Shown: piece by piece, positions 1-64,000 of the stretch
Layout: each line of letters opens with the position of its first letter
Position numbering within the stretch: position 1 is the stretch's first letter
NCBI GenBank assembly: GCA_029210545.1
Contig: JARGFV010000001.1
Location: forward strand, 3,500-67,499
Length of the DNA: 64,000 nucleotides
From: a bacterium
Lineage (GTDB): Bacteria > BMS3Abin14
Reading direction: 5' to 3'
Notes under the pieces: generated by a model
The model's input: only the letters and a program-made list of their open reading frames with translations
What the model was told of the DNA's origin: nothing
Database searches by the model: none
Made by a program: the position numbers and the translations under genes

Positions 1-1
1 A

Positions 2-298
2 GAGCGATACTGGGACCTGGTGGAAAAGGATCCGGCCCTTACCGTCGCCGGGACAGGAGAGCTCCTCCGCCAGATCAAGTCCATCGACCGGGAGATCGCC
101 CAGCTGGAAAACGAACTGACCCAGAAGGCTGAAAAAAGCGCGGCCAAAAAGGCAGCCTCCAAAAAAACAGCCGCCAAAAAACCGGCGCCCAAAAAGCCGT
201 CTGCCAAAAAGGCTCCGGCCAGGAAGCCCGCGGCCAGAAAAACCCCGGCGAAAAAATCCGCAGCCAAAACTGCTGGCGGCAAAGAAGTGGCGAAATAG
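2..298 (+). CDS. 5'-partial CDS with a histone H1-like Lys/Ala/Pro-rich C-terminal tail (KKAA/KKPA repeats)
   Basis: The open frame continues to the window edge with no upstream stop in frame. The C-terminus is AKKAASKKTAAKKPAPKKPSAKKAPARKPAARK, a low-complexity basic tail typical of HC1/AlgP/H1-like DNA-binding tails. Confidence 0.45.
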   Translation, partial: ERYWDLVEKDPALTVAGTGELLRQIKSIDREIAQLENELTQKAEKSAAKKAASKKTAAKKPAPKKPSAKKAPARKPAARKTPAKKSAAKTAGGKEVAK

Positions 299-367
299 GA
301 AGGTTCCTCAAGCCGGGGATGATCTGCTATCCCCGAAAATGGCCACTGACAGAGGCATGTTCGCAGG

Positions 368-396
368 TTGACACCGCAAGGCATCGGGAGTATAAA
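368..396 (+). promoter_or_regulatory. sigma70-type promoter for the tRNA-Ala gene
   Basis: TTGACA at 368-373, a 17-nt spacer, then TATAAA at 391-396. The mature tRNA 5' end follows about 20 nt downstream. Confidence 0.6.
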
Positions 397-415
397 AAAC
401 GTTCTCTAAAAATGT

Positions 416-491
416 GGGGCTGTAGCTCAGCTGGGAGAGCGCTTGACTGGCAGTCAAGAGGTCGTCGGTTCGATCCCGATCAGCTCCACCA
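416..491 (+). tRNA. tRNA-Ala (anticodon GGC)
   Basis: Cloverleaf read by eye. The 7-bp acceptor stem GGGGCTG/CAGCTCC has the G3:U70 alanine identity pair. The D arm is GCTC-AGCTGGGA-GAGC. The anticodon stem is CTTGA/TCAAG with loop CTGGCAG, giving anticodon GGC. The T arm contains GGTTCGATCC and the 3' CCA is encoded. Confidence 0.9.
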
Positions 492-501
492 CTTTAAAAT
501 G

Positions 502-528
502 AAAACGACGCCTCTGGGCGTCGTTTAT
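502..528 (+). terminator. Hairpin after the tRNA (aaaacgacgcc-tctg-ggcgtcgttt), rho-independent-like
   Basis: Perfect 10-bp stem followed by TTTAT, itself flanked by the inverted repeat ttttaaaatg/cattttaaa. Confidence 0.5.
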
Positions 529-777
529 CATTTTAAAGTGTCACGGCGAAGCTGGTCCGACAGGCGTTAGCGAAGACGGACGAAATCCATAAGTCTGGTC
601 TTTTTTATTTTTTGCCGCAGCGTAGTTACGCTCCAGGCGTTAATGAAGACGGGCACAATCTTCGGGTCCCGATTTCCTCTTTTCCCTCCCTCGCTTTCCC
701 GGCCGCACATGTAATATACTCACGCCCAGGCCGGTTACTCTGTATTTCAGGGAAAGGCACGATGAAGTCAGGAAAAA

Positions 778-2706
778 ATGACCCGTATCTCACACCCCCA
801 TATTGAAACTTTGATAAGCAGGCTGATCCCGCTCGTCATTTTCCTGGTGTGCGGAGGCCTCTATTTAAACACCCTTTATCCGGGTATCGGAGGCAGGATA
901 AATTTCGGCGATTCGGTCAAATTCCAGTTCCTCACTCTTGTGGACGGGCTGCCACATTCGCCGGGGTTTCCACTGTATCTCATGCTTTCAAGAGCGGCGG
1001 GAAATACCTTCACCTTTTCCCCGCATCCGGAAAGGGTCGCTCTCCTGTCCGTACTTTTCGGGCTTCTGACCATTCTCCTGGTCTACTGTATAATTCGGAA
1101 CCTCACATCCAGCATTGTCGCTTCCCTGACAGTACCCCTGATCCTGGCTTTTTCCTTCACCTTCTGGACCCAGGCTACCGAGGCGGAAATTTATACGCTC
1201 AACACCTTTTTTATTGCCGTCGTATGCTGGCTGTTCATCAGATATGAAAGAACCAGGCGGGCCTGTTACCTTTACGGTGGCTTGCTGTTGTACGCTGTCA
1301 GCTTTGGGAATCATCTTTCCATGATCGGTCTTCTCCCTGCCCTGCTGTATCTGATATGTTCAACCGATAAGCGCGTCTTTTTCAGTCGGAATTTTCTTTT
1401 TGTCGCCGTATTTTCCATTCTCCTGGGAATGTCCCAGTACCTGTACATCTGGAACATTGCCAACAGCCCCATGGCCTATTCCGAGTTCATAGGGCAAAAT
1501 CCCTCTTTCAGCCGGTTTCTTCTTTATATTTCGGGGGCGCAATTTTATCAAAAAACGCTACCTTACGTCGGAACAGCGCTGTTGCTAAAGGGGCCTGCCC
1601 GCTTCATTGTCCAGATATTTCTTGAATTTGGCTATTTGGTACTCCCAGGTATTTTTTCATTGGGCCTCAGCCTCCGGAGGCGTGCCGGTCATGAAAGGAA
1701 ACCGGTGGAACGTTTCCTTCTGTTGGCCTTCGCGGGGATGACTTTAGTTACGATCTTTTACGATATTTACGATTACCAGGTATACTTTTTGCCGTCCTTT
1801 CTCATATTTACTTTATTTTTGGGTAACCTCATTAACGATATCCCCAGCCGTAGTGTGAAAAATTTATACCTGTCATTTCTGGTGATACTTTCCACAACCC
1901 TGGCGGTCCATAACTATACTGATGTCAAGGTAAAGGATAATCCTCTTCAGGCAGAGCTCACCTGGATCTTTGATCATTTACCCGATCAGGCCCGTATCTT
2001 ACTGTCACAACGTGGCTCCTTCTTCTATCATGGTTATTTGGGCGCACAGTATTTCAAGTTCTCCAGATGGAGCAATGGAGAGGATTGCACGATCCTCAGG
2101 AATGTTAGCCGGCATGACAAGGAACCTTTCTATTCGACGGCCAGGGATCTGGACCTGTGGGCCGGTTTCCTGAAAAACGGCACCCACACAGGGTCACTGG
2201 TTAAAAACAGCTGGATATCACTGTCCGAACTTCTTCAAAGCCTTACTGACCGTCAGCTTGCCGTCATCACCTCTACGGAGTTTGCTGAGACGATCCCGAC
2301 TGAAAGTCAATCCCTCTTCAGGGGGTTGAATACCGGACTCCTTCAGGGGAAAGGGAGGTATCTGGGTCTATATGCTGACGGTTTGATGATCCTGGAGCGA
2401 AAGGATATCGAAACACCGTTCCAGATCCATTTCGCAAGTGGTTCGGAACTGGAGGGATTCCGGTTTAGCAGGGACTTTTCCGTTAACAGCTTCTCAACAA
2501 CCATCGGGGAAGGGATAACGGTCGAAATAGGGGGCAGAAAACTGGTGACTCAAAAGGGAGGTCTTAATGTGTTCCTTTTAGACGAAAAGATGGAAGTATT
2601 TAATACTTATCGATTAAGTCCATATCTTCCTGGTATGGGCTTTCCGCAGACCGAGCCACCAATATACAAGGTCGAAATTCTGCACTCGGTTGACAATGAA
2701 AACTGA
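778..2706 (+). CDS. Polytopic membrane protein, DUF2723/TMEM260-like GT-C fold glycosyltransferase (protein O-mannosyltransferase-like)
   Basis: About 10 N-terminal TM helices. Motifs NFGDSVKF and HSPGFPLYLML resemble the DSGE...HPPGYPLY signature of DUF2723. A large soluble C-terminal domain follows. Confidence 0.5.
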   Translation: MTRISHPHIETLISRLIPLVIFLVCGGLYLNTLYPGIGGRINFGDSVKFQFLTLVDGLPHSPGFPLYLMLSRAAGNTFTFSPHPERVALLSVLFGLLTILLVYCIIRNLTSSIVASLTVPLILAFSFTFWTQATEAEIYTLNTFFIAVVCWLFIRYERTRRACYLYGGLLLYAVSFGNHLSMIGLLPALLYLICSTDKRVFFSRNFLFVAVFSILLGMSQYLYIWNIANSPMAYSEFIGQNPSFSRFLLYISGAQFYQKTLPYVGTALLLKGPARFIVQIFLEFGYLVLPGIFSLGLSLRRRAGHERKPVERFLLLAFAGMTLVTIFYDIYDYQVYFLPSFLIFTLFLGNLINDIPSRSVKNLYLSFLVILSTTLAVHNYTDVKVKDNPLQAELTWIFDHLPDQARILLSQRGSFFYHGYLGAQYFKFSRWSNGEDCTILRNVSRHDKEPFYSTARDLDLWAGFLKNGTHTGSLVKNSWISLSELLQSLTDRQLAVITSTEFAETIPTESQSLFRGLNTGLLQGKGRYLGLYADGLMILERKDIETPFQIHFASGSELEGFRFSRDFSVNSFSTTIGEGITVEIGGRKLVTQKGGLNVFLLDEKMEVFNTYRLSPYLPGMGFPQTEPPIYKVEILHSVDNEN

Positions 2707-2832
2707 TAATCACCGGTTATCATTTTCGAAATAAGGACGGGATTCAACTTTTACCTTGGCGGCTGGCGAAAGATCTGTTAACCGCAAACCACCTGCCGCG
2801 GACCAGATCAAAAATGACATGGCCCTTTGGAA

Positions 2833-4440
2833 TCAGCCTGCCACCTTCCATGGCAGCGTAAAGGTTACCGAAGTCCCCTCTCCCGCGGTACTCTTGATCT
2901 CGACGGTTCCCTGGTGGCTGCGGACGATCCGGTTGACGGAAGCCAGGCCCACCCCGGTACCGGGGATATCTTCGACGGATGGGCCCCGCGTAAAGGGACG
3001 GAAGATATTGGGGAGGTAGTCGGATGGGATCCCCATTCCGTTGTCCGCCACGATAAACCGGTGAACCATCCGGCCGGAGCTTTCAGTAGGCTCGTAATCC
3101 ACGGTAACGCGGGGTTCGGCCTGGTTTCCCATGAACTTGAGGGCGTTGGAAAACAGGTTGGTAAAGATAAGCATAAGATGCCCGGGGTACCCGATGAAGT
3201 GGGGGACACCCTGGGGAAGGTCGACCCGGACCGGGGAGGTCCCCTCCACAAAGCCGGCCTCCACGAGAGCCTGCCCGATGACCTGTTCCGGGTTCACCTC
3301 GACGGCCTCATCCTTCTCCTGCCCGAGGGAGACCCTGAAAACGTCCAGCAGGTCGTCGAACCTCCGGGATGTCTCCTTCGTTTTCCGGAAAATAATCTCG
3401 GCGAAATTGATCTTCTCCTCGACACTCAGCTTCTCTGCCTTCTTCATGAGCAGTGACGCGTATCCGCCAATGGTGGCCAGAGGGCTGCGCAGGTCGTGGG
3501 AGATGACCGACAGGAGCTCCTCGAGGTCCTGGTTCTGCTGCTGGAGGCGGACGTTGCTGTCCCTGAGCGCTCCGATGAGCCTGGTGTTTTCAAGGGCTAT
3601 CCCCAGCTGGGATCCCAGGGTGACGAGGAACTCCATGTCCTCCTGGTTAAGAGAGTGAGGCGCTTGAGTGGTGACTGAAAGGACTCCGATAGCCCTGTCG
3701 CGGGACAGAAGGGGGATGAGCCCCAGGGACCTGGACCCGACCTCGTAATGGACGGCCTGTGGATCAGCGGATACGTCCTCGATGAGGATCGCCCCTTTCT
3801 CACGGACCACTCTCCCCTCCAGGCAATCTTCCCAGGACGTCTCAATGTGATAGCGGTCCATCTCCTGGTAGGGAATATTGTAGCCCTCGAGAAGGGCAAG
3901 CTGTCCGGTGACGGAGTCGAGGAGGATCAGAAAGGCGTTTTTTACGGGCAGGAGGTCGGCTACGGCCTGCATGGCTTCCCGGGCCAGCTGGCGCGTGTCC
4001 CCGTAAACGCTGATGCGGGCGGCGATGCTGGCAAGGGCTCCGAGCCGGTCGTTGCGGGAGCGCAGGGTGTCAAGGGCTGACTGGTAGGGGGACAGGTCGG
4101 CGATCGTCCCCAGGACGATATCTGAACCGCCTCCAGGGTCGTGGAAGGTGGTTGTGGTCACCTGGCCGAGGAGTTCCTCTCCTTTGCCGGATCGAACATG
4201 GACGGTTCCCTGCCAGCTGCCCGGGTCGATCGTGCCGATGCCGGGTGCCGCATCGGACCAGAGTGTGGACGCGGGCTGCCCCATGCACTCTTCCAGCGAA
4301 TATCCGATGAGGGATTCCATTGCCGGGTTAATGAAGGTGAGCTTTCCCTCCGTGTCGGCAAGATAGCATGGGACCGGGCTGCCTTTAAGCAGGGACAGGT
4401 TGATGTGGTAGCAGTATTCATCTGCTCTGTTCAATGTCAT
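2833..4440 (-). CDS. Sensor histidine kinase with PAS and GAF domains
   Basis: H-box HDLRSPLATIGGYASLL, and an N/G1/G2 HATPase region (NLFSNALKF, DNGMGIP, GTGVGLASV). A GAF-like region and an N-terminal PAS lie upstream. Confidence 0.85.
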   Translation of the reverse strand: MTLNRADEYCYHINLSLLKGSPVPCYLADTEGKLTFINPAMESLIGYSLEECMGQPASTLWSDAAPGIGTIDPGSWQGTVHVRSGKGEELLGQVTTTTFHDPGGGSDIVLGTIADLSPYQSALDTLRSRNDRLGALASIAARISVYGDTRQLAREAMQAVADLLPVKNAFLILLDSVTGQLALLEGYNIPYQEMDRYHIETSWEDCLEGRVVREKGAILIEDVSADPQAVHYEVGSRSLGLIPLLSRDRAIGVLSVTTQAPHSLNQEDMEFLVTLGSQLGIALENTRLIGALRDSNVRLQQQNQDLEELLSVISHDLRSPLATIGGYASLLMKKAEKLSVEEKINFAEIIFRKTKETSRRFDDLLDVFRVSLGQEKDEAVEVNPEQVIGQALVEAGFVEGTSPVRVDLPQGVPHFIGYPGHLMLIFTNLFSNALKFMGNQAEPRVTVDYEPTESSGRMVHRFIVADNGMGIPSDYLPNIFRPFTRGPSVEDIPGTGVGLASVNRIVRSHQGTVEIKSTAGEGTSVTFTLPWKVAG

Positions 4441-4803
4441 GACCTTACTCTGCGCCTTTCGGTTCGGAGGCCGGGTTCGGGTGCGACGGCCTTTAGCGAT
4501 TATCGTTCCCGGTTCCTTGTCTGTAAAGACCCAAACCCGGGAACCTGTCGGAGACTCCCTGAAAGGTTCCCGGGTGTCGTATGCCGGAAAGTAATGAAAA
4601 ATGGCCTATGGCCATCAACAATTCCGGTTTGCGGATCTGGAGTGGCAACAACCAGGTGCGCATTAACCGGAAGACCCACGAATACTTTCTCCCTCCTCCC
4701 TCCTCCCTTTTACCTGCTTTTTCACACCAGGGACACTGGACTTGTAAAGGGACCGATGGTACTTTTGTTAGACCGTATACCTTGCTGATTACCGGAGGGT
4801 CCC

Positions 4804-6057
4804 ATGTCATTTTCAACGTATTTCAGAATGCTTCCCCTTTTATCCATATCCCTGCTGCTGGCTGCCGGGTGCGCCACTCCCATTCCCCCGAGCTACAGCA
4901 TGTCCGGGCAGCAACCTGACCTTCCGGGTCCCATCGCCGCCCTCGCCGCCGGAGACGGCCAGGTGGCGGCCGCCAACCCCGACGGCGTCTTCCTCAAGGC
5001 GGAGGGCAAAGGGTGGGAGCGCCTGGAGATCCCCGGCCTGAAGGATCCAGGCAAGGTGACGTGTCTCGCTTTTCAGGAAAACAGTCTCTTCGTGGGGACC
5101 GACGGGGAGGGGCTGCACATCCTTTCAGACGGTCAGTGGGAGGTGGTCAGCCGCAAATACTCCGGACTCCCCGGTGACGGTGTGCTCTCCCTGGCCGTTG
5201 ACGGCAAGGACGACGACTTTCCCGGGACCTCCCTGTGGGTGGGCACCCGGGACGGGTTTGCGGTCCTGAGGGAGGGCACGTGGATCATGTACAGTCCGGA
5301 GGAAAAATGGCTGGATTCGCTGTCCGGGGAAAACATGGCAGAGGATGAGGCGGAGGTCTATCTGGGCCTGGGTTACGACCTTGTCCGTGGGTCCAGGATG
5401 GCGGACCTTTTCACCCCCCCCGTCACCGCTGTCGCCGTGGGGCCCGACCGGGTGGTCTTCGCCAACAACAAATCCCGCCTGGCCGTGGTGGGCGGCGGTT
5501 CGGTGGCTGTTGTGCACTTCTACGATGACCGGGCAGTCCGGTCCATCGTTGTCGACGAGAATGTTATCTGGGCCGGCACCGACAGAGGGCTGTTATGGGG
5601 AGGGGTCTCCGGGAAAGCCGCCGGCAGGCCCTGGCCCACCAACTATCCACAGGCCCAGTGGGGCGGGAGCCTTTCGGGGACAAGGGACACGCGGCCCTTC
5701 GAATACCGCTGGTTCCAGGTGGGGTACAGCACCGCAAACGTCAGCGACCTGGTCCGGGACGGAACTGCCCTTTGGGTGGCCCACACCGGCGGGAGCGGGC
5801 CTGGTCTTGACACCGTTCCGGCGGGCGGTACCAGGAGAGGGGCCGACCTCACCGATCCCATTATCGATCTGAGGCGCTACCTCAATATCGGGGAGTACAT
5901 CGTGCGCAGGGAAAAGCCTGTTTTCGAGAGTTACGGGATGGACGACGGACTTAAGGGAGACACTCTGGCCGTTGCGCCGGTCCCTGAAAGGCGGGAAGTC
6001 TGGGTGGGAACAGAGCGGGGCCTTTACCGTTTTCAACGCCCCGGTCAGCGGCCGTAA
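4804..6057 (+). CDS. Lipoprotein with two-component-regulator-propeller (Reg_prop-like) beta-propeller repeats
   Basis: Signal peptide with lipobox LLAAGC. Repeated motifs LFVGTDGEGLHIL, LWVGTRDGFAVL, IWAGTDRGLLWG and VWVGTERGLYRF. RBS GGAGGG upstream. Confidence 0.6.
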   Translation: MSFSTYFRMLPLLSISLLLAAGCATPIPPSYSMSGQQPDLPGPIAALAAGDGQVAAANPDGVFLKAEGKGWERLEIPGLKDPGKVTCLAFQENSLFVGTDGEGLHILSDGQWEVVSRKYSGLPGDGVLSLAVDGKDDDFPGTSLWVGTRDGFAVLREGTWIMYSPEEKWLDSLSGENMAEDEAEVYLGLGYDLVRGSRMADLFTPPVTAVAVGPDRVVFANNKSRLAVVGGGSVAVVHFYDDRAVRSIVVDENVIWAGTDRGLLWGGVSGKAAGRPWPTNYPQAQWGGSLSGTRDTRPFEYRWFQVGYSTANVSDLVRDGTALWVAHTGGSGPGLDTVPAGGTRRGADLTDPIIDLRRYLNIGEYIVRREKPVFESYGMDDGLKGDTLAVAPVPERREVWVGTERGLYRFQRPGQRP

Positions 6058-6167
6058 TAAACCGAATGCGGATTTCGGGCTGACCATCACCCTTGACGGG
6101 ATAACGCACTTGCTGGTTTAATACGAAATTGAACTGAATTGGAAAAACTCCTTCAAAGAAGGTATTT

Positions 6168-6764
6168 ATGAAAGGCCCGGAAGTGCTCGAAAAAGTTCTC
6201 GCGGGGAACCGGCGGTTCGTGACGGGGAAAAACAGAGCCCTGGGCGACCCGGTGAACCTCGGGGAAATGGTCCAGACTCAAAGCCCCATAGCGGCGGTCC
6301 TCAGCTGTTCGGATGCCCGTGTCCCCCCCCATCACGTGCTCGACAAGAAGATCGGAGAGATCTTCGTGGTGAGGGTTGCCGGCAAGGTGCCGGGTCCAAG
6401 CGTCATCGGCAGCCTTGAATATGCTGTTGCCCAGCTGAAGGTGCCTCTCCTTCTCGTGCTCGGGCACGAGGGGTGCGGTGCCGTCAAGGCGGCCATGGAG
6501 GGCGGCGCCGAGGGCGTCCTGGGCGAACTCGTAAAGGAGATCGAACTGGCGGTAAGGTCTGTCCTCGAGGAATCGGAAAATCACGAGGATGCCTTTTCCG
6601 AGGCAGTCAAGGCCAACACCCGGCAAACCATGAGAAAACTGATGGAACGGTCACCGGTTATCTCCGATGCGGTCCGCAACGGGGATCTCATCCTGGCGGG
6701 GGCGATCTATTCCCTCGAGACGGGGGAAGTCACTGTCCTGCCTGAGAAAGGTCGGGTGCTGTGA
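6168..6764 (+). CDS. Beta-class carbonic anhydrase
   Basis: Signature motifs CSDAR (Cys-x-Asp-x-Arg) and HEGCGAV (His-x-x-Cys-Gly) at canonical spacing. Confidence 0.85.
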   Translation: MKGPEVLEKVLAGNRRFVTGKNRALGDPVNLGEMVQTQSPIAAVLSCSDARVPPHHVLDKKIGEIFVVRVAGKVPGPSVIGSLEYAVAQLKVPLLLVLGHEGCGAVKAAMEGGAEGVLGELVKEIELAVRSVLEESENHEDAFSEAVKANTRQTMRKLMERSPVISDAVRNGDLILAGAIYSLETGEVTVLPEKGRVL

Positions 6765-6991
6765 GCCGTCTGAAGAGAGGGTCCCTGCAGTTCCTGCAGA
6801 ACCTTGCGGCGTCCGTCTTTATCGGTATCGCCGTATATGGTGCCATCATCTACTGGGGCGGGGAGACGAACCAGAAGGTGCCAATGTGGGAATCGCTCTC
6901 TTTAGGAGCGCTGGCCGTGATCTGCGTCTGGGTCCTCGTTTACATCGGCGGGGTTCAGGACCGGATGGCTGCCCGTAAAGACAAAGAGTAA
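6761..6991 (+). CDS. Small two-TM membrane protein
   Basis: ATGA overlap with the carbonic anhydrase stop. Two hydrophobic helices. Confidence 0.4.
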   Translation: MSRLKRGSLQFLQNLAASVFIGIAVYGAIIYWGGETNQKVPMWESLSLGALAVICVWVLVYIGGVQDRMAARKDKE

Positions 6992-7000
6992 AAGCGGATC

Positions 7001-7510
7001 GTGAGTGATCTGAAGAAGCTTTTTCGCAAGGAGCACCCCTTCATCACAGAACCGGGCAGCTGGATCCTGGCTGGCCACAGCATGTCGGGAGATCCGCTGG
7101 ATCGCGTGCCCGTACAGGGGCGTATCCAGATCACCCACGAGGAGGGGAAGATCGTCAATCTTGGCGAGATGGGTTTCGTGTCCCGGTCGAACCCCGTGAA
7201 GTTCCAGACGTCCTATGAGCTGACCCCTGCTGAGGACGAGCTGGCCCTGGATTTTTTCCAGGCCAACGACGCGGTCGGGGACCTGAAGGGCCGTTTGGTG
7301 GCATTCGACGACAGGCTTGTCAGCAGTTACACTTCCGGGGATGGAAGCCTGACCGGATTCGAGGTTTTTTTCAGGACCGGTGACAATCGGTACGCGGTCA
7401 CCGGGACCCTGTTGAGTGGAGGTAAGATCATCAGCCTGTGGAAACTGGACATGGTCCGGCCCGCGGCTGAGGAGGCTCGGAAGGATAGCGAGCAGACCGG
7501 CGGGGAATGA
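7001..7510 (+). CDS. Hypothetical protein (169 aa)
   Basis: Same strand as its neighbours in a co-directional run. Chosen over the overlapping 265-aa minus-strand ORF. Confidence 0.35.
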   Translation: MSDLKKLFRKEHPFITEPGSWILAGHSMSGDPLDRVPVQGRIQITHEEGKIVNLGEMGFVSRSNPVKFQTSYELTPAEDELALDFFQANDAVGDLKGRLVAFDDRLVSSYTSGDGSLTGFEVFFRTGDNRYAVTGTLLSGGKIISLWKLDMVRPAAEEARKDSEQTGGE

Positions 7511-7571
7511 GATGGAGGCCCTGGAGGTTCTCTCCCTGCCGGCGGGAAGAATAAACACGGAGGATCTGAGC

Positions 7572-8945
7572 ATGATCGGTAAACGGATAGCAGTCTGGGT
7601 GCTGGCAGGAGCGGTCCTGGTCACCCTGGGGATGCCGGGGATAGTCAAAGCCGACCCCGTGGCGGAGGCCCAGCAGCTCCAGGAGGGCGGCGATATCACC
7701 GGCGCCTACGAACTCCTCAAAAAGGCCAGCGCCGACCTGAGTGACCAACTTAAAAAGAACAAGGCTGAGTTGAAAACACAGGTTTCAGCCCTGTCGGGTG
7801 TCAAGAGCCAGGAAAAGATGGACGAGATCAGGAAAAAGAACGATGTTCTTCTGGCCGAGCGCAAAGAGCTCAAAGCTCAGCAGGACAAGGTGGACGGGGC
7901 CATGAGCCAGATGACCTCCATCCTCGATTACGCGCCCTACCGGGAAAAGGATACCGCGGAAGCTTACGCCCAGTTCATCGAGAAGTTTCCGGAGAGTCCC
8001 AACGTTGAAGAGGCTGCAACAAGGATGTATGAACTCCAGTTCACACCCTACGAGGAGGCAGCCACCACGGAAGGTTACGAGGAGTTCATCTCAAGGTATC
8101 CTGATAACCCCAACGTTCCCAAGGCCCAGGAGCTTCTGGGGGCGGCCGTCTTCAACCAGTTCAAGGACCAGGGTACGGCCGAGGCCATGCAGGCGTTCAT
8201 CAACGAATACCCCGGCAGTCCCCACGTGGCGGAGGCAGAGGTCCTGATGGTCCAGCTGCAGTATTCTCCCTACAAGGAGCTGGATACCGCTGAAGGGTAC
8301 GCCGAGTTCATTGCGGCCTATCCGGAAAACCCCAGCGTTGCCGAGGCTCAGGCGAGGATGGAGGAACTCCAGTTCCTTCCCTACAAGGAGCAGGACAGCA
8401 TCGACGGTTACACTGAATTCCTGGCTCTTTATCCGGACAACCCCGCCGCGGAGGAGGCTGCAACGAAGCTTGGCGACCTGCAGTACGCTCCCTACAAGGA
8501 GCAGAACACGGCTTCAGGTTACGCGGAATTCCTGGCCCGGTATCCGGAAAGCTCCTTTTCAGGGGAAGCGGCCGAGAGGATGAACTATCTCCAGTTCGTG
8601 GTCTACCAGGAGATGAACACTATCGACGGGTACGAAGAGTTCATCACCAGCTATCCTGAGAACAGCCACGTCGAGGAAGCCAGTTACCTTATCGAGGATC
8701 TCGAGTACGCTCCCTACCAGGAGGCCGGCACCATCGAGTCTCTCGAGGAGTTCATCGAGATGTTCCCCACGAACCGCCACGTCCAGGATGCCCGGACCGC
8801 CATAGAAGAAAAAGAAGCAGCCTCCCTTTCAGCTGAAGGTGCGGAGGACCAGCCCGCCGGGGAAGGTGAAGGGTCAGCTCCCGCCCAAGAGGCTCCGGCC
8901 GGGGGGGGAGAACCCCCGGCTGAAGAGGCGCCACCTGAAAGTTGA
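7572..8945 (+). CDS. Secreted protein with an N-terminal coiled coil, about nine tandem ~38-aa repeats (Y-x-E-x-x-T-x-x-G-Y-x-E-F-I-x-x-Y-P-x-x-P-x-V-x-E-A...LQ[FY]xP), and an acidic Pro/Ala/Glu tail
   Basis: ATG at 7572 preceded by GGAGGA. Signal peptide MIGKRIAVWVLAGAVLVTLGMPGIVKA. Repeat units read directly in the translation. Confidence 0.6.
   Translation: MIGKRIAVWVLAGAVLVTLGMPGIVKADPVAEAQQLQEGGDITGAYELLKKASADLSDQLKKNKAELKTQVSALSGVKSQEKMDEIRKKNDVLLAERKELKAQQDKVDGAMSQMTSILDYAPYREKDTAEAYAQFIEKFPESPNVEEAATRMYELQFTPYEEAATTEGYEEFISRYPDNPNVPKAQELLGAAVFNQFKDQGTAEAMQAFINEYPGSPHVAEAEVLMVQLQYSPYKELDTAEGYAEFIAAYPENPSVAEAQARMEELQFLPYKEQDSIDGYTEFLALYPDNPAAEEAATKLGDLQYAPYKEQNTASGYAEFLARYPESSFSGEAAERMNYLQFVVYQEMNTIDGYEEFITSYPENSHVEEASYLIEDLEYAPYQEAGTIESLEEFIEMFPTNRHVQDARTAIEEKEAASLSAEGAEDQPAGEGEGSAPAQEAPAGGGEPPAEEAPPES
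7928..8810 (+). repeat. Intragenic tandem repeat (~114-120 bp units) encoding the ~38-aa protein repeats
   Basis: Recurrent YxPYxExxT..GYxEF..YP..P.V.EA...LQ motif through the ORF. Confidence 0.6.
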
Positions 8946-8963
8946 TGACTTTTCGCGAGGTCA

Positions 8964-9527
8964 TCAATCTTGAATTGCCGAGTTGAGTCTTTCCAGGAAC
9001 TCGGCGATTATCCTCGCTGTCAAACCCCAGACCGGTTGATCATCCACCGGGTAGACAGGCGGAGGCAGGTTGAAGGGGTTGTGTCCGGGCATGACCTCCC
9101 TCTGCAGGTGGCCGATCGTCGTGATGTGGGTTCCCTGGACCTCCTTTGGGTCGGGAACAAGGGTGCAGGGCCAGGGAATGATCCCGACATAGGGTTTGAC
9201 CACAAGCCCCGAAACGACGGTGGGCCTCAGGCTCAGTTCACCGATGATCCTGACCTCTCCGGGATCGAAGCCAAGTTCCTCCTCACTCTCCCGGAGTGCT
9301 GTCCGAAGCAGGTCCCCCCCATCTCCCGGGTTTGTCATTCCTCCCGGAAAACCCATCTGCCCGCTGTGCGGACCCCCGTCGCTTGATCTGTGGATCAGCA
9401 GCACTCCCGTGTCGCCGCGTCTTTCGAAAAGGGGAACCAGCACCGCTGAATTGGCCGCCAGACCGATGGGAAGGGGCTTGTCGAGGAAAGGGTCCGTACG
9501 GAGGGCCTTTTTGATAGCGTCAAGCAT
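8964..9527 (-). CDS. NUDIX hydrolase, CoA pyrophosphatase-like (NudL/Nudt7 family)
   Basis: Nudix box GGMTNPGDGGDLLRTALRESEEELG, with a NudL-like N-terminal region upstream. Confidence 0.75.
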   Translation of the reverse strand: MLDAIKKALRTDPFLDKPLPIGLAANSAVLVPLFERRGDTGVLLIHRSSDGGPHSGQMGFPGGMTNPGDGGDLLRTALRESEEELGFDPGEVRIIGELSLRPTVVSGLVVKPYVGIIPWPCTLVPDPKEVQGTHITTIGHLQREVMPGHNPFNLPPPVYPVDDQPVWGLTARIIAEFLERLNSAIQD

Positions 9528-9726
9528 CCGAACATTGTACCGGGAGGCTGCCTGACCGTCACGGGAAAAGGCGACAGAAGCTTCTTAATGCCTGCCTGCA
9601 TGGTGTCTACTTCAAGATTATATTATTTTTTCCGGCGGGAAGGGAGTTGACGGAAAGCGTGGAACAGTTTAGCTATCAGCTGTCAGCTGGCGGCTTTCCG
9701 TTCAACCTCATGCACAGGAAAAAATA

Positions 9727-11346
9727 ATGAAAGTACTCATCACAGACACCATCGACCAGGAAGGGATCGACATCCTCACGGCCGAGGAGGGGATGGAAGT
9801 TGTCGAAGACTATTCCCTTAAGGGGAGCGGTCTGGCGGGGGCCATCGGTCCGTACCATGCCCTCATCACCAGGAGTGGGACCAATGTAACCGCCGACGTC
9901 ATCGACAAGGCCGACAACCTCAAGGTCATCGGCCGGGCCGGCGTGGGTGTCGACAACGTGGATATCGAGGCGGCATCCAGGAGGGGGATCATTGTCATGA
10001 ACGCCCCCACGGGCAACACCCTGGCGGCCACCGAACACACCCTCGCCATGATGCTTGCCGCTGTCCGAAAGCTGCCCTTTGCCCACAACTCCCTTGAAGG
10101 GGGCCAGTGGGACCGGAAGAAGTTCGTAGGGATCCAGCTCTACAAGAGAACACTGGGGATCGTGGGACTGGGACGTATCGGCAGCGAAGTGGCCAAGAGG
10201 GCGACTTCCTTCGGTATGAGGATCGTCGCTTACGACCCATACATCAAGCGGGAAAAAGCCGAAAAGATCGGTGTCGAGCTCGTGGACAATATTGAAGACC
10301 TCCTGGCTGTGTCCGACATCGTCACTTTCCACGTACCGCTCACCGACGAGACCACGAGCATGATCGGGACAAGGGAAGTGGCGCTCATGAAGGACCGTGT
10401 CGTCCTCGTCAACTGCGCCCGCGGCGGCATCATCGCCGAATCGGTCCTGGCGGACGCGTTAAAGAGCGGGAAGGTTTACATGGCCGCCGTGGACGTCTTT
10501 GCCGAAGAGCCCCTGCCGGCCGACTCACCGCTCCACGGCCTTCCAAACCTCATTGTCACACCGCACCTCGGCGCCAACACCGAGGAGGCCCAGAAGAACG
10601 TTTCCGTCATCATCGCCCAGCAGGTCGTCAATGTGCTGAAAGGGCGCTCCTATGAGAACGCCGTCAACCTGCCCTACGTCCGCGGAAAACTGGCCCCCGA
10701 ACTTCAGGCCTATTTCGACCTGGCCGAGAAGATGGGGCGACTTTTGTCCCAGTTTACCATCGGGCGGATCGAGGAGGTCCAGGTCACCCTTGTGGGGCCC
10801 CTTTTCGCGGAGGACGTTACGGAAAAGGTCTTCGACTGCCCCTTCAGATACCAGCCTTATACATTCGCCATGCTCAAGGGCCTTATCGAGCTCAGGCAGC
10901 AGGAGGGGGCCACCTACATCAGCGCCCCGTACTATGCCCGTGAGCGGGGGATGTCCATCGTGGAGGCCAAGGCGGACAGGGTCAAGAACTACAGCGATCT
11001 CATCACCGTCAGGGTCATCACAGACCGGGGTGCCAACACGATGGAGGGAACCGTGTTCGCGGATCTCAAGGGACGGATCATCACCATCGACCAGTTCCGG
11101 GTGGACCTGGTAGCGGAAGGCACCTTCCTCTTCTTCTCCAACCAGGACAGGCCTGGCGTGATCGGCAAGGTGGGGACGATCCTGGGCGACAACCGGATCA
11201 ACGTGGCGGGGTTCAACCTGGGCAGGGAGAGTTACCAGGGAAGCGCCCTGGGGTTCGTGTCGCTCGACAGCAGGATCCCGGAGGGGGTGTTGGAGGAGAT
11301 CAGAGGGTTACCCGAAATATTAGAGGCTAGAGAAATTATCCTTTAA
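9727..11346 (+). CDS. serA: D-3-phosphoglycerate dehydrogenase, long form with a C-terminal ACT domain
   Basis: Rossmann motif GIVGLGRIGSEVAKRA, catalytic region HLGANTEEAQ, ~530 aa length, and a C-terminal ACT-like region. Confidence 0.9.
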   Translation: MKVLITDTIDQEGIDILTAEEGMEVVEDYSLKGSGLAGAIGPYHALITRSGTNVTADVIDKADNLKVIGRAGVGVDNVDIEAASRRGIIVMNAPTGNTLAATEHTLAMMLAAVRKLPFAHNSLEGGQWDRKKFVGIQLYKRTLGIVGLGRIGSEVAKRATSFGMRIVAYDPYIKREKAEKIGVELVDNIEDLLAVSDIVTFHVPLTDETTSMIGTREVALMKDRVVLVNCARGGIIAESVLADALKSGKVYMAAVDVFAEEPLPADSPLHGLPNLIVTPHLGANTEEAQKNVSVIIAQQVVNVLKGRSYENAVNLPYVRGKLAPELQAYFDLAEKMGRLLSQFTIGRIEEVQVTLVGPLFAEDVTEKVFDCPFRYQPYTFAMLKGLIELRQQEGATYISAPYYARERGMSIVEAKADRVKNYSDLITVRVITDRGANTMEGTVFADLKGRIITIDQFRVDLVAEGTFLFFSNQDRPGVIGKVGTILGDNRINVAGFNLGRESYQGSALGFVSLDSRIPEGVLEEIRGLPEILEAREIIL

Positions 11347-11562
11347 GGGGTTTTGGCATAAAGGTCCGATTAATCGATTGTACAACTGATAGACTAAACG
11401 ACATTAAGAATGGGAGACGATACGACTGAGCGACTGAACGAGAAAAGCAAGGGAACTAGTGACAAAGCCCTTCTCGCTCCGTCGCTTCGGCGTACAGTCG
11501 TCAAGTCGAACGGTTTATGCTCAAAGCTGAAAGCTGCTATATTTCCCCAAAGGAGGTCAACC

Positions 11563-12054
11563 ATGAAGATAAGACTCTTTGCCTTGTTTTTAATACTAGG
11601 ACTTGGACTGGGTCCAGGCCTGATCTTCCCTTCCCCCGCTCACGCTATCGTGGAGATCGGGGCCGGGTTCGGGCTCGTCTCCTTCGACGATGACCTTGAC
11701 TGGGTGGACACGGATATGGGGACCACCCTGGAGGGGACCTTCGGGTCCGGCGGCATCCGGCTCATGGTCGCCATCCAGAATAGCTCCCACGACCATGGGG
11801 ACTACGAGGCTGTCATGGGCGGGCCCGCGTGGGTCATGGACCTGGGAGGGTTCTCCAGCCGGATCTACGCCCTCATCTCGGCACACGAGTTCGAGAATGT
11901 CGATGGCGCTGGGGTGACCCTGGGCGGCGGAATCGGCTGGCCCATCTTCCCGGCCGCGAGCCTGGGATTCGACGCCCACATAAGCCGGTGGGAGGGGGAC
12001 GGCTACGATGTTGGGACAGGAACGCTTCAAATGCTTTTCAGAATAGGGTTCTGA
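11563..12054 (+). CDS. Small secreted protein, possible outer-membrane beta-barrel (C-terminal Phe)
   Basis: ATG at 11563 after AAAGGAGG. Signal peptide ending AHA. Alternating Gly-rich amphipathic strands ending in F. Confidence 0.4.
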   Translation: MKIRLFALFLILGLGLGPGLIFPSPAHAIVEIGAGFGLVSFDDDLDWVDTDMGTTLEGTFGSGGIRLMVAIQNSSHDHGDYEAVMGGPAWVMDLGGFSSRIYALISAHEFENVDGAGVTLGGGIGWPIFPAASLGFDAHISRWEGDGYDVGTGTLQMLFRIGF

Positions 12055-12079
12055 AAAGCGATCCAAAAATTCAACATTC

Positions 12080-12256
12080 AACTTTGATGACTTCGCAAAA
12101 AGTCATCAACGCCCCCCGCGCGGGGCGCCCAAATCAATGACTCACTCCGTAAGTCATTGATTTGTAAGGAAAGGGAAAACGACGCTTTTCCCTTTCCCCA
12201 GGACATTAATGAGCCAGGAAAAGTCCCGGATTGGACTTTTTGCGACTCTATCAACC
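12080..12256 (-). repeat. Family-1 MITE-like element, copy A (five-hairpin composite; ends in TIR GTCGCAAAAAGTCC)
   Basis: Shares the ordered hairpin modules with copies at 15654, 19683, 53773 and 57226. Confidence 0.7.
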
Positions 12257-13925
12257 TTGATGGACCCGCAATTAGTCACGCTGCGGTTTTTTCTGGTAGT
12301 TGGTTACCAATGTACGATTGACGTATCATTTTTCTGAAATCGTCCATAGTTGACGACAACAGCTCTTTGACAGCATCAATAAGTCCCAAAACAAGCTGAG
12401 AATGGGGTAAATAAGGCCCGTTGTCTTGGATTTTCCTGTTTCTGAACGTAGCGGCGCGCAGGATGTTGACACCTGTGGCCTTCAGGAAAACCGAGCAGGT
12501 CTCCTTGTCGAAGGCGGCGCTGTGGCGCTCCTTCTTGTGTTTGGTTCTCAACGGCGCATGGCCTTGAGGACAGGAGGTGACCTTCCCTCTCTTGGCCAGG
12601 GTGAAATCGGTGAGGCTTACACTCTTGTCCTTGCCGGGCTCCGGCCCCTTGACGGGCGAGACGACCTCGACGCTCATCTCGCTCGCTGCCTTCTCGACGT
12701 TCTCGTCGCCCCCATAGAGGGTGTCGGCCAGAACCTCCTCGGGACCCAGGTCCCGGTTCTTCGTATCCTCGATGAAGGGGATCAGGGCCTTGGCGTCACT
12801 CTTGTTGGCGGGTTCGACCGATATGTGGGTTATCAGGGAAGGCTGGCTCTTCTCCTCGCTGTTCTCGTAGGTCTCGGCGACCTGTACCTGGTAGCCCTTG
12901 CCCTTGTGCCCACTGTAGCCGGCGTCAGGGTCGGAAGGGCTTTGCAGGGAGTCGGAGGGAACGTCACGGTTGGGTTTGACCGAGGCCTTCCTCTTACCGG
13001 TCTCCCCGTCATCCTCGACAATGCACTGTTCCTTGAGAAGCCTCACCAGAAGCTGGTAGCTGGTCATGGAGGATATGCCGGGAAGTTTGCGGAACCGATC
13101 CACCAGGTAAAACAGGTCATTGGCCAGAGTCTCAAGGGTCCTGGATGACTCGGACGGCTTGACCATGGAAAAAGCCGACTCGCCCTTTTTGGACATGTAA
13201 CGGTCGGTCAGTTCCTTGTCCAGAACATCAAACAGACCCTTGTGGTGACGCTTCAGGTTGCGCAGGAACTTCTTGATAGTGGCGACAAACAGGCCGACGC
13301 GGCCCAGATGACGCATGTTCGACTGTATGTGTACCGAGTCGATGCGCTGCTTGCTGGTGTCGACATTGAACACCACGGCAAGCTTGGCGGTCACGGACTC
13401 GAACAGGGGAAGGTAGAGGTTGTGTTCGGTAAGGATCTTCCGTATGCTCCACAGTGTTTTGGGACTGACATAGGCCTCCTCATCCGACTCACCGGTGATA
13501 TTCAAGGCGTAATGCCACTTTTTGTTGAAAGTAAACTGGTCAACCGCATCGTCATCGGTCAGATCGTGCATCTGCTGGAGGATCATCAGGCCCAGCATGG
13601 CGTATAGCTCCTTGGTGGGACGACCTTGAAGCTCGCTGTAGTGTAGGAGGAGCTTTTGAACCGGCAGTTCAGGAAGGACCTCCTCCCTGAACAGATGAGC
13701 CCAGGAGCTCTCCAGAAGCTTGCGGCGCCTGGGGCCTAAATGCTCGAAAGGATCGAACATGTCGAGGGTTTTGTAGTCTTTGGTATGGAACATGGCAACT
13801 CCTCGCAACTCATTGATTTCGTTGGCATATTCCACCATAAACCACGCCCCGTTAAAAGGAAAAACAACCTTTTATCCATGGTTTTCAAATAGTTGGAAGA
13901 ATGATACTTTTTGCGATGCCGTCAA
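12257..13925 (-). mobile_element. Insertion sequence, boundaries approximate, carrying one transposase gene
   Basis: Single 520-aa transposase ORF flanked by noncoding DNA. Ends were not resolved, and no clean inverted repeats were identified by eye. Confidence 0.4.
12276..13838 (-). CDS. IS transposase (IS5/IS1182-like; DDE family with an N-terminal DUF772-like region)
   Basis: Length and layout match this family. The C-terminal region has a Cys-rich motif (SCPQGH...C). Confidence 0.6.
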   Translation of the reverse strand: MVEYANEINELRGVAMFHTKDYKTLDMFDPFEHLGPRRRKLLESSWAHLFREEVLPELPVQKLLLHYSELQGRPTKELYAMLGLMILQQMHDLTDDDAVDQFTFNKKWHYALNITGESDEEAYVSPKTLWSIRKILTEHNLYLPLFESVTAKLAVVFNVDTSKQRIDSVHIQSNMRHLGRVGLFVATIKKFLRNLKRHHKGLFDVLDKELTDRYMSKKGESAFSMVKPSESSRTLETLANDLFYLVDRFRKLPGISSMTSYQLLVRLLKEQCIVEDDGETGKRKASVKPNRDVPSDSLQSPSDPDAGYSGHKGKGYQVQVAETYENSEEKSQPSLITHISVEPANKSDAKALIPFIEDTKNRDLGPEEVLADTLYGGDENVEKAASEMSVEVVSPVKGPEPGKDKSVSLTDFTLAKRGKVTSCPQGHAPLRTKHKKERHSAAFDKETCSVFLKATGVNILRAATFRNRKIQDNGPYLPHSQLVLGLIDAVKELLSSTMDDFRKMIRQSYIGNQLPEKTAA

Positions 13926-13928
13926 TAT

Positions 13929-14294
13929 TCAGCCTGTGCGGCTTTTGACGTAGTCGGCGATGAGGTCCTCAATATCCCCTGGAAGATCGACGAAGGCAAT
14001 ACCAGCACCCGTGAGCAGTGCCCGCTCAGCCGTGTTCGAGTTCCACCTGACCACTCCCCTGACCACCATACTGTCATCTACCGGAGGCACGGAGAAGGTG
14101 AGCTCGACATTCTTTCCTACTTCCGGGACCGGCTCAATGGCAACATACACACCCAGGACGGAGATGTTGAGGATCCTGCAGACATGGCCCTTCGATCCGA
14201 TGTTCACGATACAGCCTATGTCCGTGGGTACCCTTGGCTGTTTTCGAGCGGTTATTCCGAGCACCTTGATTTTTCTCATTCTGATTTCCCCCAA
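13929..14294 (-). CDS. PilZ domain protein (c-di-GMP receptor)
   Basis: RKQPR (RxxxR) followed about 21 residues later by NISVLG (D/NxSxxG). Confidence 0.6.
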   Translation of the reverse strand: MGEIRMRKIKVLGITARKQPRVPTDIGCIVNIGSKGHVCRILNISVLGVYVAIEPVPEVGKNVELTFSVPPVDDSMVVRGVVRWNSNTAERALLTGAGIAFVDLPGDIEDLIADYVKSRTG

Positions 14295-14392
14295 CCCCGG
14301 GATCGCGATCGAATTCGGGGTTTATGAAAAAACCTTGTTGACGATGCACGTTACGTTAACCGAGGGAACTTCCCGCAACAACCCAGCAAGGT

Positions 14393-14794
14393 GTGGGAAT
14401 GATAACCAATAAGGAGATCATGAACCTTCTTCCGGAAATGCTGCTGGAGATCGTCGATACCGGATCCGAGCAGCTCATCGTCTGGGCCAACGACAAGGCA
14501 CTGGGCCGATATGGTTCAGGAATCATCGACAGCCGCATAACTAACCTTGTCCCTCCCATGAAGTGGGCGGAAATTTACACCACGCTTTTCAGGAGCGGGA
14601 AGGTCGAGGATGTCAGGTTCCGAAACGATGAGGGTGTATTTGAATTCTCGGGTTTCTACATCAGGATGGACAAGGCCGGGATGCAGGGACGCATCCAGCT
14701 GATCATGCGGGACATCACGGAGGAGGTGATGCTCGCCACCACGGATTCGCTGACGGGCATCTACAACCGGAGGCACATCAACGAAAATTCGTGA
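14393..14794 (+). pseudogene. PAS domain followed by only the first residues of a GGDEF domain (DSLTGIYNRRHI then a stop); truncated diguanylate cyclase
   Basis: The GGDEF-initiating motif DxLTGLxNRR is present, but the ORF ends 8 codons later. CT-rich low-complexity DNA follows. Confidence 0.5.
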
Positions 14795-14948
14795 ACTGTG
14801 AGCCTGCCCTTTTACTTTCCACTCGACCTTCCTTTTCCCTTTTCCCCTTTTCCCCCCTTCCACGCCCATTGCAGGTGGGCCTTTTCCCGGCTCAACCCTT
14901 GCATACATCATTTTTCAGGAAAGGTGCGAAACCTGAAAGGAGGAGGCA

Positions 14949-15650
14949 ATGAAATGGGTCCTGGTGATCGAGGCGTCTGAGATGGACAGGGAATACCTGG
15001 AGAGGGTGATCGGCAGGCTGGGGTATCAGATCTACTCCGCGATCAGCGGTGAGGAAGCCATCCACTTCATGAACCAGAGCCTGCCCCACGCCCTCGTCGT
15101 GGGAGAACGGATCCCGGATTGCGATCCCCTGGATCTGGGCCGGACGATCAGGAAGGACCGTATCCTTTCGGGCCCTCCCATGCTCCTCATGAGTTCCAGA
15201 AAGGACCACCTGTTTAATGAAAAAGCCCGGCAGGCGGGGTTCGCCGAGATCGTGCACCGGCCCATGTCCATCCGGAAGTTCTTTACCAGCCTTGAACTGT
15301 GCCTCTCCAACAACCGCAGGATCTATATCCGCGCTCCCATGGCCATTCCCGTCCTGTTGAGGAGCGCCGCCTCAAAGCTGTCCCTGACGACCCACAATTT
15401 TGGGGAAGGAGGCATGTATATCCAGACAGTGAACCCGCTGCCTTCCGGGACCGAGGTAGATCTTGATTTCAACCTTCCCGGACTTCGCAACAGTTTCAGT
15501 TTCCGGAGCCAGGTAATGCACACCCAGTCAAGGGGCACAGACGAACTGCCCGCCGGGATGGGGCTCAGGTTCCTGGATATCAAACCGGCTATCGAGACGA
15601 TCTTCAGAATCTTCATGGAGAACTTCCTGGCCAAACGGATGGCAGCGTGA
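14949..15650 (+). CDS. Receiver-like domain fused to a PilZ domain
   Basis: CheY-like N-terminal fold; the phospho-acceptor position may be degenerate. The C-terminus has RIYIR and NFGEGG PilZ motifs. Confidence 0.55.
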   Translation: MKWVLVIEASEMDREYLERVIGRLGYQIYSAISGEEAIHFMNQSLPHALVVGERIPDCDPLDLGRTIRKDRILSGPPMLLMSSRKDHLFNEKARQAGFAEIVHRPMSIRKFFTSLELCLSNNRRIYIRAPMAIPVLLRSAASKLSLTTHNFGEGGMYIQTVNPLPSGTEVDLDFNLPGLRNSFSFRSQVMHTQSRGTDELPAGMGLRFLDIKPAIETIFRIFMENFLAKRMAA

Positions 15651-15653
15651 TGT

Positions 15654-15858
15654 TACAGGGTCGCAAAAATGTCCAGGCGGGACTACTGTTAACCGCCAAA
15701 GTCCGTGCGGGCCTTCGGCTCAAGGGAAGGCGAAAAGCGTCGTTTCCGCCTTCCTCACCGAGACTGCTGATAATCACCGACATGTTTGCCGGTCACTGAT
15801 CTATGCGCCCCGCGCGGGGCGCATAGATGGACTTTCTGCATGTCCATCAACTTTGCAG
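15654..15858 (+). repeat. Family-1 MITE-like element, copy B (diverged middle)
   Basis: Starts 4 nt after the stop of the REC-PilZ gene. Carries the conserved end hairpins and the GCGCCCCGCGCGGGGCGC palindrome. Confidence 0.6.
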
Positions 15859-16016
15859 ACCCGCCCGGTGTTGCGGACCGTGCCCGCACACGAAAGTGGG
15901 CAACTGTACACTTTTGTGTGCAGCGAACCAGGGGATCGGCCTGAGCAAAGTGAAAAGTGATGGAAGGACCGTTCCTGGTTCCCGGGTATAAGGCTCCAGG
16001 TCCAGGAACCAGTCAC

Positions 16017-16055
16017 GACCTTCTCCTTTCTCCTTTCTCCTTTCTCCTTTCTGCC
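16017..16055. repeat. CT-rich tandem repeat (ctcctttct x4)
   Basis: Read directly. Similar CT-rich tracts occur at 14800-14880 and 32560-32640. Confidence 0.5.
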
Positions 16056-16196
16056 TTCTCTCACACCCTGGCCAACCCGACAGTCCTTTCAAACCGTAGG
16101 CTGGCTAAATAAGGTTATCGTGATTAACTGTTATCAAGTTCTTATTGCGGGGCCGCTCCATTTAGCACGGCCCCCCCCGGGCGAGAGGCTGTCATC

Positions 16197-17363
16197 ATGA
16201 AAAAGTCCCTCCTTTTCTTCCTTGCTGTCTTCGCCCTGATCCAGATATCGGCCCGAGCTGCTGAACCTGTCCGGATCGGCCTGACCCTCGGGCTCACGGG
16301 AAAGTACACCGAGATGTCGGCCATGCAGATGAAAGGGTACCGGTTATGGAAAAAGCAGGTGAACGACCGGGGCGGGATTGCCGGCCGACCTGTAGAACTT
16401 ATCATCCGGGACGACGGGAGCGACGGCCCGGCCGCGGCCGGCCTGTATGAGGAGATGATGGGGAGCCGCAAAGTAGACCTCGTCTTCGGGCCCTACGCCA
16501 GCGCCATCACCGCTGCCATCCTCCCCGCAGCCGAACGGCACGGCTACCCCGTCCTGGTAGGCGGCGCGTTCTCGGACCAGCCTTGGTCCCAGGGGCGCCG
16601 CAATGTTTTCGGGGTTTACACACCGGCGAGCCGGTACACCGTGGGGTTTCTGGAAATGCTGGTGGCCAGCGGCGTCGACCGCCTGGCTATCCTGGCCACT
16701 GATGATGTTTTCTCACAGAGCGCTGCCGATGGTGCCGCCAAATGGGCCGGGCGCTACGGACTTGAGGTCGTTTACCGGGAAACGTTCCCCAAGGACAAGC
16801 AGGAACTCGACGACGAGATCGGCCGGGCCCGGGAATCCGGCGCCAGCCTCCTGATCATGTGCGGTCATCTCCAGGAGGCCGTCTCGGGCAGGGAAGCCCT
16901 GTCCCGCGCCGGGTGGCAACCCGCCGCCTATTACGCCACCGTAGGACCGGTGCTGCAAGAATACGCGGACCGGCTCGGTCCGCTGGCCGAGGGGACATTC
17001 TCGTCCTCGCAGTGGGAACCCGACCCGGACCTGGATTTCCCGGGATCACGCCAGTTCCTGGAGGAGTTCACGGCCACCTACTCAACGGCGCCGTCCTACC
17101 ACGCCGCCACCGCTTTCGCAACAGGGACCATCCTCGAACAGGCCGTCCACAGGGCAGGGGGTATCGACCGGGAAAAACTCACCGAAGCGCTGTTCACCCT
17201 GGATACCATGAGCATCATCGGCCGGTATGGCGTCGATCGCACGGGGATGCAGATCCGTCAGTTCCCCGTGATCACCCAGTGGCAGGAAGGACGCAAAGAG
17301 ATCACCTGGCCCGAGGAGATCAAGACCGCAGACCCCGTATTCGGACGGACGGATCATGATTAA
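16197..17363 (+). CDS. Periplasmic solute-binding protein, Leu/Ile/Val-binding (Peripla_BP_6) family
   Basis: Signal peptide; N-terminal region IGLTLGLTGKYTEMSAMQMKGYRLWKKQVNDRGGIAGRPVELII. Confidence 0.75.
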   Translation: MKKSLLFFLAVFALIQISARAAEPVRIGLTLGLTGKYTEMSAMQMKGYRLWKKQVNDRGGIAGRPVELIIRDDGSDGPAAAGLYEEMMGSRKVDLVFGPYASAITAAILPAAERHGYPVLVGGAFSDQPWSQGRRNVFGVYTPASRYTVGFLEMLVASGVDRLAILATDDVFSQSAADGAAKWAGRYGLEVVYRETFPKDKQELDDEIGRARESGASLLIMCGHLQEAVSGREALSRAGWQPAAYYATVGPVLQEYADRLGPLAEGTFSSSQWEPDPDLDFPGSRQFLEEFTATYSTAPSYHAATAFATGTILEQAVHRAGGIDREKLTEALFTLDTMSIIGRYGVDRTGMQIRQFPVITQWQEGRKEITWPEEIKTADPVFGRTDHD

Positions 17364-19476
17364 CATGCGCCGTTTCACCAGCAGCCTGAACTTCCGGATC
17401 ACCCTGCCGGTGGTCCTGCTGGTGTTCTTCATGTGGCTGGGACTCAACATGTCGGTGTTCAGAGCCGTGGATGAGTTCCAGACAAGCAGGATCGCGGAGG
17501 ACATGGAGTGGGCATCCCGGTTCACCTACAACATTATCAACAAGGACTTTTACGACCTGACCCTCTCGGAGGGCCGTGGTAAAGAAAGGCACCTGAGGAT
17601 CGTCCAGGGGAGGTCCTTTGGCGCCCTGGAGGAGTTCGCCAGGCAGAAGGGATTTGTCGCGGCCGTCTACTCCCATGAAAAGGAACGCCTCCTGCTTGAC
17701 GGCAGCCTGCCCCTGAAGTTCATCCAGGCTATTCAGCGCAAGCACCAGGAAAATCACCTAGGGCTGGTTTCCAACGACGGTCGGGAATATTACCTTTATC
17801 ATTTCGAGTTCGAACCGTGGGGCTGGCGCATCTTCCTGCTCAAGGAGGTGGCCTCCTACGCGGCCTTCGTAAGCAAGGAGCGCAGTATCCAGGTGGGCAC
17901 GGGCGTGGTCGTCCTGCTGGCCGCTTTCCTTCTGTACTTTTCGCTACGGTGGAACATCCACCGGCCCATCCGGCAGATCATCGACTCCCTGGCATGGCAG
18001 ACGCCCCCCCGGTACACGGGCGTGGGCGAGTTCGAGTACCTGAGTGCCCGCATCGGGTCCATGGTGTCGTCCCTGGAAGAGAGGGAGCAGTTCCTGGCAA
18101 GCGTGTTCGACAGCATCCAGGACGGGATCAGCATCCTGGATGCCGACCTGAACGTCGTGCGCGTCAACAGGACCATGGAGAAATGGTATTCACATATCCC
18201 TTCCCTGGTGGGGAAAAAGTGCTACGAGGTCTACCACGGCAGGGAGGCCGTGTGCGACAACTGCCCTTCAATAAGGACCATGGAAACGGGGAGCATGGCG
18301 GTGGAGCTGGTCCCCAGGATCGGCGCCGACGGGGAGATAACCGGGTGGCTGGAGCTGCACACCTTCCCACTCCTCGACCGGCAAACCGGGGTCCAGGAAG
18401 GAGTCATCGAGTATGTCCGGGACGTCACAAAGCAAAGAGCCACAGCAGGAGCCCTGGAGGAGACCAGGGAGCGGTTCCAGGTCGCCTTTCATGCCGGCCC
18501 GGACCCCATGGTCATCGTCAGGCTGTCGGACCGGACCGTGGTGGACGTGAACACGGGGTTTGTGGAGAGCACCGGATACGCCGCTGACCAGGTGGTTGGC
18601 AAACGTTCCGAGGAAACCCCCTACTGGAAGGACGACGAGAGCAGGGACCGCCTTTACGACGCGATACGGGACCATGGACTGGCGGACAACATGGAGATGG
18701 AGTTCAGGCTCGTCTCAGGCGAGCTCAGGCCCGGCCTGCTTTCGGCCAGGATCATGGCCCTGGCCGGCGAACCCCACCTGCTGGTCCTGGTCAAGGACAT
18801 TTCCCAGCTCAAAAACGCTGAAGCGCGGCTGAAAAATTCCCTGAGCGAAAAAGAGGTCCTGCTCAAGGAGATCCATCACCGGGTCAAGAACAACCTCCAG
18901 GTCATCTCCGGGCTCCTCAACCTCCAGGCCCACCACATCAGCGATCCGGTGGGCCGATCGATCTACAAGGAAAGCCAGAACCGGGTCATCACCATGGCGC
19001 TGATCCATGAGGATCTTTACCGGTCGGCCGACCTGTCCAGCGTGAACCTCGAAGGCTATATCAAGAATCTGGCGGAGAACCTGTTCAGATCCTACCAGGT
19101 CGGCCATGGCCGGGTGAAGCTGGAGCTCGACGTGGAGCACACCGAGATGGTGGTGGATACGGCTATCCCGTGCGGGCTTATCATGAACGAGCTCATCTCC
19201 AACGCCCTCAAACACGCGTTCCCGGGTGACCGCGCCGGCACATTGACCGTCCGGTTCCGTTCAACAAGTGAAAGGCAATATTACCTCGAGGTATCCGACG
19301 ATGGCGTCGGTCTGCCGCCGGGAATGGACTTTGCCGACACCACGACCCTGGGGATGCAGCTGGTGAAGGTGATCGTGGAGCAGCTCGCCGGCACAATGGA
19401 GATCGACGGGGATCATGGGACGACGTTCAGGATATCCTTTGCCGAATACCTGGAGGCGGGCACCGTCCTGTATTGA
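17356..19476 (+). CDS. Membrane sensor histidine kinase with PAS domains and a HisKA_2/HWE-type kinase core
   Basis: N-terminal TM helix, two PAS regions, H-box EIHHRVKNNLQVISGLLNLQ, and a C-terminal HATPase. Start overlaps the solute-binding-protein stop. Confidence 0.8.
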   Translation: MINMRRFTSSLNFRITLPVVLLVFFMWLGLNMSVFRAVDEFQTSRIAEDMEWASRFTYNIINKDFYDLTLSEGRGKERHLRIVQGRSFGALEEFARQKGFVAAVYSHEKERLLLDGSLPLKFIQAIQRKHQENHLGLVSNDGREYYLYHFEFEPWGWRIFLLKEVASYAAFVSKERSIQVGTGVVVLLAAFLLYFSLRWNIHRPIRQIIDSLAWQTPPRYTGVGEFEYLSARIGSMVSSLEEREQFLASVFDSIQDGISILDADLNVVRVNRTMEKWYSHIPSLVGKKCYEVYHGREAVCDNCPSIRTMETGSMAVELVPRIGADGEITGWLELHTFPLLDRQTGVQEGVIEYVRDVTKQRATAGALEETRERFQVAFHAGPDPMVIVRLSDRTVVDVNTGFVESTGYAADQVVGKRSEETPYWKDDESRDRLYDAIRDHGLADNMEMEFRLVSGELRPGLLSARIMALAGEPHLLVLVKDISQLKNAEARLKNSLSEKEVLLKEIHHRVKNNLQVISGLLNLQAHHISDPVGRSIYKESQNRVITMALIHEDLYRSADLSSVNLEGYIKNLAENLFRSYQVGHGRVKLELDVEHTEMVVDTAIPCGLIMNELISNALKHAFPGDRAGTLTVRFRSTSERQYYLEVSDDGVGLPPGMDFADTTTLGMQLVKVIVEQLAGTMEIDGDHGTTFRISFAEYLEAGTVLY

Positions 19477-19538
19477 GGGATTTTAGTTCACGGTTCGCGG
19501 TTCACAGCCAAGGCTTTCGATCTCATCCGACCCGTCAA

Positions 19539-19967
19539 CTAGGAATCTGTCGGAGAACCTCCCTGTTTTTAACAGGGAGGGCACAGACTCCTAGCTGGAG
19601 TTTGTCGGAACATATTTTTTTGAGTCTTTTTTTATATAATACCTTGTGTTAACAATGACTTGCAATCTTCACCCGCAACTTTGACAGGGTCGCAAAAAGT
19701 CCAATCCGGGACTTTTCGCTCCACGGAAAGGGAAAAGCGTCATTTTCCCTTTCCTCACGGATCGCTGACATGATTTCCGGTCATCGATCCGGGCGCCCTT
19801 CCCAAGCGCGGCTAGTCATTGATTTGGGCGCCCCGCGCGGGGCGCGTTGATGACTTTTTGCGGGTCCATCAACTTTATCACCTGTTGATCTGAAGGCAAA
19901 AAGCATTAGAAAAGTCGTTCCGACAAACTTTTACGCAGCGTGTCAGGGTTTTCCGACACGCTGCTAG
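19539..19967 (+). repeat. Family-2 MITE-like element, copy a, carrying a nested family-1 element
   Basis: Left TIR/hairpin CTAGGAATCTGTCGGAGAACC...GACTCCTAG. Right end CAGCGTGTCAGGGTTTTCCGACACGCTGCTAG. Internal sequence matches the copy at 59563. Confidence 0.65.
19683..19880 (+). repeat. Family-1 MITE-like element, copy C (nested in family-2 copy a)
   Basis: Begins GACAGGGTCGCAAAAAGTCC and ends GACTTTTTGCGGGTCCATCAAC. Contains all five hairpin modules. Confidence 0.75.
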
Positions 19968-20240
19968 CGTGACGAAGACGGACCTGTCACGCCATAGCTC
20001 GTAGAGCGACAGCGGAAGCCATTAGCGACGCCCCAAAGCTAAGACGGAAGACGCAGGCAATCTGGAGCCTTTCGAGGATCACAAGAGTGCACCAGATACG
20101 AGGCTCGACTGAGGAGCCAACTGGAGGCGTATATGGAACATACTTCGAGGTTGCCGACGATGGAGTACGAAGCCCATTAGGGTCCCGAGCGAAGTCGAGG
20201 GATAGATGGCGTGCTATTGGGAGCCGTTATTACCCCCCCC
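19968..20240 (+). repeat. Family-3 dispersed repeat, copy 1
   Basis: Segment 20186-20233 matches 59145-59189 in inverted orientation with 5 mismatches in 45 nt. Further blocks match with indels. Confidence 0.55.
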
Positions 20241-21323
20241 TCACCTCCGCCTTTTATATCCGGCGATGATCCCAAACCCCAGCCACGTGACGACCAGGCT
20301 CGACCCCCCATAACTCAAAAGCGGCATCGGCAAACCCACCACCGGCAAAAGCCCCGCGGCCATGGCCACGTTGATGGCCGCCTGCATGGCGAAAGCAAAG
20401 GTGATGCCCACCACCACCAGGAGGGAAAACCTCGTCCTGGTGAACTCCACAAAACTCAACAGGTAAAGGGAAAGGAAAAGGACCAGCCCGAGCACCAGGA
20501 GGACCCCGAGGAACCCGAACTCCTCGGCAAGGACCGAGATGATGAAATCGGTGTGCTGTTCGGGGATGAACCGGAGCTGGGACTGGGTCCCCTGCTGGAA
20601 CCCCTTTCCGAGAAGCCCGCCTGATCCGATGGCGATCTTCGACTGGACAACGTGATAGCCGGTGCCGAGGGGGTCCCTCTCGGGACTCAGAAAGTTGAGG
20701 ATCCGGTTCCTCTGGTACTCCTTCAGTGCGAAAAAGAGGGAAGGCACTGCTGCCGCTGCCACAAGGGAAAGGGTGAGAATGGTCGACCAGCGAACTCCCA
20801 CGAACAGGATCATGGCGGCGGAAATAAGGACCAGGAACATGGCGGTACCCAGGTCAGGCTGGGCGGCGACAGGGACAGCGTAGCCGGCAACCATCAGCAG
20901 CGGGATGGCGATCCCCTCCAGGCCGTAGGGCGGCTGAGCCTTCTGCCTGTTGAAGTAGCGGGCCAGCGCAAGGATAAGGATGATCTTGGCCATTTCTGAG
21001 GGCTGGAACGTCAGCCCTCCGGCATGGACCCACCTCTGCACCCCTCCCGACCACTTCCCCGCCACCGCGAGTCCGACGAGGACGGCAAACATCATACCGT
21101 AGAGCACATATGCTCCGCGCTGTAGATGCCGGCGGTCGGCGAAGTAGCCGAGAAAAAAAGCAGCCAAACCGATGGCAAGCCAGTATGCCTGACGGCCGCC
21201 GTAATGTTGGAAGGGCCCGCCCCGGGTGGCCGAACGGATGACCATGATGCCGATTCCCGACAGGGCAACGGCACACCCTACCAGGATCGCATCCACCCGC
21301 ATGGGGTTCCACAAACCTCTCAC
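20241..21323 (-). CDS. rodA: SEDS-family peptidoglycan glycosyltransferase RodA
   Basis: FtsW/RodA motifs (GSGGLLGKGF, FIPEQHTDFI). Lies immediately downstream of mrdA. Confidence 0.85.
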   Translation of the reverse strand: MRGLWNPMRVDAILVGCAVALSGIGIMVIRSATRGGPFQHYGGRQAYWLAIGLAAFFLGYFADRRHLQRGAYVLYGMMFAVLVGLAVAGKWSGGVQRWVHAGGLTFQPSEMAKIILILALARYFNRQKAQPPYGLEGIAIPLLMVAGYAVPVAAQPDLGTAMFLVLISAAMILFVGVRWSTILTLSLVAAAAVPSLFFALKEYQRNRILNFLSPERDPLGTGYHVVQSKIAIGSGGLLGKGFQQGTQSQLRFIPEQHTDFIISVLAEEFGFLGVLLVLGLVLFLSLYLLSFVEFTRTRFSLLVVVGITFAFAMQAAINVAMAAGLLPVVGLPMPLLSYGGSSLVVTWLGFGIIAGYKRRR

Positions 21324-23191
21324 CGCGCTCCCCCTGCTTCCACCGCTCCGGAAATGTTTTCAGGATAATACTCGGCGTACCGCTTGAACATCCGCGCCAC
21401 GATGGGCGCGGCAGCCGAAGAACCGTGCCCTCCATGTTCGACCACCACTGCCGCAGCCACCCGGGGCCTGTCCACCGGGGCGAAGGCCGCGAACCACGCG
21501 TGGTCTTTCAGTTCATAGGGGATATTTCCCTCACCCCCGGCCACCGATTCCTGGAGTCTCACGACCTGGGAGGTGCCGGTCTTCCCCGCTACCGGGATGC
21601 CTGAGATGCGGGCGATCCGTCCCGTTCCCCTGTCGTCGGAAACCACCCCCTCGAGAGCTTTCACGATCCGATCCCACACCTCCTGTCCGATCTCCGACTC
21701 TCTCCTGACTGCAGGGTCCCTGCGGTACAGTTCCTGCCCCTTAACATCCTCACACCGGCTCACAATGAACGGGTCCATCTGGACACCCCGCCTGGCCACC
21801 GTGGCGTAAAGGGCCGCCAGCTGAAGAGGCGTCACCAGCACGTAACCCTGGCCGATGGCCGCGGACAGGGTCTCCCCTGGAAACCACACCTCGCCCCTGG
21901 AGTTCAACTTCCAGTCCGGGGAGGGAACGAGGCCCACAGCCTCGCCCGGGATGTCGATCCCCGTTTTCCGCCCCAGTCCGAGGGCCGAAGCCCAGCGTGC
22001 CATGGCATCGATCCCCATCCTCTCCCCGACCTGGTAGAAATAGACATCGCACGACTCCACCACGGCACGCTGCAGGTCCACCTTTCCATGCCCCTGCGGT
22101 TTCCAGTCCCTGTAGACCCTTTTTCCGTAGCTGTACCCGCCGGAACAGAGGAGGCGTTCATCAGGGTCTATAGCGCCTTCCATGAGAGCGGCAATGGCAG
22201 TGACGACCTTGAAGGTGGAACCGGGCGGGTACATCCCCTGCACAGCCCTGCTCTGCAGGGGGTGGCCGGGGTCGAGGATGATCTCGTTCCACCGCTCATC
22301 AGTAAGACGAAGGGAAAATTCATTGGGGTCGAAGGCCGGCGTGCTCACCATGGCCAGGACTTCTCCCGTGGTCGCATCGAGGAAAACGCCGGCCCCTCTC
22401 ATCCCGGAAAGTTCCTGCTCCAGAGCCTTCTGGAGGCGAAGGTCGATAGTCAGGGTCAGGTTCGCGCCAGGGACAGGCTCTGTGGCTCCCAGGATATTGA
22501 GTTCCCTTCCACGGGCGTCTACCTCGACCTGCCGCCCGCCATCGCGCCCCGTGAGAAAACGGTCATAGGCAAGCTCCAGGGCGTACTTTCCTACCGTGTC
22601 CCCCTTGCGAATCCCCTCATAACGGCCCGAGTCCAGCTGAGCCCTCGAGATCTCGCCAACATAACCGAGGAGATGTGCCGCCACCTGACCGTAAGGATAA
22701 TACCTTCGCGGAACCACGACCAGGCGGGATCCCGGGAACCTCTCCTGGTCGGCTTCGAAAAGGGCGACCTCAACATCCTCCAGGTGCTCGAATATCCGGA
22801 CGGCCCGGTAGGGCGCTCCCGAGGAACTGCCCTTGAAAAGAGCGACCGCCTCCTTCGGGTCCCTTCCCAGCAAACGGGCAAGGGAGAGGATCTGACCTTC
22901 CCTGTCCTTGTCCATGTCCTCGGGAATGAGAGCGATCGAGTATTCAGGGCTGCTGTCGGCGAGGATCACACCGTTGCGGTCGGTGATGATCCCCCTGGTG
23001 GCCTTCATCTCGACGAGGCGGATCCGGTTGTTGTCAGCCAGTTTCTGGTAGCGGGAGTGCTGAAGGACCTGCAGATGCCAGAAGTAGAGGAGGATCAGGA
23101 GAAAGACCAGGGTGATGACGCCCATGGTGACGGCCAACCTGCGCTCGATACCCTGCAGCGTCTCACCGGGTCGCTTTGAGAACGAACCCAT
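21320..23191 (-). CDS. mrdA: Penicillin-binding protein 2 (transpeptidase)
   Basis: SxxK STFK and the KTG triad KTGTSQ. N-terminal TM anchor. Lies in the mre operon. Confidence 0.85.
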   Translation of the reverse strand: MGSFSKRPGETLQGIERRLAVTMGVITLVFLLILLYFWHLQVLQHSRYQKLADNNRIRLVEMKATRGIITDRNGVILADSSPEYSIALIPEDMDKDREGQILSLARLLGRDPKEAVALFKGSSSGAPYRAVRIFEHLEDVEVALFEADQERFPGSRLVVVPRRYYPYGQVAAHLLGYVGEISRAQLDSGRYEGIRKGDTVGKYALELAYDRFLTGRDGGRQVEVDARGRELNILGATEPVPGANLTLTIDLRLQKALEQELSGMRGAGVFLDATTGEVLAMVSTPAFDPNEFSLRLTDERWNEIILDPGHPLQSRAVQGMYPPGSTFKVVTAIAALMEGAIDPDERLLCSGGYSYGKRVYRDWKPQGHGKVDLQRAVVESCDVYFYQVGERMGIDAMARWASALGLGRKTGIDIPGEAVGLVPSPDWKLNSRGEVWFPGETLSAAIGQGYVLVTPLQLAALYATVARRGVQMDPFIVSRCEDVKGQELYRRDPAVRRESEIGQEVWDRIVKALEGVVSDDRGTGRIARISGIPVAGKTGTSQVVRLQESVAGGEGNIPYELKDHAWFAAFAPVDRPRVAAAVVVEHGGHGSSAAAPIVARMFKRYAEYYPENISGAVEAGGAR

Positions 23192-23193
23192 GA

Positions 23194-23709
23194 CTAGTCT
23201 CCCAGCCTGATCTCCTCCTCTGGCCGGATCCCGAAGGAGGTTTCAAACCGATCGAGGAGAATATGGATGAACAAGGCTGCGGCAGTGTTGCCCGTAAGGG
23301 CCCAGAGGAACTCGGCAGACAGCAGGGGAGGGTAAGGCTGCGCGAACAGGACCAGGGTGGAGATCTTGACGAGGAGAAAGGCAAGAACCGCTCCCGCGAT
23401 GGAGATCGATCTGTGTGCGGTGCTGCGAACGAAAAATTTTTCCCTCAACAACCCTCCCGTAAACCCGGCCACGACCATGGCCATTCCGTTGAACCCCAGG
23501 ACCCCTCCACTCAGGGCGTCCTGGAGATAACCGAGGATCAGACCCGACACCATCCCGGAACTCTTGCCCCGGGTCAAGGCGATGTGAACCACGATCACGA
23601 GGGGAAGGTCGACACCCTGGGTCACCCACTGCGGGAAGATCATCGGGATCCCGGCAGACTGGAGCAGGAGGGCCAGGGCAAAGAGTAAGGGCAGGTACAG
23701 GAACCTCAT
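23194..23709 (-). CDS. mreD: Rod shape-determining protein MreD
   Basis: Small polytopic membrane protein following mreC. Confidence 0.75.
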   Translation of the reverse strand: MRFLYLPLLFALALLLQSAGIPMIFPQWVTQGVDLPLVIVVHIALTRGKSSGMVSGLILGYLQDALSGGVLGFNGMAMVVAGFTGGLLREKFFVRSTAHRSISIAGAVLAFLLVKISTLVLFAQPYPPLLSAEFLWALTGNTAAALFIHILLDRFETSFGIRPEEEIRLGD

Positions 23710-24560
23710 TCCCCGATCTCCACCGGTTGGGGTCGAATGATGAGGACATCCTCGAGACGTGTCAGAGGCGCTTTGGGCAGCATCTTGGCATACTGGTAGA
23801 GCCCGTAATTCTTCTTCAGGACCTGGGTGATCTTCCCGATCTCGATTCCCCTGGGGTAAACCCCCGCCAGACCGCTGGTGATGACGGTATCCTCCTCCCG
23901 CACATCCTCGGTACGGTCGAGATACTTAAGCTGGCAGGTACCCGAGTTCTCTCCTTCCAGGACAGCCCGGGCTCTTGAACGGCTCGCCAGTACGGGGACC
24001 CTGGAAGAACGGTCGATGATAAGCCTGACAATGGAGCTGTGAGGGGCGACAGCCATGACCCTTCCCACCAGTCCGTCCGGCACGACGACGGGCATGCCCC
24101 TTTCGACCCCCTCTTCGGATCCCCGGTTGACGACGATGGTCCTGGTCCATGGATCGGGAGACTCACCGATGACCCGGGCCGCCATCCCTGTCAAACCGGC
24201 CTCCGACCGGTAGATCGCAAACTCTTCCAGGCGCCCGGCACGGTAAAGTTCCTCCCTCACCTCCTGGATCTCGCTCCGGAGCCGGTTGATCTCCTCCCTG
24301 AGAAGCTCGTTCTCGGTCCTGGTGTCTACGAGGAACAGGTAATCGTTCCAGAATCCGTTGACACCGCCCACAACCGCGCCAAGGGCCGCCTGAAAGGGGG
24401 AGATGACGGTGATAACGCTCCGCCGGAAATAGCTCATACCGGTGGGATCACGAACCTGCCTTGAGATGGCGATCAGGGAAAGGATGACCAGGACCGCCAG
24501 AAGCAGCCCTTCCCTGTGGCGCGTCAGGAAATCGCGCATGGGGCTGCCCGGGGCCGGCAT
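23706..24560 (-). CDS. mreC: Rod shape-determining protein MreC
   Basis: N-terminal TM and coiled coil, followed by MreC beta-domains. Confidence 0.8.
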   Translation of the reverse strand: MPAPGSPMRDFLTRHREGLLLAVLVILSLIAISRQVRDPTGMSYFRRSVITVISPFQAALGAVVGGVNGFWNDYLFLVDTRTENELLREEINRLRSEIQEVREELYRAGRLEEFAIYRSEAGLTGMAARVIGESPDPWTRTIVVNRGSEEGVERGMPVVVPDGLVGRVMAVAPHSSIVRLIIDRSSRVPVLASRSRARAVLEGENSGTCQLKYLDRTEDVREEDTVITSGLAGVYPRGIEIGKITQVLKKNYGLYQYAKMLPKAPLTRLEDVLIIRPQPVEIGE

Positions 24561-24564
24561 GGGA

Positions 24565-25611
<1,047 letters not shown>

Positions 25612-26022
25612 TCAAGATCACTCCCCGTACAGGCCGGGGGGAAGAAAAATCGTAAAAAATTACGGTGGAAACCGGGATTATGGGTCAGCGGTGGATGCGA
25701 CAGGATCACCCGGCCCTTGAATCTGCGAATACTAGCAGAACAGTCCTGCCATTTCAATGTCCACAACGCCCCAAGAGCCCATTTTTTATCTTTTTCCGCG
25801 AAACTCACACCGCAATCGCGCCAGGAGTTTCATGGATAATAAATCCTTCGTCCTGATTTCCGGAATGATGGAAGAGATTTGCTTCCTCGCCGGTTGTCGT
25901 TTCTCCCTTTCTCTCCCTCACCCGCTCTCCCACTCGGGTCTTTTCTCCGTGTCCCCCTTTCCCGCCCGCGCCCAGCTTTTTCCTCCCTCCTCCCTCCTGC
26001 CTCCTCCCTGCCCTTCCCCCAC

Positions 26023-26050
26023 TTGCAATCGGTATTCTTTTCCTTATAAT
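26023..26050 (+). promoter_or_regulatory. sigma70-like promoter upstream of ppiD
   Basis: TTGCAA at 26023-26028, a 16-nt spacer, then TATAAT at 26045-26050. Confidence 0.5.
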
Positions 26051-26148
26051 GTCCGATTGCCCGGCCATGTATCAACCCGGGTCCGCACGACAGCCACTTC
26101 GGACGAAGTTGCCGGGGGATTCCGGGTACACCAACGGAGGGAATACCG

Positions 26149-28053
26149 ATGCTCGAGTTCATGAGAAAAAACGCCGGATCGTGGGTCATCAAGATCCTGC
26201 TCTTCGGTATCGTGATCGTCTTTGCATTCTGGGGGGTTGGTTCATACTCGAACCGGGACGCCAACACGGTCCTGACAATCGGCGACGTCCGGGTTCCCTA
26301 CAACGAGTATCGAGACATGTACAACACCCTGGTCGAAACCTACCGGGGAATCTACGAGAACCTGGATTCGGCCACCCTGGATTTCCTTGATATCAGGGGA
26401 CAGGCCGTGGAGAAGCTCAAGGAGCGATACCTGCTTCTGGAAGCGGCCCGCCGCCTTGACGTGGACGTTGCGGGTGAGGAGGTAGCGGCCCGGATAGCCA
26501 ACACACCGGCTTTTCAGGAGAATGGGGGGTTCTCCCCGCGGAGGTACCAGCTTTTTCTGGACATTAACCGGATGACCCCCGAGGCCTATGAATCGTCCCT
26601 TGCCAGGGAGATCGCTATTGGCAAGGTCACAACTCTTATCCGCTCCACGGCAGTTATCACTCCCCAGGAGGTGAATGACAACCTCCATCTCCTGACGCGC
26701 AAGGCCAGAACCAGGATCCTCCGGTTCGACCCAAACGATTTTGTTCGCGACCTCCCCGAACCTGTCGAAGAGGAACTGATGGACTTTTTCGAGGTGAACA
26801 TCGAATCGTACCGGATCCCGGAAATGTTCCGGCAGAACATAGCCATCATCGACCCCGCACAGGCCGAACCTGACGCTGCAGTGACCGTGGAGGAGATCGA
26901 GGACTGGTATGAGGACCAGGAAGCGGAGTACACCGAACCGGCCGCCTACAGGATCAGCCACATCCTCTTCGCCCTACCCCGCGATGCCTCAGCCGAGAGC
27001 ATCAGTGCCGTCAGGGTCCGGGCTGAGGAAGTTGTCGGGAGGATCAGGGATGGCAAGATCGATTTTGCCAGCGCGGTCCGGCAATACTCGGATGACGTGG
27101 CATCCTCCGGAAAGGGAGGCAACCTGGGGCTTTTCAAGGAAGGCGAGATGGACCGCTCCATCAGGGACGCCGTCAGCGGCCTTGAGACTGATGAAGTCAC
27201 CGATCCGATCCCGACTTCCAGCGGATTCGAGGTGATCCGGCTCGACAGTTTCCGCGAGAGCAGGCTCATCCCCTTCGATGAGGTCCGCAACGCCATCGAG
27301 AAACAGATTCGGAAGGAAAAGGCTTTCGAGATCTCATACGACCTGGCTGACGATCTCCTGGATGAGGTGCTCGGTTCGGACGAGTCCCTCGATAAACTGG
27401 CCAAAGCCAGGGGACTCATGACCATCACCACGCCCCTTTTCAGCCGGGATTCCGCTCTGGAGACAATGGAATTGCCCGCTGAGCTGCTGAAAGCTGCCTT
27501 TGACACCGAGGTGGATGAGGTCGGAGACATCTACGAGCGGGGAGGCAAACTGTACCTGTTCCAGACCATTGAGAGGAACCCATCCTACCTGCCTGAACTG
27601 GACAAGGTCAGGGATAATGTACTGGGAAGCTTTCTTGTCAGCAAAGCCATGGACCTGGCCCTTGCCAGGGCTCAGGAGTTCCGTGAGGCTCTCGAGGGCG
27701 GCCGTTCTCTTGCCTCCATGGCAAGGGATATGAAAAGGCAGCCCATCGAACCGGAACCGTTCACCATCCTGGACGCCTCCATCGCCGGGGTCGACGATGC
27801 CGAACCTGTCATCCACACCGCCTTCGCCATCGGTCAGCCCGGAGGATCAGCTGTCGCCTCCGGACGTCAGGCCCACTACCTAGTGATCCTTGACGGGTTC
27901 GTGGACGCCGATGAAGCGGAGCTTGCCGAAAAACGGGCCACTGTTGAGGAGTCCCTCAGGTCCCAGCGGGAACTGGACCTTCTCAACGGCTACATCCAGG
28001 CCCTCAAGGATGAGATGGCGGACCAGATCGTGGTAAACGAACAACTGCTTTAA
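26149..28053 (+). CDS. ppiD: Periplasmic chaperone / peptidyl-prolyl isomerase PpiD-like
   Basis: N-terminal anchor MLEFMRKNAGSWVIKILLFGIVIVFAFWG, typical of PpiD. SurA-like and parvulin-like regions follow (GGNLGLF...). Confidence 0.75.
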   Translation: MLEFMRKNAGSWVIKILLFGIVIVFAFWGVGSYSNRDANTVLTIGDVRVPYNEYRDMYNTLVETYRGIYENLDSATLDFLDIRGQAVEKLKERYLLLEAARRLDVDVAGEEVAARIANTPAFQENGGFSPRRYQLFLDINRMTPEAYESSLAREIAIGKVTTLIRSTAVITPQEVNDNLHLLTRKARTRILRFDPNDFVRDLPEPVEEELMDFFEVNIESYRIPEMFRQNIAIIDPAQAEPDAAVTVEEIEDWYEDQEAEYTEPAAYRISHILFALPRDASAESISAVRVRAEEVVGRIRDGKIDFASAVRQYSDDVASSGKGGNLGLFKEGEMDRSIRDAVSGLETDEVTDPIPTSSGFEVIRLDSFRESRLIPFDEVRNAIEKQIRKEKAFEISYDLADDLLDEVLGSDESLDKLAKARGLMTITTPLFSRDSALETMELPAELLKAAFDTEVDEVGDIYERGGKLYLFQTIERNPSYLPELDKVRDNVLGSFLVSKAMDLALARAQEFREALEGGRSLASMARDMKRQPIEPEPFTILDASIAGVDDAEPVIHTAFAIGQPGGSAVASGRQAHYLVILDGFVDADEAELAEKRATVEESLRSQRELDLLNGYIQALKDEMADQIVVNEQLL

Positions 28054-28164
28054 TAAAAGTATCCAGTAGTCAGTAAACAGAGGTCAGTAGAAAAAGCAAA
28101 GACCCGGTTGCCGTTGGCGACCGGGTCTTATTACCTTTACTGATCAATGCCTACCGGATACTGA

Positions 28165-29160
28165 TTACTGCCTACTGATTACTTTTCTCAGCACCCACAT
28201 CCCCTTCTCATCTGTGTAGCTTTGCACTCTTCCATCCACAACCTCGACCTGGAGCTGCTTTCCGATGCCGGGTGAGGCCTCGAGAAACCTTTCCTCCAGA
28301 GCCTTCACACCTTTATCTTCCAGTCCGACCCTCCGTGCCCACTCCTCGAAGGGATGGGTACGGCTGAACAGATCAAAAGAGACGACCTCCAGACCAGCCT
28401 GGGCGATCAACCCTGCCCACCCATTGACCGTATCCGACCTGACGTGACTCGGATCACGCTGTCGCTCCACCTCGTTGAGGAACCTGTCACATTCCGGGTC
28501 ATCTGGAACGATACTGTCGATGATCACGGCACAGCCATCCCTGGCCAGGACACGCCTGACCTCGCGCAGGAAATTTTTCAGGGAGGGGAAATGATGTGGC
28601 GCGACGCGGCAGGTCAGAAGCTGGATACAACCGTTACCTAGGAGCCTGTCGGAGAACCCCATGCAGGCTCCTAGATATAGTTTTTCGGAAGTAGCATTTA
28701 GACCGAAAAAAACAAATATATGGCACATTTGGTAATTCACCGGAGTTATTTACCGGTTTAATGCTCTTGTTTTCAAGAAAAGACCCAAAAAAGGGCTTTC
28801 CGAAAAACCTACAGCAGCGTGTCAAGAGGTTTTCCGACACGCTGCCAGGGGCAGGTTCTCGGCCGACGACTGGACCAGCATCAGGTCCGTGATCCCGATC
28901 CCGGCAAGGTGTGTCCTCGTCACCTGGAGCATCTCCATGGTCAGGTCCAGCCCAATGCAGCGGCCCGACAGGGGAGCCGCCGCTCTTAACGCATGTCCGG
29001 CTCCCGTCGCGACATCCACGGTCAATGCCGGGCAATGCTCATACGCCACCTTCCGGATAAGGGCAAGGTCCGGTCCCGTTCCATGATCGGAACTCGAAAG
29101 ATATCTGTCGGCACTTGCCGAGAAGGTATTCCGCGGATCACTGCTCCGGGCGGAGGTCAC
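28165..29160 (-). pseudogene. Class I SAM-dependent methyltransferase (UbiE/Methyltransf_11-like) split by a family-2 MITE
   Basis: N-terminal half (motif I VDVATGAGHA ... SSAENLPL) runs from a GTG start at 29160 to 28846. GTG and the rlmD stop share the GTGA overlap. C-terminal half (GNGCIQLLTCRVAPHHF ... ) resumes at 28638. Removing 28639-28845 (207 nt) rejoins both halves in frame. Confidence 0.7.
28638..28848 (+). repeat. Family-2 MITE-like element, copy b, inserted in a methyltransferase gene
   Basis: Left hairpin CTAGGAGCCTGTCGGAGAACCCCATGCAGGCTCCTAG. AT-rich core. Right hairpin CAGCAGCGTGTCAAGAGGTTTTCCGACACGCTGCC. Confidence 0.75.
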
Positions 29161-30452
29161 AGCCCCAGCTCCAGTACGGTGATCGATTCGACATGGGATG
29201 TCTGTGGGAACATATCCAGAAGTTCCATGGTCCGGATACCGTAACCCGCCGCTGTCAGGCGCGCAAGGTCGCGAGCTAGGGTCGCAGGTTCGCACGAAAC
29301 ATATACGATTAGCGGGGGGGAGATCCTTGCGAGCTTTTCTACCAGCGGAGCGGGGAGCCCCGTACGGGGAGGATCCGCCACGACCACGTCCCACCGATCG
29401 AAGGAGCCTGACAGGTACTCTGCCGCATCCGCAGTTACGAACCGGCACCCATCAGGAGCGGCATCCATGGCATCCCTGACCGCACCGGGGGAAGATTCCA
29501 CACCGAGGACCCTGAACCCCGCGGCGGCCGCCGGTATGCTCAAGTTGCCGTTGCCGCAGTAAAGATCCAGGAGGAGGCGTCCATCGCCGGGTCCGAGGTG
29601 ATGCTCGACCCTCTCCACCAGGATCTCGTTCACAGCCGGATTGACCTGGAGAAACGTCCCCGGAGAGGCCTTCACTGGTTTCCCGCGCACCTTGAAATGC
29701 AGACCGCCCCCCCTGTCCGCAACGACCTTTCCCCTGTTCGCGATACTGACCCCCTGGCCTGCGAGAGGGATACCGGCAGAAAGGAGGGCGGATTCAACGT
29801 TATCGAGGACCGCAGATCCCATCGACCGGCGGCGGCCCGGTTCGAAGACCCACATGGCGGTCATGCTTTCTGCCGCCGGGTCCGCCGCTAGCTCCAGGTC
29901 CCTCAAGCGCCCATCCACACCTCTCCCGTCCAGGGCCTCGCGAAGGACCTCAACGGTCCGGTTCAGGAGATCGGGCAGCAGCAGGCACTTCTCCCACGAG
30001 ACCACGGCCCTTGAACTTCTCCGGTAAAAACCGAACCGCTTCCCATCGTACTTGAGCCTGATCCGATGCCGGTAGCCGAACTCGGCGGGAGAGCTGTGGA
30101 CTTTAACCGGAACCACCTCCGGCAAACCGGCGATCCTCCCCACCGTCTCCGAATAAACGGTCCTCTTCCACTGAAGCTGGGCAGGGTAGGGCAGATGCAT
30201 CCACTGGCAACCGCCGCATTTCCCGAACCACGGGCACGGCGCTTCCCGTCTTTCACCTGACCGGCTGATGACAGAGCTGTCCCGGGCGAAAAGGACCCCG
30301 CGCGCCTTTCGAACCTCCTTCGGGATGACGACATCGCCTGGAGCTGTTAAAGGAACAAAAACAGGGTAGCCATCCAGGTGGCCCAGTCCATCACCACCGG
30401 ATACGAGTTTTTCTATGAGAACCTTACATTTTGAGGACACCGGCTTATTCAT
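29157..30452 (-). CDS. rlmD: 23S rRNA (uracil-5)-methyltransferase RlmD/RumA family (TRAM + class I MTase)
   Basis: N-terminal TRAM domain. Motifs LDLYCGNGNLSIP and VVADPPRTG. Start taken at internal ATG 30452 (MNKPVSS...). Confidence 0.7.
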   Translation of the reverse strand: MNKPVSSKCKVLIEKLVSGGDGLGHLDGYPVFVPLTAPGDVVIPKEVRKARGVLFARDSSVISRSGERREAPCPWFGKCGGCQWMHLPYPAQLQWKRTVYSETVGRIAGLPEVVPVKVHSSPAEFGYRHRIRLKYDGKRFGFYRRSSRAVVSWEKCLLLPDLLNRTVEVLREALDGRGVDGRLRDLELAADPAAESMTAMWVFEPGRRRSMGSAVLDNVESALLSAGIPLAGQGVSIANRGKVVADRGGGLHFKVRGKPVKASPGTFLQVNPAVNEILVERVEHHLGPGDGRLLLDLYCGNGNLSIPAAAAGFRVLGVESSPGAVRDAMDAAPDGCRFVTADAAEYLSGSFDRWDVVVADPPRTGLPAPLVEKLARISPPLIVYVSCEPATLARDLARLTAAGYGIRTMELLDMFPQTSHVESITVLELGL

Positions 30453-30556
30453 GACAGCTTTCCGACAGATACACAGTAAAAAGTTGTCTTTTATGGCACC
30501 TTGGCTTACGCTATCACGGTCGTTACTGGTGGCAAATGACGGAGATTTATTGATAA

Positions 30557-31455
30557 TGAGTGATCGACGAGACAAAGAGCTTCAGGCATTATGTGTCCTT
30601 GAGCCCGGCGAAGGAACCGAATCGATCCTTGCATACCTTCAAAGCCGAAACGTACAGTGCCGGCTGTCCGACAAGATCCCTGCTTCCGGGACCGGTAGTT
30701 GTGATCAGGAATGGGATCTCATCCTCATCGATGCCGACATTGAGCACGGGGACATCATGGGGTTCTTCGAATATTGCCGAACGATCCATAATGCCTCACC
30801 GCTGGTCGCCCTTCACCGCGGGGGGCGTGGAAGCAGGGACGCAGCCCTCATCCGCATGGGCGCCTACGACGCTTTTCCCAGGAACATTGACCGGTGGAAC
30901 ACGGAAGTCTACCTGGACCGTGCCATTTCACAGGCCCACCAGGCAAAGGCCCTCCTTTCCATGTCCCGGACCGACCACGTAACAGGCCTGTATAATCAGA
31001 GGTTCATGTACGAAAACCTGGGGCGGGAAATTCGCAGATCCTCAAGGACAGGCAAGGATCTCACGGTCGCCCTTCTGGACCTTGACAACTTCAAGGCTTA
31101 CAACGACACCTATGGTCACCTCATGGGGGATAAGGCTCTTGGCGAGATCGCGAATATTCTGTTGAACTCCATACGAAAGGGAGTTGACAGCGCATACCGT
31201 TACGGAGGTGACGAGTTCACCCTCATCCTGCCGGAGACCGACTTGCCCCAGGCGGTCAAGACCCTGGACAGGGTGCTGACAAAACTGGCCCGGCAAACCC
31301 CCGGAGAGTTGACTTTCAGTGTGGGGCTGGCCCTCATGAGTTCCTGCGAGAACGTCGAACAGGTTCTCCGCACCGCCGACGAGGCGATGTACGAGGCCAA
31401 GGAAGCCGGGGGCAACGGGGTCGTGACGAAGGTATGTGGGGAAAAGCAGAACTAA
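30557..31455 (+). CDS. Diguanylate cyclase (GGDEF) with an N-terminal receiver-like domain
   Basis: RYGGDEF active site, GLYNQRF, and the inhibitory-site-like region. Start is uncertain; ATG 30557 was chosen and the ORF is open from 30415. Confidence 0.7.
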
Positions 31456-31556
31456 GTACTATGTACTTGGTGCTGGGTGCTGGGTGCCAAGAAATATCCA
31501 TGCACCAGAATTCAGGAAATCCCTTAGCTCTAAGTACTTAGTACCTCGTACTGCCC

Positions 31557-31841
31557 TTAATTCATACTCCCCGAAAACTCTACCTCTGCCCTGGCGACCT
31601 CTATCTGACCGTAGATCTTTTCGAACCTCGCCACATTTTCGGCAAGAGCGGTGGCAAGCTGCTTTGCGTGAGCCGGAGAGGTGACGATCCTGGAGACCAC
31701 CTTCCGCCGATCTCCGGGCAGGAGCATGATAAAATCGACGATGAATTCAGTCGTCGAGTGCATGATGGTGGCGGCGTTCGCATAGCGGCCGGTTTCTTCG
31801 GCCGGGTCAATGTGGATGATGGCTTTGCGATCTTCGGGCAT
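31557..31841 (-). CDS. DUF3467 family protein
   Basis: YANAATIMHSTTEFIVDFIMLLPG matches the DUF3467 core (Y.N...I.HSP.EFV.DF). Confidence 0.55.
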   Translation of the reverse strand: MPEDRKAIIHIDPAEETGRYANAATIMHSTTEFIVDFIMLLPGDRRKVVSRIVTSPAHAKQLATALAENVARFEKIYGQIEVARAEVEFSGSMN

Positions 31842-31862
31842 AGGGAATACCTCCAGGGGGAA

Positions 31863-31896
31863 GTTTACAGTTTACAGTTTACAGTTCATGGTTCAG
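31863..31896. promoter_or_regulatory. Tandem heptamer array (GTTTACA x3-4) upstream of the DUF3467 gene
   Basis: gtttacagtttacagtttacagttcatggttca lies between the gene start at 31841 and the neighbouring stop at 31947. A related array is found at 40225-40315. Confidence 0.4.
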
Positions 31897-31946
31897 GAAG
31901 TCATGTACCCCCTGCAAAGCCGGGGGATTTCCCTAAGTATTAATTA

Positions 31947-32438
31947 CTATCCGCTCCTGAAGAACGTGTTGGCGAGAATCCCGGCTAACGGCGCCATGAA
32001 CCAGGTGCAGGCGATGCGGACGGCCGTGAAGCGCCAACCGAGGATCCCGACCTCCATGGGAAGGCGGGCGACAGAAAGGAGGGACCAGGCCGTGATGTAG
32101 GCCACCATGGTGCCCACTCCTGCCCCGGCCCGGAAAAAACCGGCCACCATGGGAAGGGACACGAAGGGTCCTCCCGGAGTCAGGCTTCCCGCAGCCGTGC
32201 CGATAACGATCCCCCTCCATCCGGATTCCGCTCCCACCCAGGAAGCCACAACCTCCCGGGGCAACAGAACCTGCACCATTCCGGCCACAATGAACGCGAG
32301 GATGAGAAGAGGCAGGATCTGGACAAGGATGGTAAACCCCGCCTTGAGGCCCGCGATGTGCTGGCCCTCACCGCGATAATAACCGATAGCCAGCAGGATT
32401 GCCGCCAGGACGGCGAATATAACGGTCGCTGCAAGCAT
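31947..32438 (-). CDS. Small predicted permease (DUF318/ArsP-like half-size membrane protein)
   Basis: About five TM helices. Start taken at MLAATVIF (32438). Confidence 0.45.
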   Translation of the reverse strand: MLAATVIFAVLAAILLAIGYYRGEGQHIAGLKAGFTILVQILPLLILAFIVAGMVQVLLPREVVASWVGAESGWRGIVIGTAAGSLTPGGPFVSLPMVAGFFRAGAGVGTMVAYITAWSLLSVARLPMEVGILGWRFTAVRIACTWFMAPLAGILANTFFRSG

Positions 32439-32605
32439 GCCTTTGTCCCTTTTCCTCAATCTTTCCTTCCTCCCTGGAAGGAGATTGAGGGAATATGGAA
32501 TGTGGAAGGTAGAAGGTAGAAGGTGGAAGAAGAGAAAAAGAACGACACCCATGCTTTTCTTCCCTATTCCCTATTCCTCATTCCCTGTTCCGATTTCTCC
32601 CTTCC

Positions 32606-35404
32606 CTATTCCCTATTCCCCCTTCCCCATTCTTTTTTTAACCCCACGGTCTTGTACATGAAATTCCTGAACCTGGTCATCGCCTCCCCCTCCTCGCGGC
32701 TGTCTGCAGGCAGGGCGCCGAGATGGCGGGCGGCCCCTCTCACCCCTCCCCCCTCGGCAAGGGCCAGCCTGTAAATTTCCAGGACAGTCCCGCGAGTCAG
32801 GTCCCGGGACATGAATGGGATGTGGACGAGCTCCCAGAAATCGCCCGCTCCCTTGCGGATCTGCCCGTAGATCGCCGCGGCGTCTCCCTGGACATTCTTG
32901 CCGTCAAGGGTGGAGAGGGAAAGAAACCTCTGGATCTCGTCCACCCCCACGATCCCGTCATCGCTTTCGAAGAGAGCTCCCTGCAGGATGGTCACAAGCT
33001 GGCGGATATTTCCGGGGAAGTCGAGATGGGAGATAAACTCCTCGGCCTCCGGCGTGATGACGGGCGGCGCGCCCCCGGCTGAATAACTCGCATGGAGACG
33101 ACCCAGGAAGTGTTTGGCCAGATCGGGGATGTCCTCCCGCCTGTCCCTGAGGGAGGGAACCCGGAGGGTCATCTCGCTGAGCCGATGGTAAAGATCCTCC
33201 CGGAAGGCACCCCTTGCGATCTCCCTTGCCAGGTCCCGGTTGGTGGCGGCGACAAAAACGACCCTGCTGAGCCGGACCTTGGTTCCTCCCAGCCGTGAAA
33301 ACTCTCCCGAATCCAGGAAGCGCAGCAGCTGGACCTGGGTCTTGAGATCAGCGTCGCCGATCTCATCGAGGAAGACCACCCCTCCGTCCGCCTCCTCGAG
33401 GATTCCCGTCCGGTCGACATGGGCACCTGTATAGGCCCCCTTCTGGTGCCCGAACAGTTCAGTAAAGGTGAGATCTCCACTGAAAGCGGCGATATTGGTT
33501 TTGCGCAGGGGCAGTTCCAAAGCACCCCCGCCCAACTTTCTGAACTTTTCGTTGACCAGGCTGTACAGGTTGTTGAACACGAACTCCTTGCCGGCCCCCG
33601 TCTCCCCCGTTATGAGAAGGGTCGGCAGCCCCAGCTCCAGTTCCTTCTCTTTACCGCGGCTCCAGTTAAGGAGCCTGTTGGTCAAAGGTTCGGCCAGCCT
33701 GCTGATCCGCTTGACCAGGAGCTGCGAGTGGGCGCTCTTGCCGATGATATTCCCGAGCAGGTAGGAACTGACACCGGGGTCCTTGTAGGAGACCTCCTTG
33801 CGCAGCCTCGCCACCTTTCCCTCGAGTTCACTGATCTTCAGATGGTCGGCGATGCGGTTGGCGATGAGGCGGGATATGAGAAGGAGGATGCGCTGGTGTT
33901 CGACAGTGAAATAGGCCCGACGGTGGCTGTCCAGGTTGACCACTCCGAGGACCGATTCACCTAACCTGATGGGGACCGCGAGTTCCGAAGCCACGTCAGC
34001 GGCAAGGTTCCGGTAGAACCCTCCCCTGGCCGTTTCGGCATCCGTATCCGGACAAAGGTACGGTTTTCCCGTGAAAGCCACATACCCCGTCAGAGAGCGT
34101 TCCTCGGCAGGGAGTTCCTCACCACCCACCCTCAGATCGGGGATCTTCGCCTTTCTCCAGTCACGGGATTTGCCCCCCACCAGCCGCCCTTCGGCGTCAT
34201 CGACGACAAGCCACTTCTCCTGGTTCCGTTCGGTCACCAAAGCGATGGAGCCCGATTCGGCGCCTACCAACTCCACAGCGCGGGAGGCGACCTTGCCCAG
34301 GAAGACCGGCATGGGAGCGTCCTCGGCGAGAAGCTCCTCGATCTCCGAAAGGACACGTATTTCGAGGTGTCCCACCGCGAAGTCAGTGATACCTGCCGCC
34401 AGGGAACTCGAATGGCTCATGAGGAGTTTGAGTTCCGGCTCGGTGAACCTGTGGGGGCGCTTCGTAAAATAGTTGATGACGCAAGTCACCTCGCCCCCCT
34501 CCCCGGAGACGGGGATCATGAGGAGGGTGCGCAGGGAAAGCCTCTTGAACACCTCCCACCGCTCGAACTCCTCTGCCAGGATATCCTCGAAAAAAAGGAC
34601 CTGGGGGGCACCCGGGCGCCGGAGGACGCGGTCGCCATCGGGCATGACCAGGCGGGAAAGGAGGCTTTTGCCCTCGAGGAGGCTGATTCTCTCGAGGGTC
34701 TCGTAGATCTGGAGATCCGACGGGTCCCGGGAGGCGGCAGCCAGGATCTCCATGTACCCCCCTCTCTCCCGCTTGAGGACTTCGGGCACCGGAGACTGCG
34801 CCGATATCAGGACCGATGTCATATCGATGGCAAGGTCGATCTCGAAGGCACCTTTGAGAAGTATCCTGGCGGCATCCCTTTTCCTGGACCGGTCCAGCTG
34901 CCGGCTGAGCATGATCCGCCTGTTGAACCGGTGGGCCCTGGCGAGAATGGGCATGATCCTATTGAGGAGCTGCCGCAGTTCCTGCTTCATGTCCGACAAG
35001 AGGGCATGACTCTCGGCGGCGTCCACGGTCAGGGCACCGATGCAGTTGCCTGCATCCACGAGGGGGAAAACCGTCGCCACAGACAGGCCGCGCCGTTCGT
35101 ACCACTCCCGGTGGAGTTCGTCACTGCCCTCCCCGAGGGGGGCATCCGTCACGATCTTCGATTCCAGGAACGACCGGACGAGGGGGTTCTCCCGTCTCTG
35201 GATAGGGATACGGGCTCCCTTCCTCTCCAGTTCTCCCTCCGGCGTGTAAAGGCACAGGAGAGCGCCCTCCCGCATATCCTCCAGGTAGACACGGATCGAG
35301 GGTACCCCGGTTCTCAGGGTCACCTCCTTGACCAGGTAGTGAAGGATGTCGAGAAGGTTCTCCTTGTCGAAGGAAAGGATCTGGTCAACGAAGGACATCA
35401 GCAT
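32606..35404 (-). CDS. Sigma-54-dependent transcriptional activator with multiple N-terminal GAF domains
   Basis: AAA+ sigma54-interaction domain with Walker A GETGAGKE and a GAYTGA variant of the GAFTGA loop. Start at MLMSF (35404) after GGGGGAG. Confidence 0.8.
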   Translation of the reverse strand: MLMSFVDQILSFDKENLLDILHYLVKEVTLRTGVPSIRVYLEDMREGALLCLYTPEGELERKGARIPIQRRENPLVRSFLESKIVTDAPLGEGSDELHREWYERRGLSVATVFPLVDAGNCIGALTVDAAESHALLSDMKQELRQLLNRIMPILARAHRFNRRIMLSRQLDRSRKRDAARILLKGAFEIDLAIDMTSVLISAQSPVPEVLKRERGGYMEILAAASRDPSDLQIYETLERISLLEGKSLLSRLVMPDGDRVLRRPGAPQVLFFEDILAEEFERWEVFKRLSLRTLLMIPVSGEGGEVTCVINYFTKRPHRFTEPELKLLMSHSSSLAAGITDFAVGHLEIRVLSEIEELLAEDAPMPVFLGKVASRAVELVGAESGSIALVTERNQEKWLVVDDAEGRLVGGKSRDWRKAKIPDLRVGGEELPAEERSLTGYVAFTGKPYLCPDTDAETARGGFYRNLAADVASELAVPIRLGESVLGVVNLDSHRRAYFTVEHQRILLLISRLIANRIADHLKISELEGKVARLRKEVSYKDPGVSSYLLGNIIGKSAHSQLLVKRISRLAEPLTNRLLNWSRGKEKELELGLPTLLITGETGAGKEFVFNNLYSLVNEKFRKLGGGALELPLRKTNIAAFSGDLTFTELFGHQKGAYTGAHVDRTGILEEADGGVVFLDEIGDADLKTQVQLLRFLDSGEFSRLGGTKVRLSRVVFVAATNRDLAREIARGAFREDLYHRLSEMTLRVPSLRDRREDIPDLAKHFLGRLHASYSAGGAPPVITPEAEEFISHLDFPGNIRQLVTILQGALFESDDGIVGVDEIQRFLSLSTLDGKNVQGDAAAIYGQIRKGAGDFWELVHIPFMSRDLTRGTVLEIYRLALAEGGGVRGAARHLGALPADSREEGEAMTRFRNFMYKTVGLKKEWGRGNRE

Positions 35405-36719
35405 CTCCCCCGTTTTCAGCGACCTGCCCGGCAAGACCACCCGGAAGCTGCTGATCAAGTTCCCGGACAACGGCCTTGAACTGTTCAAGATCCGCCCCTG
35501 GCACACTTGTGGCTCTCGGTACGCTGATCCTCCGGGGGTCCACATATTTGTTGTTCCGGTACATGGCGAAGTGAAGGTGAGGGCCGGTTGCGCGCCCGGA
35601 GCTCCCGACGTACCCGATGACCTGCCCCTGCCGCACCTGGGTGCCCACTTTCATACCTGACGCGAAGCTGTTCATATGGGCATAGGCTGAGGAGTACACC
35701 GAGTTGTGCCGGATCTTGATGATCCGGCCGTTGGCTTCATCCCGCTTTATCATGACCACCTTCCCGTCACCGATAGACATGATCGGTGTCCCGGTGGGTG
35801 CCGCGTAATCCACACCCAGGTGGGGCACTACCTTGCCGGTCACAGGATGAAGCCGACGGGCGGAGAACCCGGAACTGATCCTTTGGAACCGGAGGGGTAC
35901 CTTGAGGAACTGTTTTCTGAGGCTGCCCCCTTCCTCATCGAAATAATCTTCCAGCCCGCTCCCCGGACTGTAAAGGAACGCCCTGTGAGTGGTTTTGTTG
36001 TTGACGAACCTGGCGGCCTCGATCCTTCCGTACCTGACGAATTCACCGTCCCGGTAGTATTTGTCGACCACAACCGCAAAGGAATCTCCGTTCCTCAAGT
36101 CCCTGAAAAAATCCACCTGCCACGCGAATATATCTGCGAGGTCCATAGCCAGGGCCGGCTTCTCACCGATGGATTCCACCGCGGCGAACAGGGAATCCTC
36201 GATAACCCCGGAGATGGGCTCCCGGACGATTTCATACGGTATGGGTTCGATCGAGATCACCGGGTCTCCCTCACCGAACGCCACCCTTATGAACCTCATG
36301 TCATCCGGTTCGTACTGATATTCGACAAGCTGCTCCTCTTCGTAATGGAGCCGGTAGGTTCGACCGGCCACGAGACTCGACGGCCTGATGCCATCGACCC
36401 TGGTCCCGGCGATCTGGAGGATCTCAGGATCCGGAACACCGTCGGCCTTGAGGATGTCGTAAAGAGTGTCTCCTCTGCGGACCACCTTGTTCGTCACCGA
36501 TATGACGGGTTCCGGTTCGGCGGCGGAGGGAGCCTCCCCGGCTACAACGTCGGTGATAAGGGGGCCGGAAGGCTGCATGATACGGGCCTGGGGAGAAAAG
36601 GCCGGCCTGCTCACACACAGAACGCCAAGACCGAGAACAGCCAGCACGAGATAACGGGAACGGACCCGGGGCCGGTCCCTCAGGTGGGTATTGCGTTTGG
36701 GCAGCGGGTTATGGATCAC
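35385..36719 (-). CDS. M23 family metallopeptidase with an OapA/LysM-like N-terminal domain
   Basis: HLGVDYAAPTGTPI ... GSSGRATGPHLHF (HxxxD ... HxH). Confidence 0.8.
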   Translation of the reverse strand: MIHNPLPKRNTHLRDRPRVRSRYLVLAVLGLGVLCVSRPAFSPQARIMQPSGPLITDVVAGEAPSAAEPEPVISVTNKVVRRGDTLYDILKADGVPDPEILQIAGTRVDGIRPSSLVAGRTYRLHYEEEQLVEYQYEPDDMRFIRVAFGEGDPVISIEPIPYEIVREPISGVIEDSLFAAVESIGEKPALAMDLADIFAWQVDFFRDLRNGDSFAVVVDKYYRDGEFVRYGRIEAARFVNNKTTHRAFLYSPGSGLEDYFDEEGGSLRKQFLKVPLRFQRISSGFSARRLHPVTGKVVPHLGVDYAAPTGTPIMSIGDGKVVMIKRDEANGRIIKIRHNSVYSSAYAHMNSFASGMKVGTQVRQGQVIGYVGSSGRATGPHLHFAMYRNNKYVDPRRISVPRATSVPGADLEQFKAVVRELDQQLPGGLAGQVAENGGDADVLR

Positions 36720-37048
36720 TATTCCCAGACCTTTTCGGCCACGAACAGGGCGACGATGGTTTCCCGGTCCCCGTCGTCTTTATCCTGGAGGTACCCGTAG
36801 AAAACCTCTTCCAGCTCCCTTAACGCCATATCGTGGACCTTCACGATGGGATAAAAACCGGGCGTGGCCTCGGGGAGGGTCACGGAGAGCATGTTCCGGA
36901 CTGCCAGGCCGCGGATGGCCCCGATGGCGTAGTCCCGGCCGTACCCCGCCAGTATCTCTCGTACCGACCGCAGGAGTTCATCGCGCCCTCCCTTAATTTG
37001 CGCCACCGTCTTCCCCTTTGATCCTTTCCAGGCTCTCAAGGCGCGCAT
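36719..37048 (-). CDS. Hypothetical protein
   Basis: ORF in operon context. Its stop overlaps the M23 peptidase start. Confidence 0.3.
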   Translation of the reverse strand: MRALRAWKGSKGKTVAQIKGGRDELLRSVREILAGYGRDYAIGAIRGLAVRNMLSVTLPEATPGFYPIVKVHDMALRELEEVFYGYLQDKDDGDRETIVALFVAEKVWE

Positions 37049-38018
37049 CCACTTCCTTCAGGTAGGTTCCCAGCTTTTTGTTTCCAGGATCAAGGTCATA
37101 GGCTGCCTCCCACACATCCCTTGCCTTGACGAGTTTGCCGGCTGAAAAAAGCTTCACGCCCAGGAGCCTTGCAAACTCCACTACTTCGGGAGTGGTACCG
37201 TCATCCGGCCTTGAAAGGACGAGAACGTAACGGACATGACCGGCGGCCACATCGATGTCGCCCTTCTGCTCGGCCTCACGGGCAACCAAGAACCTCTGGG
37301 CGACGAGATCGAGCCTTCGCCGGCCAACCTGCTCGAGCATCTCCTCCCCCCGGGTCCCGAGGCTTGTAGAGGCGCCGCTCTCGGTAAGGAGCTTTTCGGC
37401 ATCATCGAACCGGCCGGCCTTCATATGCTCCTCGGCCTGGGCCAGGACCTTCCTGACGTCGAGCTCCTGGCGGGCTTCCCCCATGGCAACCTGGAGCCTG
37501 TCGGCCTCGGCTTGAAGCGCCTTGTCATCAGGCGCCAGCGCCTGTGCCTCACCGATCCGTTTCAGGGCGCCGTCAAGGTCCCCAAGCGATTCCAGGTACT
37601 GGGCTTCACCCTTCAGGCCGTTGATCCCTGCCTCAATGACATTGTCCAGGTTTTTCATGAGGTTCTGGACCCAGTAATATCTGGGGTAGATCTGGAGGGC
37701 CTTTTCCAGGTTGGCCCGGGCCGAGAGGAGGTTCCCCTCTTTCCTTCTCTTGAAAGCTTTCCGGACAAAGTTGTCGGCACGATCCACCTTGGAGCGGGAG
37801 TAAGAGACCCTCTGGGCAATATTCTCCTGGCATGTCCGGTCAGACCGCACCAGTTCGTCGTAGGCATCGGCGGCAGGCTTGTGCTCACCAGTGCGGGAGA
37901 GGGTCAAGATGCGGCTGCACTCTGACCGGCGTCCCGCACCGGCGCCAACGAGGGCGCAACCCGTTGCCGAGAGAAGGAAGACGGCCGCCACCGCCGCGAT
38001 CAGCAGCTTCTGGCTCAT
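36993..38018 (-). CDS. TPR-repeat lipoprotein
   Basis: Start MSQKLLIAAVAAVFLLSATGC with a lipobox, after GGGAGG. TPR-like helical repeats. Confidence 0.55.
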   Translation of the reverse strand: MSQKLLIAAVAAVFLLSATGCALVGAGAGRRSECSRILTLSRTGEHKPAADAYDELVRSDRTCQENIAQRVSYSRSKVDRADNFVRKAFKRRKEGNLLSARANLEKALQIYPRYYWVQNLMKNLDNVIEAGINGLKGEAQYLESLGDLDGALKRIGEAQALAPDDKALQAEADRLQVAMGEARQELDVRKVLAQAEEHMKAGRFDDAEKLLTESGASTSLGTRGEEMLEQVGRRRLDLVAQRFLVAREAEQKGDIDVAAGHVRYVLVLSRPDDGTTPEVVEFARLLGVKLFSAGKLVKARDVWEAAYDLDPGNKKLGTYLKEVDARLESLERIKGEDGGAN

Positions 38019-39379
38019 CCCACCTCCCGGCATATGTCCTCAACGATCCCCTCGCCGTCGAGCTGACTGAAAAGCTCCACAAGATGGGGGTCGAACTGTT
38101 TTCCCTTTCCCTCATCGATCCGGAACAACGCTTGGGCCTTGGTAAGAGCCTTCCGGTACGGCCTTGTCGTAGTCATGGCATCGAAGGCGTCGACCAGGAG
38201 GATGATGCGGGCAGGCAGGGGGATCTCATCTGCCTTTAAACCGTCAGGATAACCGGACCCGTCGAAATGTTCGTGGTGGTGCCGGACATACAGTCCGACC
38301 TTGTGCAGGGATGACAGGGGGTTGAGGATCCTGGCTCCGATCTCGGGATGGCCCTTCATCTGGAGGGTCTCTCCAGCGGTGAGGGGGCCGACCTTTCCCA
38401 CGACACCCGCCTCGACCCCTATCTTGCCGACGTCGTGGAGGATGGCCGCCAGCTCCAGTTCCCCGAGCTGGACCTCGTCCATATCCAGGCGCTCACCCAT
38501 GGCGACAGAGATCCGCCCCACCCTGTCACAATGACCTCTTGTATAAGCATCCTTGGCTTCCACAGCAGCGGCCAGAGCGCTTATGGTCTCCTTGAAATTG
38601 CGCTCGATCTGGCGTCTTGCGGTATGCAGCTGGCCGACCATCTCGTTAAAGTGCCTCGAAAGACGGCCGACCTCATCATGGCTGATGTCCTGCACCCGGA
38701 CGGTCAGATCCCCCGATCCAAGTGCCCTCACTGCTTCCTCCAGCCTCTCCACTCTTTTGACGTGAACCCCTGTAAGGAAAAAGGTCCCCACAACACCAAA
38801 CGCGGTCCCCAGGCTCAGCGGGAAAAGCAGCCCGATGGCGGTGCTCCTCATCGCTTGCCGGATGTGGCCGGCGCCCAGGGCGACCACCGCTGTTCCCACC
38901 CGCACATCTTCGACCATAATGGGCATCGATGACTGGATGATATCCGTCCCGGGGTGGGAGACCCCTTGATCCAGCACCTCTCCCGTCCGTGCGGGGTTGG
39001 AATGGTAAAGGATCTTGCCCTGATGATCGGTGAGGTAGGCGTAGGAGACATCCCTGTCGAGGGTGACTGACTCAACGATGGGCCCGAACCTCAGATCGTC
39101 CTGCGCGAGAAGAGGATCGCGCGCGTTGACTGCCAGGTTTGCGGCAAGGGAGCGGGCTCTCTTGTCCCCTTCGCGGGCCAGGAAAACCCACTGGTAACGG
39201 AGGAGAGCCAGGAAAACGAGACCGGTTACAAGGAAAAGCAGAACGGAAAAAGATAGTGCCACCTTCCATCTCAAGGAGAAAACGAGGCCCCTGGAAATCT
39301 GGCCGGGGGGACTGAACTGATCTGCCGAACCGGGCGGCATGAAACCTGTCCTGTCCATGAGGTTCTTTTTCTCGACCAA
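38015..39379 (-). CDS. HD-GYP c-di-GMP phosphodiesterase with a periplasmic sensor and HAMP domain
   Basis: HD...HDVGK...HHEHFDGSGYP motifs. Two TM helices flank a periplasmic domain. Confidence 0.8.
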   Translation of the reverse strand: MVEKKNLMDRTGFMPPGSADQFSPPGQISRGLVFSLRWKVALSFSVLLFLVTGLVFLALLRYQWVFLAREGDKRARSLAANLAVNARDPLLAQDDLRFGPIVESVTLDRDVSYAYLTDHQGKILYHSNPARTGEVLDQGVSHPGTDIIQSSMPIMVEDVRVGTAVVALGAGHIRQAMRSTAIGLLFPLSLGTAFGVVGTFFLTGVHVKRVERLEEAVRALGSGDLTVRVQDISHDEVGRLSRHFNEMVGQLHTARRQIERNFKETISALAAAVEAKDAYTRGHCDRVGRISVAMGERLDMDEVQLGELELAAILHDVGKIGVEAGVVGKVGPLTAGETLQMKGHPEIGARILNPLSSLHKVGLYVRHHHEHFDGSGYPDGLKADEIPLPARIILLVDAFDAMTTTRPYRKALTKAQALFRIDEGKGKQFDPHLVELFSQLDGEGIVEDICREVG

Positions 39380-39630
39380 CCCACCCTCCTCGATCTGTTC
39401 TTATCCCCTCGAAAAACGTTTCTTCGAACCATTTTACGAGACGGGGCTAATGTAGCCGTTCTTCTCCTCACTGTCCCTCTCCACGGCGTGGGAGAGGGTC
39501 GGAGTAATCACGCCATCGGCGTGACTACCTCTGGTCCTTCCCCATCAAGGGGGAGGAAAAACAGGGAAGATTGACTATTCTGACCCCCACCCAAGGATGC
39601 ACGCTTTGCGCATAACCCGATTGATGAACT

Positions 39631-40209
39631 CTATTCGAGGCCATCAATCTTCCCTCTGATCACGGTCTCCAGGGTGGTGTTGCCCACCGTGAAGCGGTCT
39701 CCGGTTCCAAGCTTTACGGTCATGACCCTTTTTCCCTGGTAAAAGGTCCCGTTGGTGCTCCCAAGGTCCTCGATAACAAAACGGTCCCCGAAAACCCGGA
39801 CATGGCAATGCCGACGGGAGACTTCGGGATCGTTCAGGTTGATGTCGTTACCGGTCCGCCCCACCGTAACCCGGGGCGCCGTGAGAAGGAACTCTTCTCC
39901 CGTCTGGACATCCCTGAAAAGCGCTTCGTCCTCCCCCCGGATGAACGGGTCGGTTCCTGACACCTCTTCCAGAAGCGCTGACACTTCTGAGCCGCTCTGG
40001 TCGACCTCGGAGAAATCGTAAGCAATGGTCTGGCCGAAATCGGCACCAGACGACCTGGTCAGGGGAACCGAGGCACCCGGGCTGCTTCCCCTGGGAGGGA
40101 TAAGGATGACCTGGCCGCAGTTGGGGCAGTTCGCCCTTGCCCCCGAGGGGGGGATTTTCTCGTCGGCGATCCTGTAGCTCGTGTTACAGGTGGGGCATGT
40201 GAGTTTCAA
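39631..40209 (-). CDS. Zinc-ribbon (CPxC...CPxC) plus FHA domain protein
   Basis: N-terminal CPTCNTSYRI...CPNCGQV. C-terminal FHA motifs VTVGRTGNDINLNDPEVSRRHC...GSTNGTF. Confidence 0.75.
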   Translation of the reverse strand: MKLTCPTCNTSYRIADEKIPPSGARANCPNCGQVILIPPRGSSPGASVPLTRSSGADFGQTIAYDFSEVDQSGSEVSALLEEVSGTDPFIRGEDEALFRDVQTGEEFLLTAPRVTVGRTGNDINLNDPEVSRRHCHVRVFGDRFVIEDLGSTNGTFYQGKRVMTVKLGTGDRFTVGNTTLETVIRGKIDGLE

Positions 40210-40224
40210 ACGCGCCTCCCGCGA

Positions 40225-40315
40225 CAGTTAATGGTTTACAGTTTACTGTTCACCGTTGTTTTCTTTTAACAAACACGCTCTGACTGTAAACCGTATACCG
40301 TGAACTGTTAACTTG
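40225..40315. promoter_or_regulatory. TGTAAAC-type repeat cluster upstream of the zinc-ribbon/FHA gene
   Basis: ggtttacagtttactgttcaccg ... gactgtaaaccgtataccgtgaactgttaac, in the intergenic gap upstream of a minus-strand gene start. Confidence 0.4.
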
Positions 40316-40317
40316 AC

Positions 40318-43107
40318 TTACCTGTAAATCTCGGTAGTCGATTTCGTAAAAGTCCGGCCGTCGAACTTGTACACTCCTGCCTCGGTCCCGAACCACTTGT
40401 TGTCGGCAAGATCCAGGGCCACCACGTTGACCGTCACTTTGGGCATCCCCTGGGCATCCGAGAAACGGACCCACTTGCTGCCGTCGAACCGGGCCGTTCC
40501 CTGCCCAAGGGTCCCCACCCAGACGTTCCAGCGTCCATCCACAGCCACTGACAGGACATGGTCGGAGGGCAGGCCGTCAGCGGTAGTGAAAATCCGGGTC
40601 TTTTTCCCTTCCTGTCTCAGGAGACCGGCATCCGTCCCGATCCAGAACACGCCGTTGGCGTCCATCGTCATGGAGGTCACGTTGTTGCTGGGCAGCCCCT
40701 GCTGCATTGTCCGCACGGTGAACTTGCTTCGGTCATAAAGAGCCAGTCCCTTGTCCGTACCGAACCAGATGTTGTCGAGAGGGTCGACGTACACCGAATT
40801 GATCACATTGCTTGGAAGACCGTCACTGTAATCGTATGTCACCCAGTTGTTCTTCCCGTCGAACTGGGAAACTCCGCGGTCGGTTCCCAACCAGATGAAA
40901 CCGAGGCGATCAACCGCAAGCGCCTTGACCGTGTTACTTATGAGGCCCTTGGCGGAGGTGTAGTTCTTACGGCTTTTGCTTTCGATATCCACCCTGAAAA
41001 GCCCCTCCGTTCCGCCGACCCACAGGTAGTCACCCTGGATGACACTTGGGTGGATGAAAACGCCGTTGGAATTGTCCCGCCAGATCCCGCTGGAGAGCCG
41101 GTACGCTGCCGTTTTTACCTTCTCCCGATTTCCCGCCTTGTCCACAGCGAAATATTTCACCGTGATATCGTCGTTGAGAGAGAGGGGCTTTGTGTAGGCG
41201 GGTGCCTGGTCTGACGGCTGCGAACCGTCCAGGGTATAGCGAATCCTTGCGCCCTCCTCGGATTTCAACTCCAGGATAATGGGTGGGTTGTATTCCCCGG
41301 GAGCAGGAAATGGCAACGTAAACGGCGCTATCGTGTCGATGAAATATTCAGCGACCTGAGCCGGCTCCTTGTTCCCGGCGCTATCCACCGAATAATAGGA
41401 GAGCTTCTCCGTGCGGTCTACCACAAAAGGTCCCGCATAGGCTGTAAAATCGTTCACCCCGGCCCGGCGGACAAATATGGTGCCCTGCTTCTCCGAAACG
41501 AGGGTGACGCTCACCGGACGGTTGAAGTAACCGGGGTCCGGCTCGATGCGTGTGGAGGGCGGCGTCGTGTCGAAGCTGTACCGCTCGACCTGGATCTCCT
41601 CACGGTTGCCTGAATCGTCGGTCCCGTAGAACTTGAGGACCGTATCCTTTGTGATACGGACGGGACCCCGGTATCTCGGGGAAGCTTCTGTGGGTGAGAT
41701 CCCGTCTGTAGTGTACCGGATCACAGCACCCTCTTCACCGACAAGACTGACTGTGACCTCGCCCGAGAAAGTGCCTCCAGGCGGCTGTGCGGCGGTATCC
41801 GGCGGTGTGCTGTCCAGAACGTATTCCTGGCTCCGGGGCTGGCTCCGGTTACCGACCCTGTCCACTGCGAGATAGGTCAGAACTGTATTTTTCTCGATGG
41901 TTATCGGACCCTGGTAAGGGGACGACCTGTCGGAAGGAGTGGTGCCGTCAAGGGTGTAGAAGATCTCCGCCGGTTCAGACGCCTCTATCTTGACCCTGAT
42001 CCTGCCCGAATAGTCACCCCCCGGGGGACGGGGCTGGACGGTTGGGGGCTGCGTGTCGATGACATATTGGGCCGTCACAACGGGACTTCGGTTCCCGGCG
42101 GCATCCACGGCCATAAAAGAAACCACAGTATCCGCTGCCAGCCTGAGGGGGGACCGGTAAACAGGGGAGGACAGCGTGGCCTCCCGGCCATCCATCTCGT
42201 AATGGATCTGTCCCCTTTCGCTGGAGGTCAGTGTGACCACGGTCGGTTTTCCGAACGCTCCTGCCGGCGGCTTGGCAATCACAGTGGGAGGCTGGCTGTC
42301 AATGACGTAGTTCTCCTCGCGCACATCTTCCCGGTTGCCTGCCTCGTCGATGGCGAAGAACCGCAGGACACCGCTGCGGACGAACTGCAGCGGGCCGGAG
42401 TACCGCGGCGAACCTGTGGACGGCCTGCTGCCGTTGATGGTGAAGTGGATGGTAGTGCCCTCTTCGCCGGACAGGGACACCGTGACGGGAGAATTGAAAA
42501 GCCCACCTGACGGTTCCGCGAGGGTCACGGGCTTTGTGGAATCGAGGGTGATGAGGTACGTTTCCTTGCGGGCCTCTTCCCGGTTGCCCGCTTCGTCCGT
42601 AGCGAAGAAACGCAGGGTCGTGTCCCTTCTCATGGCTACGGGGGAAGTGTAAGTCGATGATCCGGGGCCGGGTTCGGTGCCGTCTGTCGTGTAGGAGATG
42701 ACGGCTCCCTCCTCGGACTTGAGCCGAACGGACACGGGGTGGAAGAACTTCCCTCCTGACGGCAGGGCCGTGGTCACAGGCGGTTCTGTGTCAAGGCGGA
42801 CGGCGTAACTGGCAGACTGGACAGTTGACCTGTTACCGAACCTGTCCTCGGCGAAATAGCCCACCCTTGTGTCCCGCTTGATCCGAACAGGGGAAAGGTA
42901 TGGCATGGGCTGCCCATCATCCAGTGCGATGAAGACCGATGCTCCCGGTTCACTGGACAAGACGACGGATATGACCTCGTGGTACTTTCCCGGAACGGGC
43001 TGGATCTGGACCTGGGGAGGAGTCCGATCGATGGGCCAGAGCCAGGCCAGAACTGCCAGGAGAGCAAACAGAATGGCCAGAGACAGGTAACTTTTGCCTT
43101 TCATCAA
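40318..43107 (-). CDS. Secreted 929-aa protein: about ten chitobiase/beta-hexosaminidase C-terminal-like (CHB_HEX_C-type) modules plus a C-terminal Reg_prop-like beta-propeller
   Basis: Signal peptide. Repeated ~80-aa units (P.GG.Y..P..V.L.SEEGA.I.YT.DG..P...S..Y..P....DT.L.F.A.D.AGN.E). C-terminal WxGT/Y_Y_Y-like repeats. Confidence 0.65.
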   Translation of the reverse strand: MMKGKSYLSLAILFALLAVLAWLWPIDRTPPQVQIQPVPGKYHEVISVVLSSEPGASVFIALDDGQPMPYLSPVRIKRDTRVGYFAEDRFGNRSTVQSASYAVRLDTEPPVTTALPSGGKFFHPVSVRLKSEEGAVISYTTDGTEPGPGSSTYTSPVAMRRDTTLRFFATDEAGNREEARKETYLITLDSTKPVTLAEPSGGLFNSPVTVSLSGEEGTTIHFTINGSRPSTGSPRYSGPLQFVRSGVLRFFAIDEAGNREDVREENYVIDSQPPTVIAKPPAGAFGKPTVVTLTSSERGQIHYEMDGREATLSSPVYRSPLRLAADTVVSFMAVDAAGNRSPVVTAQYVIDTQPPTVQPRPPGGDYSGRIRVKIEASEPAEIFYTLDGTTPSDRSSPYQGPITIEKNTVLTYLAVDRVGNRSQPRSQEYVLDSTPPDTAAQPPGGTFSGEVTVSLVGEEGAVIRYTTDGISPTEASPRYRGPVRITKDTVLKFYGTDDSGNREEIQVERYSFDTTPPSTRIEPDPGYFNRPVSVTLVSEKQGTIFVRRAGVNDFTAYAGPFVVDRTEKLSYYSVDSAGNKEPAQVAEYFIDTIAPFTLPFPAPGEYNPPIILELKSEEGARIRYTLDGSQPSDQAPAYTKPLSLNDDITVKYFAVDKAGNREKVKTAAYRLSSGIWRDNSNGVFIHPSVIQGDYLWVGGTEGLFRVDIESKSRKNYTSAKGLISNTVKALAVDRLGFIWLGTDRGVSQFDGKNNWVTYDYSDGLPSNVINSVYVDPLDNIWFGTDKGLALYDRSKFTVRTMQQGLPSNNVTSMTMDANGVFWIGTDAGLLRQEGKKTRIFTTADGLPSDHVLSVAVDGRWNVWVGTLGQGTARFDGSKWVRFSDAQGMPKVTVNVVALDLADNKWFGTEAGVYKFDGRTFTKSTTEIYR

Positions 43108-44129
43108 GCCTCCCTTTCAGGTGGTCCGTCATAATAGTAACGGCCGTACTTGACGTAACCCGACACGTTTCCCAGTCGGGGATCATCCTGTGTCTTGAGG
43201 AGCGCCAGTTCTCCGCGGATCAGGGGCTGAAGATATTCGAAGAGGGCCTCTCCCCCTCCGCCGGCGAGAAGGACCACATCCAGGTCCCAGTCATCGACCC
43301 AGATCCTCTCCATGTCGCTCACAACGGCCGTCGCCAGCCTGCCGAACACCTCGTTCTTGACCTTGGTCAGGTCGTATTCGGCCCCCCTGATCTTGATACT
43401 TCCCTCCCGGACAGCGTCGTATAGCCGGTAGATCTCAACGTTCACACCGCTCATCTCGTTGAGAGCCTCGGAGATGAACTGGAACCCCTTGGAGATGCCG
43501 GTATCGGTTGTCCGGCTGCCCCTCTCGGAGTGCCTGAGCCCCTTGCATACGGTAAAATCGGTTGTTTTGAACCCGATATCGACGACCCCTATCTTCTGCC
43601 GGGCCATGTCCGGTCTCAGGAGGGTACCGTCCTCACGGAAAAGGTAGTCGACGAGGCTGCCATAAGGCTGGGGGATCACCTTCACGCGGTTGACGGACAG
43701 TGCCATCTCCCGGCTTTCAGAGCCGTTGTGAACCTTCAGTTCATGTTCACCGGAAAGGGCAGCCGTCAGCTTGTCCTTGTACTCCATGTAGTAGCCCACG
43801 GGAAGGCCGGTCACGACGTTAACCGGGACCCTGCTCGGGGCGATCTTGGCCAGCCCGGCCAGAGCGAGGGTCTTGAACTGCTGGGTGACCATCTGTGCCT
43901 GATCGAGGGTGAACTGCCGGACCCGGGACTCCGACTCGGCAAGATCCCCCACGAAAAAAGAGCGGTCCCCCAGGCTCATGTGCAGGCCGGAAACACCTTC
44001 CCCCGAAAAAAAGTTCTCGTCCATGGACCTCGGCTGAGGCTCACCTATTATCGACTTGAACAAGACGGTAGTCTCACCGTCCGTGGCCTTGGTGAAACCG
44101 AAACCGACGTCAATTCCTACCATCAGCAT
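43104..44129 (-). CDS. Actin-fold ATPase of the ParM/StbA-like family
   Basis: Phosphate-1 MVGIDVGFGFTKA, phosphate-2 VVDIGFKTTDF, adenosine motif LLAGGGGEAL. Start at M18 of the ORF. Confidence 0.55.
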   Translation of the reverse strand: MLMVGIDVGFGFTKATDGETTVLFKSIIGEPQPRSMDENFFSGEGVSGLHMSLGDRSFFVGDLAESESRVRQFTLDQAQMVTQQFKTLALAGLAKIAPSRVPVNVVTGLPVGYYMEYKDKLTAALSGEHELKVHNGSESREMALSVNRVKVIPQPYGSLVDYLFREDGTLLRPDMARQKIGVVDIGFKTTDFTVCKGLRHSERGSRTTDTGISKGFQFISEALNEMSGVNVEIYRLYDAVREGSIKIRGAEYDLTKVKNEVFGRLATAVVSDMERIWVDDWDLDVVLLAGGGGEALFEYLQPLIRGELALLKTQDDPRLGNVSGYVKYGRYYYDGPPEREA

Positions 44130-45981
44130 AAGTGCCCTCCCCGGATCCGGCGCTGCGAACCGTGTCCATGACATCGTCACTGATCCTGTACTGCTGCTGG
44201 AATTCCCTCTCCAGTTCCTCGATCCTCATCATGTCGATGCCGCTGCTGTCGATGAACTCGTCCCTGGCTGACGCGTCCCTGGACTTGATCGCCCGGGGAA
44301 GGACCGAACCGAAATAGATCCGCTCCGTCTTCAGGTCCTCGAGGGTCTGGCGGAAGAAGATCTCCGGAACATCCGGCCTCACCAGTCCCCTCGAGACAAG
44401 CATCTTGCGGACATCCGCGATAAAGGAAGTTTCCTCCTCGAATCCCTTGAGAGAACGTCCGAACTTCTTCAGCCACCTGTCCATTGCGGTCTTGACGATC
44501 CTGTATTCACGTTCCTCGCGAACAAGGTCCTCCATGAAGATGGTGACATCCTGGAGGGAACGGTCGCCTGTTTCAATGCTGGAGACCCCCTCGAATAGAA
44601 ATTCGACCTTTTTCCGCCCGTACTGCGGGAGGTAGAGGTTCTTCATGACCGGAACGATGAAAAGATCATGAAAAAGGTTTTCCTGGACCTCGTCGAAGAT
44701 TTTTTTATTCAGGAGAAGGCTGCGCAGCTTGTCTTCCGGCAGTTTCTCCTCTTCGTGGAACGCGAGCCGGTTCACGGTATGATAGACGTTGTCGAAACGG
44801 TCGAAGAAAGTGACGATGTTACCGAACTCCTCCAGGCTGTCGGTGCTGCCCGTCTCCATGCTGAGTTCGTCGCACTCCTTTCCCACCTCGATGAGGATGC
44901 GGTCAAAAGCCGACTCCCGCTGTTCAAGAGCAAGGAGCTTGGACTTGAGGAGCTTGAGGAGATCCTCTTTTTCAATGCGCTCACCAACCTGCCTGGCCTG
45001 GATAAGGATCGCTTCCAGAACCGCGCGGACCTCCACGAGGTAAGCCGGTTCGTCAACAGCGAGGATCTCGCGGTCGCCGATGAGCTTTTCATCCAGGGAG
45101 TTGAGCAGGTTGACGGGGATCCCCTTTCGAAGCGCCACCGTCCTGATCCGCGAGATGCGGGCGCGGTCGTCAAAGAGAACCTCGTCCCTGCCCCTGATCT
45201 GGACGAGGACCGAACGGTACTCCTCAACCACCTGCCTGTTTCCCGGGGACCTGTACATGACGTCGATCTTCATCCGTTCCTGGGAATAGGGATCGATAGC
45301 CAGGCTGGCGGCCAGGTCTTCCAGGGCGGCAGTCTCCTCATCGCCTATGGTCTGTGACGCCGCGTACAGATCCTCGATCTTGCGGTAAAAAAGCAGGTGG
45401 GAACGGTTGACGAACTTCATGAGGAAGAAAACCGATGCCAGCTTTGACCAGTGTGTCCTGAGTTCGTCAACGATCCGGGAGTCATCCTCATCCTTGTTAA
45501 GGGGAAACCGCTTCAACGAACGCCCGAGAATGCGGAGGATCTCTTCCTGCTGTTTTTTCAGGGGGGCCGGGGAAAGGAACTGGACGAAGAAGTAATAATT
45601 GAAGACCGCATGACCGCGCAGGAATATATGCCGGTAATCGACCCGGGCCGTGGTGTCGTCGGAAAAGATGATCTTTCCGGGATCATCGTGCCGCACGCCG
45701 AAAACCACCAGACGGTTGATCACATCCTGCTTGACCAGATCTTCAATGGGCTCATCCACACCGAACATGTAGGGGCAAAAGGTCCCTCCATTGCCCGTAT
45801 GGACAAGGGTCTCCGGACCGAGAAGGAACTCGTTGCCGCCAAGGAAAAACCTGTGGTGGGCCACGCCTTCTCTCTCCACCAGTTCGTGGAAATAGCGGCC
45901 GTCCAACCCTTCGCCGGACAAGGTCGCGAAGAACTCCTTGTCGCCGCCCACTTCGCCGTGGATCCTGAGATCTTTTATCAT
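44110..45981 (-). CDS. Large hypothetical protein (~624 aa), not assigned to a family
   Basis: Long ORF co-directional with the ParM-like gene and overlapping it by ~20 nt. No recognised motifs. Confidence 0.45.
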   Translation of the reverse strand: MIKDLRIHGEVGGDKEFFATLSGEGLDGRYFHELVEREGVAHHRFFLGGNEFLLGPETLVHTGNGGTFCPYMFGVDEPIEDLVKQDVINRLVVFGVRHDDPGKIIFSDDTTARVDYRHIFLRGHAVFNYYFFVQFLSPAPLKKQQEEILRILGRSLKRFPLNKDEDDSRIVDELRTHWSKLASVFFLMKFVNRSHLLFYRKIEDLYAASQTIGDEETAALEDLAASLAIDPYSQERMKIDVMYRSPGNRQVVEEYRSVLVQIRGRDEVLFDDRARISRIRTVALRKGIPVNLLNSLDEKLIGDREILAVDEPAYLVEVRAVLEAILIQARQVGERIEKEDLLKLLKSKLLALEQRESAFDRILIEVGKECDELSMETGSTDSLEEFGNIVTFFDRFDNVYHTVNRLAFHEEEKLPEDKLRSLLLNKKIFDEVQENLFHDLFIVPVMKNLYLPQYGRKKVEFLFEGVSSIETGDRSLQDVTIFMEDLVREEREYRIVKTAMDRWLKKFGRSLKGFEEETSFIADVRKMLVSRGLVRPDVPEIFFRQTLEDLKTERIYFGSVLPRAIKSRDASARDEFIDSSGIDMMRIEELEREFQQQYRISDDVMDTVRSAGSGEGTYADGRN

Positions 45982-46346
45982 GGGTTCAGATCCATGTTGT
46001 TTACGGGATTCAAGACCATTCGCACCCGAGCCAGACCTCATTTCATTGAGCACCAGTGGCCGGAACAGTCAAATTCCGACCTCCTTCGACAGGCCCGGGG
46101 GTCGTTTCCAGCCTCCACCTGATCGGCTGCATTCAAGTGGCTATTAGAGAACCTCGTAAAAGCCTCTTCGAGCCATTTTACGAGCCCATAAAACTTTTCT
46201 GATGTTATATCATTTTCGGGTGGAAGTCTTGAGGTTAAATCCCGCCCGGATGGTTGCCGCACTTGACATGGCACCGGTTCATGATAGTAATATCTCCACC
46301 CGTTTGCCGCAGGGGAAAATGCACATAACGTGGAAAGGCTGCCCTT

Positions 46347-46733
46347 ATGCTCGACCGGCCCCAAAAAAAGATCCTCGTCATCGAGGATGACCCTGATATC
46401 AGGAGCCTGACAGGATTCATTCTCCGGGACGACTACGAGGTGATCTCCAGCGAGGACGGGCGCAAGGGGATGGAAAAGGCCAGGGAGGAAAGGCCTGACC
46501 TTGTTCTCCTGGACATCTACATGGCCGGGTTATCCGGGTTCGAGGTTTGCCGTATGCTCAAGGAGGAACCGGAAACGGCCTCGATCCCGGTCATCATGCT
46601 GACCGCCGGGGCACAGAAAGATGAGGTGTCGGAAGGGTACGCCTCGGGAGCCGACGATTACATCATCAAACCTTTTGAACCGGGAGAGCTGATTGAAAGG
46701 ATCGAAAAACTACTTTTGAGATCCAGGATCTAA
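46347..46733 (+). CDS. Stand-alone CheY-like response regulator receiver
   Basis: ILVIEDD, DLVLLDIYMAG, TAGAQK: Asp pocket, phospho-Asp, and Thr/Lys. Confidence 0.85.
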   Translation: MLDRPQKKILVIEDDPDIRSLTGFILRDDYEVISSEDGRKGMEKAREERPDLVLLDIYMAGLSGFEVCRMLKEEPETASIPVIMLTAGAQKDEVSEGYASGADDYIIKPFEPGELIERIEKLLLRSRI

Positions 46734-46819
46734 AATCCAGGATCCGGAAGACCACTCCCCACAAAATCAAAGACATACCTATCCAGACTGATCCCATGGG
46801 ATGCCCTGGATCTTGGATC

Positions 46820-47686
46820 TTAGATCCTGGGCCTTGGATGGGAACTTTCCGCTATCAGGAAAACAAGATCACGAACCACCTTTGCCGCCACCGCCCCCGA
46901 CGGACCCCCCATCCCCGCCAGCGGACAGTATTCCACCACGTCAGCGCCAACGATCCTGGCACCCCTCAGGGGCATCAGGGCATCGCGCAGCTGAGGATAG
47001 CTCAGACCGCCGGGCTCAGGTGTCCCGGTTTCGGCCATGACAGAAGGATCCAGGACGTCAAGGTCCACGCTGAGGTAAACAGGCCGCTGACCGACGATTC
47101 CGGCAAGGTCACCGGCATCGGCGAGAAGCATTCCGTGCTTCCTGGAAAAAAACCATTCTTCCCTGGTTCCGGACCGGATACCGTACTGACAAAGGCCCCC
47201 CGGTCCCACCAGGTCGAACACTCTCCTCATGACAGTGGCATGGGAGTGCTTCCGCCCTTCGTAATCGTTCCTGAGGTCCATGTGCGCATCCATCTGGATA
47301 ACCACGAGGTCAGGACAGGTTGCGAGACACCCCTCCACCGCCGGAAGGGTAACGAGGTGTTCACCCCCCATAAGGAGAGGGGATTGCCCGGCGGCCACAG
47401 CCGCACCTACAGTTTTTCTGACACATTCCGAAACCGCGGTCCAGGCGGATGCGGGAGCGACAATGTCCCCGGCATCCGCCAGGCTTAACTCCTCCAGGTC
47501 GGCATCGAACACGGGGCAGTAGCTCTCCAGGACAGCAGACCACATCCTGATGGCCCCCGGGGCAAACCTGGCTCCCGGACGGAAGGAGGCCGTCTGGTCG
47601 AAAGGCACACCCATGAGAACGATATGAGAGCTGTCCACAGCCCCGTCGGCGGACAGGTAACCGGAAAGGCCCGTACGCAATGTCAT
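46820..47686 (-). CDS. speB: Agmatinase (ureohydrolase family)
   Basis: Mn-binding motifs DAHMDLR, SVDLDVLDP, and GGLS. Confidence 0.85.
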   Translation of the reverse strand: MTLRTGLSGYLSADGAVDSSHIVLMGVPFDQTASFRPGARFAPGAIRMWSAVLESYCPVFDADLEELSLADAGDIVAPASAWTAVSECVRKTVGAAVAAGQSPLLMGGEHLVTLPAVEGCLATCPDLVVIQMDAHMDLRNDYEGRKHSHATVMRRVFDLVGPGGLCQYGIRSGTREEWFFSRKHGMLLADAGDLAGIVGQRPVYLSVDLDVLDPSVMAETGTPEPGGLSYPQLRDALMPLRGARIVGADVVEYCPLAGMGGPSGAVAAKVVRDLVFLIAESSHPRPRI

Positions 47687-48528
47687 TTCCCGGAAATCTC
47701 CTTCCCGAGAGCATCCAGGACGAACCTCGGGAGGGCGAAACTCGCCAGATGGATATCCCCGTTGTAGTACCTGGTCAGGATCTCTTTCCTGCCGCGGTAG
47801 ACCGGGAGTGAATCCTCACCTTTCGCTCCCATGAGAAAACTCCAGGTCCCTCCAGGATAGGTGGTCACCGATGCCAGATAGAAGCCGGATACCGGATAGA
47901 CCCCCCTGATCCGTTCATGAACGTCGACCATGAACGGCAGGTGATAAAAAGGCGATTCGGACTGGGAGACAAAAACGCCTCCCGGGCCGACAGCCTGCTC
48001 ACAGCTTCGGAAAAACCCCTCCGTGAACAGGGCTTCGGCAGGACCCACCGGGTCCGTGGAATCTATCAGGATAACATCGTAGCTTCCCGGCGGCGCCTCG
48101 GCCACGAAACGGACACCGTCATCGTAGACGATCCTCGTCCGGGGATCGCCAAGACCCGCGCTGATATCGGGCAGGTATTCGAGGGCCGCTTCGACCACCA
48201 TCCGGTCGATCTCGACCAGGGTGACCTCTTCCACTTCCGGGTGTTTCAACACCTCGCGAACCGTTCCGCCATCGCCGCCGCCAATGATGAGGACCCGCCT
48301 GGGATCCCGGTGGGTGTTGAGGGGGATGTGAGCCAGCATCTCGTGGTAGACGAACTCGTCACGTTCGGTGAGCATGACCAGACCGTCCAGAAGCATCATC
48401 CTTCCGAACTCGTGTGTATCCAGGATGTCCAGGGTCTGGTACTCGCTTGCCCCGTGGTAGAGAGTCTTTTTGACCTCCATGGTGATCCCGGAATGGGGGG
48501 TATGCTTTTCCGTATACCAGATACTCAC
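47683..48528 (-). CDS. speE: Spermidine synthase
   Basis: [10 protein letters not shown] and the canonical N-terminal region MSIWYTE...YHE. Confidence 0.9.
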
Positions 48529-49007
48529 TTGAGCCTCTCCGAACTCCAGAGCACGACCGCCGCAAAGACCGCACCGGTATTTTCCACGTGATGGGATGCA
48601 GCGGCACTCTCGATATGCTTGACCTCAAGCCCTCTCATTTTCAGGCCTTCTGACGCCATGTCGCGACAAATCTGTTCGATCTCTTCAGACGGACCTGTAG
48701 CGCTGTACTCCATGATAAGACCGGGCATAGCCGGATCCGACGGAAAGGCGGCAGCCACGGCGGCAGAGATCGTCTGCCCCCTGATACTGCTGCCCATGGA
48801 GGCGTAGGCGACCGGGACCAGGGCACCAAGGGGCAGGGAAACCGGTTCGATGCGCTCGGCTCCCGGCGGCACGATACTGCTCATCTTGACCAGGTTGGTG
48901 TTGCCGATCCCGGAGGCGAGCAGGGCTCCGTCGAAAGCGTTGAGGGGCATGGTCCCTTCCGACGAGCCGCTGGCGAAGAAATAAACATCAGGGGTCCTGG
49001 TGATCAT
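48525..49007 (-). CDS. pdaD: Pyruvoyl-dependent arginine decarboxylase
   Basis: ~160 aa. [37 protein letters not shown] matches the PdaD self-cleavage region. Confidence 0.7.
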
Positions 49008-49049
49008 GCGGACTCCTCCCGGGTTGTTTGTGATGAACAGGAAAGCAGG

Positions 49050-49451
49050 TTAAAGGATGGCCCCCAGGCTGCCGGGAGGTTTGTGACAGGCATTCTCACC
49101 CAGAACGCGCAGTTCGCCTCGCGGGATCTCCCTGCACTCTGAATCTCCCGCCTTGAACACCTCCGCAAGGTGGTCGTGAGCGACCCAAGGGTCCACCTTT
49201 TCTCCGCAGGTGAAAAGGTCCACCGCCGCGTAACTGTATTCCGGCCAGGTGTGGATAGCCAGGTGGGACTCGGCTATGACCACGACACCGCTGATCCCGT
49301 GTGGGGCAAACCTTCTGAACACCGCGTCCACGATAGTGGATCCCGCCTTCACGGCAGCCTCTTTCATGGACCGCTCGACGAGATGAAGGTCATTCAGGAC
49401 TTCGGCGTCGCAGTTGTAGAACTCGACGAGAAGGTGCTTTCCCAATGCTTT
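49050..49451 (-). CDS. speH: S-adenosylmethionine decarboxylase proenzyme (class 1A)
   Basis: [16 protein letters not shown] ... [21 protein letters not shown] upstream of ATG 49451. Confidence 0.85.
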
Positions 49452-49467
49452 CATGATCTGTCTCCTC

Positions 49468-49501
49468 CAGCAGCGTGTCGGGGCACTTCGACACGCTGCG
49501 G
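49468..49501. repeat. Solo hairpin matching the family-2 MITE right end, between the regulator and speH
   Basis: CAGCAGCGTGTCGGGGCACTTCGACACGCTGCGG. Confidence 0.5.
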
Positions 49502-49503
49502 AA

Positions 49504-50055
49504 TTAATGAAAAACGGGAGGCGACACAACCCAGAGGATGGTCGCCGTCCTTTTACCCAGGTTCTCGATCGTATGCGGCCTGTCAGACTTGAAATAGAAA
49601 CTTTCTCCCTTGCGCACCCGATGGACGGTTTTGCTTCCTTCCATCCTGAGCTGGACCGTTCCGGAAAGGAGCATGCCGAACTCTTCCCCCTCGTGCCCGC
49701 TGTCGATGGAGGCCTTGCCTGGTTCAATGGTCACCAGGACAGGGTCCATCAGGTTCTTCTGGGCTCCGGGGATCAGGAGTTCGATGGTCTCTTCATCGTG
49801 ATCTCCCTCCAGGACGACCCTGTCCTTTTCCCCGAACACGATCTTCTGCTCTCCCAGCTCCATCACCTTGAAAAACTCCGACAACGGTATCCCGAGAACT
49901 TCAAGGATCTGGCTGAGGGCCTCGATGGAGATCGATGTGAGATCCCTTTCGAGCTGGGAGATAAAACCTTTCGTCAGGTCGGCCCTCTGGGCAAGTTCGT
50001 CCTGGGTCAGGTCGTTGGCGATGCGAAGCCGCTTGATCCTCTGGCCTATCTTCAA
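49504..50055 (-). CDS. XRE-family HTH plus cupin transcriptional regulator (PuuR-like)
   Basis: HTH_3 motif [24 protein letters not shown]-terminal cupin beta-barrel. Confidence 0.8.
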
Positions 50056-50287
50056 GGCCTCTCCTTCCGGTGTTTAATATACTGTGCTAAAAAGTTTAAT
50101 AAAGTGTGTTTATAAGAAGATATATCGAGGAAGTCAAGCCACAAAATAATGCCCCGGGAGGGGCATTATTTTGTGGCTGGAAGCCGGTAGCTGCGGCACA
50201 TGAAAAGCAGGCAGAACCGACAACAAAGAGCTAAGAAAACAATCAAAAAGAAAAGACTCCCCGTAAGACGGAGCAGCTGTTAGCTTC

Positions 50288-52390
50288 CTATGGCGGAGTC
50301 TCCACAATCCACTTCCCGTCGGAATAGCGTGTCACTCCCGTCCTCGTAGCGATCCAGACCTCACCATCCGGATCGGGGGCGATGAGAACGATCCCGGTCC
50401 CTGGAATGCCATCCTCTTTCGTATACGTTTTCCACTTTTCCCGGTCGTAGACGGAAACACCTTTGGGAGTGCCCACCCAGGTGTTCCAGTCTGAATCCAC
50501 GGCAACCGTCCTGATCTCGTCGTCGACCATACCGCTTTCCTTTGTAAAGATATGCCACTCCCTCGCGGGAGTATATTTGGCAAGCCCTTTCCGGGTCCCG
50601 AACCACCGGTTCCCGGCGTAATCCACAGCGATGCACAAGACCGTATCGCCGGGCAGACCATCCTTTGCCGTCAGCTTTTCCCTAACGGCTCCGTCCTTGA
50701 TGCGGACGACCCCCTTTTCCGTGCCCGCCCAGATAGAACCGTCCCGGTCAACACCCAGGCCGAGCACTTCCCTGGCCGGCAACCCCTCGTCCCTCGTGAA
50801 AGTGACGAACCCTTCCCCTTCCCTGAAGCGGTTAAGCCCCTCGTCGGTGGCGGCCCACAGGTCACCGGCCTCATCGATGACCATATCGTTGACAACGGTC
50901 CCCAGAAGTCCCTCCGTATCACCCACGAAGCTCCTGTCCCCCGACCCGACCCGATACAGGGCCAGACCGGACTCTGTCCCCATCCAGAACGTCTTGCCGT
51001 CGGTCACGCTCGGGAGGAGGAAGACACCCCTGGCGTACTTGCGCCAGACTCCGTTGACCAGGGTATACCTGTGGGTCTGTATCCTCTCCATGTTTCCTGT
51101 ACGATCAATGGAAAAGAACTTGAGGGTAGTGGGCCTGATGAATGTAAAACCGGAAAAGTAGGTGGGGCTTTCGGTATCCGGGTCGTAGCCGTCGAGGGTA
51201 TAATGGATCCGGGCGCCTTCCTCGGTCCTCAGGGTCACCCTGATGGGCGGGGGGTACTCACCACCCAACGGATCGGCTACAGTCACCGGCGCTTCATCAT
51301 CGAAAAGGTAGGTCTCCTCGTGGACATCTTCACTGTTACCGGACTGGTCGGAGGAAAAGAACTTCAGGACCGTATCGTTCCTCAGGACGAGAGGGTCCTT
51401 GTAGACGGGAGACTGCTCGCCAGGCTCGGTACCGTTGAGGGTGTAGAAGACGATGGCCTCCTCGTCGGAAACCGTTATCCTGACCGTCAGGGGAGGCGTG
51501 TAAAAGCCTGTGCCCGGATAAGCTTCTGAAAGGGGCGGTTCCTGATCCAGCCTGTAGAACTCATCGTAAACCCTGCTCCGGTTTCCCCCACGGTCTATCG
51601 CCAGGAATTTGAGCCGTGTGCTTTCGGTAAGCCAGAACGGCCCCTCGTAAAGCTGCGACATCTCTGTAGGATCCGACCCGTCAAGCGAGTAATAGATATC
51701 GGCTTCCTCGTCTGCGAAAAGCCTGAGGAGGTCGCCCGACCTGTAATTGGCGGGCAACGGGCTGACGCTGGCTTTGGGGGGAGTCGTATCCACGAGCCGG
51801 TCCGCGAGCCTGAACATGTACGACTCTTCCCGGATCGGCTCGCGGGAACCGTCCCTGTCAACGGCAAAGAACTTCAGCCTGGTGTCCACGGCAATGCTCA
51901 GGGATGTACGGTAGATATCGCTGTCGGTGGAAGGGTCTGAACCGTCCATGGTGAAGTAAATGGTGGCATCCTTCCGGGTAGAAAGAGACACCCTGACCTT
52001 CTGGTTATAGATCCCTCCCGGTGGGTGCGCTACGGTTCGCAACGCATCGGCGGACGGAGATTTCATCCGGATCCTGTAGAACGCCTCCTGGACGCTGCCC
52101 CGGCTCCCGTCCCTGTACACCACGAAGTAACGGATAACGGTATTGTCTGCGACCCTGATGGGATCTTTGAATACGGGAGAGCCCATGCTGGGTTCCGAAC
52201 CATCGAGGGTAAAGTAAACCTGGCGGGAAGGGTCGGTCTCGAAACGGACCTCGATGGAATCAGGATATTCACCGGGGGCCGGCGTCAGGGGGACCTCCTG
52301 GGCCACCGCCGGGAGAGGCGCCAGCCAGAGAAATACCGCTGCAGCCACAACGGTGGTTATCTGCAAAACGGTTCGTTTTGAAAGGTTCAA
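50288..52390 (-). CDS. Secreted CHB_HEX_C-repeat plus beta-propeller protein, paralog of 40318..43107
   Basis: Same module architecture as the 929-aa protein. Putative TTG start at 52390 after GGGAGG; the ORF is open to 52465. Confidence 0.6.
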   Translation of the reverse strand: MNLSKRTVLQITTVVAAAVFLWLAPLPAVAQEVPLTPAPGEYPDSIEVRFETDPSRQVYFTLDGSEPSMGSPVFKDPIRVADNTVIRYFVVYRDGSRGSVQEAFYRIRMKSPSADALRTVAHPPGGIYNQKVRVSLSTRKDATIYFTMDGSDPSTDSDIYRTSLSIAVDTRLKFFAVDRDGSREPIREESYMFRLADRLVDTTPPKASVSPLPANYRSGDLLRLFADEEADIYYSLDGSDPTEMSQLYEGPFWLTESTRLKFLAIDRGGNRSRVYDEFYRLDQEPPLSEAYPGTGFYTPPLTVRITVSDEEAIVFYTLNGTEPGEQSPVYKDPLVLRNDTVLKFFSSDQSGNSEDVHEETYLFDDEAPVTVADPLGGEYPPPIRVTLRTEEGARIHYTLDGYDPDTESPTYFSGFTFIRPTTLKFFSIDRTGNMERIQTHRYTLVNGVWRKYARGVFLLPSVTDGKTFWMGTESGLALYRVGSGDRSFVGDTEGLLGTVVNDMVIDEAGDLWAATDEGLNRFREGEGFVTFTRDEGLPAREVLGLGVDRDGSIWAGTEKGVVRIKDGAVREKLTAKDGLPGDTVLCIAVDYAGNRWFGTRKGLAKYTPAREWHIFTKESGMVDDEIRTVAVDSDWNTWVGTPKGVSVYDREKWKTYTKEDGIPGTGIVLIAPDPDGEVWIATRTGVTRYSDGKWIVETPP

Positions 52391-52609
52391 ACGGGCCTCC
52401 CGGGGCGAAAAATTGATGGTCCAGATGAGGTCGACGTTGCGCCATATTAGGGAATCCACCGGCAAATGGCAACGGGAACCCGAAACCAGGGCCTGGTTTC
52501 GGGTATGACTCCTCCGGAGAAAAACCGTAATGCGAGGTTATCCTGTAAATAGCTCTGCGATTCGACACTTAAACCGCCGAATCGCAGAGAACCTGCTATA
52601 ATCTTTGCC

Positions 52610-53725
52610 ATGACAAGCCAGACCACGAAAGCTCTCGCCTATTTCCCGGCGGAAGGGGCTGTCCGCATCATCGATGTGCCGGTGCCTTCCCTGGAAGCGG
52701 ATGAAGTCCTGGTGAGGATCACCCGGACCGCTTTTTTCCGGAGAGATCGTCTGCTCCTCGAGAGCAGGGATGCCGTGCTCCCGGATGGCGATAAATTCAT
52801 TATCCCCGGTCACATCGCTTCAGGAAGGGTGGTTGAGATCGGCTCCCTGGTCCGTGAACTTGAGCCGGGAGATCTCGTAGTCCCCACCATCCGGCGGGAC
52901 TGTGACAGGTGTATCGACGCCAGGAGCGACCTGTGCCCGCACCCTGAACGGTACAGCGACTCGGGTCTCAAGGGAGCACACGGGTTTGCCCGGGAGCTTC
53001 TGGTGGTCAAGAGCCGATACCTGGTCAAGATCCCGGAATACCTGGAGGATCTTGCCCTTCTCCTCACCCCCTTGAGCATAGCGGAAAAGGCTCATCACGA
53101 GGCGGTCCAGGTGAACCGACGGTACAACTTTTACTGCTACCACGAGTTAGAGGGCACCGCTCCCAGGGCCCTTGTCACCGGCATGGGGCCAGTGGGGATC
53201 ATGGCCGCATTTCTTTTGTCCCTTTACAATTACCGGTTGACCTTTTTCTGCAGAAGGGAATCGGATGATCTGCGGTCGAAAATATTCGACCCCCTCGAAC
53301 TCGAATACATCAACACCTGCCGCGTTCCTATCGAACGACTGGAAAAGGCAGGCTACACCTTCGGGCAGATCTTCGAGACCACGGGCGACCCGGCCTACAT
53401 TGTCCGGGTGATGCCGTTCATGGCCCCCAACGCCGTCATGGTCCTCATGGGCACCCCCGAAAAACTTTCCCGGGAAAACCTCCTCGAAATGGAAGCGAGC
53501 TACCTGTTTTCCCGGATGGTCATGGGCAACCAGATCATGGTCGGCAGCATCAAGGCCGGCCGGGACGCCTTCGACTCGGCGGTGAAACATCTCATGGAGC
53601 TTGCCGACCTGCACCACGACTCCCTGGCCGCCCTCATGACCCATTCCATCCCCCTGGAAGAGTACCGGCAGCTCCTGGAACTGACCTCGAGGGAGGCCAT
53701 CCTTCCGGTTTTGGAGCTGACTTAA
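52610..53725 (+). CDS. Medium-chain dehydrogenase/reductase family oxidoreductase (glucose/threonine dehydrogenase-like)
   Basis: GroES-like N-terminal domain with a structural Cys cluster CDRCIDARSDLC, followed by a Rossmann domain. TATAAT lies 9 nt upstream of the ATG. Confidence 0.5.
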   Translation: MTSQTTKALAYFPAEGAVRIIDVPVPSLEADEVLVRITRTAFFRRDRLLLESRDAVLPDGDKFIIPGHIASGRVVEIGSLVRELEPGDLVVPTIRRDCDRCIDARSDLCPHPERYSDSGLKGAHGFARELLVVKSRYLVKIPEYLEDLALLLTPLSIAEKAHHEAVQVNRRYNFYCYHELEGTAPRALVTGMGPVGIMAAFLLSLYNYRLTFFCRRESDDLRSKIFDPLELEYINTCRVPIERLEKAGYTFGQIFETTGDPAYIVRVMPFMAPNAVMVLMGTPEKLSRENLLEMEASYLFSRMVMGNQIMVGSIKAGRDAFDSAVKHLMELADLHHDSLAALMTHSIPLEEYRQLLELTSREAILPVLELT

Positions 53726-53772
53726 AACCTCTCCTCAAAAAACGGAGCGGTTTTAAGTAAAATTCCAAATTT

Positions 53773-53932
53773 GATAGGGTCGCGAAAAGTCCAATCCGGG
53801 ACTTTTCGCTCCACGGAAAGGGGAAAGCGTGGTTTTCCCTTTCCTTATAAATCAATGACTTACAGTGTGAGTCATTGATTTGGGCGCCCCGCGCGGGGCG
53901 CGTTGATGGACTTTTTGCGAGTCCATCAAATT
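53773..53932 (+). repeat. Family-1 MITE-like element, copy D
   Basis: GATAGGGTCGCGAAAAGTCC ... GGACTTTTTGCGAGTCCATCAAA. All five hairpins present. Confidence 0.75.
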
Positions 53933-54591
53933 TCGGTTCATCACAATAATGCGTACCTGTGTGTTGTCACTCCAGGACTCTTAAAGGCGATCACCACGGA
54001 GCACACAAAGAAAGCCTGAACCTGGGGGAAGACTCAGGCGCGCACCGCAAAACCCCTGAACCCTGGCGCGAAGCGCCCTTCGATCACGCCGTTGGCGTGA
54101 TAAAGCCGGGCGGAGCGGCCTTTAGCTGACCGCGCTCCCCAGAATCTCGATTGAATTGATTTTCGAGATTCTGGGGATAAAAAAACCCCATTGGCGTGGT
54201 AAGTTACGTTTCAAGCTTGAAACGACCCATGACACAATGACAGCCCATGCCGGTCTGGCCCGGGCGAGTTCGCGGAAGGGAGCAGGCTTCCCTTTCTGGT
54301 GGACCGTCACCTGCCGTTGCCCGGCAGCGGGGCCGGTTATCGTCCGTCGGAGTTCGTGATGCCATACCCGAAATTCGCCGAAAGCGCCCTTTCGGTCGGG
54401 GCTGGACGGTCAACGAGTGACGTAGGGCGGCAAGTTCAACAGCAACACGGCTCCATGCAAAAAATAGCCCCCTCAATGCCCCGACCGGAGGCCAGCCAAA
54501 ACCAATCGCGGATTTCGGGTGGTTAGTTGGCTTTTTCCTGCAATAGCGTTAATAACTGTTTTTTAGCTGTTAGCTGCCTGTTGGAGATCCA

Positions 54592-55830
54592 TTGAATCCG
54601 GAAGAGCCCATCCATAAAAAACCGGGCACCAGCAAGGCTGCCTTAGCCACTACTCTGGCTACAGGAGCGGTCGCCGTGGCTGTGGCGGGAGCCATGGTCA
54701 TGGGTATTTTGGAGCGGCTCACACCTACACCACCGGTTCAGGTGGAGGTGCTCCGGTCAGCCCTTCCCGACGGGGCGCGTTTTCAGGACCGGTCCGATCC
54801 CCTGCCCCACTTTCCAGGTATCGATGGAAATGGGGAGAAAATCGGTGCGGTCATCCTCACCGATGAGCTGGCCCCCTCCGTACAGGGTTATCTCGGCCAG
54901 GTGGGAACCGCCGTGGGCCTCACCCCGGACGGACGGATCGCCGCCGTTCGGCCTTTCCGCCACAAGGAGACCCCATACTACATGGAGATGGTGATAACCT
55001 CGGGTCTCCTGGATGAGATTGCCGGGATCGACATGGCAAAACCGTTCCCCGACCTAGACGCCGTGTCGGGAGCCACGATAACTTCCCGTGCCCTCATCGA
55101 GGATGTCAGGCTCTCCGCCGCCAGGGCCGCACAGGCTCTCTACTCCATCCAGGTCCCCGAACCGGAGGCAAGACAGCGTGGACCGGTACCGTTCTGGAAA
55201 GAGAGTCTCCTCGCAGTGACCCTGCTCCTCTCTTTCACAGCCGGCTTTTTGGGAAACGGGTGGTTCAAAAGATACGGGATGGGGCTGCTCACCCTGGCTG
55301 TAGTGGGCCTGATCCTCAACACACCCCTCACCCTGTCGGCTATTTCGCGCATCCTGCAGACGAACCTGCCCGGTACCGGCAACTGGGCCTTGCTGCTCCT
55401 TGTCCTCTACATCCTCATCTCGTCACCTTTTCAGGGAAGGGCCTACTGCCGCCACGTCTGTCCCTTCGGGACGCTCCAGGTGCTGCTCCATCGCCTTTCA
55501 CCCATGCAGGTCAGGGTGCCTTCCGGTGTCAACGTCTGGCTGCCGGCTATTAAACGGGCCTTTGCCGCCCTGCTGATCTGTATCGGTATCTGGGGCGGGA
55601 TGGGAGGGTTTACGGAAATCGAGCCCTTTTTCAGCCTTTTTTCCTTCAACCTGACACCCCTCCTGTGGATGATGGTGATATTCGTACTTGCGGTTTCGAT
55701 TTTCTGGAGACGGTTCTGGTGCAACACCCTGTGTCCGACGGGCACCCTGCTGGCCCTTTATTGCAGGGCCACCCGGCACGGGAAGGGGAAAAGGGATGAA
55801 ACGATCCAGGAGTCTGCTGAAGAGATATAA
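54592..55830 (+). CDS. FMN-binding domain fused to a membrane polyferredoxin (NosR/NapH-like)
   Basis: FMN_bind motif DAVSGATITSRA. Two ferredoxin-type Cys clusters, CRHVCPFG and CNTLCPTG, sit within TM segments. Putative TTG start after GGAG. Confidence 0.6.
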   Translation: MNPEEPIHKKPGTSKAALATTLATGAVAVAVAGAMVMGILERLTPTPPVQVEVLRSALPDGARFQDRSDPLPHFPGIDGNGEKIGAVILTDELAPSVQGYLGQVGTAVGLTPDGRIAAVRPFRHKETPYYMEMVITSGLLDEIAGIDMAKPFPDLDAVSGATITSRALIEDVRLSAARAAQALYSIQVPEPEARQRGPVPFWKESLLAVTLLLSFTAGFLGNGWFKRYGMGLLTLAVVGLILNTPLTLSAISRILQTNLPGTGNWALLLLVLYILISSPFQGRAYCRHVCPFGTLQVLLHRLSPMQVRVPSGVNVWLPAIKRAFAALLICIGIWGGMGGFTEIEPFFSLFSFNLTPLLWMMVIFVLAVSIFWRRFWCNTLCPTGTLLALYCRATRHGKGKRDETIQESAEEI

Positions 55831-55938
55831 TAGATTCTTGAATATCGTTTGTCGGAAAACCATGAACGACTGGACTCACGCCAGCATAATTTTAAATGAG
55901 TTTCAAATTGTAATAAAAAAACTCGAGAGAAACTTAAG

Positions 55939-56229
55939 ATGAAAAAACGCATTTCCCGACAAATTTTCAAGCAGCGTGCCGAGGTTTCCAGGCACGCTGC
56001 TCGGGAACTGTCCGGAGGGTGGGCGGTGTTACTGCTGATCATCACAGTACTCATGGCCCTGGCCGTCGGCTGGCACCGCGAGATCGCCTCCAGATACCCG
56101 ATATCGGACCTGCCCTTCGTGGATCTTCAGCGTCTTTCAAATCAGATCGAATCGGGCAACGTCGGTAAAACAGGAGCGCTGTATTACAGGAAAAGTGATG
56201 CTGGGGCTGATACCACCGAGATCCGTTGA
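55939..56229 (+). CDS. Small hypothetical single-TM protein (doubtful)
   Basis: ORF with one hydrophobic helix. A MITE-type hairpin lies at its 5' end and the 3' end overlaps the radical SAM gene. Confidence 0.2.
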   Translation: MKKRISRQIFKQRAEVSRHAARELSGGWAVLLLIITVLMALAVGWHREIASRYPISDLPFVDLQRLSNQIESGNVGKTGALYYRKSDAGADTTEIR

Positions 56230-57187
56230 GTGCACCTTGTGCCCGAAATTGTGCCGCCTGGCCGAGGGCCAGCGCGGGGATTGCCGGGTACGGTACAACG
56301 ACGGGGGGAACCTTTACTCCCTTGTCTACGGGAAAGTGTGCTCGGTCCATGTCGATCCTGTGGAAAAGAAACCGATGTACCATTTCCTCCCGGGCTCCGG
56401 GGCCTTTTCCGTTGCCACCGCCGGATGCAACCTCCACTGCCTGTTCTGCCAGAATTGGGAGATATCCCAGGCCGATCCGGAGGATCTCAACAATTCCGAT
56501 CTGCCTCCGGAAAAAGCCGTAACCCTGGCTGCCAAAGCCGGTTGCGCTTCCATCGCCTATACCTATTCGGAACCTGTGATCTTTTACGAATATCTGGAGG
56601 ATACCGCCGCCCTGGCCCGGGAAAGGGGCATCCGCAACATCATGGTCACCGCGGGGTTCATCAACCGGGACCCCCTCCGCCGCCTCTGCAAGATCGTGGA
56701 CGGCGCCAACGTGGACCTGAAGGGGTTCACGGAAAAATATTACAGGGAAGTCTGTTTCGGGAACCTGCGCACCGTCCTGGACACCCTGGTCACCATGCGG
56801 AAAGAGGGTGTCGTCCTTGAAGTGACCAACCTCATCGTTCCCACCCTCAACGACGGGATGAACACCATCAGCCAGATGTGCCGGTGGATTGTGTCCGAAC
56901 TGGGAGACGAGGTGCCCCTTCATTTTTCCCGCTTCTCACCCATGTACCGGCTCAAGGACCTTCCGCCCACCCCCGTCCAGACCCTGAGAAGGGCACGGGA
57001 GACCGCCCTGGAGGCGGGGCTGAAGTACGTGTACACGGGCAACGTGCCCGGGGACCCCGGGGAGGACACCTTCTGTCCCTCCTGCGGGAAGATGGTCATC
57101 GACCGCCACGGGTACCGCATCCTGAAGTACGACGTGGTGGACGGGAAGTGTAAATATTGCGGCCAAAAAATCTACGGATTATTTTAG
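56195..57187 (+). CDS. amrS: AmmeMemoRadiSam system radical SAM enzyme
   Basis: Radical SAM Cx3Cx2C CNLHCLFCQNWEIS. N-terminal CTLCPKLC cluster. C-terminal CPSCG...CKYCG zinc ribbon. PFL-activase-like length. Confidence 0.8.
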   Translation: MMLGLIPPRSVECTLCPKLCRLAEGQRGDCRVRYNDGGNLYSLVYGKVCSVHVDPVEKKPMYHFLPGSGAFSVATAGCNLHCLFCQNWEISQADPEDLNNSDLPPEKAVTLAAKAGCASIAYTYSEPVIFYEYLEDTAALARERGIRNIMVTAGFINRDPLRRLCKIVDGANVDLKGFTEKYYREVCFGNLRTVLDTLVTMRKEGVVLEVTNLIVPTLNDGMNTISQMCRWIVSELGDEVPLHFSRFSPMYRLKDLPPTPVQTLRRARETALEAGLKYVYTGNVPGDPGEDTFCPSCGKMVIDRHGYRILKYDVVDGKCKYCGQKIYGLF

Positions 57188-57225
57188 GCCGCAGCACGAA
57201 GCGCAAAGTTCGAAGAACGAAGGAA

Positions 57226-57380
57226 GATGGACTCGCAAAAAGTCCATCAACGCACCCCGCGCGGGGTGCCCAAATCAATGACCTGTACCGTAAGTCATTG
57301 ATTTGTAAGGAAAGGGAAAACGACGCTTTTCCCTTTCCGTTGAGCAAAAAGTCCCGGATCGGACTTTTTGCGACCCTGTC
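57226..57380 (-). repeat. Family-1 MITE-like element, copy E, between amrS and the amrB-amrA fusion
   Basis: Reverse-orientation copy with all modules. Ends GGACTTTTTGCGACCCTGTC. Confidence 0.75.
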
Positions 57381-57454
57381 AAGGAAGAGCTTGCAAAAAA
57401 GTCCTTCCATTGAATCATTCCCTTTGTTCTTAAGTAACATGAGGGCAACCTAAA

Positions 57455-59125
57455 ATGAAACATAACGCGTCAAATCCGGACAAAAAAAGCAAAGGAAATA
57501 GCAGCGACCTCCCTTCGCGCTTCGCTCTTCGCGCTTCGTGCTGTCCTGACTTTACGAAGGGTATACAGATAATATCGAGAAGGGACCTGATTCGTATGTT
57601 CGCAGGTCTTTCAATAATTGCACTCGTCCCATTCCGCTGGTCGGTTCGTAAAGTCAGGACTTCCGTGAGCCGGAAGGAAGCGTCCTTTTACAGGAAGCTG
57701 GTCGTCGCCGGGGTCTGCCTCCTCCCACTGGCCCTCACCCCTTCCATTGCTTCCGCAAAATCAGTGTTTGAGCCCGTTGTCGCTGGCGGGTTCTACCCGG
57801 CCGACGCGGCAAAGCTGCGAGCCCTGGTGCGCTCCTGCATCGACAGCGCCGGCCTGCCGTCGGTCAAGGGGGAGATCCTGGGCCTCGTCGCCCCCCATGC
57901 CGGTTACGTCTATTCCGGGCCGGTGGCCGGGTACGCCTACAGGGAGCTCAAGGGCAGGAAGTACGACATCGTTGTCATCATGGCCCCGTCCCACACCGCC
58001 CCCCTGAACGGGGTGTCCATCCTGGATGTGGACGCCTACCGCACACCGCTGGGGGAGGTTCCTGTCGACAGGAAATCGGTGCGGGCCCTCATCGACCAGA
58101 TCCCATGGATCAGCCACGTCCCGGCCCTTTTCACCCGGGAGCACTCCATGGAGGTCCAGCTGCCGTTCCTCCAGGTGGCCCTCGAGCCGGGCTTTTCCAT
58201 CGTCCCTGCCGTCATGGGAACGGCGGACCCCGACCTTGCCACCGCCTTCGCCACTGTACTGGCCCGCCAGTTCCGGGGCCGGAAAGTCCTTTTCGTGGCC
58301 AGTTCCGACATGTCCCACTATCTGGAGTACGATGCGGCCAAAATCAAAGACACCGGAACCCTGAAGATCATCGGCAACGGGGAGATCGACACATTATATC
58401 GCCGGTGTTCCACCCGGGAATCGGAGCTGTGCGGCCTGGGCCCGGTGCAGACGGTCATGCACCTCGCCGAAAAGATGGGGATCGAGGGGGGGACACTGCT
58501 CAGGTACTCCAACTCCGGTGACACCGCGGGAAACCGGACAAGGGTGGTGGGGTACGGCTCCTTCGCTTTCGTGAACCCGGCAGGGGAGCTGGCCCTGGCC
58601 GACAAGCAGGCCCTTTTGGTCCTGGCCCGGAATACCCTGGAGCAGTACGTGCGGACCGGCAAACGTCCCGACATCGTGCCCGGCTCATCGGCACTAAAGG
58701 AACCAGGGGCTGCTTTTGTCACCCTGAAGCGCCGGGGTGAGCTGCGTGGCTGCATCGGCCAGCTGAGGCCCACCATGCCCCTCTATCAGTCCGTGGTGGA
58801 GATGGCGGTCTCCTCGTGCAGCAGGGACATGCGCTTTACGCCGGTCAAGGCTGAAGAGCTTCCCGATATCCGGGTCGAGGTCTCGGTGATGTCGCCCTTC
58901 ATGAAGGTGGGCGGCGTCGAGGAGGTCGAGGTGGGGCGGGACGGCCTTTACCTGACCTGGCATGGAAGGAGCGGCGTGCTCCTGCCACAGGTCCCGGGAG
59001 AGCAGGGGTGGGACAGGGGGGAGTATCTCAAGGCGATCTGCAGGAAGGCGGGGCTGCCGGATAAGACATGGGAGAAACCTGGCGCAGAGCTTTACAGGTT
59101 TAGCGCCCAGGTGTTCAGTGAGTAA
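57455..59125 (+). CDS. Fused AmmeMemoRadiSam system protein B (Memo-like) and protein A (AMMECR1 domain), with an N-terminal extension of ~105 aa
   Basis: Memo region LVAPHAGYVYSGPVAGYAY ... SSDMSHY. AMMECR1 region GELRGCIGQLRP ... LLPQV. The N-terminal extension contains a hydrophobic, signal-peptide-like segment. True start is uncertain. Confidence 0.75.
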   Translation: MKHNASNPDKKSKGNSSDLPSRFALRASCCPDFTKGIQIISRRDLIRMFAGLSIIALVPFRWSVRKVRTSVSRKEASFYRKLVVAGVCLLPLALTPSIASAKSVFEPVVAGGFYPADAAKLRALVRSCIDSAGLPSVKGEILGLVAPHAGYVYSGPVAGYAYRELKGRKYDIVVIMAPSHTAPLNGVSILDVDAYRTPLGEVPVDRKSVRALIDQIPWISHVPALFTREHSMEVQLPFLQVALEPGFSIVPAVMGTADPDLATAFATVLARQFRGRKVLFVASSDMSHYLEYDAAKIKDTGTLKIIGNGEIDTLYRRCSTRESELCGLGPVQTVMHLAEKMGIEGGTLLRYSNSGDTAGNRTRVVGYGSFAFVNPAGELALADKQALLVLARNTLEQYVRTGKRPDIVPGSSALKEPGAAFVTLKRRGELRGCIGQLRPTMPLYQSVVEMAVSSCSRDMRFTPVKAEELPDIRVEVSVMSPFMKVGGVEEVEVGRDGLYLTWHGRSGVLLPQVPGEQGWDRGEYLKAICRKAGLPDKTWEKPGAELYRFSAQVFSE

Positions 59126-59129
59126 AGCG

Positions 59130-59400
59130 CCCGAGAACCGTTTTATAACGGCCACCAATAGCACATCATCTGTCCCTCGACTTCGCTCGCGGTTCGACAA
59201 AGCTCACCGTCCTGAGTTTATCGAAGGAGGACCCTGAGCCTGTCGAACGGGCTGCGTTCTCACCCCTCGGAAACCCTCGAAGTACCCGGCAACGGACGTC
59301 TTCCGCCTTCGCTAAAGCTACGGCGTGACAAGCCGGTTTCCTCGGGGTTCTGGCCTTGCATCTGACGCACTCTTGGCGGCCTCACTTTAAATGAGGTGCG
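59130..59400 (-). repeat. Family-3 dispersed repeat, copy 2 (inverted relative to copy 1)
   Basis: 59145-59189 matches the reverse complement of 20186-20233 (40 of 45 nt). Downstream blocks cgtcttccg.ctt.gct and ggcgtgaca.g are shared. Confidence 0.55.
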
Positions 59401-59562
59401 TACTTTCTGATATTCGGGAACGGCACTGTACCGGTTTGCCGCTCAGGTTTTTCCGGGATGATCCAAAATCCTGATTTCACCGGAGAGAACGCGAAAGAGG
59501 TCGTACTGTGGTAAGTTAGCCTTTGACCTCCTTTGTAAGCTTTGCCATTCACCTAGGAGTCT

Positions 59563-59722
59563 GTCGGAGAACCTCATACAGACTCCTAGCTGGAGTTTAT
59601 CGGAAAATGGCATGTTTAAAAAAACCAAGCAATTCGGATAGTTACAACCGACTTTAATAAAAAGAATCATCTTCCGACAAACATATCTAGCAGCGTATCG
59701 GGGTTTTCCGACACGCTGCTAG
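59563..59722 (+). repeat. Family-2 MITE-like element, copy c
   Basis: CTAGGAGTCTGTCGGAGAACCTCATACAGACTCCTAG ... CAGCGTATCGGGGTTTTCCGACACGCTGCTAG. Confidence 0.75.
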
Positions 59723-59932
59723 GGTGTCATTCAAATCATATAGTAACGTTAAATATCCTTCCTGTGTCCGATCCAGAGAACCACTACCTCAGCCTTTCCC
59801 TGACCCCACAGTCTACCCGACGTACAGTTTTTCCCTTGCATGGATTCCCCTAAAAAGAGGTTGGACCGCGACTTGCAAACTCAGGGGTGAAATCAGTGAT
59901 TTGCGACGGTTCGAATTCGAAAAAAGGAGGAA

Positions 59933-61228
59933 GTGATGAAAAAAGTAATAATGTTTTCGACACTCGTGATCCTTGTGCTGATCTACCGGCCAGCCGGAGC
60001 GGGATGGCTTGGCGACACACTGAACAGCGCAATAAAGGGGGCTGGAAAGGACATCGTTTACGATGCGGTGGATTCCGCTTCCGGCAGCGCTTATCGGAAG
60101 GTGAAGAATAACCTTGCGGGGGAAGCGTCCGGAAACCCGGACACCGCTGTCCGGCCCGACGCGGAGGCGGCTGCCGGGGTACCGGCTTTCAATTCGCCCG
60201 AAGGCACCATTCGGGGAGAGGAAAGGTACAGCCGGTTCGATTTCATCCCGGGATCCAAGGTCCTTTTCTTTGACGATTTTTCCGACACTGAGGTGGGCGG
60301 GTTCCCCATGCGATGGACCCTCGAAGGGCCAAACGGCGGGGGCAACACCCTGGATGTGATCTCCTGGGCCGGGAGCCATTATTTCCGGAGTCGACCAGCG
60401 GGAGAGGGAAACGGCCAAAGTTGCACCGGTTCCTATCTGCGGTTGAAAGGTCTGAAAGATCTTCCCCAGCGGTTCACAATCGAGTTCGACGCCATCCTTG
60501 CCGGAGAACAAACGAGTTGGGAGAAAGCCTATGGGATTCTGCTGCTCAGCGACGTATACGATCCCCATGACTCTCCAAACCCTGTTTTCCCGGGGAATTC
60601 CGGAACATTCTATTTTTCGGACATATTTGCACGATCCGCTCACTCTGAATCCGAATTCCTCATCCAGGACCAACTGCCCCACCACATCGCGATTACTGTT
60701 GATGGCACGGCGGCCAAGGCCTACGTCGACGGCGACCTGGTGATTAACGACCCTGAAGCGGTCAACCGTCCTATTAGCCTGGTAGGCATGTATTGGGAGA
60801 TTTCGTTGGAGCACAGCGTGGATTGGTTCATGTTTACAAATTTTCGTCTGGCGGAAGGAGGAAAGGAATTCGGGCAGGTGTTGGAAACCGACGGGAGATT
60901 TATCGCTCCGGGCATCCGTTTCGACACGGGATCAGCGATCCTCCTTCCTGAATCCCTCCCCACCCTTCGTTCCATTCAGGCCCTGCTCCAGGAGCAGCCG
61001 TCACTTCCCTTCCTCATTGAGGGGCACACGGACAACCAGGGCGGAGACCAGGTCAACGAGCCTCTCTCGCAGGAGCGGGCGGAGGCGGTGCGGGATTGGC
61101 TCATGGTCCAGGGGATCGAGCCGAATCGCCTGGTTGCGAGGGGTTTCGGGTCACGCAGGCCGCGCAGCACCAACGACAACCCGGAAGGACGCAGCCTCAA
61201 CCGCCGGGTGGAATTCGTCCGGCAATAG
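59933..61228 (+). CDS. OmpA-family protein (signal peptide, middle beta-rich domain, C-terminal OmpA-like peptidoglycan-binding domain)
   Basis: C-terminal motifs FDTGSAIL, EGHTDNQG, RRVEF. RBS AGGAGG upstream. Confidence 0.8.
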   Translation: MMKKVIMFSTLVILVLIYRPAGAGWLGDTLNSAIKGAGKDIVYDAVDSASGSAYRKVKNNLAGEASGNPDTAVRPDAEAAAGVPAFNSPEGTIRGEERYSRFDFIPGSKVLFFDDFSDTEVGGFPMRWTLEGPNGGGNTLDVISWAGSHYFRSRPAGEGNGQSCTGSYLRLKGLKDLPQRFTIEFDAILAGEQTSWEKAYGILLLSDVYDPHDSPNPVFPGNSGTFYFSDIFARSAHSESEFLIQDQLPHHIAITVDGTAAKAYVDGDLVINDPEAVNRPISLVGMYWEISLEHSVDWFMFTNFRLAEGGKEFGQVLETDGRFIAPGIRFDTGSAILLPESLPTLRSIQALLQEQPSLPFLIEGHTDNQGGDQVNEPLSQERAEAVRDWLMVQGIEPNRLVARGFGSRRPRSTNDNPEGRSLNRRVEFVRQ

Positions 61229-61257
61229 GCCAGCCGGAGCATGGCGCCGGTCTAGTT

Positions 61258-61325
61258 TGTCATGCACCTGGCCAAAAAGATGGGGATCGGGGACGGGGCA
61301 CTTCTTAAATATACATCCGGGCTTG
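61258..61325 (+). pseudogene. Remnant of a second Memo-family gene (~68 nt)
   Basis: tgtcatgcacctggccaaaaagatggggatcggggacggggcacttcttaaatatacatccgg parallels 58444-58510 of the Memo gene, encoding VMHLAKKMGIGDGALLKYTSG against VMHLAEKMGIEGGTLLRYSNSG. Confidence 0.55.
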
Positions 61326-61378
61326 ACGCGGCCGTTGGAGGGGGGTCCGGAATGACGGCTTTTCTCATCTTCCCCTCT

Positions 61379-62431
61379 TTACCGCCTCGGCATCGAATAC
61401 CACGTCCCCTTGCCGGTGCCGTGCTGTTCCAGACGGCCCTGTTTCGCCAGGCGTCGGAAGTGTACCTTGAGCGTGTTACGGTTCGCCCCGGTCACGGTGA
61501 CAGCCTCGGCCATCGTCAGCCTCCCCCGCTCCCTGATTACCTGAATAATCCGGGAGGACAGGGCCGGAATCCTGTCCAGTTCCTTTTCACGATTCAGCTT
61601 TCTCGCCAGGTTATCCTTTTGCGCCTTGAGCGCTTTCAGGAAGAAAAGGATCCAGTTGTCCAGGTTCTCATCCCCGGTCCTGATCCCCGACTGGGACGAC
61701 CTGAGCGCCCTATAGTACTCGTCCTTGTTCTCTTCCACCACACGCTCAAGGGAGCTGTAGGGGACATAACCGTACCCGTTCCTGAGCAGCAAGAGTGTGG
61801 TCAGGATGCGGGAAAGGCGCCCGTTGCCGTCTTGAAAAGGGTGAATAGCCAGGAAGTGGATAACGAAGGCGGCGATGACGAGCAGGGGATGAAGGTCATC
61901 CTGATCAAAAGCCTGGTTGACGCTCTCAACCAACCGGCCCATCAACCCGGGAGTATCGAACGGCGTGGCGGTTTCAAACACAACCCCCAGGCTGTTCCCT
62001 TCCTTGTCGAAGGCTTCCACATGATTGGGATGTTTCTTGTACTCACCCCTGTGCGGCGCGTCGCGGACGCTGTAGCGAAGCCCGATCCCGTGGAGTTGCC
62101 TGATGTGATTCTCGTCCAGTGGAATGTGCTCCCATGAGTCGAACACGGTGTTCATGGCCTCGGCGTATCCGGCAACTTCTTCCTCGTCCCGGGACCTGAA
62201 GGAGATGGTGTCAAGACCGCTCAGGAGAGACTCGACCTGCGCATCCGTGAGCCTGGCCCCCTCGATCCGTGTGGATGAACCGACAGACTCGATAAAGGCG
62301 ACCCGGCGCAGTCCAGCCACAGCGTCTGGCGGGAGGTGCTCGAGCATGATCCACCGCCCCTTGAACTCGTCGATCCCGGCGATAAGCTTGAGGATCTCCG
62401 GGGTGATTTTGAAGACATGGTCATGGATCAT
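61379..62431 (-). CDS. Fic-family protein (AMPylator fold) with a C-terminal winged-helix domain
   Basis: Fic motif HPFQDGNGRLSR. N-terminal Fic_N-like region. Confidence 0.85.
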   Translation of the reverse strand: MIHDHVFKITPEILKLIAGIDEFKGRWIMLEHLPPDAVAGLRRVAFIESVGSSTRIEGARLTDAQVESLLSGLDTISFRSRDEEEVAGYAEAMNTVFDSWEHIPLDENHIRQLHGIGLRYSVRDAPHRGEYKKHPNHVEAFDKEGNSLGVVFETATPFDTPGLMGRLVESVNQAFDQDDLHPLLVIAAFVIHFLAIHPFQDGNGRLSRILTTLLLLRNGYGYVPYSSLERVVEENKDEYYRALRSSQSGIRTGDENLDNWILFFLKALKAQKDNLARKLNREKELDRIPALSSRIIQVIRERGRLTMAEAVTVTGANRNTLKVHFRRLAKQGRLEQHGTGKGTWYSMPRR

Positions 62432-62699
62432 GTCAGGACCTCCTCACCCACAACAATACCCAAAAACACCCAGTTGTCAAGGGCAACGACACCCATATAT
62501 ACACCCGTAATCACCCTAAAAGCACATTGGCATGCACGAAGCGCCCTTCGTCAAGCCTTCCTGTCGCGGCATAGTCACGCCTTTTGCGTGACGAAGACGG
62601 ATGGCGTAATCGAAGGACGTACCTTGGGTTAATCCTTTTCTCCTGGATTCCCGCTTTCGCGGGAATGACGAAAACTTCCCCCCAGCTTTCGTTTTCACT

Positions 62700-63200
62700 T
62701 TGCGAAACTTTGCGTACTTTGCGGTGAGTCCGCTTTTGGTCTTCCCTGCGTCTCTGCGTGAGCCCGCTTTTGCCGCTTAGAAACCGCGCCTTCCCCCAGA
62801 TTAAAGTCTTCCTCTGTGTCCTCTGTGCCTGGTGGTGAAAGCCCTTCAGGTTTTAGCGGCACACGCCTGCGCCTACCCCCGGATTCAGCCTTTCTCAGCG
62901 TTCTCTGCGCACTCTCCGGTAAAATTTAGGCTCTTACGCCAAACGGCCTGAGATTGCTTCGCTTGCTAATAGCTCGCAATGACAGTCGTTTTTCTCTGCG
63001 TTCCCTGCTTGTCCGCCATAGCCTCCGGCGACGGCGGACGGTAATCAGCTCTCACCGCTTTTTCAGGACCCGCGTTTCCCGGGATCGCTTCACCTGATTT
63101 GCAGTTCGCGATGACAGCGTTTAAACCATGCCCCCCGGCTTTTGGTTTCCCCTGTGTAACCCTGCCTGCCACGTCGTAGATTTATGCGAAGACGGGTGGT
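62700..63200. repeat. Degenerate tandem array (~130-145 bp units) in a long noncoding tract
   Basis: Recurring TCGCRATGACAGYG (62977, 63107), ttctctgcg, and cgctttt blocks. Not exact repeats. Confidence 0.4.
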
Positions 63201-63297
63201 GCAGCCTGGGATTGGCTGTGCTGTGGTAAGTTAGCTTTTGATCTTCCCCCTCACCCCGACCCTCTCCCGCGGCGGGGAGAGGGAGAGAAAGGTGCCT

Positions 63298-63981
63298 TCA
63301 GCGGCCCTTACCTATTGATAGGCCCGCCGCGATGGCCACCGAGAGCAACAAGCAGTACCGGATCGGGGCGTACAACCCGATGGCAAGGGGCAGCACCAGT
63401 CCGCACACAACCGTCCCGAGAGCGGCTCCGAGAAGGTCCACGCCGTAGGCGGCCCCGCCCGGATATTTCACCCCGGCGGACTCCAGCAGGGCGCTGCCCG
63501 CTCCGAAGCTCATGCCCGTCAGCAAGCCGGCCCCGGTCATGAGGAGAAGGTAAAGAAGGAGGCCGGCCCATTCCTGGAGCACCCAACCAGGATCGATCCA
63601 CACCGTGACCGTCACGAGCAGGAAGTATCCTGTCCACAGCCACGCCGTTCGAGAGGGCTGAGCGTCCCGGACCATGGCCCCGAGTGCCATTCCCACCATA
63701 AAAAAGGCTAGCAGCAGAGCCATGCGGGAGTAGAGGTAGCCGAAACCCGTCTGGTACAGGTACATGAGCGCCGTTTCCGCCGCGATCCCCGAAAATCCTC
63801 CCAGGAAGAGGACCAACAATCCCCTCGTGGTCTCACTCCTCATAGTCCCGGCGCCAAAACCACCAAAGATCACCATCACAAGAACAGCTACAAACAGGTA
63901 CCACGCAACACCGTTTCCGATGGCTGACAGAAGCCCGGCGTCGGCGGTGCGGCCTCTCCACAGGGTGAGACGGTATCCCAC
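63298..63981 (-). CDS. Polytopic membrane protein, possibly 5'-partial at the window edge
   Basis: Six or more TM helices. The ORF reaches to within 19 nt of the window end. Confidence 0.4.
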   Translation of the reverse strand: MGYRLTLWRGRTADAGLLSAIGNGVAWYLFVAVLVMVIFGGFGAGTMRSETTRGLLVLFLGGFSGIAAETALMYLYQTGFGYLYSRMALLLAFFMVGMALGAMVRDAQPSRTAWLWTGYFLLVTVTVWIDPGWVLQEWAGLLLYLLLMTGAGLLTGMSFGAGSALLESAGVKYPGGAAYGVDLLGAALGTVVCGLVLPLAIGLYAPIRYCLLLSVAIAAGLSIGKGR

Positions 63982-64000
63982 GGCCGAGGGGACGAGATCG

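Follow-up and report, generated by a model that had tools for sequence, protein, structure and literature searches.

A ParR-less chromosomal ParM-type actin gene in a conserved envelope-related gene cluster of an uncultured bacterial lineage

Introduction

Chromosomal ParM-like actins with functions other than plasmid maintenance have been recognised only recently, in the chromosomal ParMs (cParMs) and in the CorMR system, both reported in 2025 and each with a ParR-type partner. The cParMs Dh-cParM1 and Cb-cParM have been proposed to act outside plasmid segregation (PMC12270681), and a role of this kind, in cell shape, has been shown for CorM of Anabaena, which carries a 40-aa N-terminal disordered region and is brought to the membrane by CorR through an amphipathic helix (bioRxiv 10.1101/2025.06.27.661541). 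Dh-cParM1, CorM and pCBH ParM, which are the nearest solved relatives of the protein described below, all form filaments (PMC12270681; bioRxiv 10.1101/2025.06.27.661541).

Here we analyse a ParM-type actin gene (gene B) and its surroundings in a window of 64,000 nucleotides (contig JARGFV010000001.1; all coordinates are positions in this window). A preliminary description of this DNA had placed gene B between a large gene of unrecognised type (gene A) and a gene for a surface repeat protein (gene C), and had proposed that they could form an undescribed cytoskeletal or surface-organisation module.

Results

Organisation of the gene cluster

Gene A heads a run of nine genes on the minus strand, 13.4 kb in length (45981 to 32606), the tail of which consists of genes for an M23 endopeptidase (G) and a GAF/sigma-54 regulator (H) (Table 1). 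Genes A and B overlap by 20 nt, as reported in the preliminary description, in which A was one residue longer (624 aa); B and C share a single nucleotide (TGATG, the start of C being preceded by AAGGGAGG), and G and H overlap by approximately 20 nt when the likely start of H is taken. The start codon of B follows a strong Shine-Dalgarno sequence, GGGGAGGG (44142-44135), with a 5-nt spacer. The longest reading frame of A comprises 647 aa from a GTG at 46053, and the family profile begins at the methionine encoded at 45981. Gene C is co-directional with A and B, as described earlier, with one residue fewer than the 929 then counted, and the zinc-ribbon/FHA gene D, also correctly placed beyond a gap, lies 108 nt from it.

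A stand-alone receiver gene is divergent from A across a 365-nt intergenic region, and is likewise present in cluster version L093 (L numbers denote versions of the cluster). A search for sigma-54 promoter-like sites gave none upstream of A, and fewer matches than chance across the whole window; scans for sigma-70 promoters and terminators showed no excess over the shuffled expectation, and the Rfam search returned a tRNA only.

Table 1. Coordinates and predicted products of the cluster genes and of neighbouring features.
Feature	Position	Strand	Length	Description
Gene A	44110..45981	-	623 aa	ATG 45981, TGA 44112-44110; TIGR04442/PF27907 (CHP04442), cytoplasmic
Gene B	43104..44129	-	341 aa	ATG 44129, TGA 43106-43104; ParM-type actin-like ATPase
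Gene C	40318..43104	-	928 aa	ATG 43104; N-terminal membrane anchor, CHB_HEX_C_1/Fn3_assoc Ig-like repeats, C-terminal Reg_prop beta-propeller
Gene D	39631..40209	-	192 aa	MJ0042-type zinc-ribbon and FHA (phosphothreonine-binding); without membrane segment
Gene E	38015..39379	-		sCache-HAMP-HD-GYP-type (HD_5) membrane sensor
Gene F	36993..38033	-		TPR protein; lipoprotein-like N-terminus (…LSATGC…, read from the translation)
Small ORF between F and G	36719..37048	-	109 aa at most	
Gene G	35385..36719	-		Csd3_N2 and M23 peptidase; putative ShyA/ShyC/MepM-like peptidoglycan DD-endopeptidase
Gene H	32606..35404	-	~932 aa	GAF (GAF_2) and sigma-54-interaction AAA+ regulator (Sigma54_activat)
Gene C'	50288..52465	-	725 aa	Paralogue of C; 5 CHB_HEX_C_1 repeats and Reg_prop
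Response-regulator receiver	46347..46733	+	128 aa	Stand-alone; divergent from A

Gene B encodes a ParM-type actin

The product of B matched the Pfam families ALP_N (8.5e-36) and MreB-like_C (6.7e-16), and its family alignment shows no variation in the phosphate-1 (GIDVGFGFTK), phosphate-2 (DIGFKTTD) and adenosine (LAGGGG) motifs. Among PDB sequences, its matches were to pCBH ParM (3.5e-29), Dh-cParM1 (6e-22) and CorM (2e-13), with ParMs ranging from 3.5e-29 to 2e-6, while all NCBIfam equivalog models were matched below cutoff (score/cutoff: ParM, PRK13917, 98.9/417; PRTRC_D, 94/214.8; FcmB, 64.9/300). The structure model (pLDDT 85.9) is closest to Dh-cParM1 (TM 0.81), with CorM nearby (TM 0.77); the top 27 Foldseek matches were of the ParM, Alp or Ta0583 type, and MreB matches fell roughly 12 orders of magnitude behind those to ParMs. 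An assignment to MreB was rejected on this ground and for want of an MreB_Mbl match, and assignments to Hsp70, PilM or sugar kinases were rejected on the ParM-type profile, PDB and Foldseek matches, so that the ParM-like classification of the preliminary description stands. As also stated there, canonical mreB is encoded elsewhere in the window (25602-24565, 498.7 bits), followed by mreC, mreD and the genes for PBP2 and RodA in an operon at 25602-20241, 18 kb away.

Like the cParMs and CorM, B is a chromosomal ParM-like protein; unlike them, it has no gene for ParR or CorR beside it, and is flanked instead by the TIGR04442 protein and an envelope protein. It also lacks the N-terminal disordered extension of CorM, its first residue standing three residues ahead of the phosphate-1 motif. 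No other gene of the cluster is as well conserved as B (65-81% identity), and its family shows 45-51% identity across phyla and 68-77% within Desulfuromonadales. A search seeded with a member from that group (P0202) gave 1500 proteins at E <= 1e-40. Four loci of this actin family elsewhere lack A, the actin gene being solitary there. The B family consists of strongly conserved chromosomal ParM-like actins without ParR, which stand alone in other phyla.

The A-B locus is not a partition cassette

The preliminary description had found neither a ParR adaptor nor any other plasmid-partition gene, and dedicated searches agreed: neither the 45982-46346 spacer nor the gaps between the genes hold a ParR-like reading frame, no RHH/ParR family match was obtained, and neither an iteron array nor parC is present, the only repeats in 45900-46900 being weak two-copy ones of 10-21 nt. 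The window carries housekeeping genes (mreBCD, pbp2, rodA, serA and polyamine synthesis genes), and the relative CP070719.1 is a 2.78-Mb chromosome. Since ParR and iterons are missing, the surroundings are of the housekeeping kind, no plasmid ParM exceeds 25% identity to B, and no relatives of A were found in plasmids or viral contigs, the A-B locus is not a partition cassette. In comparison with the ParMRC systems (R1 ParM, pCBH ParM, pSK41 ParM), B has an actin fold of the ParM type, as they do, and keeps its ATP-binding motifs intact, whereas its locus is chromosomal, has no ParR or parC and places B between proteins of 623 and 928 aa, and conservation within its family far exceeds that among plasmid ParMs.

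A type II (ParM-based) system for DNA segregation, of an unconventional kind in which A stands in for ParR as the DNA or cargo adaptor, would suit both the ParM type of B and the usual position of an adaptor gene next to parM. It is nevertheless very improbable, given the lack of RHH proteins and centromere-like repeats, the chromosomal context, the failure of profile searches to match A to any DNA-binding domain, the absence of an actin gene near A in the great majority of its genomes, and the existence of a subclade that has lost B and retained A.

Gene A belongs to an uncharacterised family

Gene A had been described as devoid of recognisable domains; it is in fact a full-length member of TIGR04442/PF27907 (546.8 bits, with a cutoff of 150, over profile positions 1-607 of 608), although this family, found in 513 species genomes in a scan of a genome collection, is itself uncharacterised. 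A literature search for 'TIGR04442' or 'GPMC system' found no papers. The profile search with A against 1.84 billion representatives yielded only 226 matches of a single architecture, none of them an informative fusion. Some of these matches are stand-alone C-terminal halves. The alignment of 55 family members contains 64 invariant columns, and no Pfam family recurred among these members at E <= 5. In agreement with the preliminary description, Pfam, PDB-sequence and fold-profile searches matched A to no known enzyme family, the A profile giving noise only against PDB sequences.

The predicted structure of A comprises an N-terminal PP2C-like beta-sandwich (approximately residues 1-200) followed by an all-helical alpha-solenoid. 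The PP2C-like call came from weak Foldseek matches (TM ~0.3, E 0.02), in which 107-142 residues were superposed on PP2C-type structures at 6-12% identity, and it would liken this domain to PP2C (PPM) phosphatases, SpoIIE, the RssB C-terminal domain and TAB1. With an FHA gene nearby, such a fold could point to Ser/Thr phospho-signalling, in which A, as a divergent active PP2C phosphatase or as a pseudophosphatase adaptor of the RssB C-terminal domain or TAB1 type, would act jointly with D in the control of B, the HD-GYP sensor or H. However, the conserved PP2C motifs with metal-binding aspartates (motifs 1, 2, 8 and 11) were undetected in A, and the only invariant acidic residues within residues 1-200 are E51 and D81, fewer than a PP2C metal site needs. 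The hhalign probability of the domain against a small PP2C profile (four sequences, two of them checked only by alignment to the other two, which were tool-derived) was 0.1%, and Pfam gave no PP2C or SpoIIE match for any of the 55 family members at a threshold as loose as E <= 5. As, in addition, the window yielded no Hanks-type kinase and D is absent near A outside the clade described below, phospho-signalling of this kind appears quite unlikely.

Other genes of the cluster

The protein encoded by C matched CHB_HEX_C_1 (1.3e-118, seven scored stretches), Fn3_assoc (5e-86) and Reg_prop (4.6e-16), as well as OmpL47-type and PorZ-like domains. Its N-terminus, read from the translation, is hydrophobic and leaves only about five cytoplasmic residues, so that direct contact with A or B through a cytoplasmic domain is impossible. 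The paralogous gene C', separated from A in the window by a polyamine operon, is also upstream of A in L005, L007, L008, L013, L015, L092 and L093. Gene D (FHA, 2.3e-18; Zn_ribbon_4, 1.2e-14) follows C in every cluster version that extends that far. The product of E, with HD_5 (5.2e-35), HAMP and sCache_3_2 domains, scored 139.7 bits against the model of the NosR-family c-di-GMP phosphodiesterase, below its cutoff, and is probably a c-di-GMP phosphodiesterase to judge from its sequence; the gene is present in L003, L005, L011, L015, L092 and L093 and missing from L007 and L009. Gene F is kept at 33-36% identity in L005, L015, L092 and L093, and the position between the TPR and M23 genes is occupied by called genes of 95, 105 and 95 aa in L005, L092 and L093, respectively. 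Finally, the G product (Peptidase_M23, 5e-31; Csd3_N2, 1.3e-9) scored 226 bits against ShyC and 188 bits against MepM, both under cutoff, and G is kept in L005, L007, L009, L015, L092 and L093.

Conservation and the link between A and H

Nine independent versions of the cluster have the A-B-C-D order, with A identities of 53-77%, and at least 20 further metagenome contigs, identical in length in both, are common to the match lists of A and B. Flanking genes vary among the versions (L003, L007), and A-B-C-D remains unbroken. The lineage in which the cluster is conserved is uncultured and related to 'bacterium BMS3Abin14', and the conserved unit is larger than A-B-C-D, reaching over nine genes to the M23 endopeptidase and the GPMC-type sigma-54 regulator. 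The four genes first singled out keep their order over a deep clade, and B has been lost from one nested subclade (L013, L015, L092) in which everything else is kept; because these three versions lack only B, it is dispensable for the rest of the cluster. The A-B linkage arose once, in this single clade: more than 70 inspected A loci outside it (Geobacter, Desulfuromonadales, Nitrospirota) have no actin gene within 7 kb. In Nitrospirota, 14 loci have a gene for an Slt-like lytic transglycosylase that lies divergent to A.

The stable chromosomal synteny across genomes also bears on whether the locus is a mobile or defence island that carries an actin-like gene by chance. A weak, partial match of C to a DUF499 anti-phage model, confined to the Ig-like region, and a DUF772 transposase 30 kb away would fit such an island; yet A, B and D have no PADLOC match, A has no viral or plasmid relatives, and no integrase, att sites, variable genomic location or composition anomaly was found, which leaves this explanation scarcely credible.

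To judge from its sequence, H is homologous over its full length to the GPMC system transcriptional regulator (NF038230) but diverged from it, with 914.6 bits over positions 6-933 of 935 against a cutoff of 1200. Full-length comparison gives 40-42% identity between H and regulators whose genes follow A at a distance of 0-3 kb downstream in Geobacteraceae and Desulfuromonas; these regulators score 1500-1630 bits with the same model, and the A-H linkage is found in two phyla. The cluster resembles the GPMC neighbourhood of Geobacter and Desulfuromonas in having a full-length A, a homologous regulator and an association between the two. It differs in that H falls under the equivalog cutoff, genes B-G are situated between A and H, none of them being found in the Desulfuromonadales version, and the GPMC MBL-fold metallohydrolase (NF038231), encoded directly upstream of A in 22 Desulfuromonadales-type loci, had no tblastn match in either the window or the loci of the clade.

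This distribution could reflect co-transcription without physical partnership, in which B works alone, as its solitary orthologues in Desulfuromonadales presumably also do, A works with H as in Geobacter, and A and B are neighbours through a past insertion that operon compaction has preserved. Such an origin would agree with the solitary occurrence of both families elsewhere, with the clean loss of B in one subclade that retains A, C, D, E, F, G and H, and with the cross-phylum partners of A, which are H and the MBL hydrolase and not actin. The A-B gap of 109 nt in L003 speaks for it as well and means that tight coupling is not universal. On the other side, A-B-C is contiguous over deep divergence despite rearranged flanks, and the A-B junction is an overlap or a gap of at most 21 nt in eight of the nine versions, suggesting co-translation and matched stoichiometry. 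We regard co-transcription without partnership as a serious, if somewhat doubtful, possibility.

Discussion

The reading that we prefer, while putting it a little short of an even chance, is that B is an accessory cytoskeletal filament, not involved in DNA partition, that was recruited into a conserved envelope/peptidoglycan cluster framed by A and H. The envelope theme is recurrent, since the cluster brings together C and C' with a TPR lipoprotein and an M23 DD-endopeptidase and since a lytic transglycosylase gene adjoins A in Nitrospirota, and from this gene context a cytoskeletal or surface-organisation role of B is possible. We infer that B would polymerise with ATP into cytoplasmic filaments, and that these may help to place or organise the envelope and peptidoglycan-remodelling proteins of the cluster in this lineage, with the predicted alpha-solenoid of A as the likeliest cytoplasmic docking partner of B, in the place of ParR. 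The MreB elongasome (MreBCD, PBP2, RodA), in which an actin filament works with peptidoglycan-remodelling and envelope proteins, offers an analogy to this proposed role only, as B is not MreB and the window contains its own mreBCD-pbp2-rodA operon.

The dedicated module of actin, partner and surface protein envisaged in the preliminary description survives in part: its role is possible from gene context, but A is not specific to actin, as seen from its 513 genomes and the more than 70 loci without an actin gene, and the unit comprises nine genes. Being optional in the cluster, B may serve as a second cytoskeletal element, but it does not form the core of a new machine. A more far-reaching proposal, which we consider unlikely, is that of a ParR-independent chromosomal actin cytoskeleton, present in an uncultured phylum and solitary across Desulfuromonadales, that would use a PP2C-fold/alpha-solenoid TIGR04442 adaptor and, beside MreB, position the endopeptidase and envelope-spanning proteins under FHA, c-di-GMP and sigma-54 control. 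If true, this would be a second actin-based envelope organiser in bacteria.

A literature search combining ParM and Geobacter returned nothing relevant. The locus points to a large family of ParR-less chromosomal actins that, in one lineage, is built into an envelope/peptidoglycan cluster, and it provides the first contextual clues for the TIGR04442 and 'GPMC' genes, which hundreds of genomes from Geobacter, Desulfuromonas and Nitrospirota contain. Both families have cultured representatives in Desulfuromonadales: Geobacter sulfurreducens has a TIGR04442 member and Desulfuromonas versatilis the actin. Should these strains be genetically tractable, the hypotheses would be testable there, although the organism of the window is uncultured.

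Gene organization of the actin-containing cluster

The preliminary description of this locus, a large protein coupled to a ParM-like ATPase and followed by a surface repeat protein and a zinc-ribbon/FHA protein, was confirmed in every particular by the ORF coordinates, the Pfam and NCBIfam matches and the presence of a separate mreB operon (Table). The longest ORF of gene A opens at a GTG codon (46053), and the family profile begins at the methionine encoded at 45981. Genes A and B overlap by 20 nt, with GGGGAGGG five bases ahead of the ATG of B; the ATG of gene C and the stop codon of B have an A in common, and AAGGGAGG precedes the start of C. Gene D begins 108 nt after C and is followed by five more genes on the same strand, the widest gap inside the cluster being 251 nt and the overlap between G and H about 20 nt.

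A polyamine biosynthesis operon separates A from C', a paralogue of C. Among the loci compared in other genomes (L numbers), C' adjoins A in L093, L005 and L092, and L007 has only part of the polyamine set. Elsewhere in the window are two other c-di-GMP signalling genes, a transposase-domain ORF with a GC content of 0.53 (about 0.58-0.60 around it), and a radical SAM gene followed by a Memo-AMMECR1 fusion, which we take to be the 'AmmeMemoRadiSam' gene set with two components fused.

Table. Features of the actin-containing cluster and of other regions of the window
Feature	Coordinates	Strand	Length	Product or domains
Gene A	ATG 45981 to TGA 44112-44110	minus	623 aa	TIGR04442 protein
Gene B	ATG 44129 to TGA 43106-43104	minus	341 aa	ParM-type actin
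Gene C	ATG 43104 to 40318	minus	928 aa	N-terminal hydrophobic anchor, then seven scored CHB_HEX_C_1/Fn3_assoc repeats and Reg_prop propeller (Pfam, NCBIfam)
Gene D	40209-39631	minus	192 aa	Zn_ribbon_4 and FHA (Pfam, NCBIfam)
Gene E	39379-38015	minus		sCache-HAMP-HD-GYP sensor
Gene F	38033-36993	minus		TPR lipoprotein
Small ORF	between F and G	minus
Gene G	36719-35385	minus		Csd3_N2/M23 peptidase resembling ShyA/ShyC/MepM DD-endopeptidases
Gene H	35404-32606	minus		GAF and sigma-54 AAA+ regulator
C'	52465-50288	minus		membrane-anchored Ig-repeat/propeller protein
Polyamine operon	46820-49727	minus		AdoMet decarboxylase, pyruvoyl arginine decarboxylase, spermidine synthase, agmatinase
mre operon	25602-20241			canonical mreB-mreC-mreD-pbp2-rodA
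c-di-GMP signalling	14949-15650	plus		receiver-PilZ
c-di-GMP signalling	30415-31455	plus		GGDEF diguanylate cyclase
Radical SAM and Memo-AMMECR1	56195-59125	plus
Transposase-domain ORF	12276-13838	minus	520 aa	DUF772

The TIGR04442 protein and its neighbourhoods

Judged by its sequence, protein A is a member of the uncharacterised family TIGR04442 (546.8 bits over the whole profile, cutoff 150), and PF27907 (CHP04442) is present in all of its homologues. Genes for relatives were found in 513 species-level genomes, those in the 80 loci kept belonging, by record title, to Nitrospirota/Thermodesulfovibrionales, Desulfuromonadales/Geobacterales and unclassified MAGs. When 1.84 billion representatives were searched exhaustively with the profile, only 226 matches were returned, all of a single architecture of about 600-630 aa apart from a few stand-alone C-terminal halves, with no fusions among them. 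Seven proteins from the homologue searches (P0289-P0292 and P0301-P0303, 308-329 aa) match the C-terminal half only (profile positions about 311-611), and P0290, on a 1.6-kb JGI contig, is a complete gene and not a fragment. A literature search on the family found no paper.

The AlphaFold model of A (55 sequences; pLDDT 84.9, pTM 0.69) consists of a beta-rich N-terminal domain and an all-helical remainder, the latter matching only generic alpha-solenoids (CID, ENTH, MIF4G, HEAT). PP2C ranked first in Foldseek, weakly (E 0.02-0.1, target-normalised TM about 0.3). At the sequence level hhalign gave a PP2C probability of 0.1%, neither PP2C nor SpoIIE was matched by any of the 55 family members at a threshold as loose as E <= 5, and E51 and D81 are the only invariant acidic residues of the N-terminal domain. 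Membership of A in the PP2C family was rejected, there being neither a sequence-level signal nor a catalytic signature. From a predicted model with moderate scores, A may combine a PP2C-like fold lacking that signature with a scaffold domain. Phospho-signalling through the PP2C-like domain and the FHA protein is improbable, the weak fold match being its sole basis.

In nine Geobacteraceae/Desulfuromonas loci, a regulator 0-3 kb downstream of A is 40-42% identical to H over its full length. With 1500-1630 bits these proteins (930-970 aa) clear the cutoff of 1200 set for NF038230, 'GPMC system transcriptional regulator', and H itself stays below it at 914.6 bits. This linkage makes H, and not the actin, the deepest conserved partner of A; in the window's lineage the two are separated by genes B to G. 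An MBL-fold hydrolase gene lies upstream of A on the same strand (-41 to 101 nt) in 22 Desulfuromonadales-type loci, and the copy tested, from L057, passes NF038231, 'GPMC system MBL fold metallohydrolase'; this gene is found neither in the window nor in loci of the clade, the uncultured lineage that carries the window's cluster. No publication was found in a literature search on the 'GPMC system'.

The arrangement around TIGR04442 is repeated in L057 (3734-10901), L061 (4494-14716) and 20 other Desulfuromonadales-type loci, in the order MCP-like sensor, GPMC MBL-fold hydrolase, TIGR04442, EF-G paralogue (11 loci, gap -8 to 56 nt) and GPMC sigma-54 regulator; L061 has a PP2C-domain (RssB/SiaA-like) gene between the last two. 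In Nitrospirota, TIGR04442 is divergent from a TPR and Slt-like lytic transglycosylase in L030 (3836-5797) and 13 other loci, mostly with a gap of 20-148 nt, and trpE and trpG follow it by about 300-400 nt in L002 (10209-12247) and 17 others.

The ParM-type actin

Protein B matches ALP_N (8.5e-36) and MreB-like_C (6.7e-16), and its strongest matches among PDB sequences are pCBH ParM (3.5e-29), Dh-cParM1 (6e-22) and CorM (2e-13). For its model (pLDDT 85.9, pTM 0.84) the closest superposition is with Dh-cParM1 (TM 0.81), followed by the pCBH, Bt and pSK41 ParMs, CorM (0.77), Ta0583, Alp12, Alp7A and R1 ParM, the match to MreB being about 12 orders of magnitude weaker. All three nucleotide motifs (phosphate-1, phosphate-2, adenosine) are invariant in the family alignment. 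B falls under every NCBIfam equivalog cutoff, the closest plasmid ParM is 25% identical, and neither a ParR-like ORF nor an iteron array was found at the locus. B is thus of ParM type but is not a partition ParM, and a role of the locus in DNA partition is essentially excluded.

For a ParM, the conservation of this family is unusually high. The clade's own copies are 62-93% identical. Next comes a large group with 45-51% identity, whose named members are from Desulfuromonadales and Schekmanbacteria; a search with one Desulfuromonadales protein (P0202) as query gave 1500 proteins at E <= 1e-40, of which those nearest to it are 68-77% identical. In all four loci inspected, including the Desulfuromonas versatilis chromosome, B orthologues are solitary chromosomal genes amid housekeeping genes, with neither ParR nor A present. 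The neighbourhood in D. versatilis (L091:10001-11050, AP024355.1) is repeated in L088 (8001-9041), where the actin lies beside type IV pilus genes in the order minor pilins, PilY1, actin, RNase R, RibF, (AroE), PilB, PilT, PilC and PilS; in L089, PilZ-domain genes flank it.

Conservation of the gene pair and of the cluster

The order A-B-C-D is found in nine independent clade versions (the window, L003/L014, L005/L006, L007, L008, L009, L010, L011 and L093), with A identities of 53 to 77%. In eight of them A and B overlap or leave a gap of <= 21 nt, and in L003 the gap is 109 nt; between B and C, most versions show a start/stop overlap. At least 20 further metagenome contigs, matched by their length, are common to the A and B match lists. 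The clade is placed near 'BMS3Abin14' only by the identity of the MAGs in which the nearest versions of the cluster occur.

The conserved unit is larger than the A-B pair. L093 has the identical nine-gene order, L092 and L015 have the same order minus B, and L007 and L009 have A-B-C-D-G-H; no other gene of the cluster is as well conserved as B (65-81% identity). In L009 (9883-11415) gene C encodes only about 511 aa, with apparently fewer repeats and no propeller, and in L003 (13986-17836) the D-E pair is tandemly duplicated.

B, C and D are absent within 7-8 kb of A from all loci inspected outside the clade (L001, L002, L016, L018, L019 and L021-L087). Within it, A is directly followed by C without B in L013, L015 and L092, the last keeping all other cluster genes. 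A neighbour-joining tree places L013 and L015 inside the clade that bears the actin, a nesting that indicates B was lost secondarily; L092, not in the tree, was grouped with them by shared gene order and similar identity. The module of an actin and an unknown partner proposed beforehand therefore holds in part: A-B-C-D is kept in the clade, three versions of which lack B, and outside it A occurs with no B nearby.

Functional interpretation

The theme of the cluster is the envelope: C and C', the lipoprotein F, the endopeptidase G, periplasmic Cache sensing by E, and the Slt-like transglycosylase divergent from A in 14 Nitrospirota loci. The nearest solved relatives of B all form filaments (PMC12270681; bioRxiv 10.1101/2025.06.27.661541). 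Tentatively, and at somewhat less than even odds, we favour B as an accessory cytoskeletal filament that would have been drawn into a cluster of envelope/peptidoglycan genes bounded by A and H, where it may polymerise and where A would be its likeliest cytoplasmic docking partner. The main rival, plain co-transcription without a partnership of A and B, is a serious but lesser possibility; it draws support from both families being solitary elsewhere and from the clean loss of B in some clade versions. A mobile or defence island can be dismissed with near certainty.

In its likely working the locus is closest to the cParMs and CorMR, chromosomal ParM systems described recently, but it lacks their partner protein, and B lacks the N-terminal extension of CorM. 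Unlike ParMRC, it has neither the partner protein nor the centromere, and with respect to the NCBI 'GPMC' neighbourhood it is a diverged, incomplete relative. What is new here is a chromosomal ParM-like actin that lacks ParR and has a new genetic context. Study is warranted both of the orphan actin family, which is conserved, and of the uncharacterised TIGR04442/GPMC genes; cultured relatives have members of each.

Follow-up and report, generated by a model that had tools for sequence, protein, structure and literature searches.

An AmmeMemoRadiSam locus, most likely of an envelope-associated subtype, linked to a NapH-like membrane protein gene

Where in the cell does an AmmeMemoRadiSam system act, and which proteins act with it? 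The first account of the gene neighbourhood of that name is that of Balaji and Aravind (2007; PMC2034487), who documented the fusion of its proteins B and A and predicted a role in RNA or nucleotide base modification. The stretch of bacterial DNA analysed here, 64,000 nucleotides long and referred to as the window, carries such a locus among genes for membrane proteins. It is a complete AmmeMemoRadiSam gene set, most likely of an envelope-associated subtype, and its sequence features suggest the cell envelope as the site of action rather than RNA in the cytoplasm. The genes and mobile elements concerned are the following.

52610..53725, + strand: MDR-family dehydrogenase (Pfam ADH_N and Glu_dehyd_C)
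53773..53927, - strand: MITE copy of 155 bp with target duplication AAATTT, inserted between the dehydrogenase and FMN_bind/Fer4_5 genes
54592..55830, + strand: NapH/NosR-like membrane protein (Pfam FMN_bind and Fer4_5)
55939..56229, + strand: small single-pass membrane protein (clade conservation, 48-76% identity)
56198..57187, + strand: amrS, AmmeMemoRadiSam radical SAM enzyme, from its most likely start (TIGR04337, 394.9 bits)
57226..57380, + strand: MITE of 155 bp, target-site duplication AAGGAA at 57220-57225 and 57381-57386
57455..59125, + strand: fused AmrB-AmrA gene (TIGR04336, TIGR04335, Pfam)
57770-58570, + strand: Memo domain of the fused gene
58610-59116, + strand: AMMECR1 domain of the fused gene
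63298..64000, - strand: 3' part of the gene for a SpeE-like (Spermine_synth fold) polytopic membrane protein, running past the window end

The families used for identification are TIGR04335 for protein A, TIGR04336 for protein B and TIGR04337 for the radical SAM enzyme. An earlier note on this DNA had proposed a complete system, and both amrS and the fused Memo/AMMECR1 gene indeed score above the curated cutoffs. Its coordinates for three reading frames (54592-55830, 56195-57187 and 57455-59125) are right, and nothing that it had named as speaking against its reading (failure of the fusion in the Memo/AMMECR1 HMMs, an over-called start, a lack of conserved linkage) was found. AmrS, encoded in frame 56195-57187, exceeds the TIGR04337 cutoff of 220 bits and carries the Cx3Cx2C core as CNLHCLFC, together with the extra cysteine clusters noted before, CTLCPKLC...C towards the N-terminus and CPSC...CKYC towards the C-terminus. 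Its start is most likely the ATG at 56198, with AGGA 6 nt upstream. The fusion matches TIGR04336 with 262.9 bits (residues 106-372), TIGR04335 with 170 bits (residues 386-554) and the Pfam models Memo and AMMECR1 with 213.7 and 181.4 bits. The co-location of the three defining components is shared with described AmmeMemoRadiSam systems, as is the conservation of the Memo metal ligands and AMMECR1 RGCIG/DxRF motifs, which are invariant across the alignment of B-A homologs. The fusion itself occurs in all 120 of the 120 best homologs; it is the usual architecture of the subfamily and was published in 2007, and is therefore no distinguishing feature.

Among proteins of known structure, the fusion resembles human MEMO1 (PDB 3BCZ, 7KQ8; E 6e-20) and the archaeal AMMECR1 homolog PH0010 (PDB 1VAJ; E 5e-32), another archaeal homolog being MM0484 (1ZQ7). 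MEMO1 and archaeal AMMECR1 are separate, soluble and cytosolic, whereas in the window the two are joined in one protein behind signal-like sequences. Among characterised radical SAM enzymes, AmrS is closest to the pyruvate formate-lyase activase-type enzymes PflA, NrdG and YjjW (44-46 bits), which have the same Cx3Cx2C core. AmrS differs from them in its extra N- and C-terminal Cys motifs, in the absence of a glycyl-radical enzyme partner near the window amrS and in the twin-arginine-like N-terminus that it is predicted to have in many lineages.

The ancestral gene order, as seen in relatives, runs from the MDR dehydrogenase through the NapH-like FMN protein, the small membrane protein and AmrS to the fused AmrB-AmrA. 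These five genes are predicted to form one tightly packed operon, whose order is invariant within the lineage of the window (L002, L004, L087, L088 and clade metagenome contigs). The dehydrogenase gene, the first of the five, lies 3 nt before the FMN_bind/Fer4_5 gene or overlaps it in the four genomes named and in every clade metagenome contig having upstream sequence. In the window genome, two MITEs and other inserts part the operon genes, with all reading frames intact. A stretch of ~660 nt of unassigned sequence (53928-54591) follows the MITE at 53773..53927, in a place where relatives have no such gap; a transposase remnant at 54156-54359 was considered and not confirmed. The SpeE-like gene (tblastn, 47% identity to a 734-aa protein of L087) is convergent and ~250 nt downstream of B-A in relatives, and in the window has been pushed ~4.2 kb away by an OmpA-family gene, a Fic gene and B-A relics. 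Three of these linked genes, coding for the dehydrogenase, the small membrane protein and the SpeE-like protein, were absent from the earlier note.

The fusion protein had been credited with an N-terminal extension of ~105 residues containing a signal-peptide-like hydrophobic stretch. The open frame is real and the stretch is present, but only ~66 residues (about 40-105) are conserved, and the signal is bipartite, combining a twin-arginine-like motif with a second signal-peptide-like stretch, instead of a single signal peptide. The extension is laid out as follows.

57455-57562, + strand: leader specific to the window genome, first 36 codons
57543-57558 and 57645-57660 (57543..57660), + strand: perfect 16-nt inverted repeat bracketing the ancestral start position
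57563, + strand: ATA where the ancestral ATG stood (comparison with relatives)
57575-57583, + strand: S-R-R of the twin-arginine-like motif
57596 and 57665, + strand: alternative B-A starts, ATG and GTG respectively, the GTG being the NCBI call
57698-57757, + strand: second hydrophobic stretch, ending ASA before KS

A Shine-Dalgarno-like GAGGG stands 9 nt before the start at 57455; the NCBI annotation of the identical protein begins at GTG 57665 (486 aa). The curated Tat model TIGR01409 does not match the window's B-A extension. The inverted repeat is unique to the window genome and not conserved in L091.

The small membrane protein, whose conserved part begins at ~55990 and which measures 79 aa in relatives, has a gene that overlaps amrS by 32 nt, as in relatives. 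Its C-terminus reads ...GALYYRKSDAGADTTEIR and, because it contains the EAxYY segment found at the N-terminus in canonical AmrS, the protein looks like a split-off N-terminal anchor of AmrS. Model positions 1-21 of TIGR04337 correspond to EAKFYQK...C.LCP, the window AmrS aligns only from model position 11, and fused equivalents of the small protein were found in the AmrS of L111, L015 and L118. AmrS of the window lacks a signal sequence of its own, so that in this lineage it may stay cytoplasmic.

Signal-like N-termini, called like all localisations here by hydropathy and regex heuristics, were found in 98 of 109 fused B-A homologs, many with a lipobox Cys. Among 78 loci, a SpeE-like neighbour accompanies 21 of the 44 signal-bearing B-A genes and none of the 34 signal-less ones (p = 7e-7, Fisher test ignoring relatedness). 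An RR-type or hydrophobic N-terminal extension of AmrS was observed in 21/28 cases with a B-A signal and in 0/13 without (p = 4e-6, Fisher, relatedness again ignored). The predicted B-A signals co-vary across phyla with AmrS signals and with the SpeE-like neighbour. FMN_bind/Fer4_5 modules were seen only alongside signal-bearing B-A and at none of the 34 loci without a signal, 14 of them with AmrS nearby. The TIGR01409 cutoff is passed by one of eight AmrS N-termini, four more reaching 12-15 bits; some look Sec-type, which is hard to square with iron-sulfur cluster insertion. Export of a radical SAM enzyme would call for extracytoplasmic SAM, for which we know of no precedent.

The upstream gene product had been described as a co-directional, FMN-binding, NosR/NapH-like membrane polyferredoxin. 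All of this holds except for the last term, the protein having no ferredoxin domain and only two CX3CP motifs (C286-P291 and C377-P382). In Pfam, FMN_bind scores 40.4 bits at residues 99-172 and Fer4_5 61.2 bits over two stretches, the NosR, NapH and RnfG models match weakly and far under cutoff, and NCBI gives the same 412-aa product (P0121). Hydropathy predicts an N-terminal anchor, an outward-facing FMN_bind domain and about five more TM helices, which fits NosR/NapH. The flavinylation-type motif DAVSGAT of the FMN_bind domain (Thr162, codon 55075-55077) and both CX3CP motifs are kept in 30/30 clade homologs. Meheust et al. 2021 (PMC8238504) describe the NapH-like class, to which the characterised proteins NosR and PceC belong, as a modular apparatus for extracytosolic electron transfer. 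The window protein shares with these systems the PF12801 CX3CP motifs, the polytopic build, the N-terminal FMN_bind domain, a D-x-x-S-G-A-T flavinylation-type motif and the predicted placement of FMN outside and CX3CP inside. In contrast to NosR, it has 412 instead of ~700 aa and no C-terminal 2x[4Fe-4S] ferredoxin domain and, unlike its known kin, it is encoded outside any nos, nap or rdh cluster. ApbE was not found among the window ORFs tested, and the accessible parts of the text and supplements of PMC8238504 make no mention of AmmeMemoRadiSam as a partner.

Linkage of the NapH-like gene is kept throughout the lineage, in 10/10 clade metagenome contigs reaching past the gene and in L002, L004, L087 and L088, where protein identity falls to 45%. 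Five or more other lineages also have FMN_bind/NapH-type modules adjoining genuine AmrS (342-388 bits for TIGR04337 in the paired independent lineages), in one case by way of a gene fusion. L107 and L108 possess a NapH-like protein at 30-33% identity with the same small ORF; in L111 and L118, FMN_bind/Fer4_5 and AmrS occur together with DsbD_2; in the L062/L092/L093/ERZ1426829 lineage, the SpeE-like protein and the module form a single fusion, encoded right behind B-A (ten protein clusters, identity down to 32%). The linkage recurs in the Acidobacteriota L015, L016, L018 and L047, and in L028 and L060. The earlier suggestion of a dedicated electron-delivery partner gains comparative support from the invariant linkage and from this recurrence beside genuine AmrS. 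The module is accessory, not universal, since among 80 diverse loci with a fused B-A most lack an FMN_bind/Fer4_5 gene within 5 kb; two distant NapH-like homologs (P0153, P0154) are not beside AmrS.

Compared with described AmmeMemoRadiSam systems, the window locus stands apart by the bipartite export-type N-terminus of B-A, by the EAxYY segment of AmrS residing on a separate small membrane protein, and by the addition of the NapH-like FMN protein and MDR dehydrogenase to the operon and of the linked SpeE-like membrane protein, none of which was found in the AmmeMemoRadiSam literature searched. Memo contexts were reportedly extended to 'aliphatic isoprenoid modification' by Burroughs et al. 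2019 (JBC 294:10211), where some of the associations seen in the window may already have been reported.

We favour, with about even confidence, an envelope-located AmmeMemoRadiSam subtype in which the NapH-like protein acts as electron carrier. The Memo-AMMECR1 protein would face the periplasm, either exported or anchored. Electrons would enter the NapH-like protein on the cytoplasmic side, at the CX3CP iron-sulfur site, and cross the membrane to an FMN held covalently at the outer face, which would hand them on to extracytoplasmic redox centres of the system, including the Memo metal site. In lineages whose AmrS bears a twin-arginine signal, the FMN might also supply the radical SAM cluster, as no ferredoxin or flavodoxin would be available to it outside the cytoplasm. 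The small protein would tether AmrS to the membrane, and the SpeE-like protein may supply or bind SAM or a SAM-derived substrate.

It is unlikely that the NapH-like protein serves a cytoplasmic AmrS only, with its CX3CP site at the inner membrane face feeding SAM cleavage or taking the electrons of an oxidative reaction, the small protein tethering AmrS beside it and B-A standing outside the electron path. Radical SAM enzymes always require a reductant, the window AmrS is free of a signal, and no adjacency is tighter or recurs more often than that of the NapH-like, small and AmrS genes, which overlap in the clade and in L108; L111 and L118 have the NapH-like gene and amrS abutting or overlapping, and the gap from amrS to B-A is larger. 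Nevertheless, such a role would leave unexplained the conservation in all 30 homologs of a predicted outward-facing, flavinylation-competent FMN_bind domain, the restriction of the module to loci with a B-A export signal and its absence from the 34 others, and its fusion, in the L062 lineage, behind a membrane protein of 13 helices. Quite unlikely is a system whose hydrophobic N-termini are mere anchors of cytoplasmic catalytic domains, acting on an inner-face or cytoplasmic substrate, for example in RNA or nucleotide base modification. The two hydrophobic segments and strongly basic linker of the clade B-A might fold into a hairpin whose ends both lie inside, yet a lipobox Cys after the second segment is kept in most clade members, and most homologs have, at the very N-terminus, one textbook lipoprotein signal (basic n-region, h-region, lipobox Cys), predicting export. 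SAM and iron-sulfur assembly are cytoplasmic, but the AmrS extensions at 15 loci resemble twin-arginine signals and not simple anchors. To the case for RNA base modification argued in PMC2034487 can be added an RsmE gene and a MiaB-type enzyme near some Omnitrophota and Planctomycetia loci, neighbours that are, however, limited to few related lineages.

That the FMN_bind/Fer4_5 protein is an electron outlet for the MDR dehydrogenase, its adjacency to AmmeMemoRadiSam being lineage-specific synteny, is very unlikely: the dehydrogenase is missing in all other AmrS/B-A-linked lineages (L108, L111, L118, L062-type fusions, Acidobacteriota), and the linkage to AmrS arises independently again, including a gene fusion beside B-A. 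The close spacing of the dehydrogenase and NapH-like genes in relatives nonetheless fits it, as do the unrelated neighbours of P0153 and P0154; the whole neighbourhood, polyamine genes included, is syntenic in the lineage, and conservation alone is therefore weak evidence. We regard it as extremely improbable that the operon is decaying in the window genome, insertions at three junctions and losses of ancestral starts having uncoupled or silenced its genes. Inserts do lie at the dehydrogenase/NapH-like, NapH-like/small-gene and amrS/B-A junctions, the ancestral B-A ATG is now ATA, the small gene has lost its ancestral MKR start, and relics of a Memo/AMMECR1 copy lie downstream. Against this, the five reading frames are all full length with intact catalytic motifs, both the small gene and B-A possess in-frame upstream ATGs with Shine-Dalgarno-like sequences, and the RR segment keeps a synonymous excess relative to L091 (14 synonymous, 15 nonsynonymous).

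The MITE between amrS and the fusion gene was rightly placed by the earlier note, its ends coinciding exactly with 6-bp direct repeats of AAGGAA. The element carries imperfect terminal inverted repeats of 20 bp (16/20 matching) and five hairpin modules, folds at -77.2 kcal/mol (z = -8.45) and is missing from the amrS/B-A junction in four relatives (L091, L004, L002, L087). On the regulatory role that the earlier note thought it may have (uncoupling transcription or supplying a promoter), promoter and terminator scans gave nothing above chance; no Rfam family matches the element and no cognate transposase was identified within the window. Three further full copies, each with its own 6-bp duplication, are present in the window (12086-12252, 19683-19870 and 53773-53927), and the last of them, which splits the operon upstream, did not figure in the earlier account of the locus. 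The elements are akin to bacterial MITEs of the Correia/NEMIS type and to REP/BIME arrays in being small (155-188 bp), non-coding and present in multiple intergenic copies, with terminal inverted repeats, target-site duplications and strong secondary structure, and differ from them in the specific five-hairpin layout and in a 6-bp duplication beginning with AA.

The window encodes a complete AmmeMemoRadiSam system with a fused B-A gene, i.e. one protein with a Memo (AmrB) and an AMMECR1 (AmrA) half, beside the radical SAM enzyme AmrS, as had been proposed in the earlier note. The locus is a full member on every count: the models TIGR04335, TIGR04336 and TIGR04337 all score above cutoff and the genes are co-encoded. 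Its features are the following.

52610-53725: MDR dehydrogenase (ADH_N/Glu_dehyd_C), missed in the earlier note
54592-55830: FMN_bind/Fer4_5 protein, with Pfam FMN_bind (PF04205) at 40.4 bits and Fer4_5 (PF12801) at 61.2 bits, two stretches
55939-56229: small single-pass membrane protein, the window equivalent of a 79-aa ORF of the relatives, also missed
56195-57187: amrS, TIGR04337 at 394.9 bits (cutoff 220)
57226-57380: MITE of 155 bp, TIRs matching at 16/20 positions, perfect 6-bp target duplication AAGGAA
57455-59125: B-A fusion, Memo (TIGR04336) and AMMECR1 (TIGR04335)
63298-64000, minus strand: 3' end of a SpeE-like (spermidine-synthase-like) membrane protein, likewise missed

The fusion ORF passes both the Memo and the AMMECR1 models. 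Its Memo half (residues 106-372) scores 262.9 bits with TIGR04336 (cutoff 26) and 213.7 bits with Pfam Memo, and its AMMECR1 half (residues 386-554) 170 bits with TIGR04335 (cutoff 99) and 181.4 bits with Pfam AMMECR1. AmrS does carry the core Cx3Cx2C motif (CNLHCLFC) and the extra cysteine clusters ascribed to it (N-terminal CTLCPKLC...C, C-terminal CPSC...CKYC). B-A follows amrS on one strand, from 57455 after the amrS end at 57187, and the relatives have this order too. The fusion is not unusual: Memo and AMMECR1 are joined in a single protein of 467-599 aa in 120/120 best homologs, which are already annotated by JGI as 'protein B/protein A'. AMMECR1/dioxygenase fusions and their radical SAM neighbourhood were reported in 2007 (Balaji and Aravind 2007; PMC2034487).

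The upstream gene had been described as encoding a polyferredoxin. An FMN_bind/Fer4_5 membrane protein is indeed present at 54592-55830, with about six transmembrane helices from hydropathy, but that name overstates it: the protein has two CX3CP motifs only (CRHVCPFG and CNTLCPTG), no ferredoxin-type domain and no Cx2Cx2Cx3CP motif, and it ends 19 residues past the second CX3CP. A DAVSGAT flavinylation motif and both CX3CP motifs are kept in 30/30 clade homologs. Matches to the NosR, NapH and RnfG models are weak and sub-threshold. NosR membership fails (NF046105, 42.8 bits against a cutoff of 1000, over model positions 495-616 only, with no nos genes nearby), as does NapH membership (TIGR02163 and NF007013, 41.2 against 213 and 30.6 against 234 bits). 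The NapH-like class of flavinylated proteins is defined by an N-terminal anchor, an FMN_bind domain with D-x-x-S-G-A-T and then transmembrane helices with CX3CP (Meheust et al. 2021; PMC8238504), and the window protein shares the FMN_bind motif, the helices and the CX3CP layout. On these features it belongs to the NapH-like flavinylated electron-transfer class, with predicted flavinylation. No ApbE flavin transferase was found among the approximately 30 window ORFs scanned.

The earlier note had made its reading depend on conserved linkage of this gene in related genomes. Linkage is conserved, being invariant in the clade and recurrent elsewhere. The gene keeps its place in the clade comparison loci L002, L004, L087 and L088 at protein identities down to 45%. 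In clade metagenome contigs extending past it, the small gene and amrS come next in 10/10, and the dehydrogenase precedes it wherever upstream sequence exists. This linkage alone could be a matter of inheritance because the wider neighbourhood is also syntenic. Among 80 diverse fused B-A loci, single-sequence tblastn detected no homolog apart from one weak hit; this method was insufficient for distant FMN_bind/Fer4_5 modules, whose detection needed a clade HMM together with Pfam. Two homologs of low identity (32% and 27%) lie among unrelated genes. Loci L107 and L108 encode a protein 30-33% identical to that of the window; in L108, a 78-aa membrane ORF that also bears the EAxYY motif comes next, and then a genuine AmrS. 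An FMN_bind and Fer4_5 protein with a DsbD_2 membrane domain overlaps or abuts a genuine AmrS in L111 and L118. Upstream of AmrS-B-A, Acidobacteriota loci (L015, L016, L018, L047) encode DUF6599, DUF362 and a Fer4_5 polyferredoxin. In L028 an FMN_bind gene precedes B-A by 85 nt, and a Fer4_5/Fer4 gene occurs nearby in L060. In a Myxococcales-type lineage (L062, L092, L093 and ERZ1426829), FMN_bind and Fer4_5 are fused onto the C-terminus of a SpeE-like protein; the operon runs AmrS, small ORF, B-A, fusion, with 12-37 nt between the last two. The fusion genes, encoding 1170-1335 aa, are these.

L062 9471-13097: SpeE-like-FMN_bind fusion
L092 6001-9639: SpeE-like-FMN_bind fusion
L093 2701-6492: SpeE-like-FMN_bind fusion

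This architecture, a 13-helix membrane protein with FMN_bind and two CX3CP motifs, comprises ten protein clusters with identities down to 32% and always directly follows a lipoprotein-type Memo-AMMECR1 gene. The association of FMN_bind/Fer4_5 modules with AmmeMemoRadiSam, though not general, arises independently in several lineages.

In the relatives, an ancestral-type block consists of the ADH_N/Glu_dehyd_C dehydrogenase, the FMN_bind/Fer4_5 protein, the 79-aa ORF, the radical SAM enzyme and Memo-AMMECR1. The first two genes are 3 nt apart, or overlap in L004; the FMN_bind/Fer4_5 gene shares 14 nt with the 79-aa ORF, which in turn shares 32 nt with the radical SAM gene except in the L087 gene call, and some 100-290 nt lie in front of Memo-AMMECR1. 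In L087 and L088, B-A is followed after about 250 nt by the gene of a polytopic SpeE-like protein of 734 aa with a Spermine_synth fold. The window counterpart of this gene lies further off, an OmpA-family gene, a Fic gene and Memo/AMMECR1 relics having displaced it by about 4.2 kb. The OmpA-family protein (59933-61228, with an unassigned N-terminal domain) and the Fic-domain protein (61379-62431, minus strand) are probably an insertion, since B-A and the SpeE-like gene adjoin in relatives. Directly after the OmpA-family gene, 61241-61333 (possibly to 61489) on the plus strand holds a decayed Memo fragment with stop codons, 'APV*FVMHLAKKMGIGDGALLKYTSGLDAA', whose DNA is 78% identical to 58434-58500 and which resembles the remains of a second copy of B-A. 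At 59399-59452 on the plus strand, 275 nt past the real stop, 'RTF*YSGTALYRFAAQVF' weakly resembles (E about 0.03-0.5) the extreme C-terminus of B-A (KTWEKPGAELYRFSAQVF).

The window operon is altered at three junctions with every frame intact. A second MITE copy (53773-53927) and about 660 nt separate the dehydrogenase from the FMN gene, some 110 nt of inserted AT-rich sequence precede the small gene, and the MITE plus about 180 nt precedes B-A. The ancestral starts of the small gene (MKR...) and of B-A (MNxISRR) are gone, in regions 55831-55989 and 57381-57565, respectively, and the replacement in-frame ATGs lie further upstream, after genome-specific AT-rich sequence. The MITE reported between amrS and B-A is a genuine one by its TIRs, its target duplication, its further copies and the empty site in L091, L004, L002 and L087. 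The 64 kb hold four full copies (155-188 bp, TIRs matching at 14-16/20 positions) and one partial copy; target duplications are perfect in three cases (AAGGAA, AAATTT, AAAGTT) and match at 5/6 positions in the other (AACTTT/AACCTT). As RNA, the MITE folds into five stacked hairpins (-77.2 kcal/mol, z = -8.45), and the partial copy (15792-15854) retains only the first two or three of these modules. Promoter and terminator scans of the window stayed at chance level, and Rfam at gathering threshold returned only one tRNA (416-488). A transposase remnant considered at 54156-54359, from a likeness to an IS transposase N-terminus, was dropped after neither NCBIfam nor tblastn against plasmids gave a hit. 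The locus illustrates that an operon can be remodelled by MITE insertions while its genes stay intact.

The signal-like N-terminal extension of about 105 residues claimed for B-A stands in part. Long-ORF residues of about 40-105 are conserved in 55-80% identical homologs; the first 36 codons from ATG 57455 are specific to this genome, and the NCBI start of the identical protein (P0001, 486 aa) is GTG 57665. The conserved part runs from a twin-arginine-like ISRRxLxKM with a weak hydrophobic stretch, through a strongly basic linker, to another hydrophobic stretch, closed by a lipobox-like Cys in homologs and by AxA in the window. Relatives start at MNxISRR or MKLLSRR, and the aligned window codon is ATA. 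The S-R-R residues are retained through synonymous change at all three codons, and the RR segment is constrained, though less than the sequence downstream, because it shows 14 synonymous against 15 nonsynonymous codon changes relative to L091. The only in-frame start covering it is ATG 57455, with GAGGG 9 nt upstream. The long ORF is plausible, and the shorter NCBI start would still be predicted to give a signal-peptide-like N-terminus. Low GC3 in the 5' extension was rejected as a sign of non-coding sequence because relatives with a normal ATG share the dip. A perfect 16-nt inverted repeat (57543-57558/57645-57660), unique in the window, surrounds the ancestral start position; its right arm holds the AGGA preceding GTG 57665, and it is not kept in the closest relative. 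Compared with the Tat pattern (S/T-R-R-x-F-L-K, an h-region and an AxA cleavage site), the window B-A has SRRDLIR and a 13-residue h-region, both clade-conserved, followed by the basic linker and a second h-region, with no AxA after the first and no TIGR01409 hit. No SPase II lipobox ([LVI][ASTVI][GAS]C) occurs in the window B-A, whose h-region ends in TPSIASA|KS (AxA, without Cys); the lipobox Cys is present in most clade members and in many distant homologs.

AmrS of the window aligns with TIGR04337 from model position 11 only (N-terminus MLGLIPPRSVEC). A canonical AmrS starts with ...EAxYY(E/K), then 7-9 residues and CxLCPxxC. The EAxYY segment absent from the window AmrS is found near the C-terminus of the small protein, which is 46-76% identical across the clade and ends in ...GRTEAIYYRKxYAGADTTEIR. 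In L111, L015 and L118 one longer AmrS (386-416 aa) includes an equivalent membrane or hydrophobic segment, a linker and an EAxYY-type motif. The simplest reading of these alignments is a gene fission of AmrS into the small protein and the present AmrS; from this it follows that the small protein may be a membrane tether holding AmrS beside the NapH-like protein. The last 32 nt of the small gene are also the beginning of amrS, read in another frame. A programmed frameshift joining them was rejected: the AGGA 6 nt before the amrS ATG at 56198 fits ordinary translational coupling, and the joined product would have the wrong spacing from YY to the first Cys. In the Myxococcales-type lineage, amrS and B-A flank another kind of small ORF, of 55-75 aa.

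L092 4222-4389: small RR ORF
L093 854-1033: small RR ORF
L062 about 7600-7830: small RR ORF

Their twin-arginine motifs are of textbook form (ERRAFLK, SRRSFLG), they share a C-terminal (D/H)LAG, and none matches Pfam or NCBIfam. Homology of the 79-aa protein to those of L092 and L093 is not supported (23-27% identity).

Export signals were called with our own hydropathy and regex rules. A signal-like hydrophobic N-terminus occurs in 98 of the 109 fused homologs in which it could be resolved, many with a Cys immediately after in the manner of lipoproteins. Among 78 independent loci, B-A has such an N-terminus in 44 and lacks it in 34, and a SpeE-like neighbour accompanies 21/44 of the former and 0/34 of the latter (Fisher test with loci taken regardless of phylogeny, p = 7e-7). 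AmrS starts right at the canonical EAxYY in 13/13 signal-less loci. In 28 loci with a signal-bearing B-A it has a twin-arginine-like N-terminus, defined as an RR motif with an uncharged h-region, in 15 (e.g. SRRDFFKK, DRRGFLKA, ERRYFLKC, NKREFLKQ), a hydrophobic Sec-like one in six and neither by rule in seven, two of which look RR-like by eye. The RR-type or hydrophobic AmrS N-terminus thus tracks the B-A signal (p = 4e-6, phylogeny ignored). TIGR01409 (cutoff 16.7 bits) was run on eight AmrS N-termini: that of L018 passes at 19.9 bits, four reach 12-15 bits and three give no hit. B-A is likely exported and export of AmrS is only suggested, since the rules are heuristic, phylogeny was ignored and TIGR01409 passes one AmrS in eight and misses the window B-A.

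The most likely mechanism, with about an even chance of being right, is that the NapH-like conduit serves a periplasm-facing AmmeMemoRadiSam system. The protein would carry electrons across the membrane from a CX3CP iron-sulfur site on the cytoplasmic face to a covalent FMN on the outer face, and its client would be the system whose Memo-AMMECR1 enzyme faces the periplasm; among the loci compared, FMN_bind/Fer4_5 modules accompany only a signal-bearing B-A. If AmrS is exported by Tat, as may be the case in some lineages, the conduit would also substitute for ferredoxin or flavodoxin as reductant of the radical SAM cluster. The SpeE-like protein, with about 13 transmembrane helices, is the sole component with a SAM-binding fold. 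In 4/6 fusion sequences, crude counting of helices favours a cytoplasmic position of its SpeE-like domain, an orientation that would suit transfer of SAM or a SAM-derived group to the other face of the membrane, though this role is speculative. AmrS of the window lineage lacks a signal, the twin-arginine-like motif being part of B-A; in L062, L092 and L093 AmrS likewise has none and the RRxFLK motif is on the separate small ORF. A signal-less AmrS beside its candidate tether would also fit a conduit that serves a cytoplasmic, membrane-tethered AmrS only, a reading that we consider unlikely next to the signals found on B-A. Slightly more doubtful is that the N-termini are anchors and the system faces the cytoplasm, which would match the older RNA-modification prediction; the lipobox Cys of so many homologs speaks for the other face. 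The membrane protein might instead belong functionally with the dehydrogenase, its close neighbour throughout the clade; this is improbable, the modules of other lineages being found beside AmmeMemoRadiSam genes. Decay of the operon in this genome, to which the remodelled junctions might point, is very improbable given the intact frames.

More tentatively, and as a possibility that we hold well short of probable, AmmeMemoRadiSam may exist in two compartment types, that of the window being an extracytoplasmic radical SAM system. It would combine a folded, Tat-exported AmrS (or one piggybacking on a twin-arginine partner), a periplasm-facing lipoprotein Memo-AMMECR1, the flavinylated conduit and a SpeE-like SAM supplier. 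In the window lineage, the twin-arginine-bearing export partner of AmrS would be the B-A extension, and the SpeE-like polytopic protein would supply SAM or a SAM-derived substrate. If true, radical SAM chemistry would for the first time be placed outside the cytoplasm, and the Memo/AMMECR1 substrate would have to be sought in the envelope instead of among RNAs.

Conservation of MEMO1 and AMMECR1 extends from archaea to humans, and both have links to disease. To our knowledge, the biochemistry of neither these proteins nor the bacterial three-gene system has been established, the standing prediction being RNA base modification. The AmmeMemoRadiSam system and the B-A fusion are already known, and part of the gene context may have been published, since the work of Burroughs et al. 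in 2019 reportedly extends Memo-clade contexts. Nothing was found in the searchable literature on what the AmmeMemoRadiSam system does, on export of radical SAM enzymes or on SpeE-like partners in the membrane, and that literature seems to contain no description of an envelope-type arrangement in which a dedicated electron conduit, a split-off AmrS anchor and a SpeE-like partner come together. If the envelope reading is true, the system gains a compartment (the periplasmic membrane face), a redox partner (the flavinylated NapH-like conduit), a physical partner of AmrS (the small anchor protein) and a candidate SAM-handling membrane protein. Otherwise, the locus remains a clearly defined representative of a known system, with unusually many genes.

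Other neighbours were observed at the comparison loci. DUF362 (often in 2-3 copies) and DUF6599 recur beside AmrS/B-A in L015, L016, L018, L020, L044, L046 and L047, mainly from Acidobacteriota. The 16S rRNA methyltransferase gene RsmE lies downstream of B-A in L005, L024, L028, L029, L030, L032 and L057 (Omnitrophota, Planctomycetia and related), accompanied in five of these seven loci by a MiaB/MtaB-type methylthiotransferase; both are probably incidental housekeeping genes. In the window, a polyamine cluster on the minus strand (46820-50055: arginase-family gene, spermidine synthase, AdoMet decarboxylase, HTH-cupin regulator) lies on the opposite side of the operon from the SpeE-like gene and is syntenic in relatives, where PvlArgDC is also present. 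A second repeat family of about 55 nt with a palindrome (ACCTAGGAG...CTCCTAGG) has copies at 4535-4589, 28636-28690 and 59551-59605, one of them intergenic, downstream of B-A. The 509-aa product of ORF 7416-8945 is probably a repeat-containing protein, since a tandem array of 111-nt spaced units with 60-70% identity (7935-8666) falls inside the ORF. On the minus strand at 43104-46053, an actin-like ALP_N/MreB-like_C protein is encoded beside a TIGR04442-family protein (546.8 bits), and two large paralogous CHB_HEX_C/Fn3_assoc/Reg_prop proteins are found at 40318-43107 and 50288-52465.
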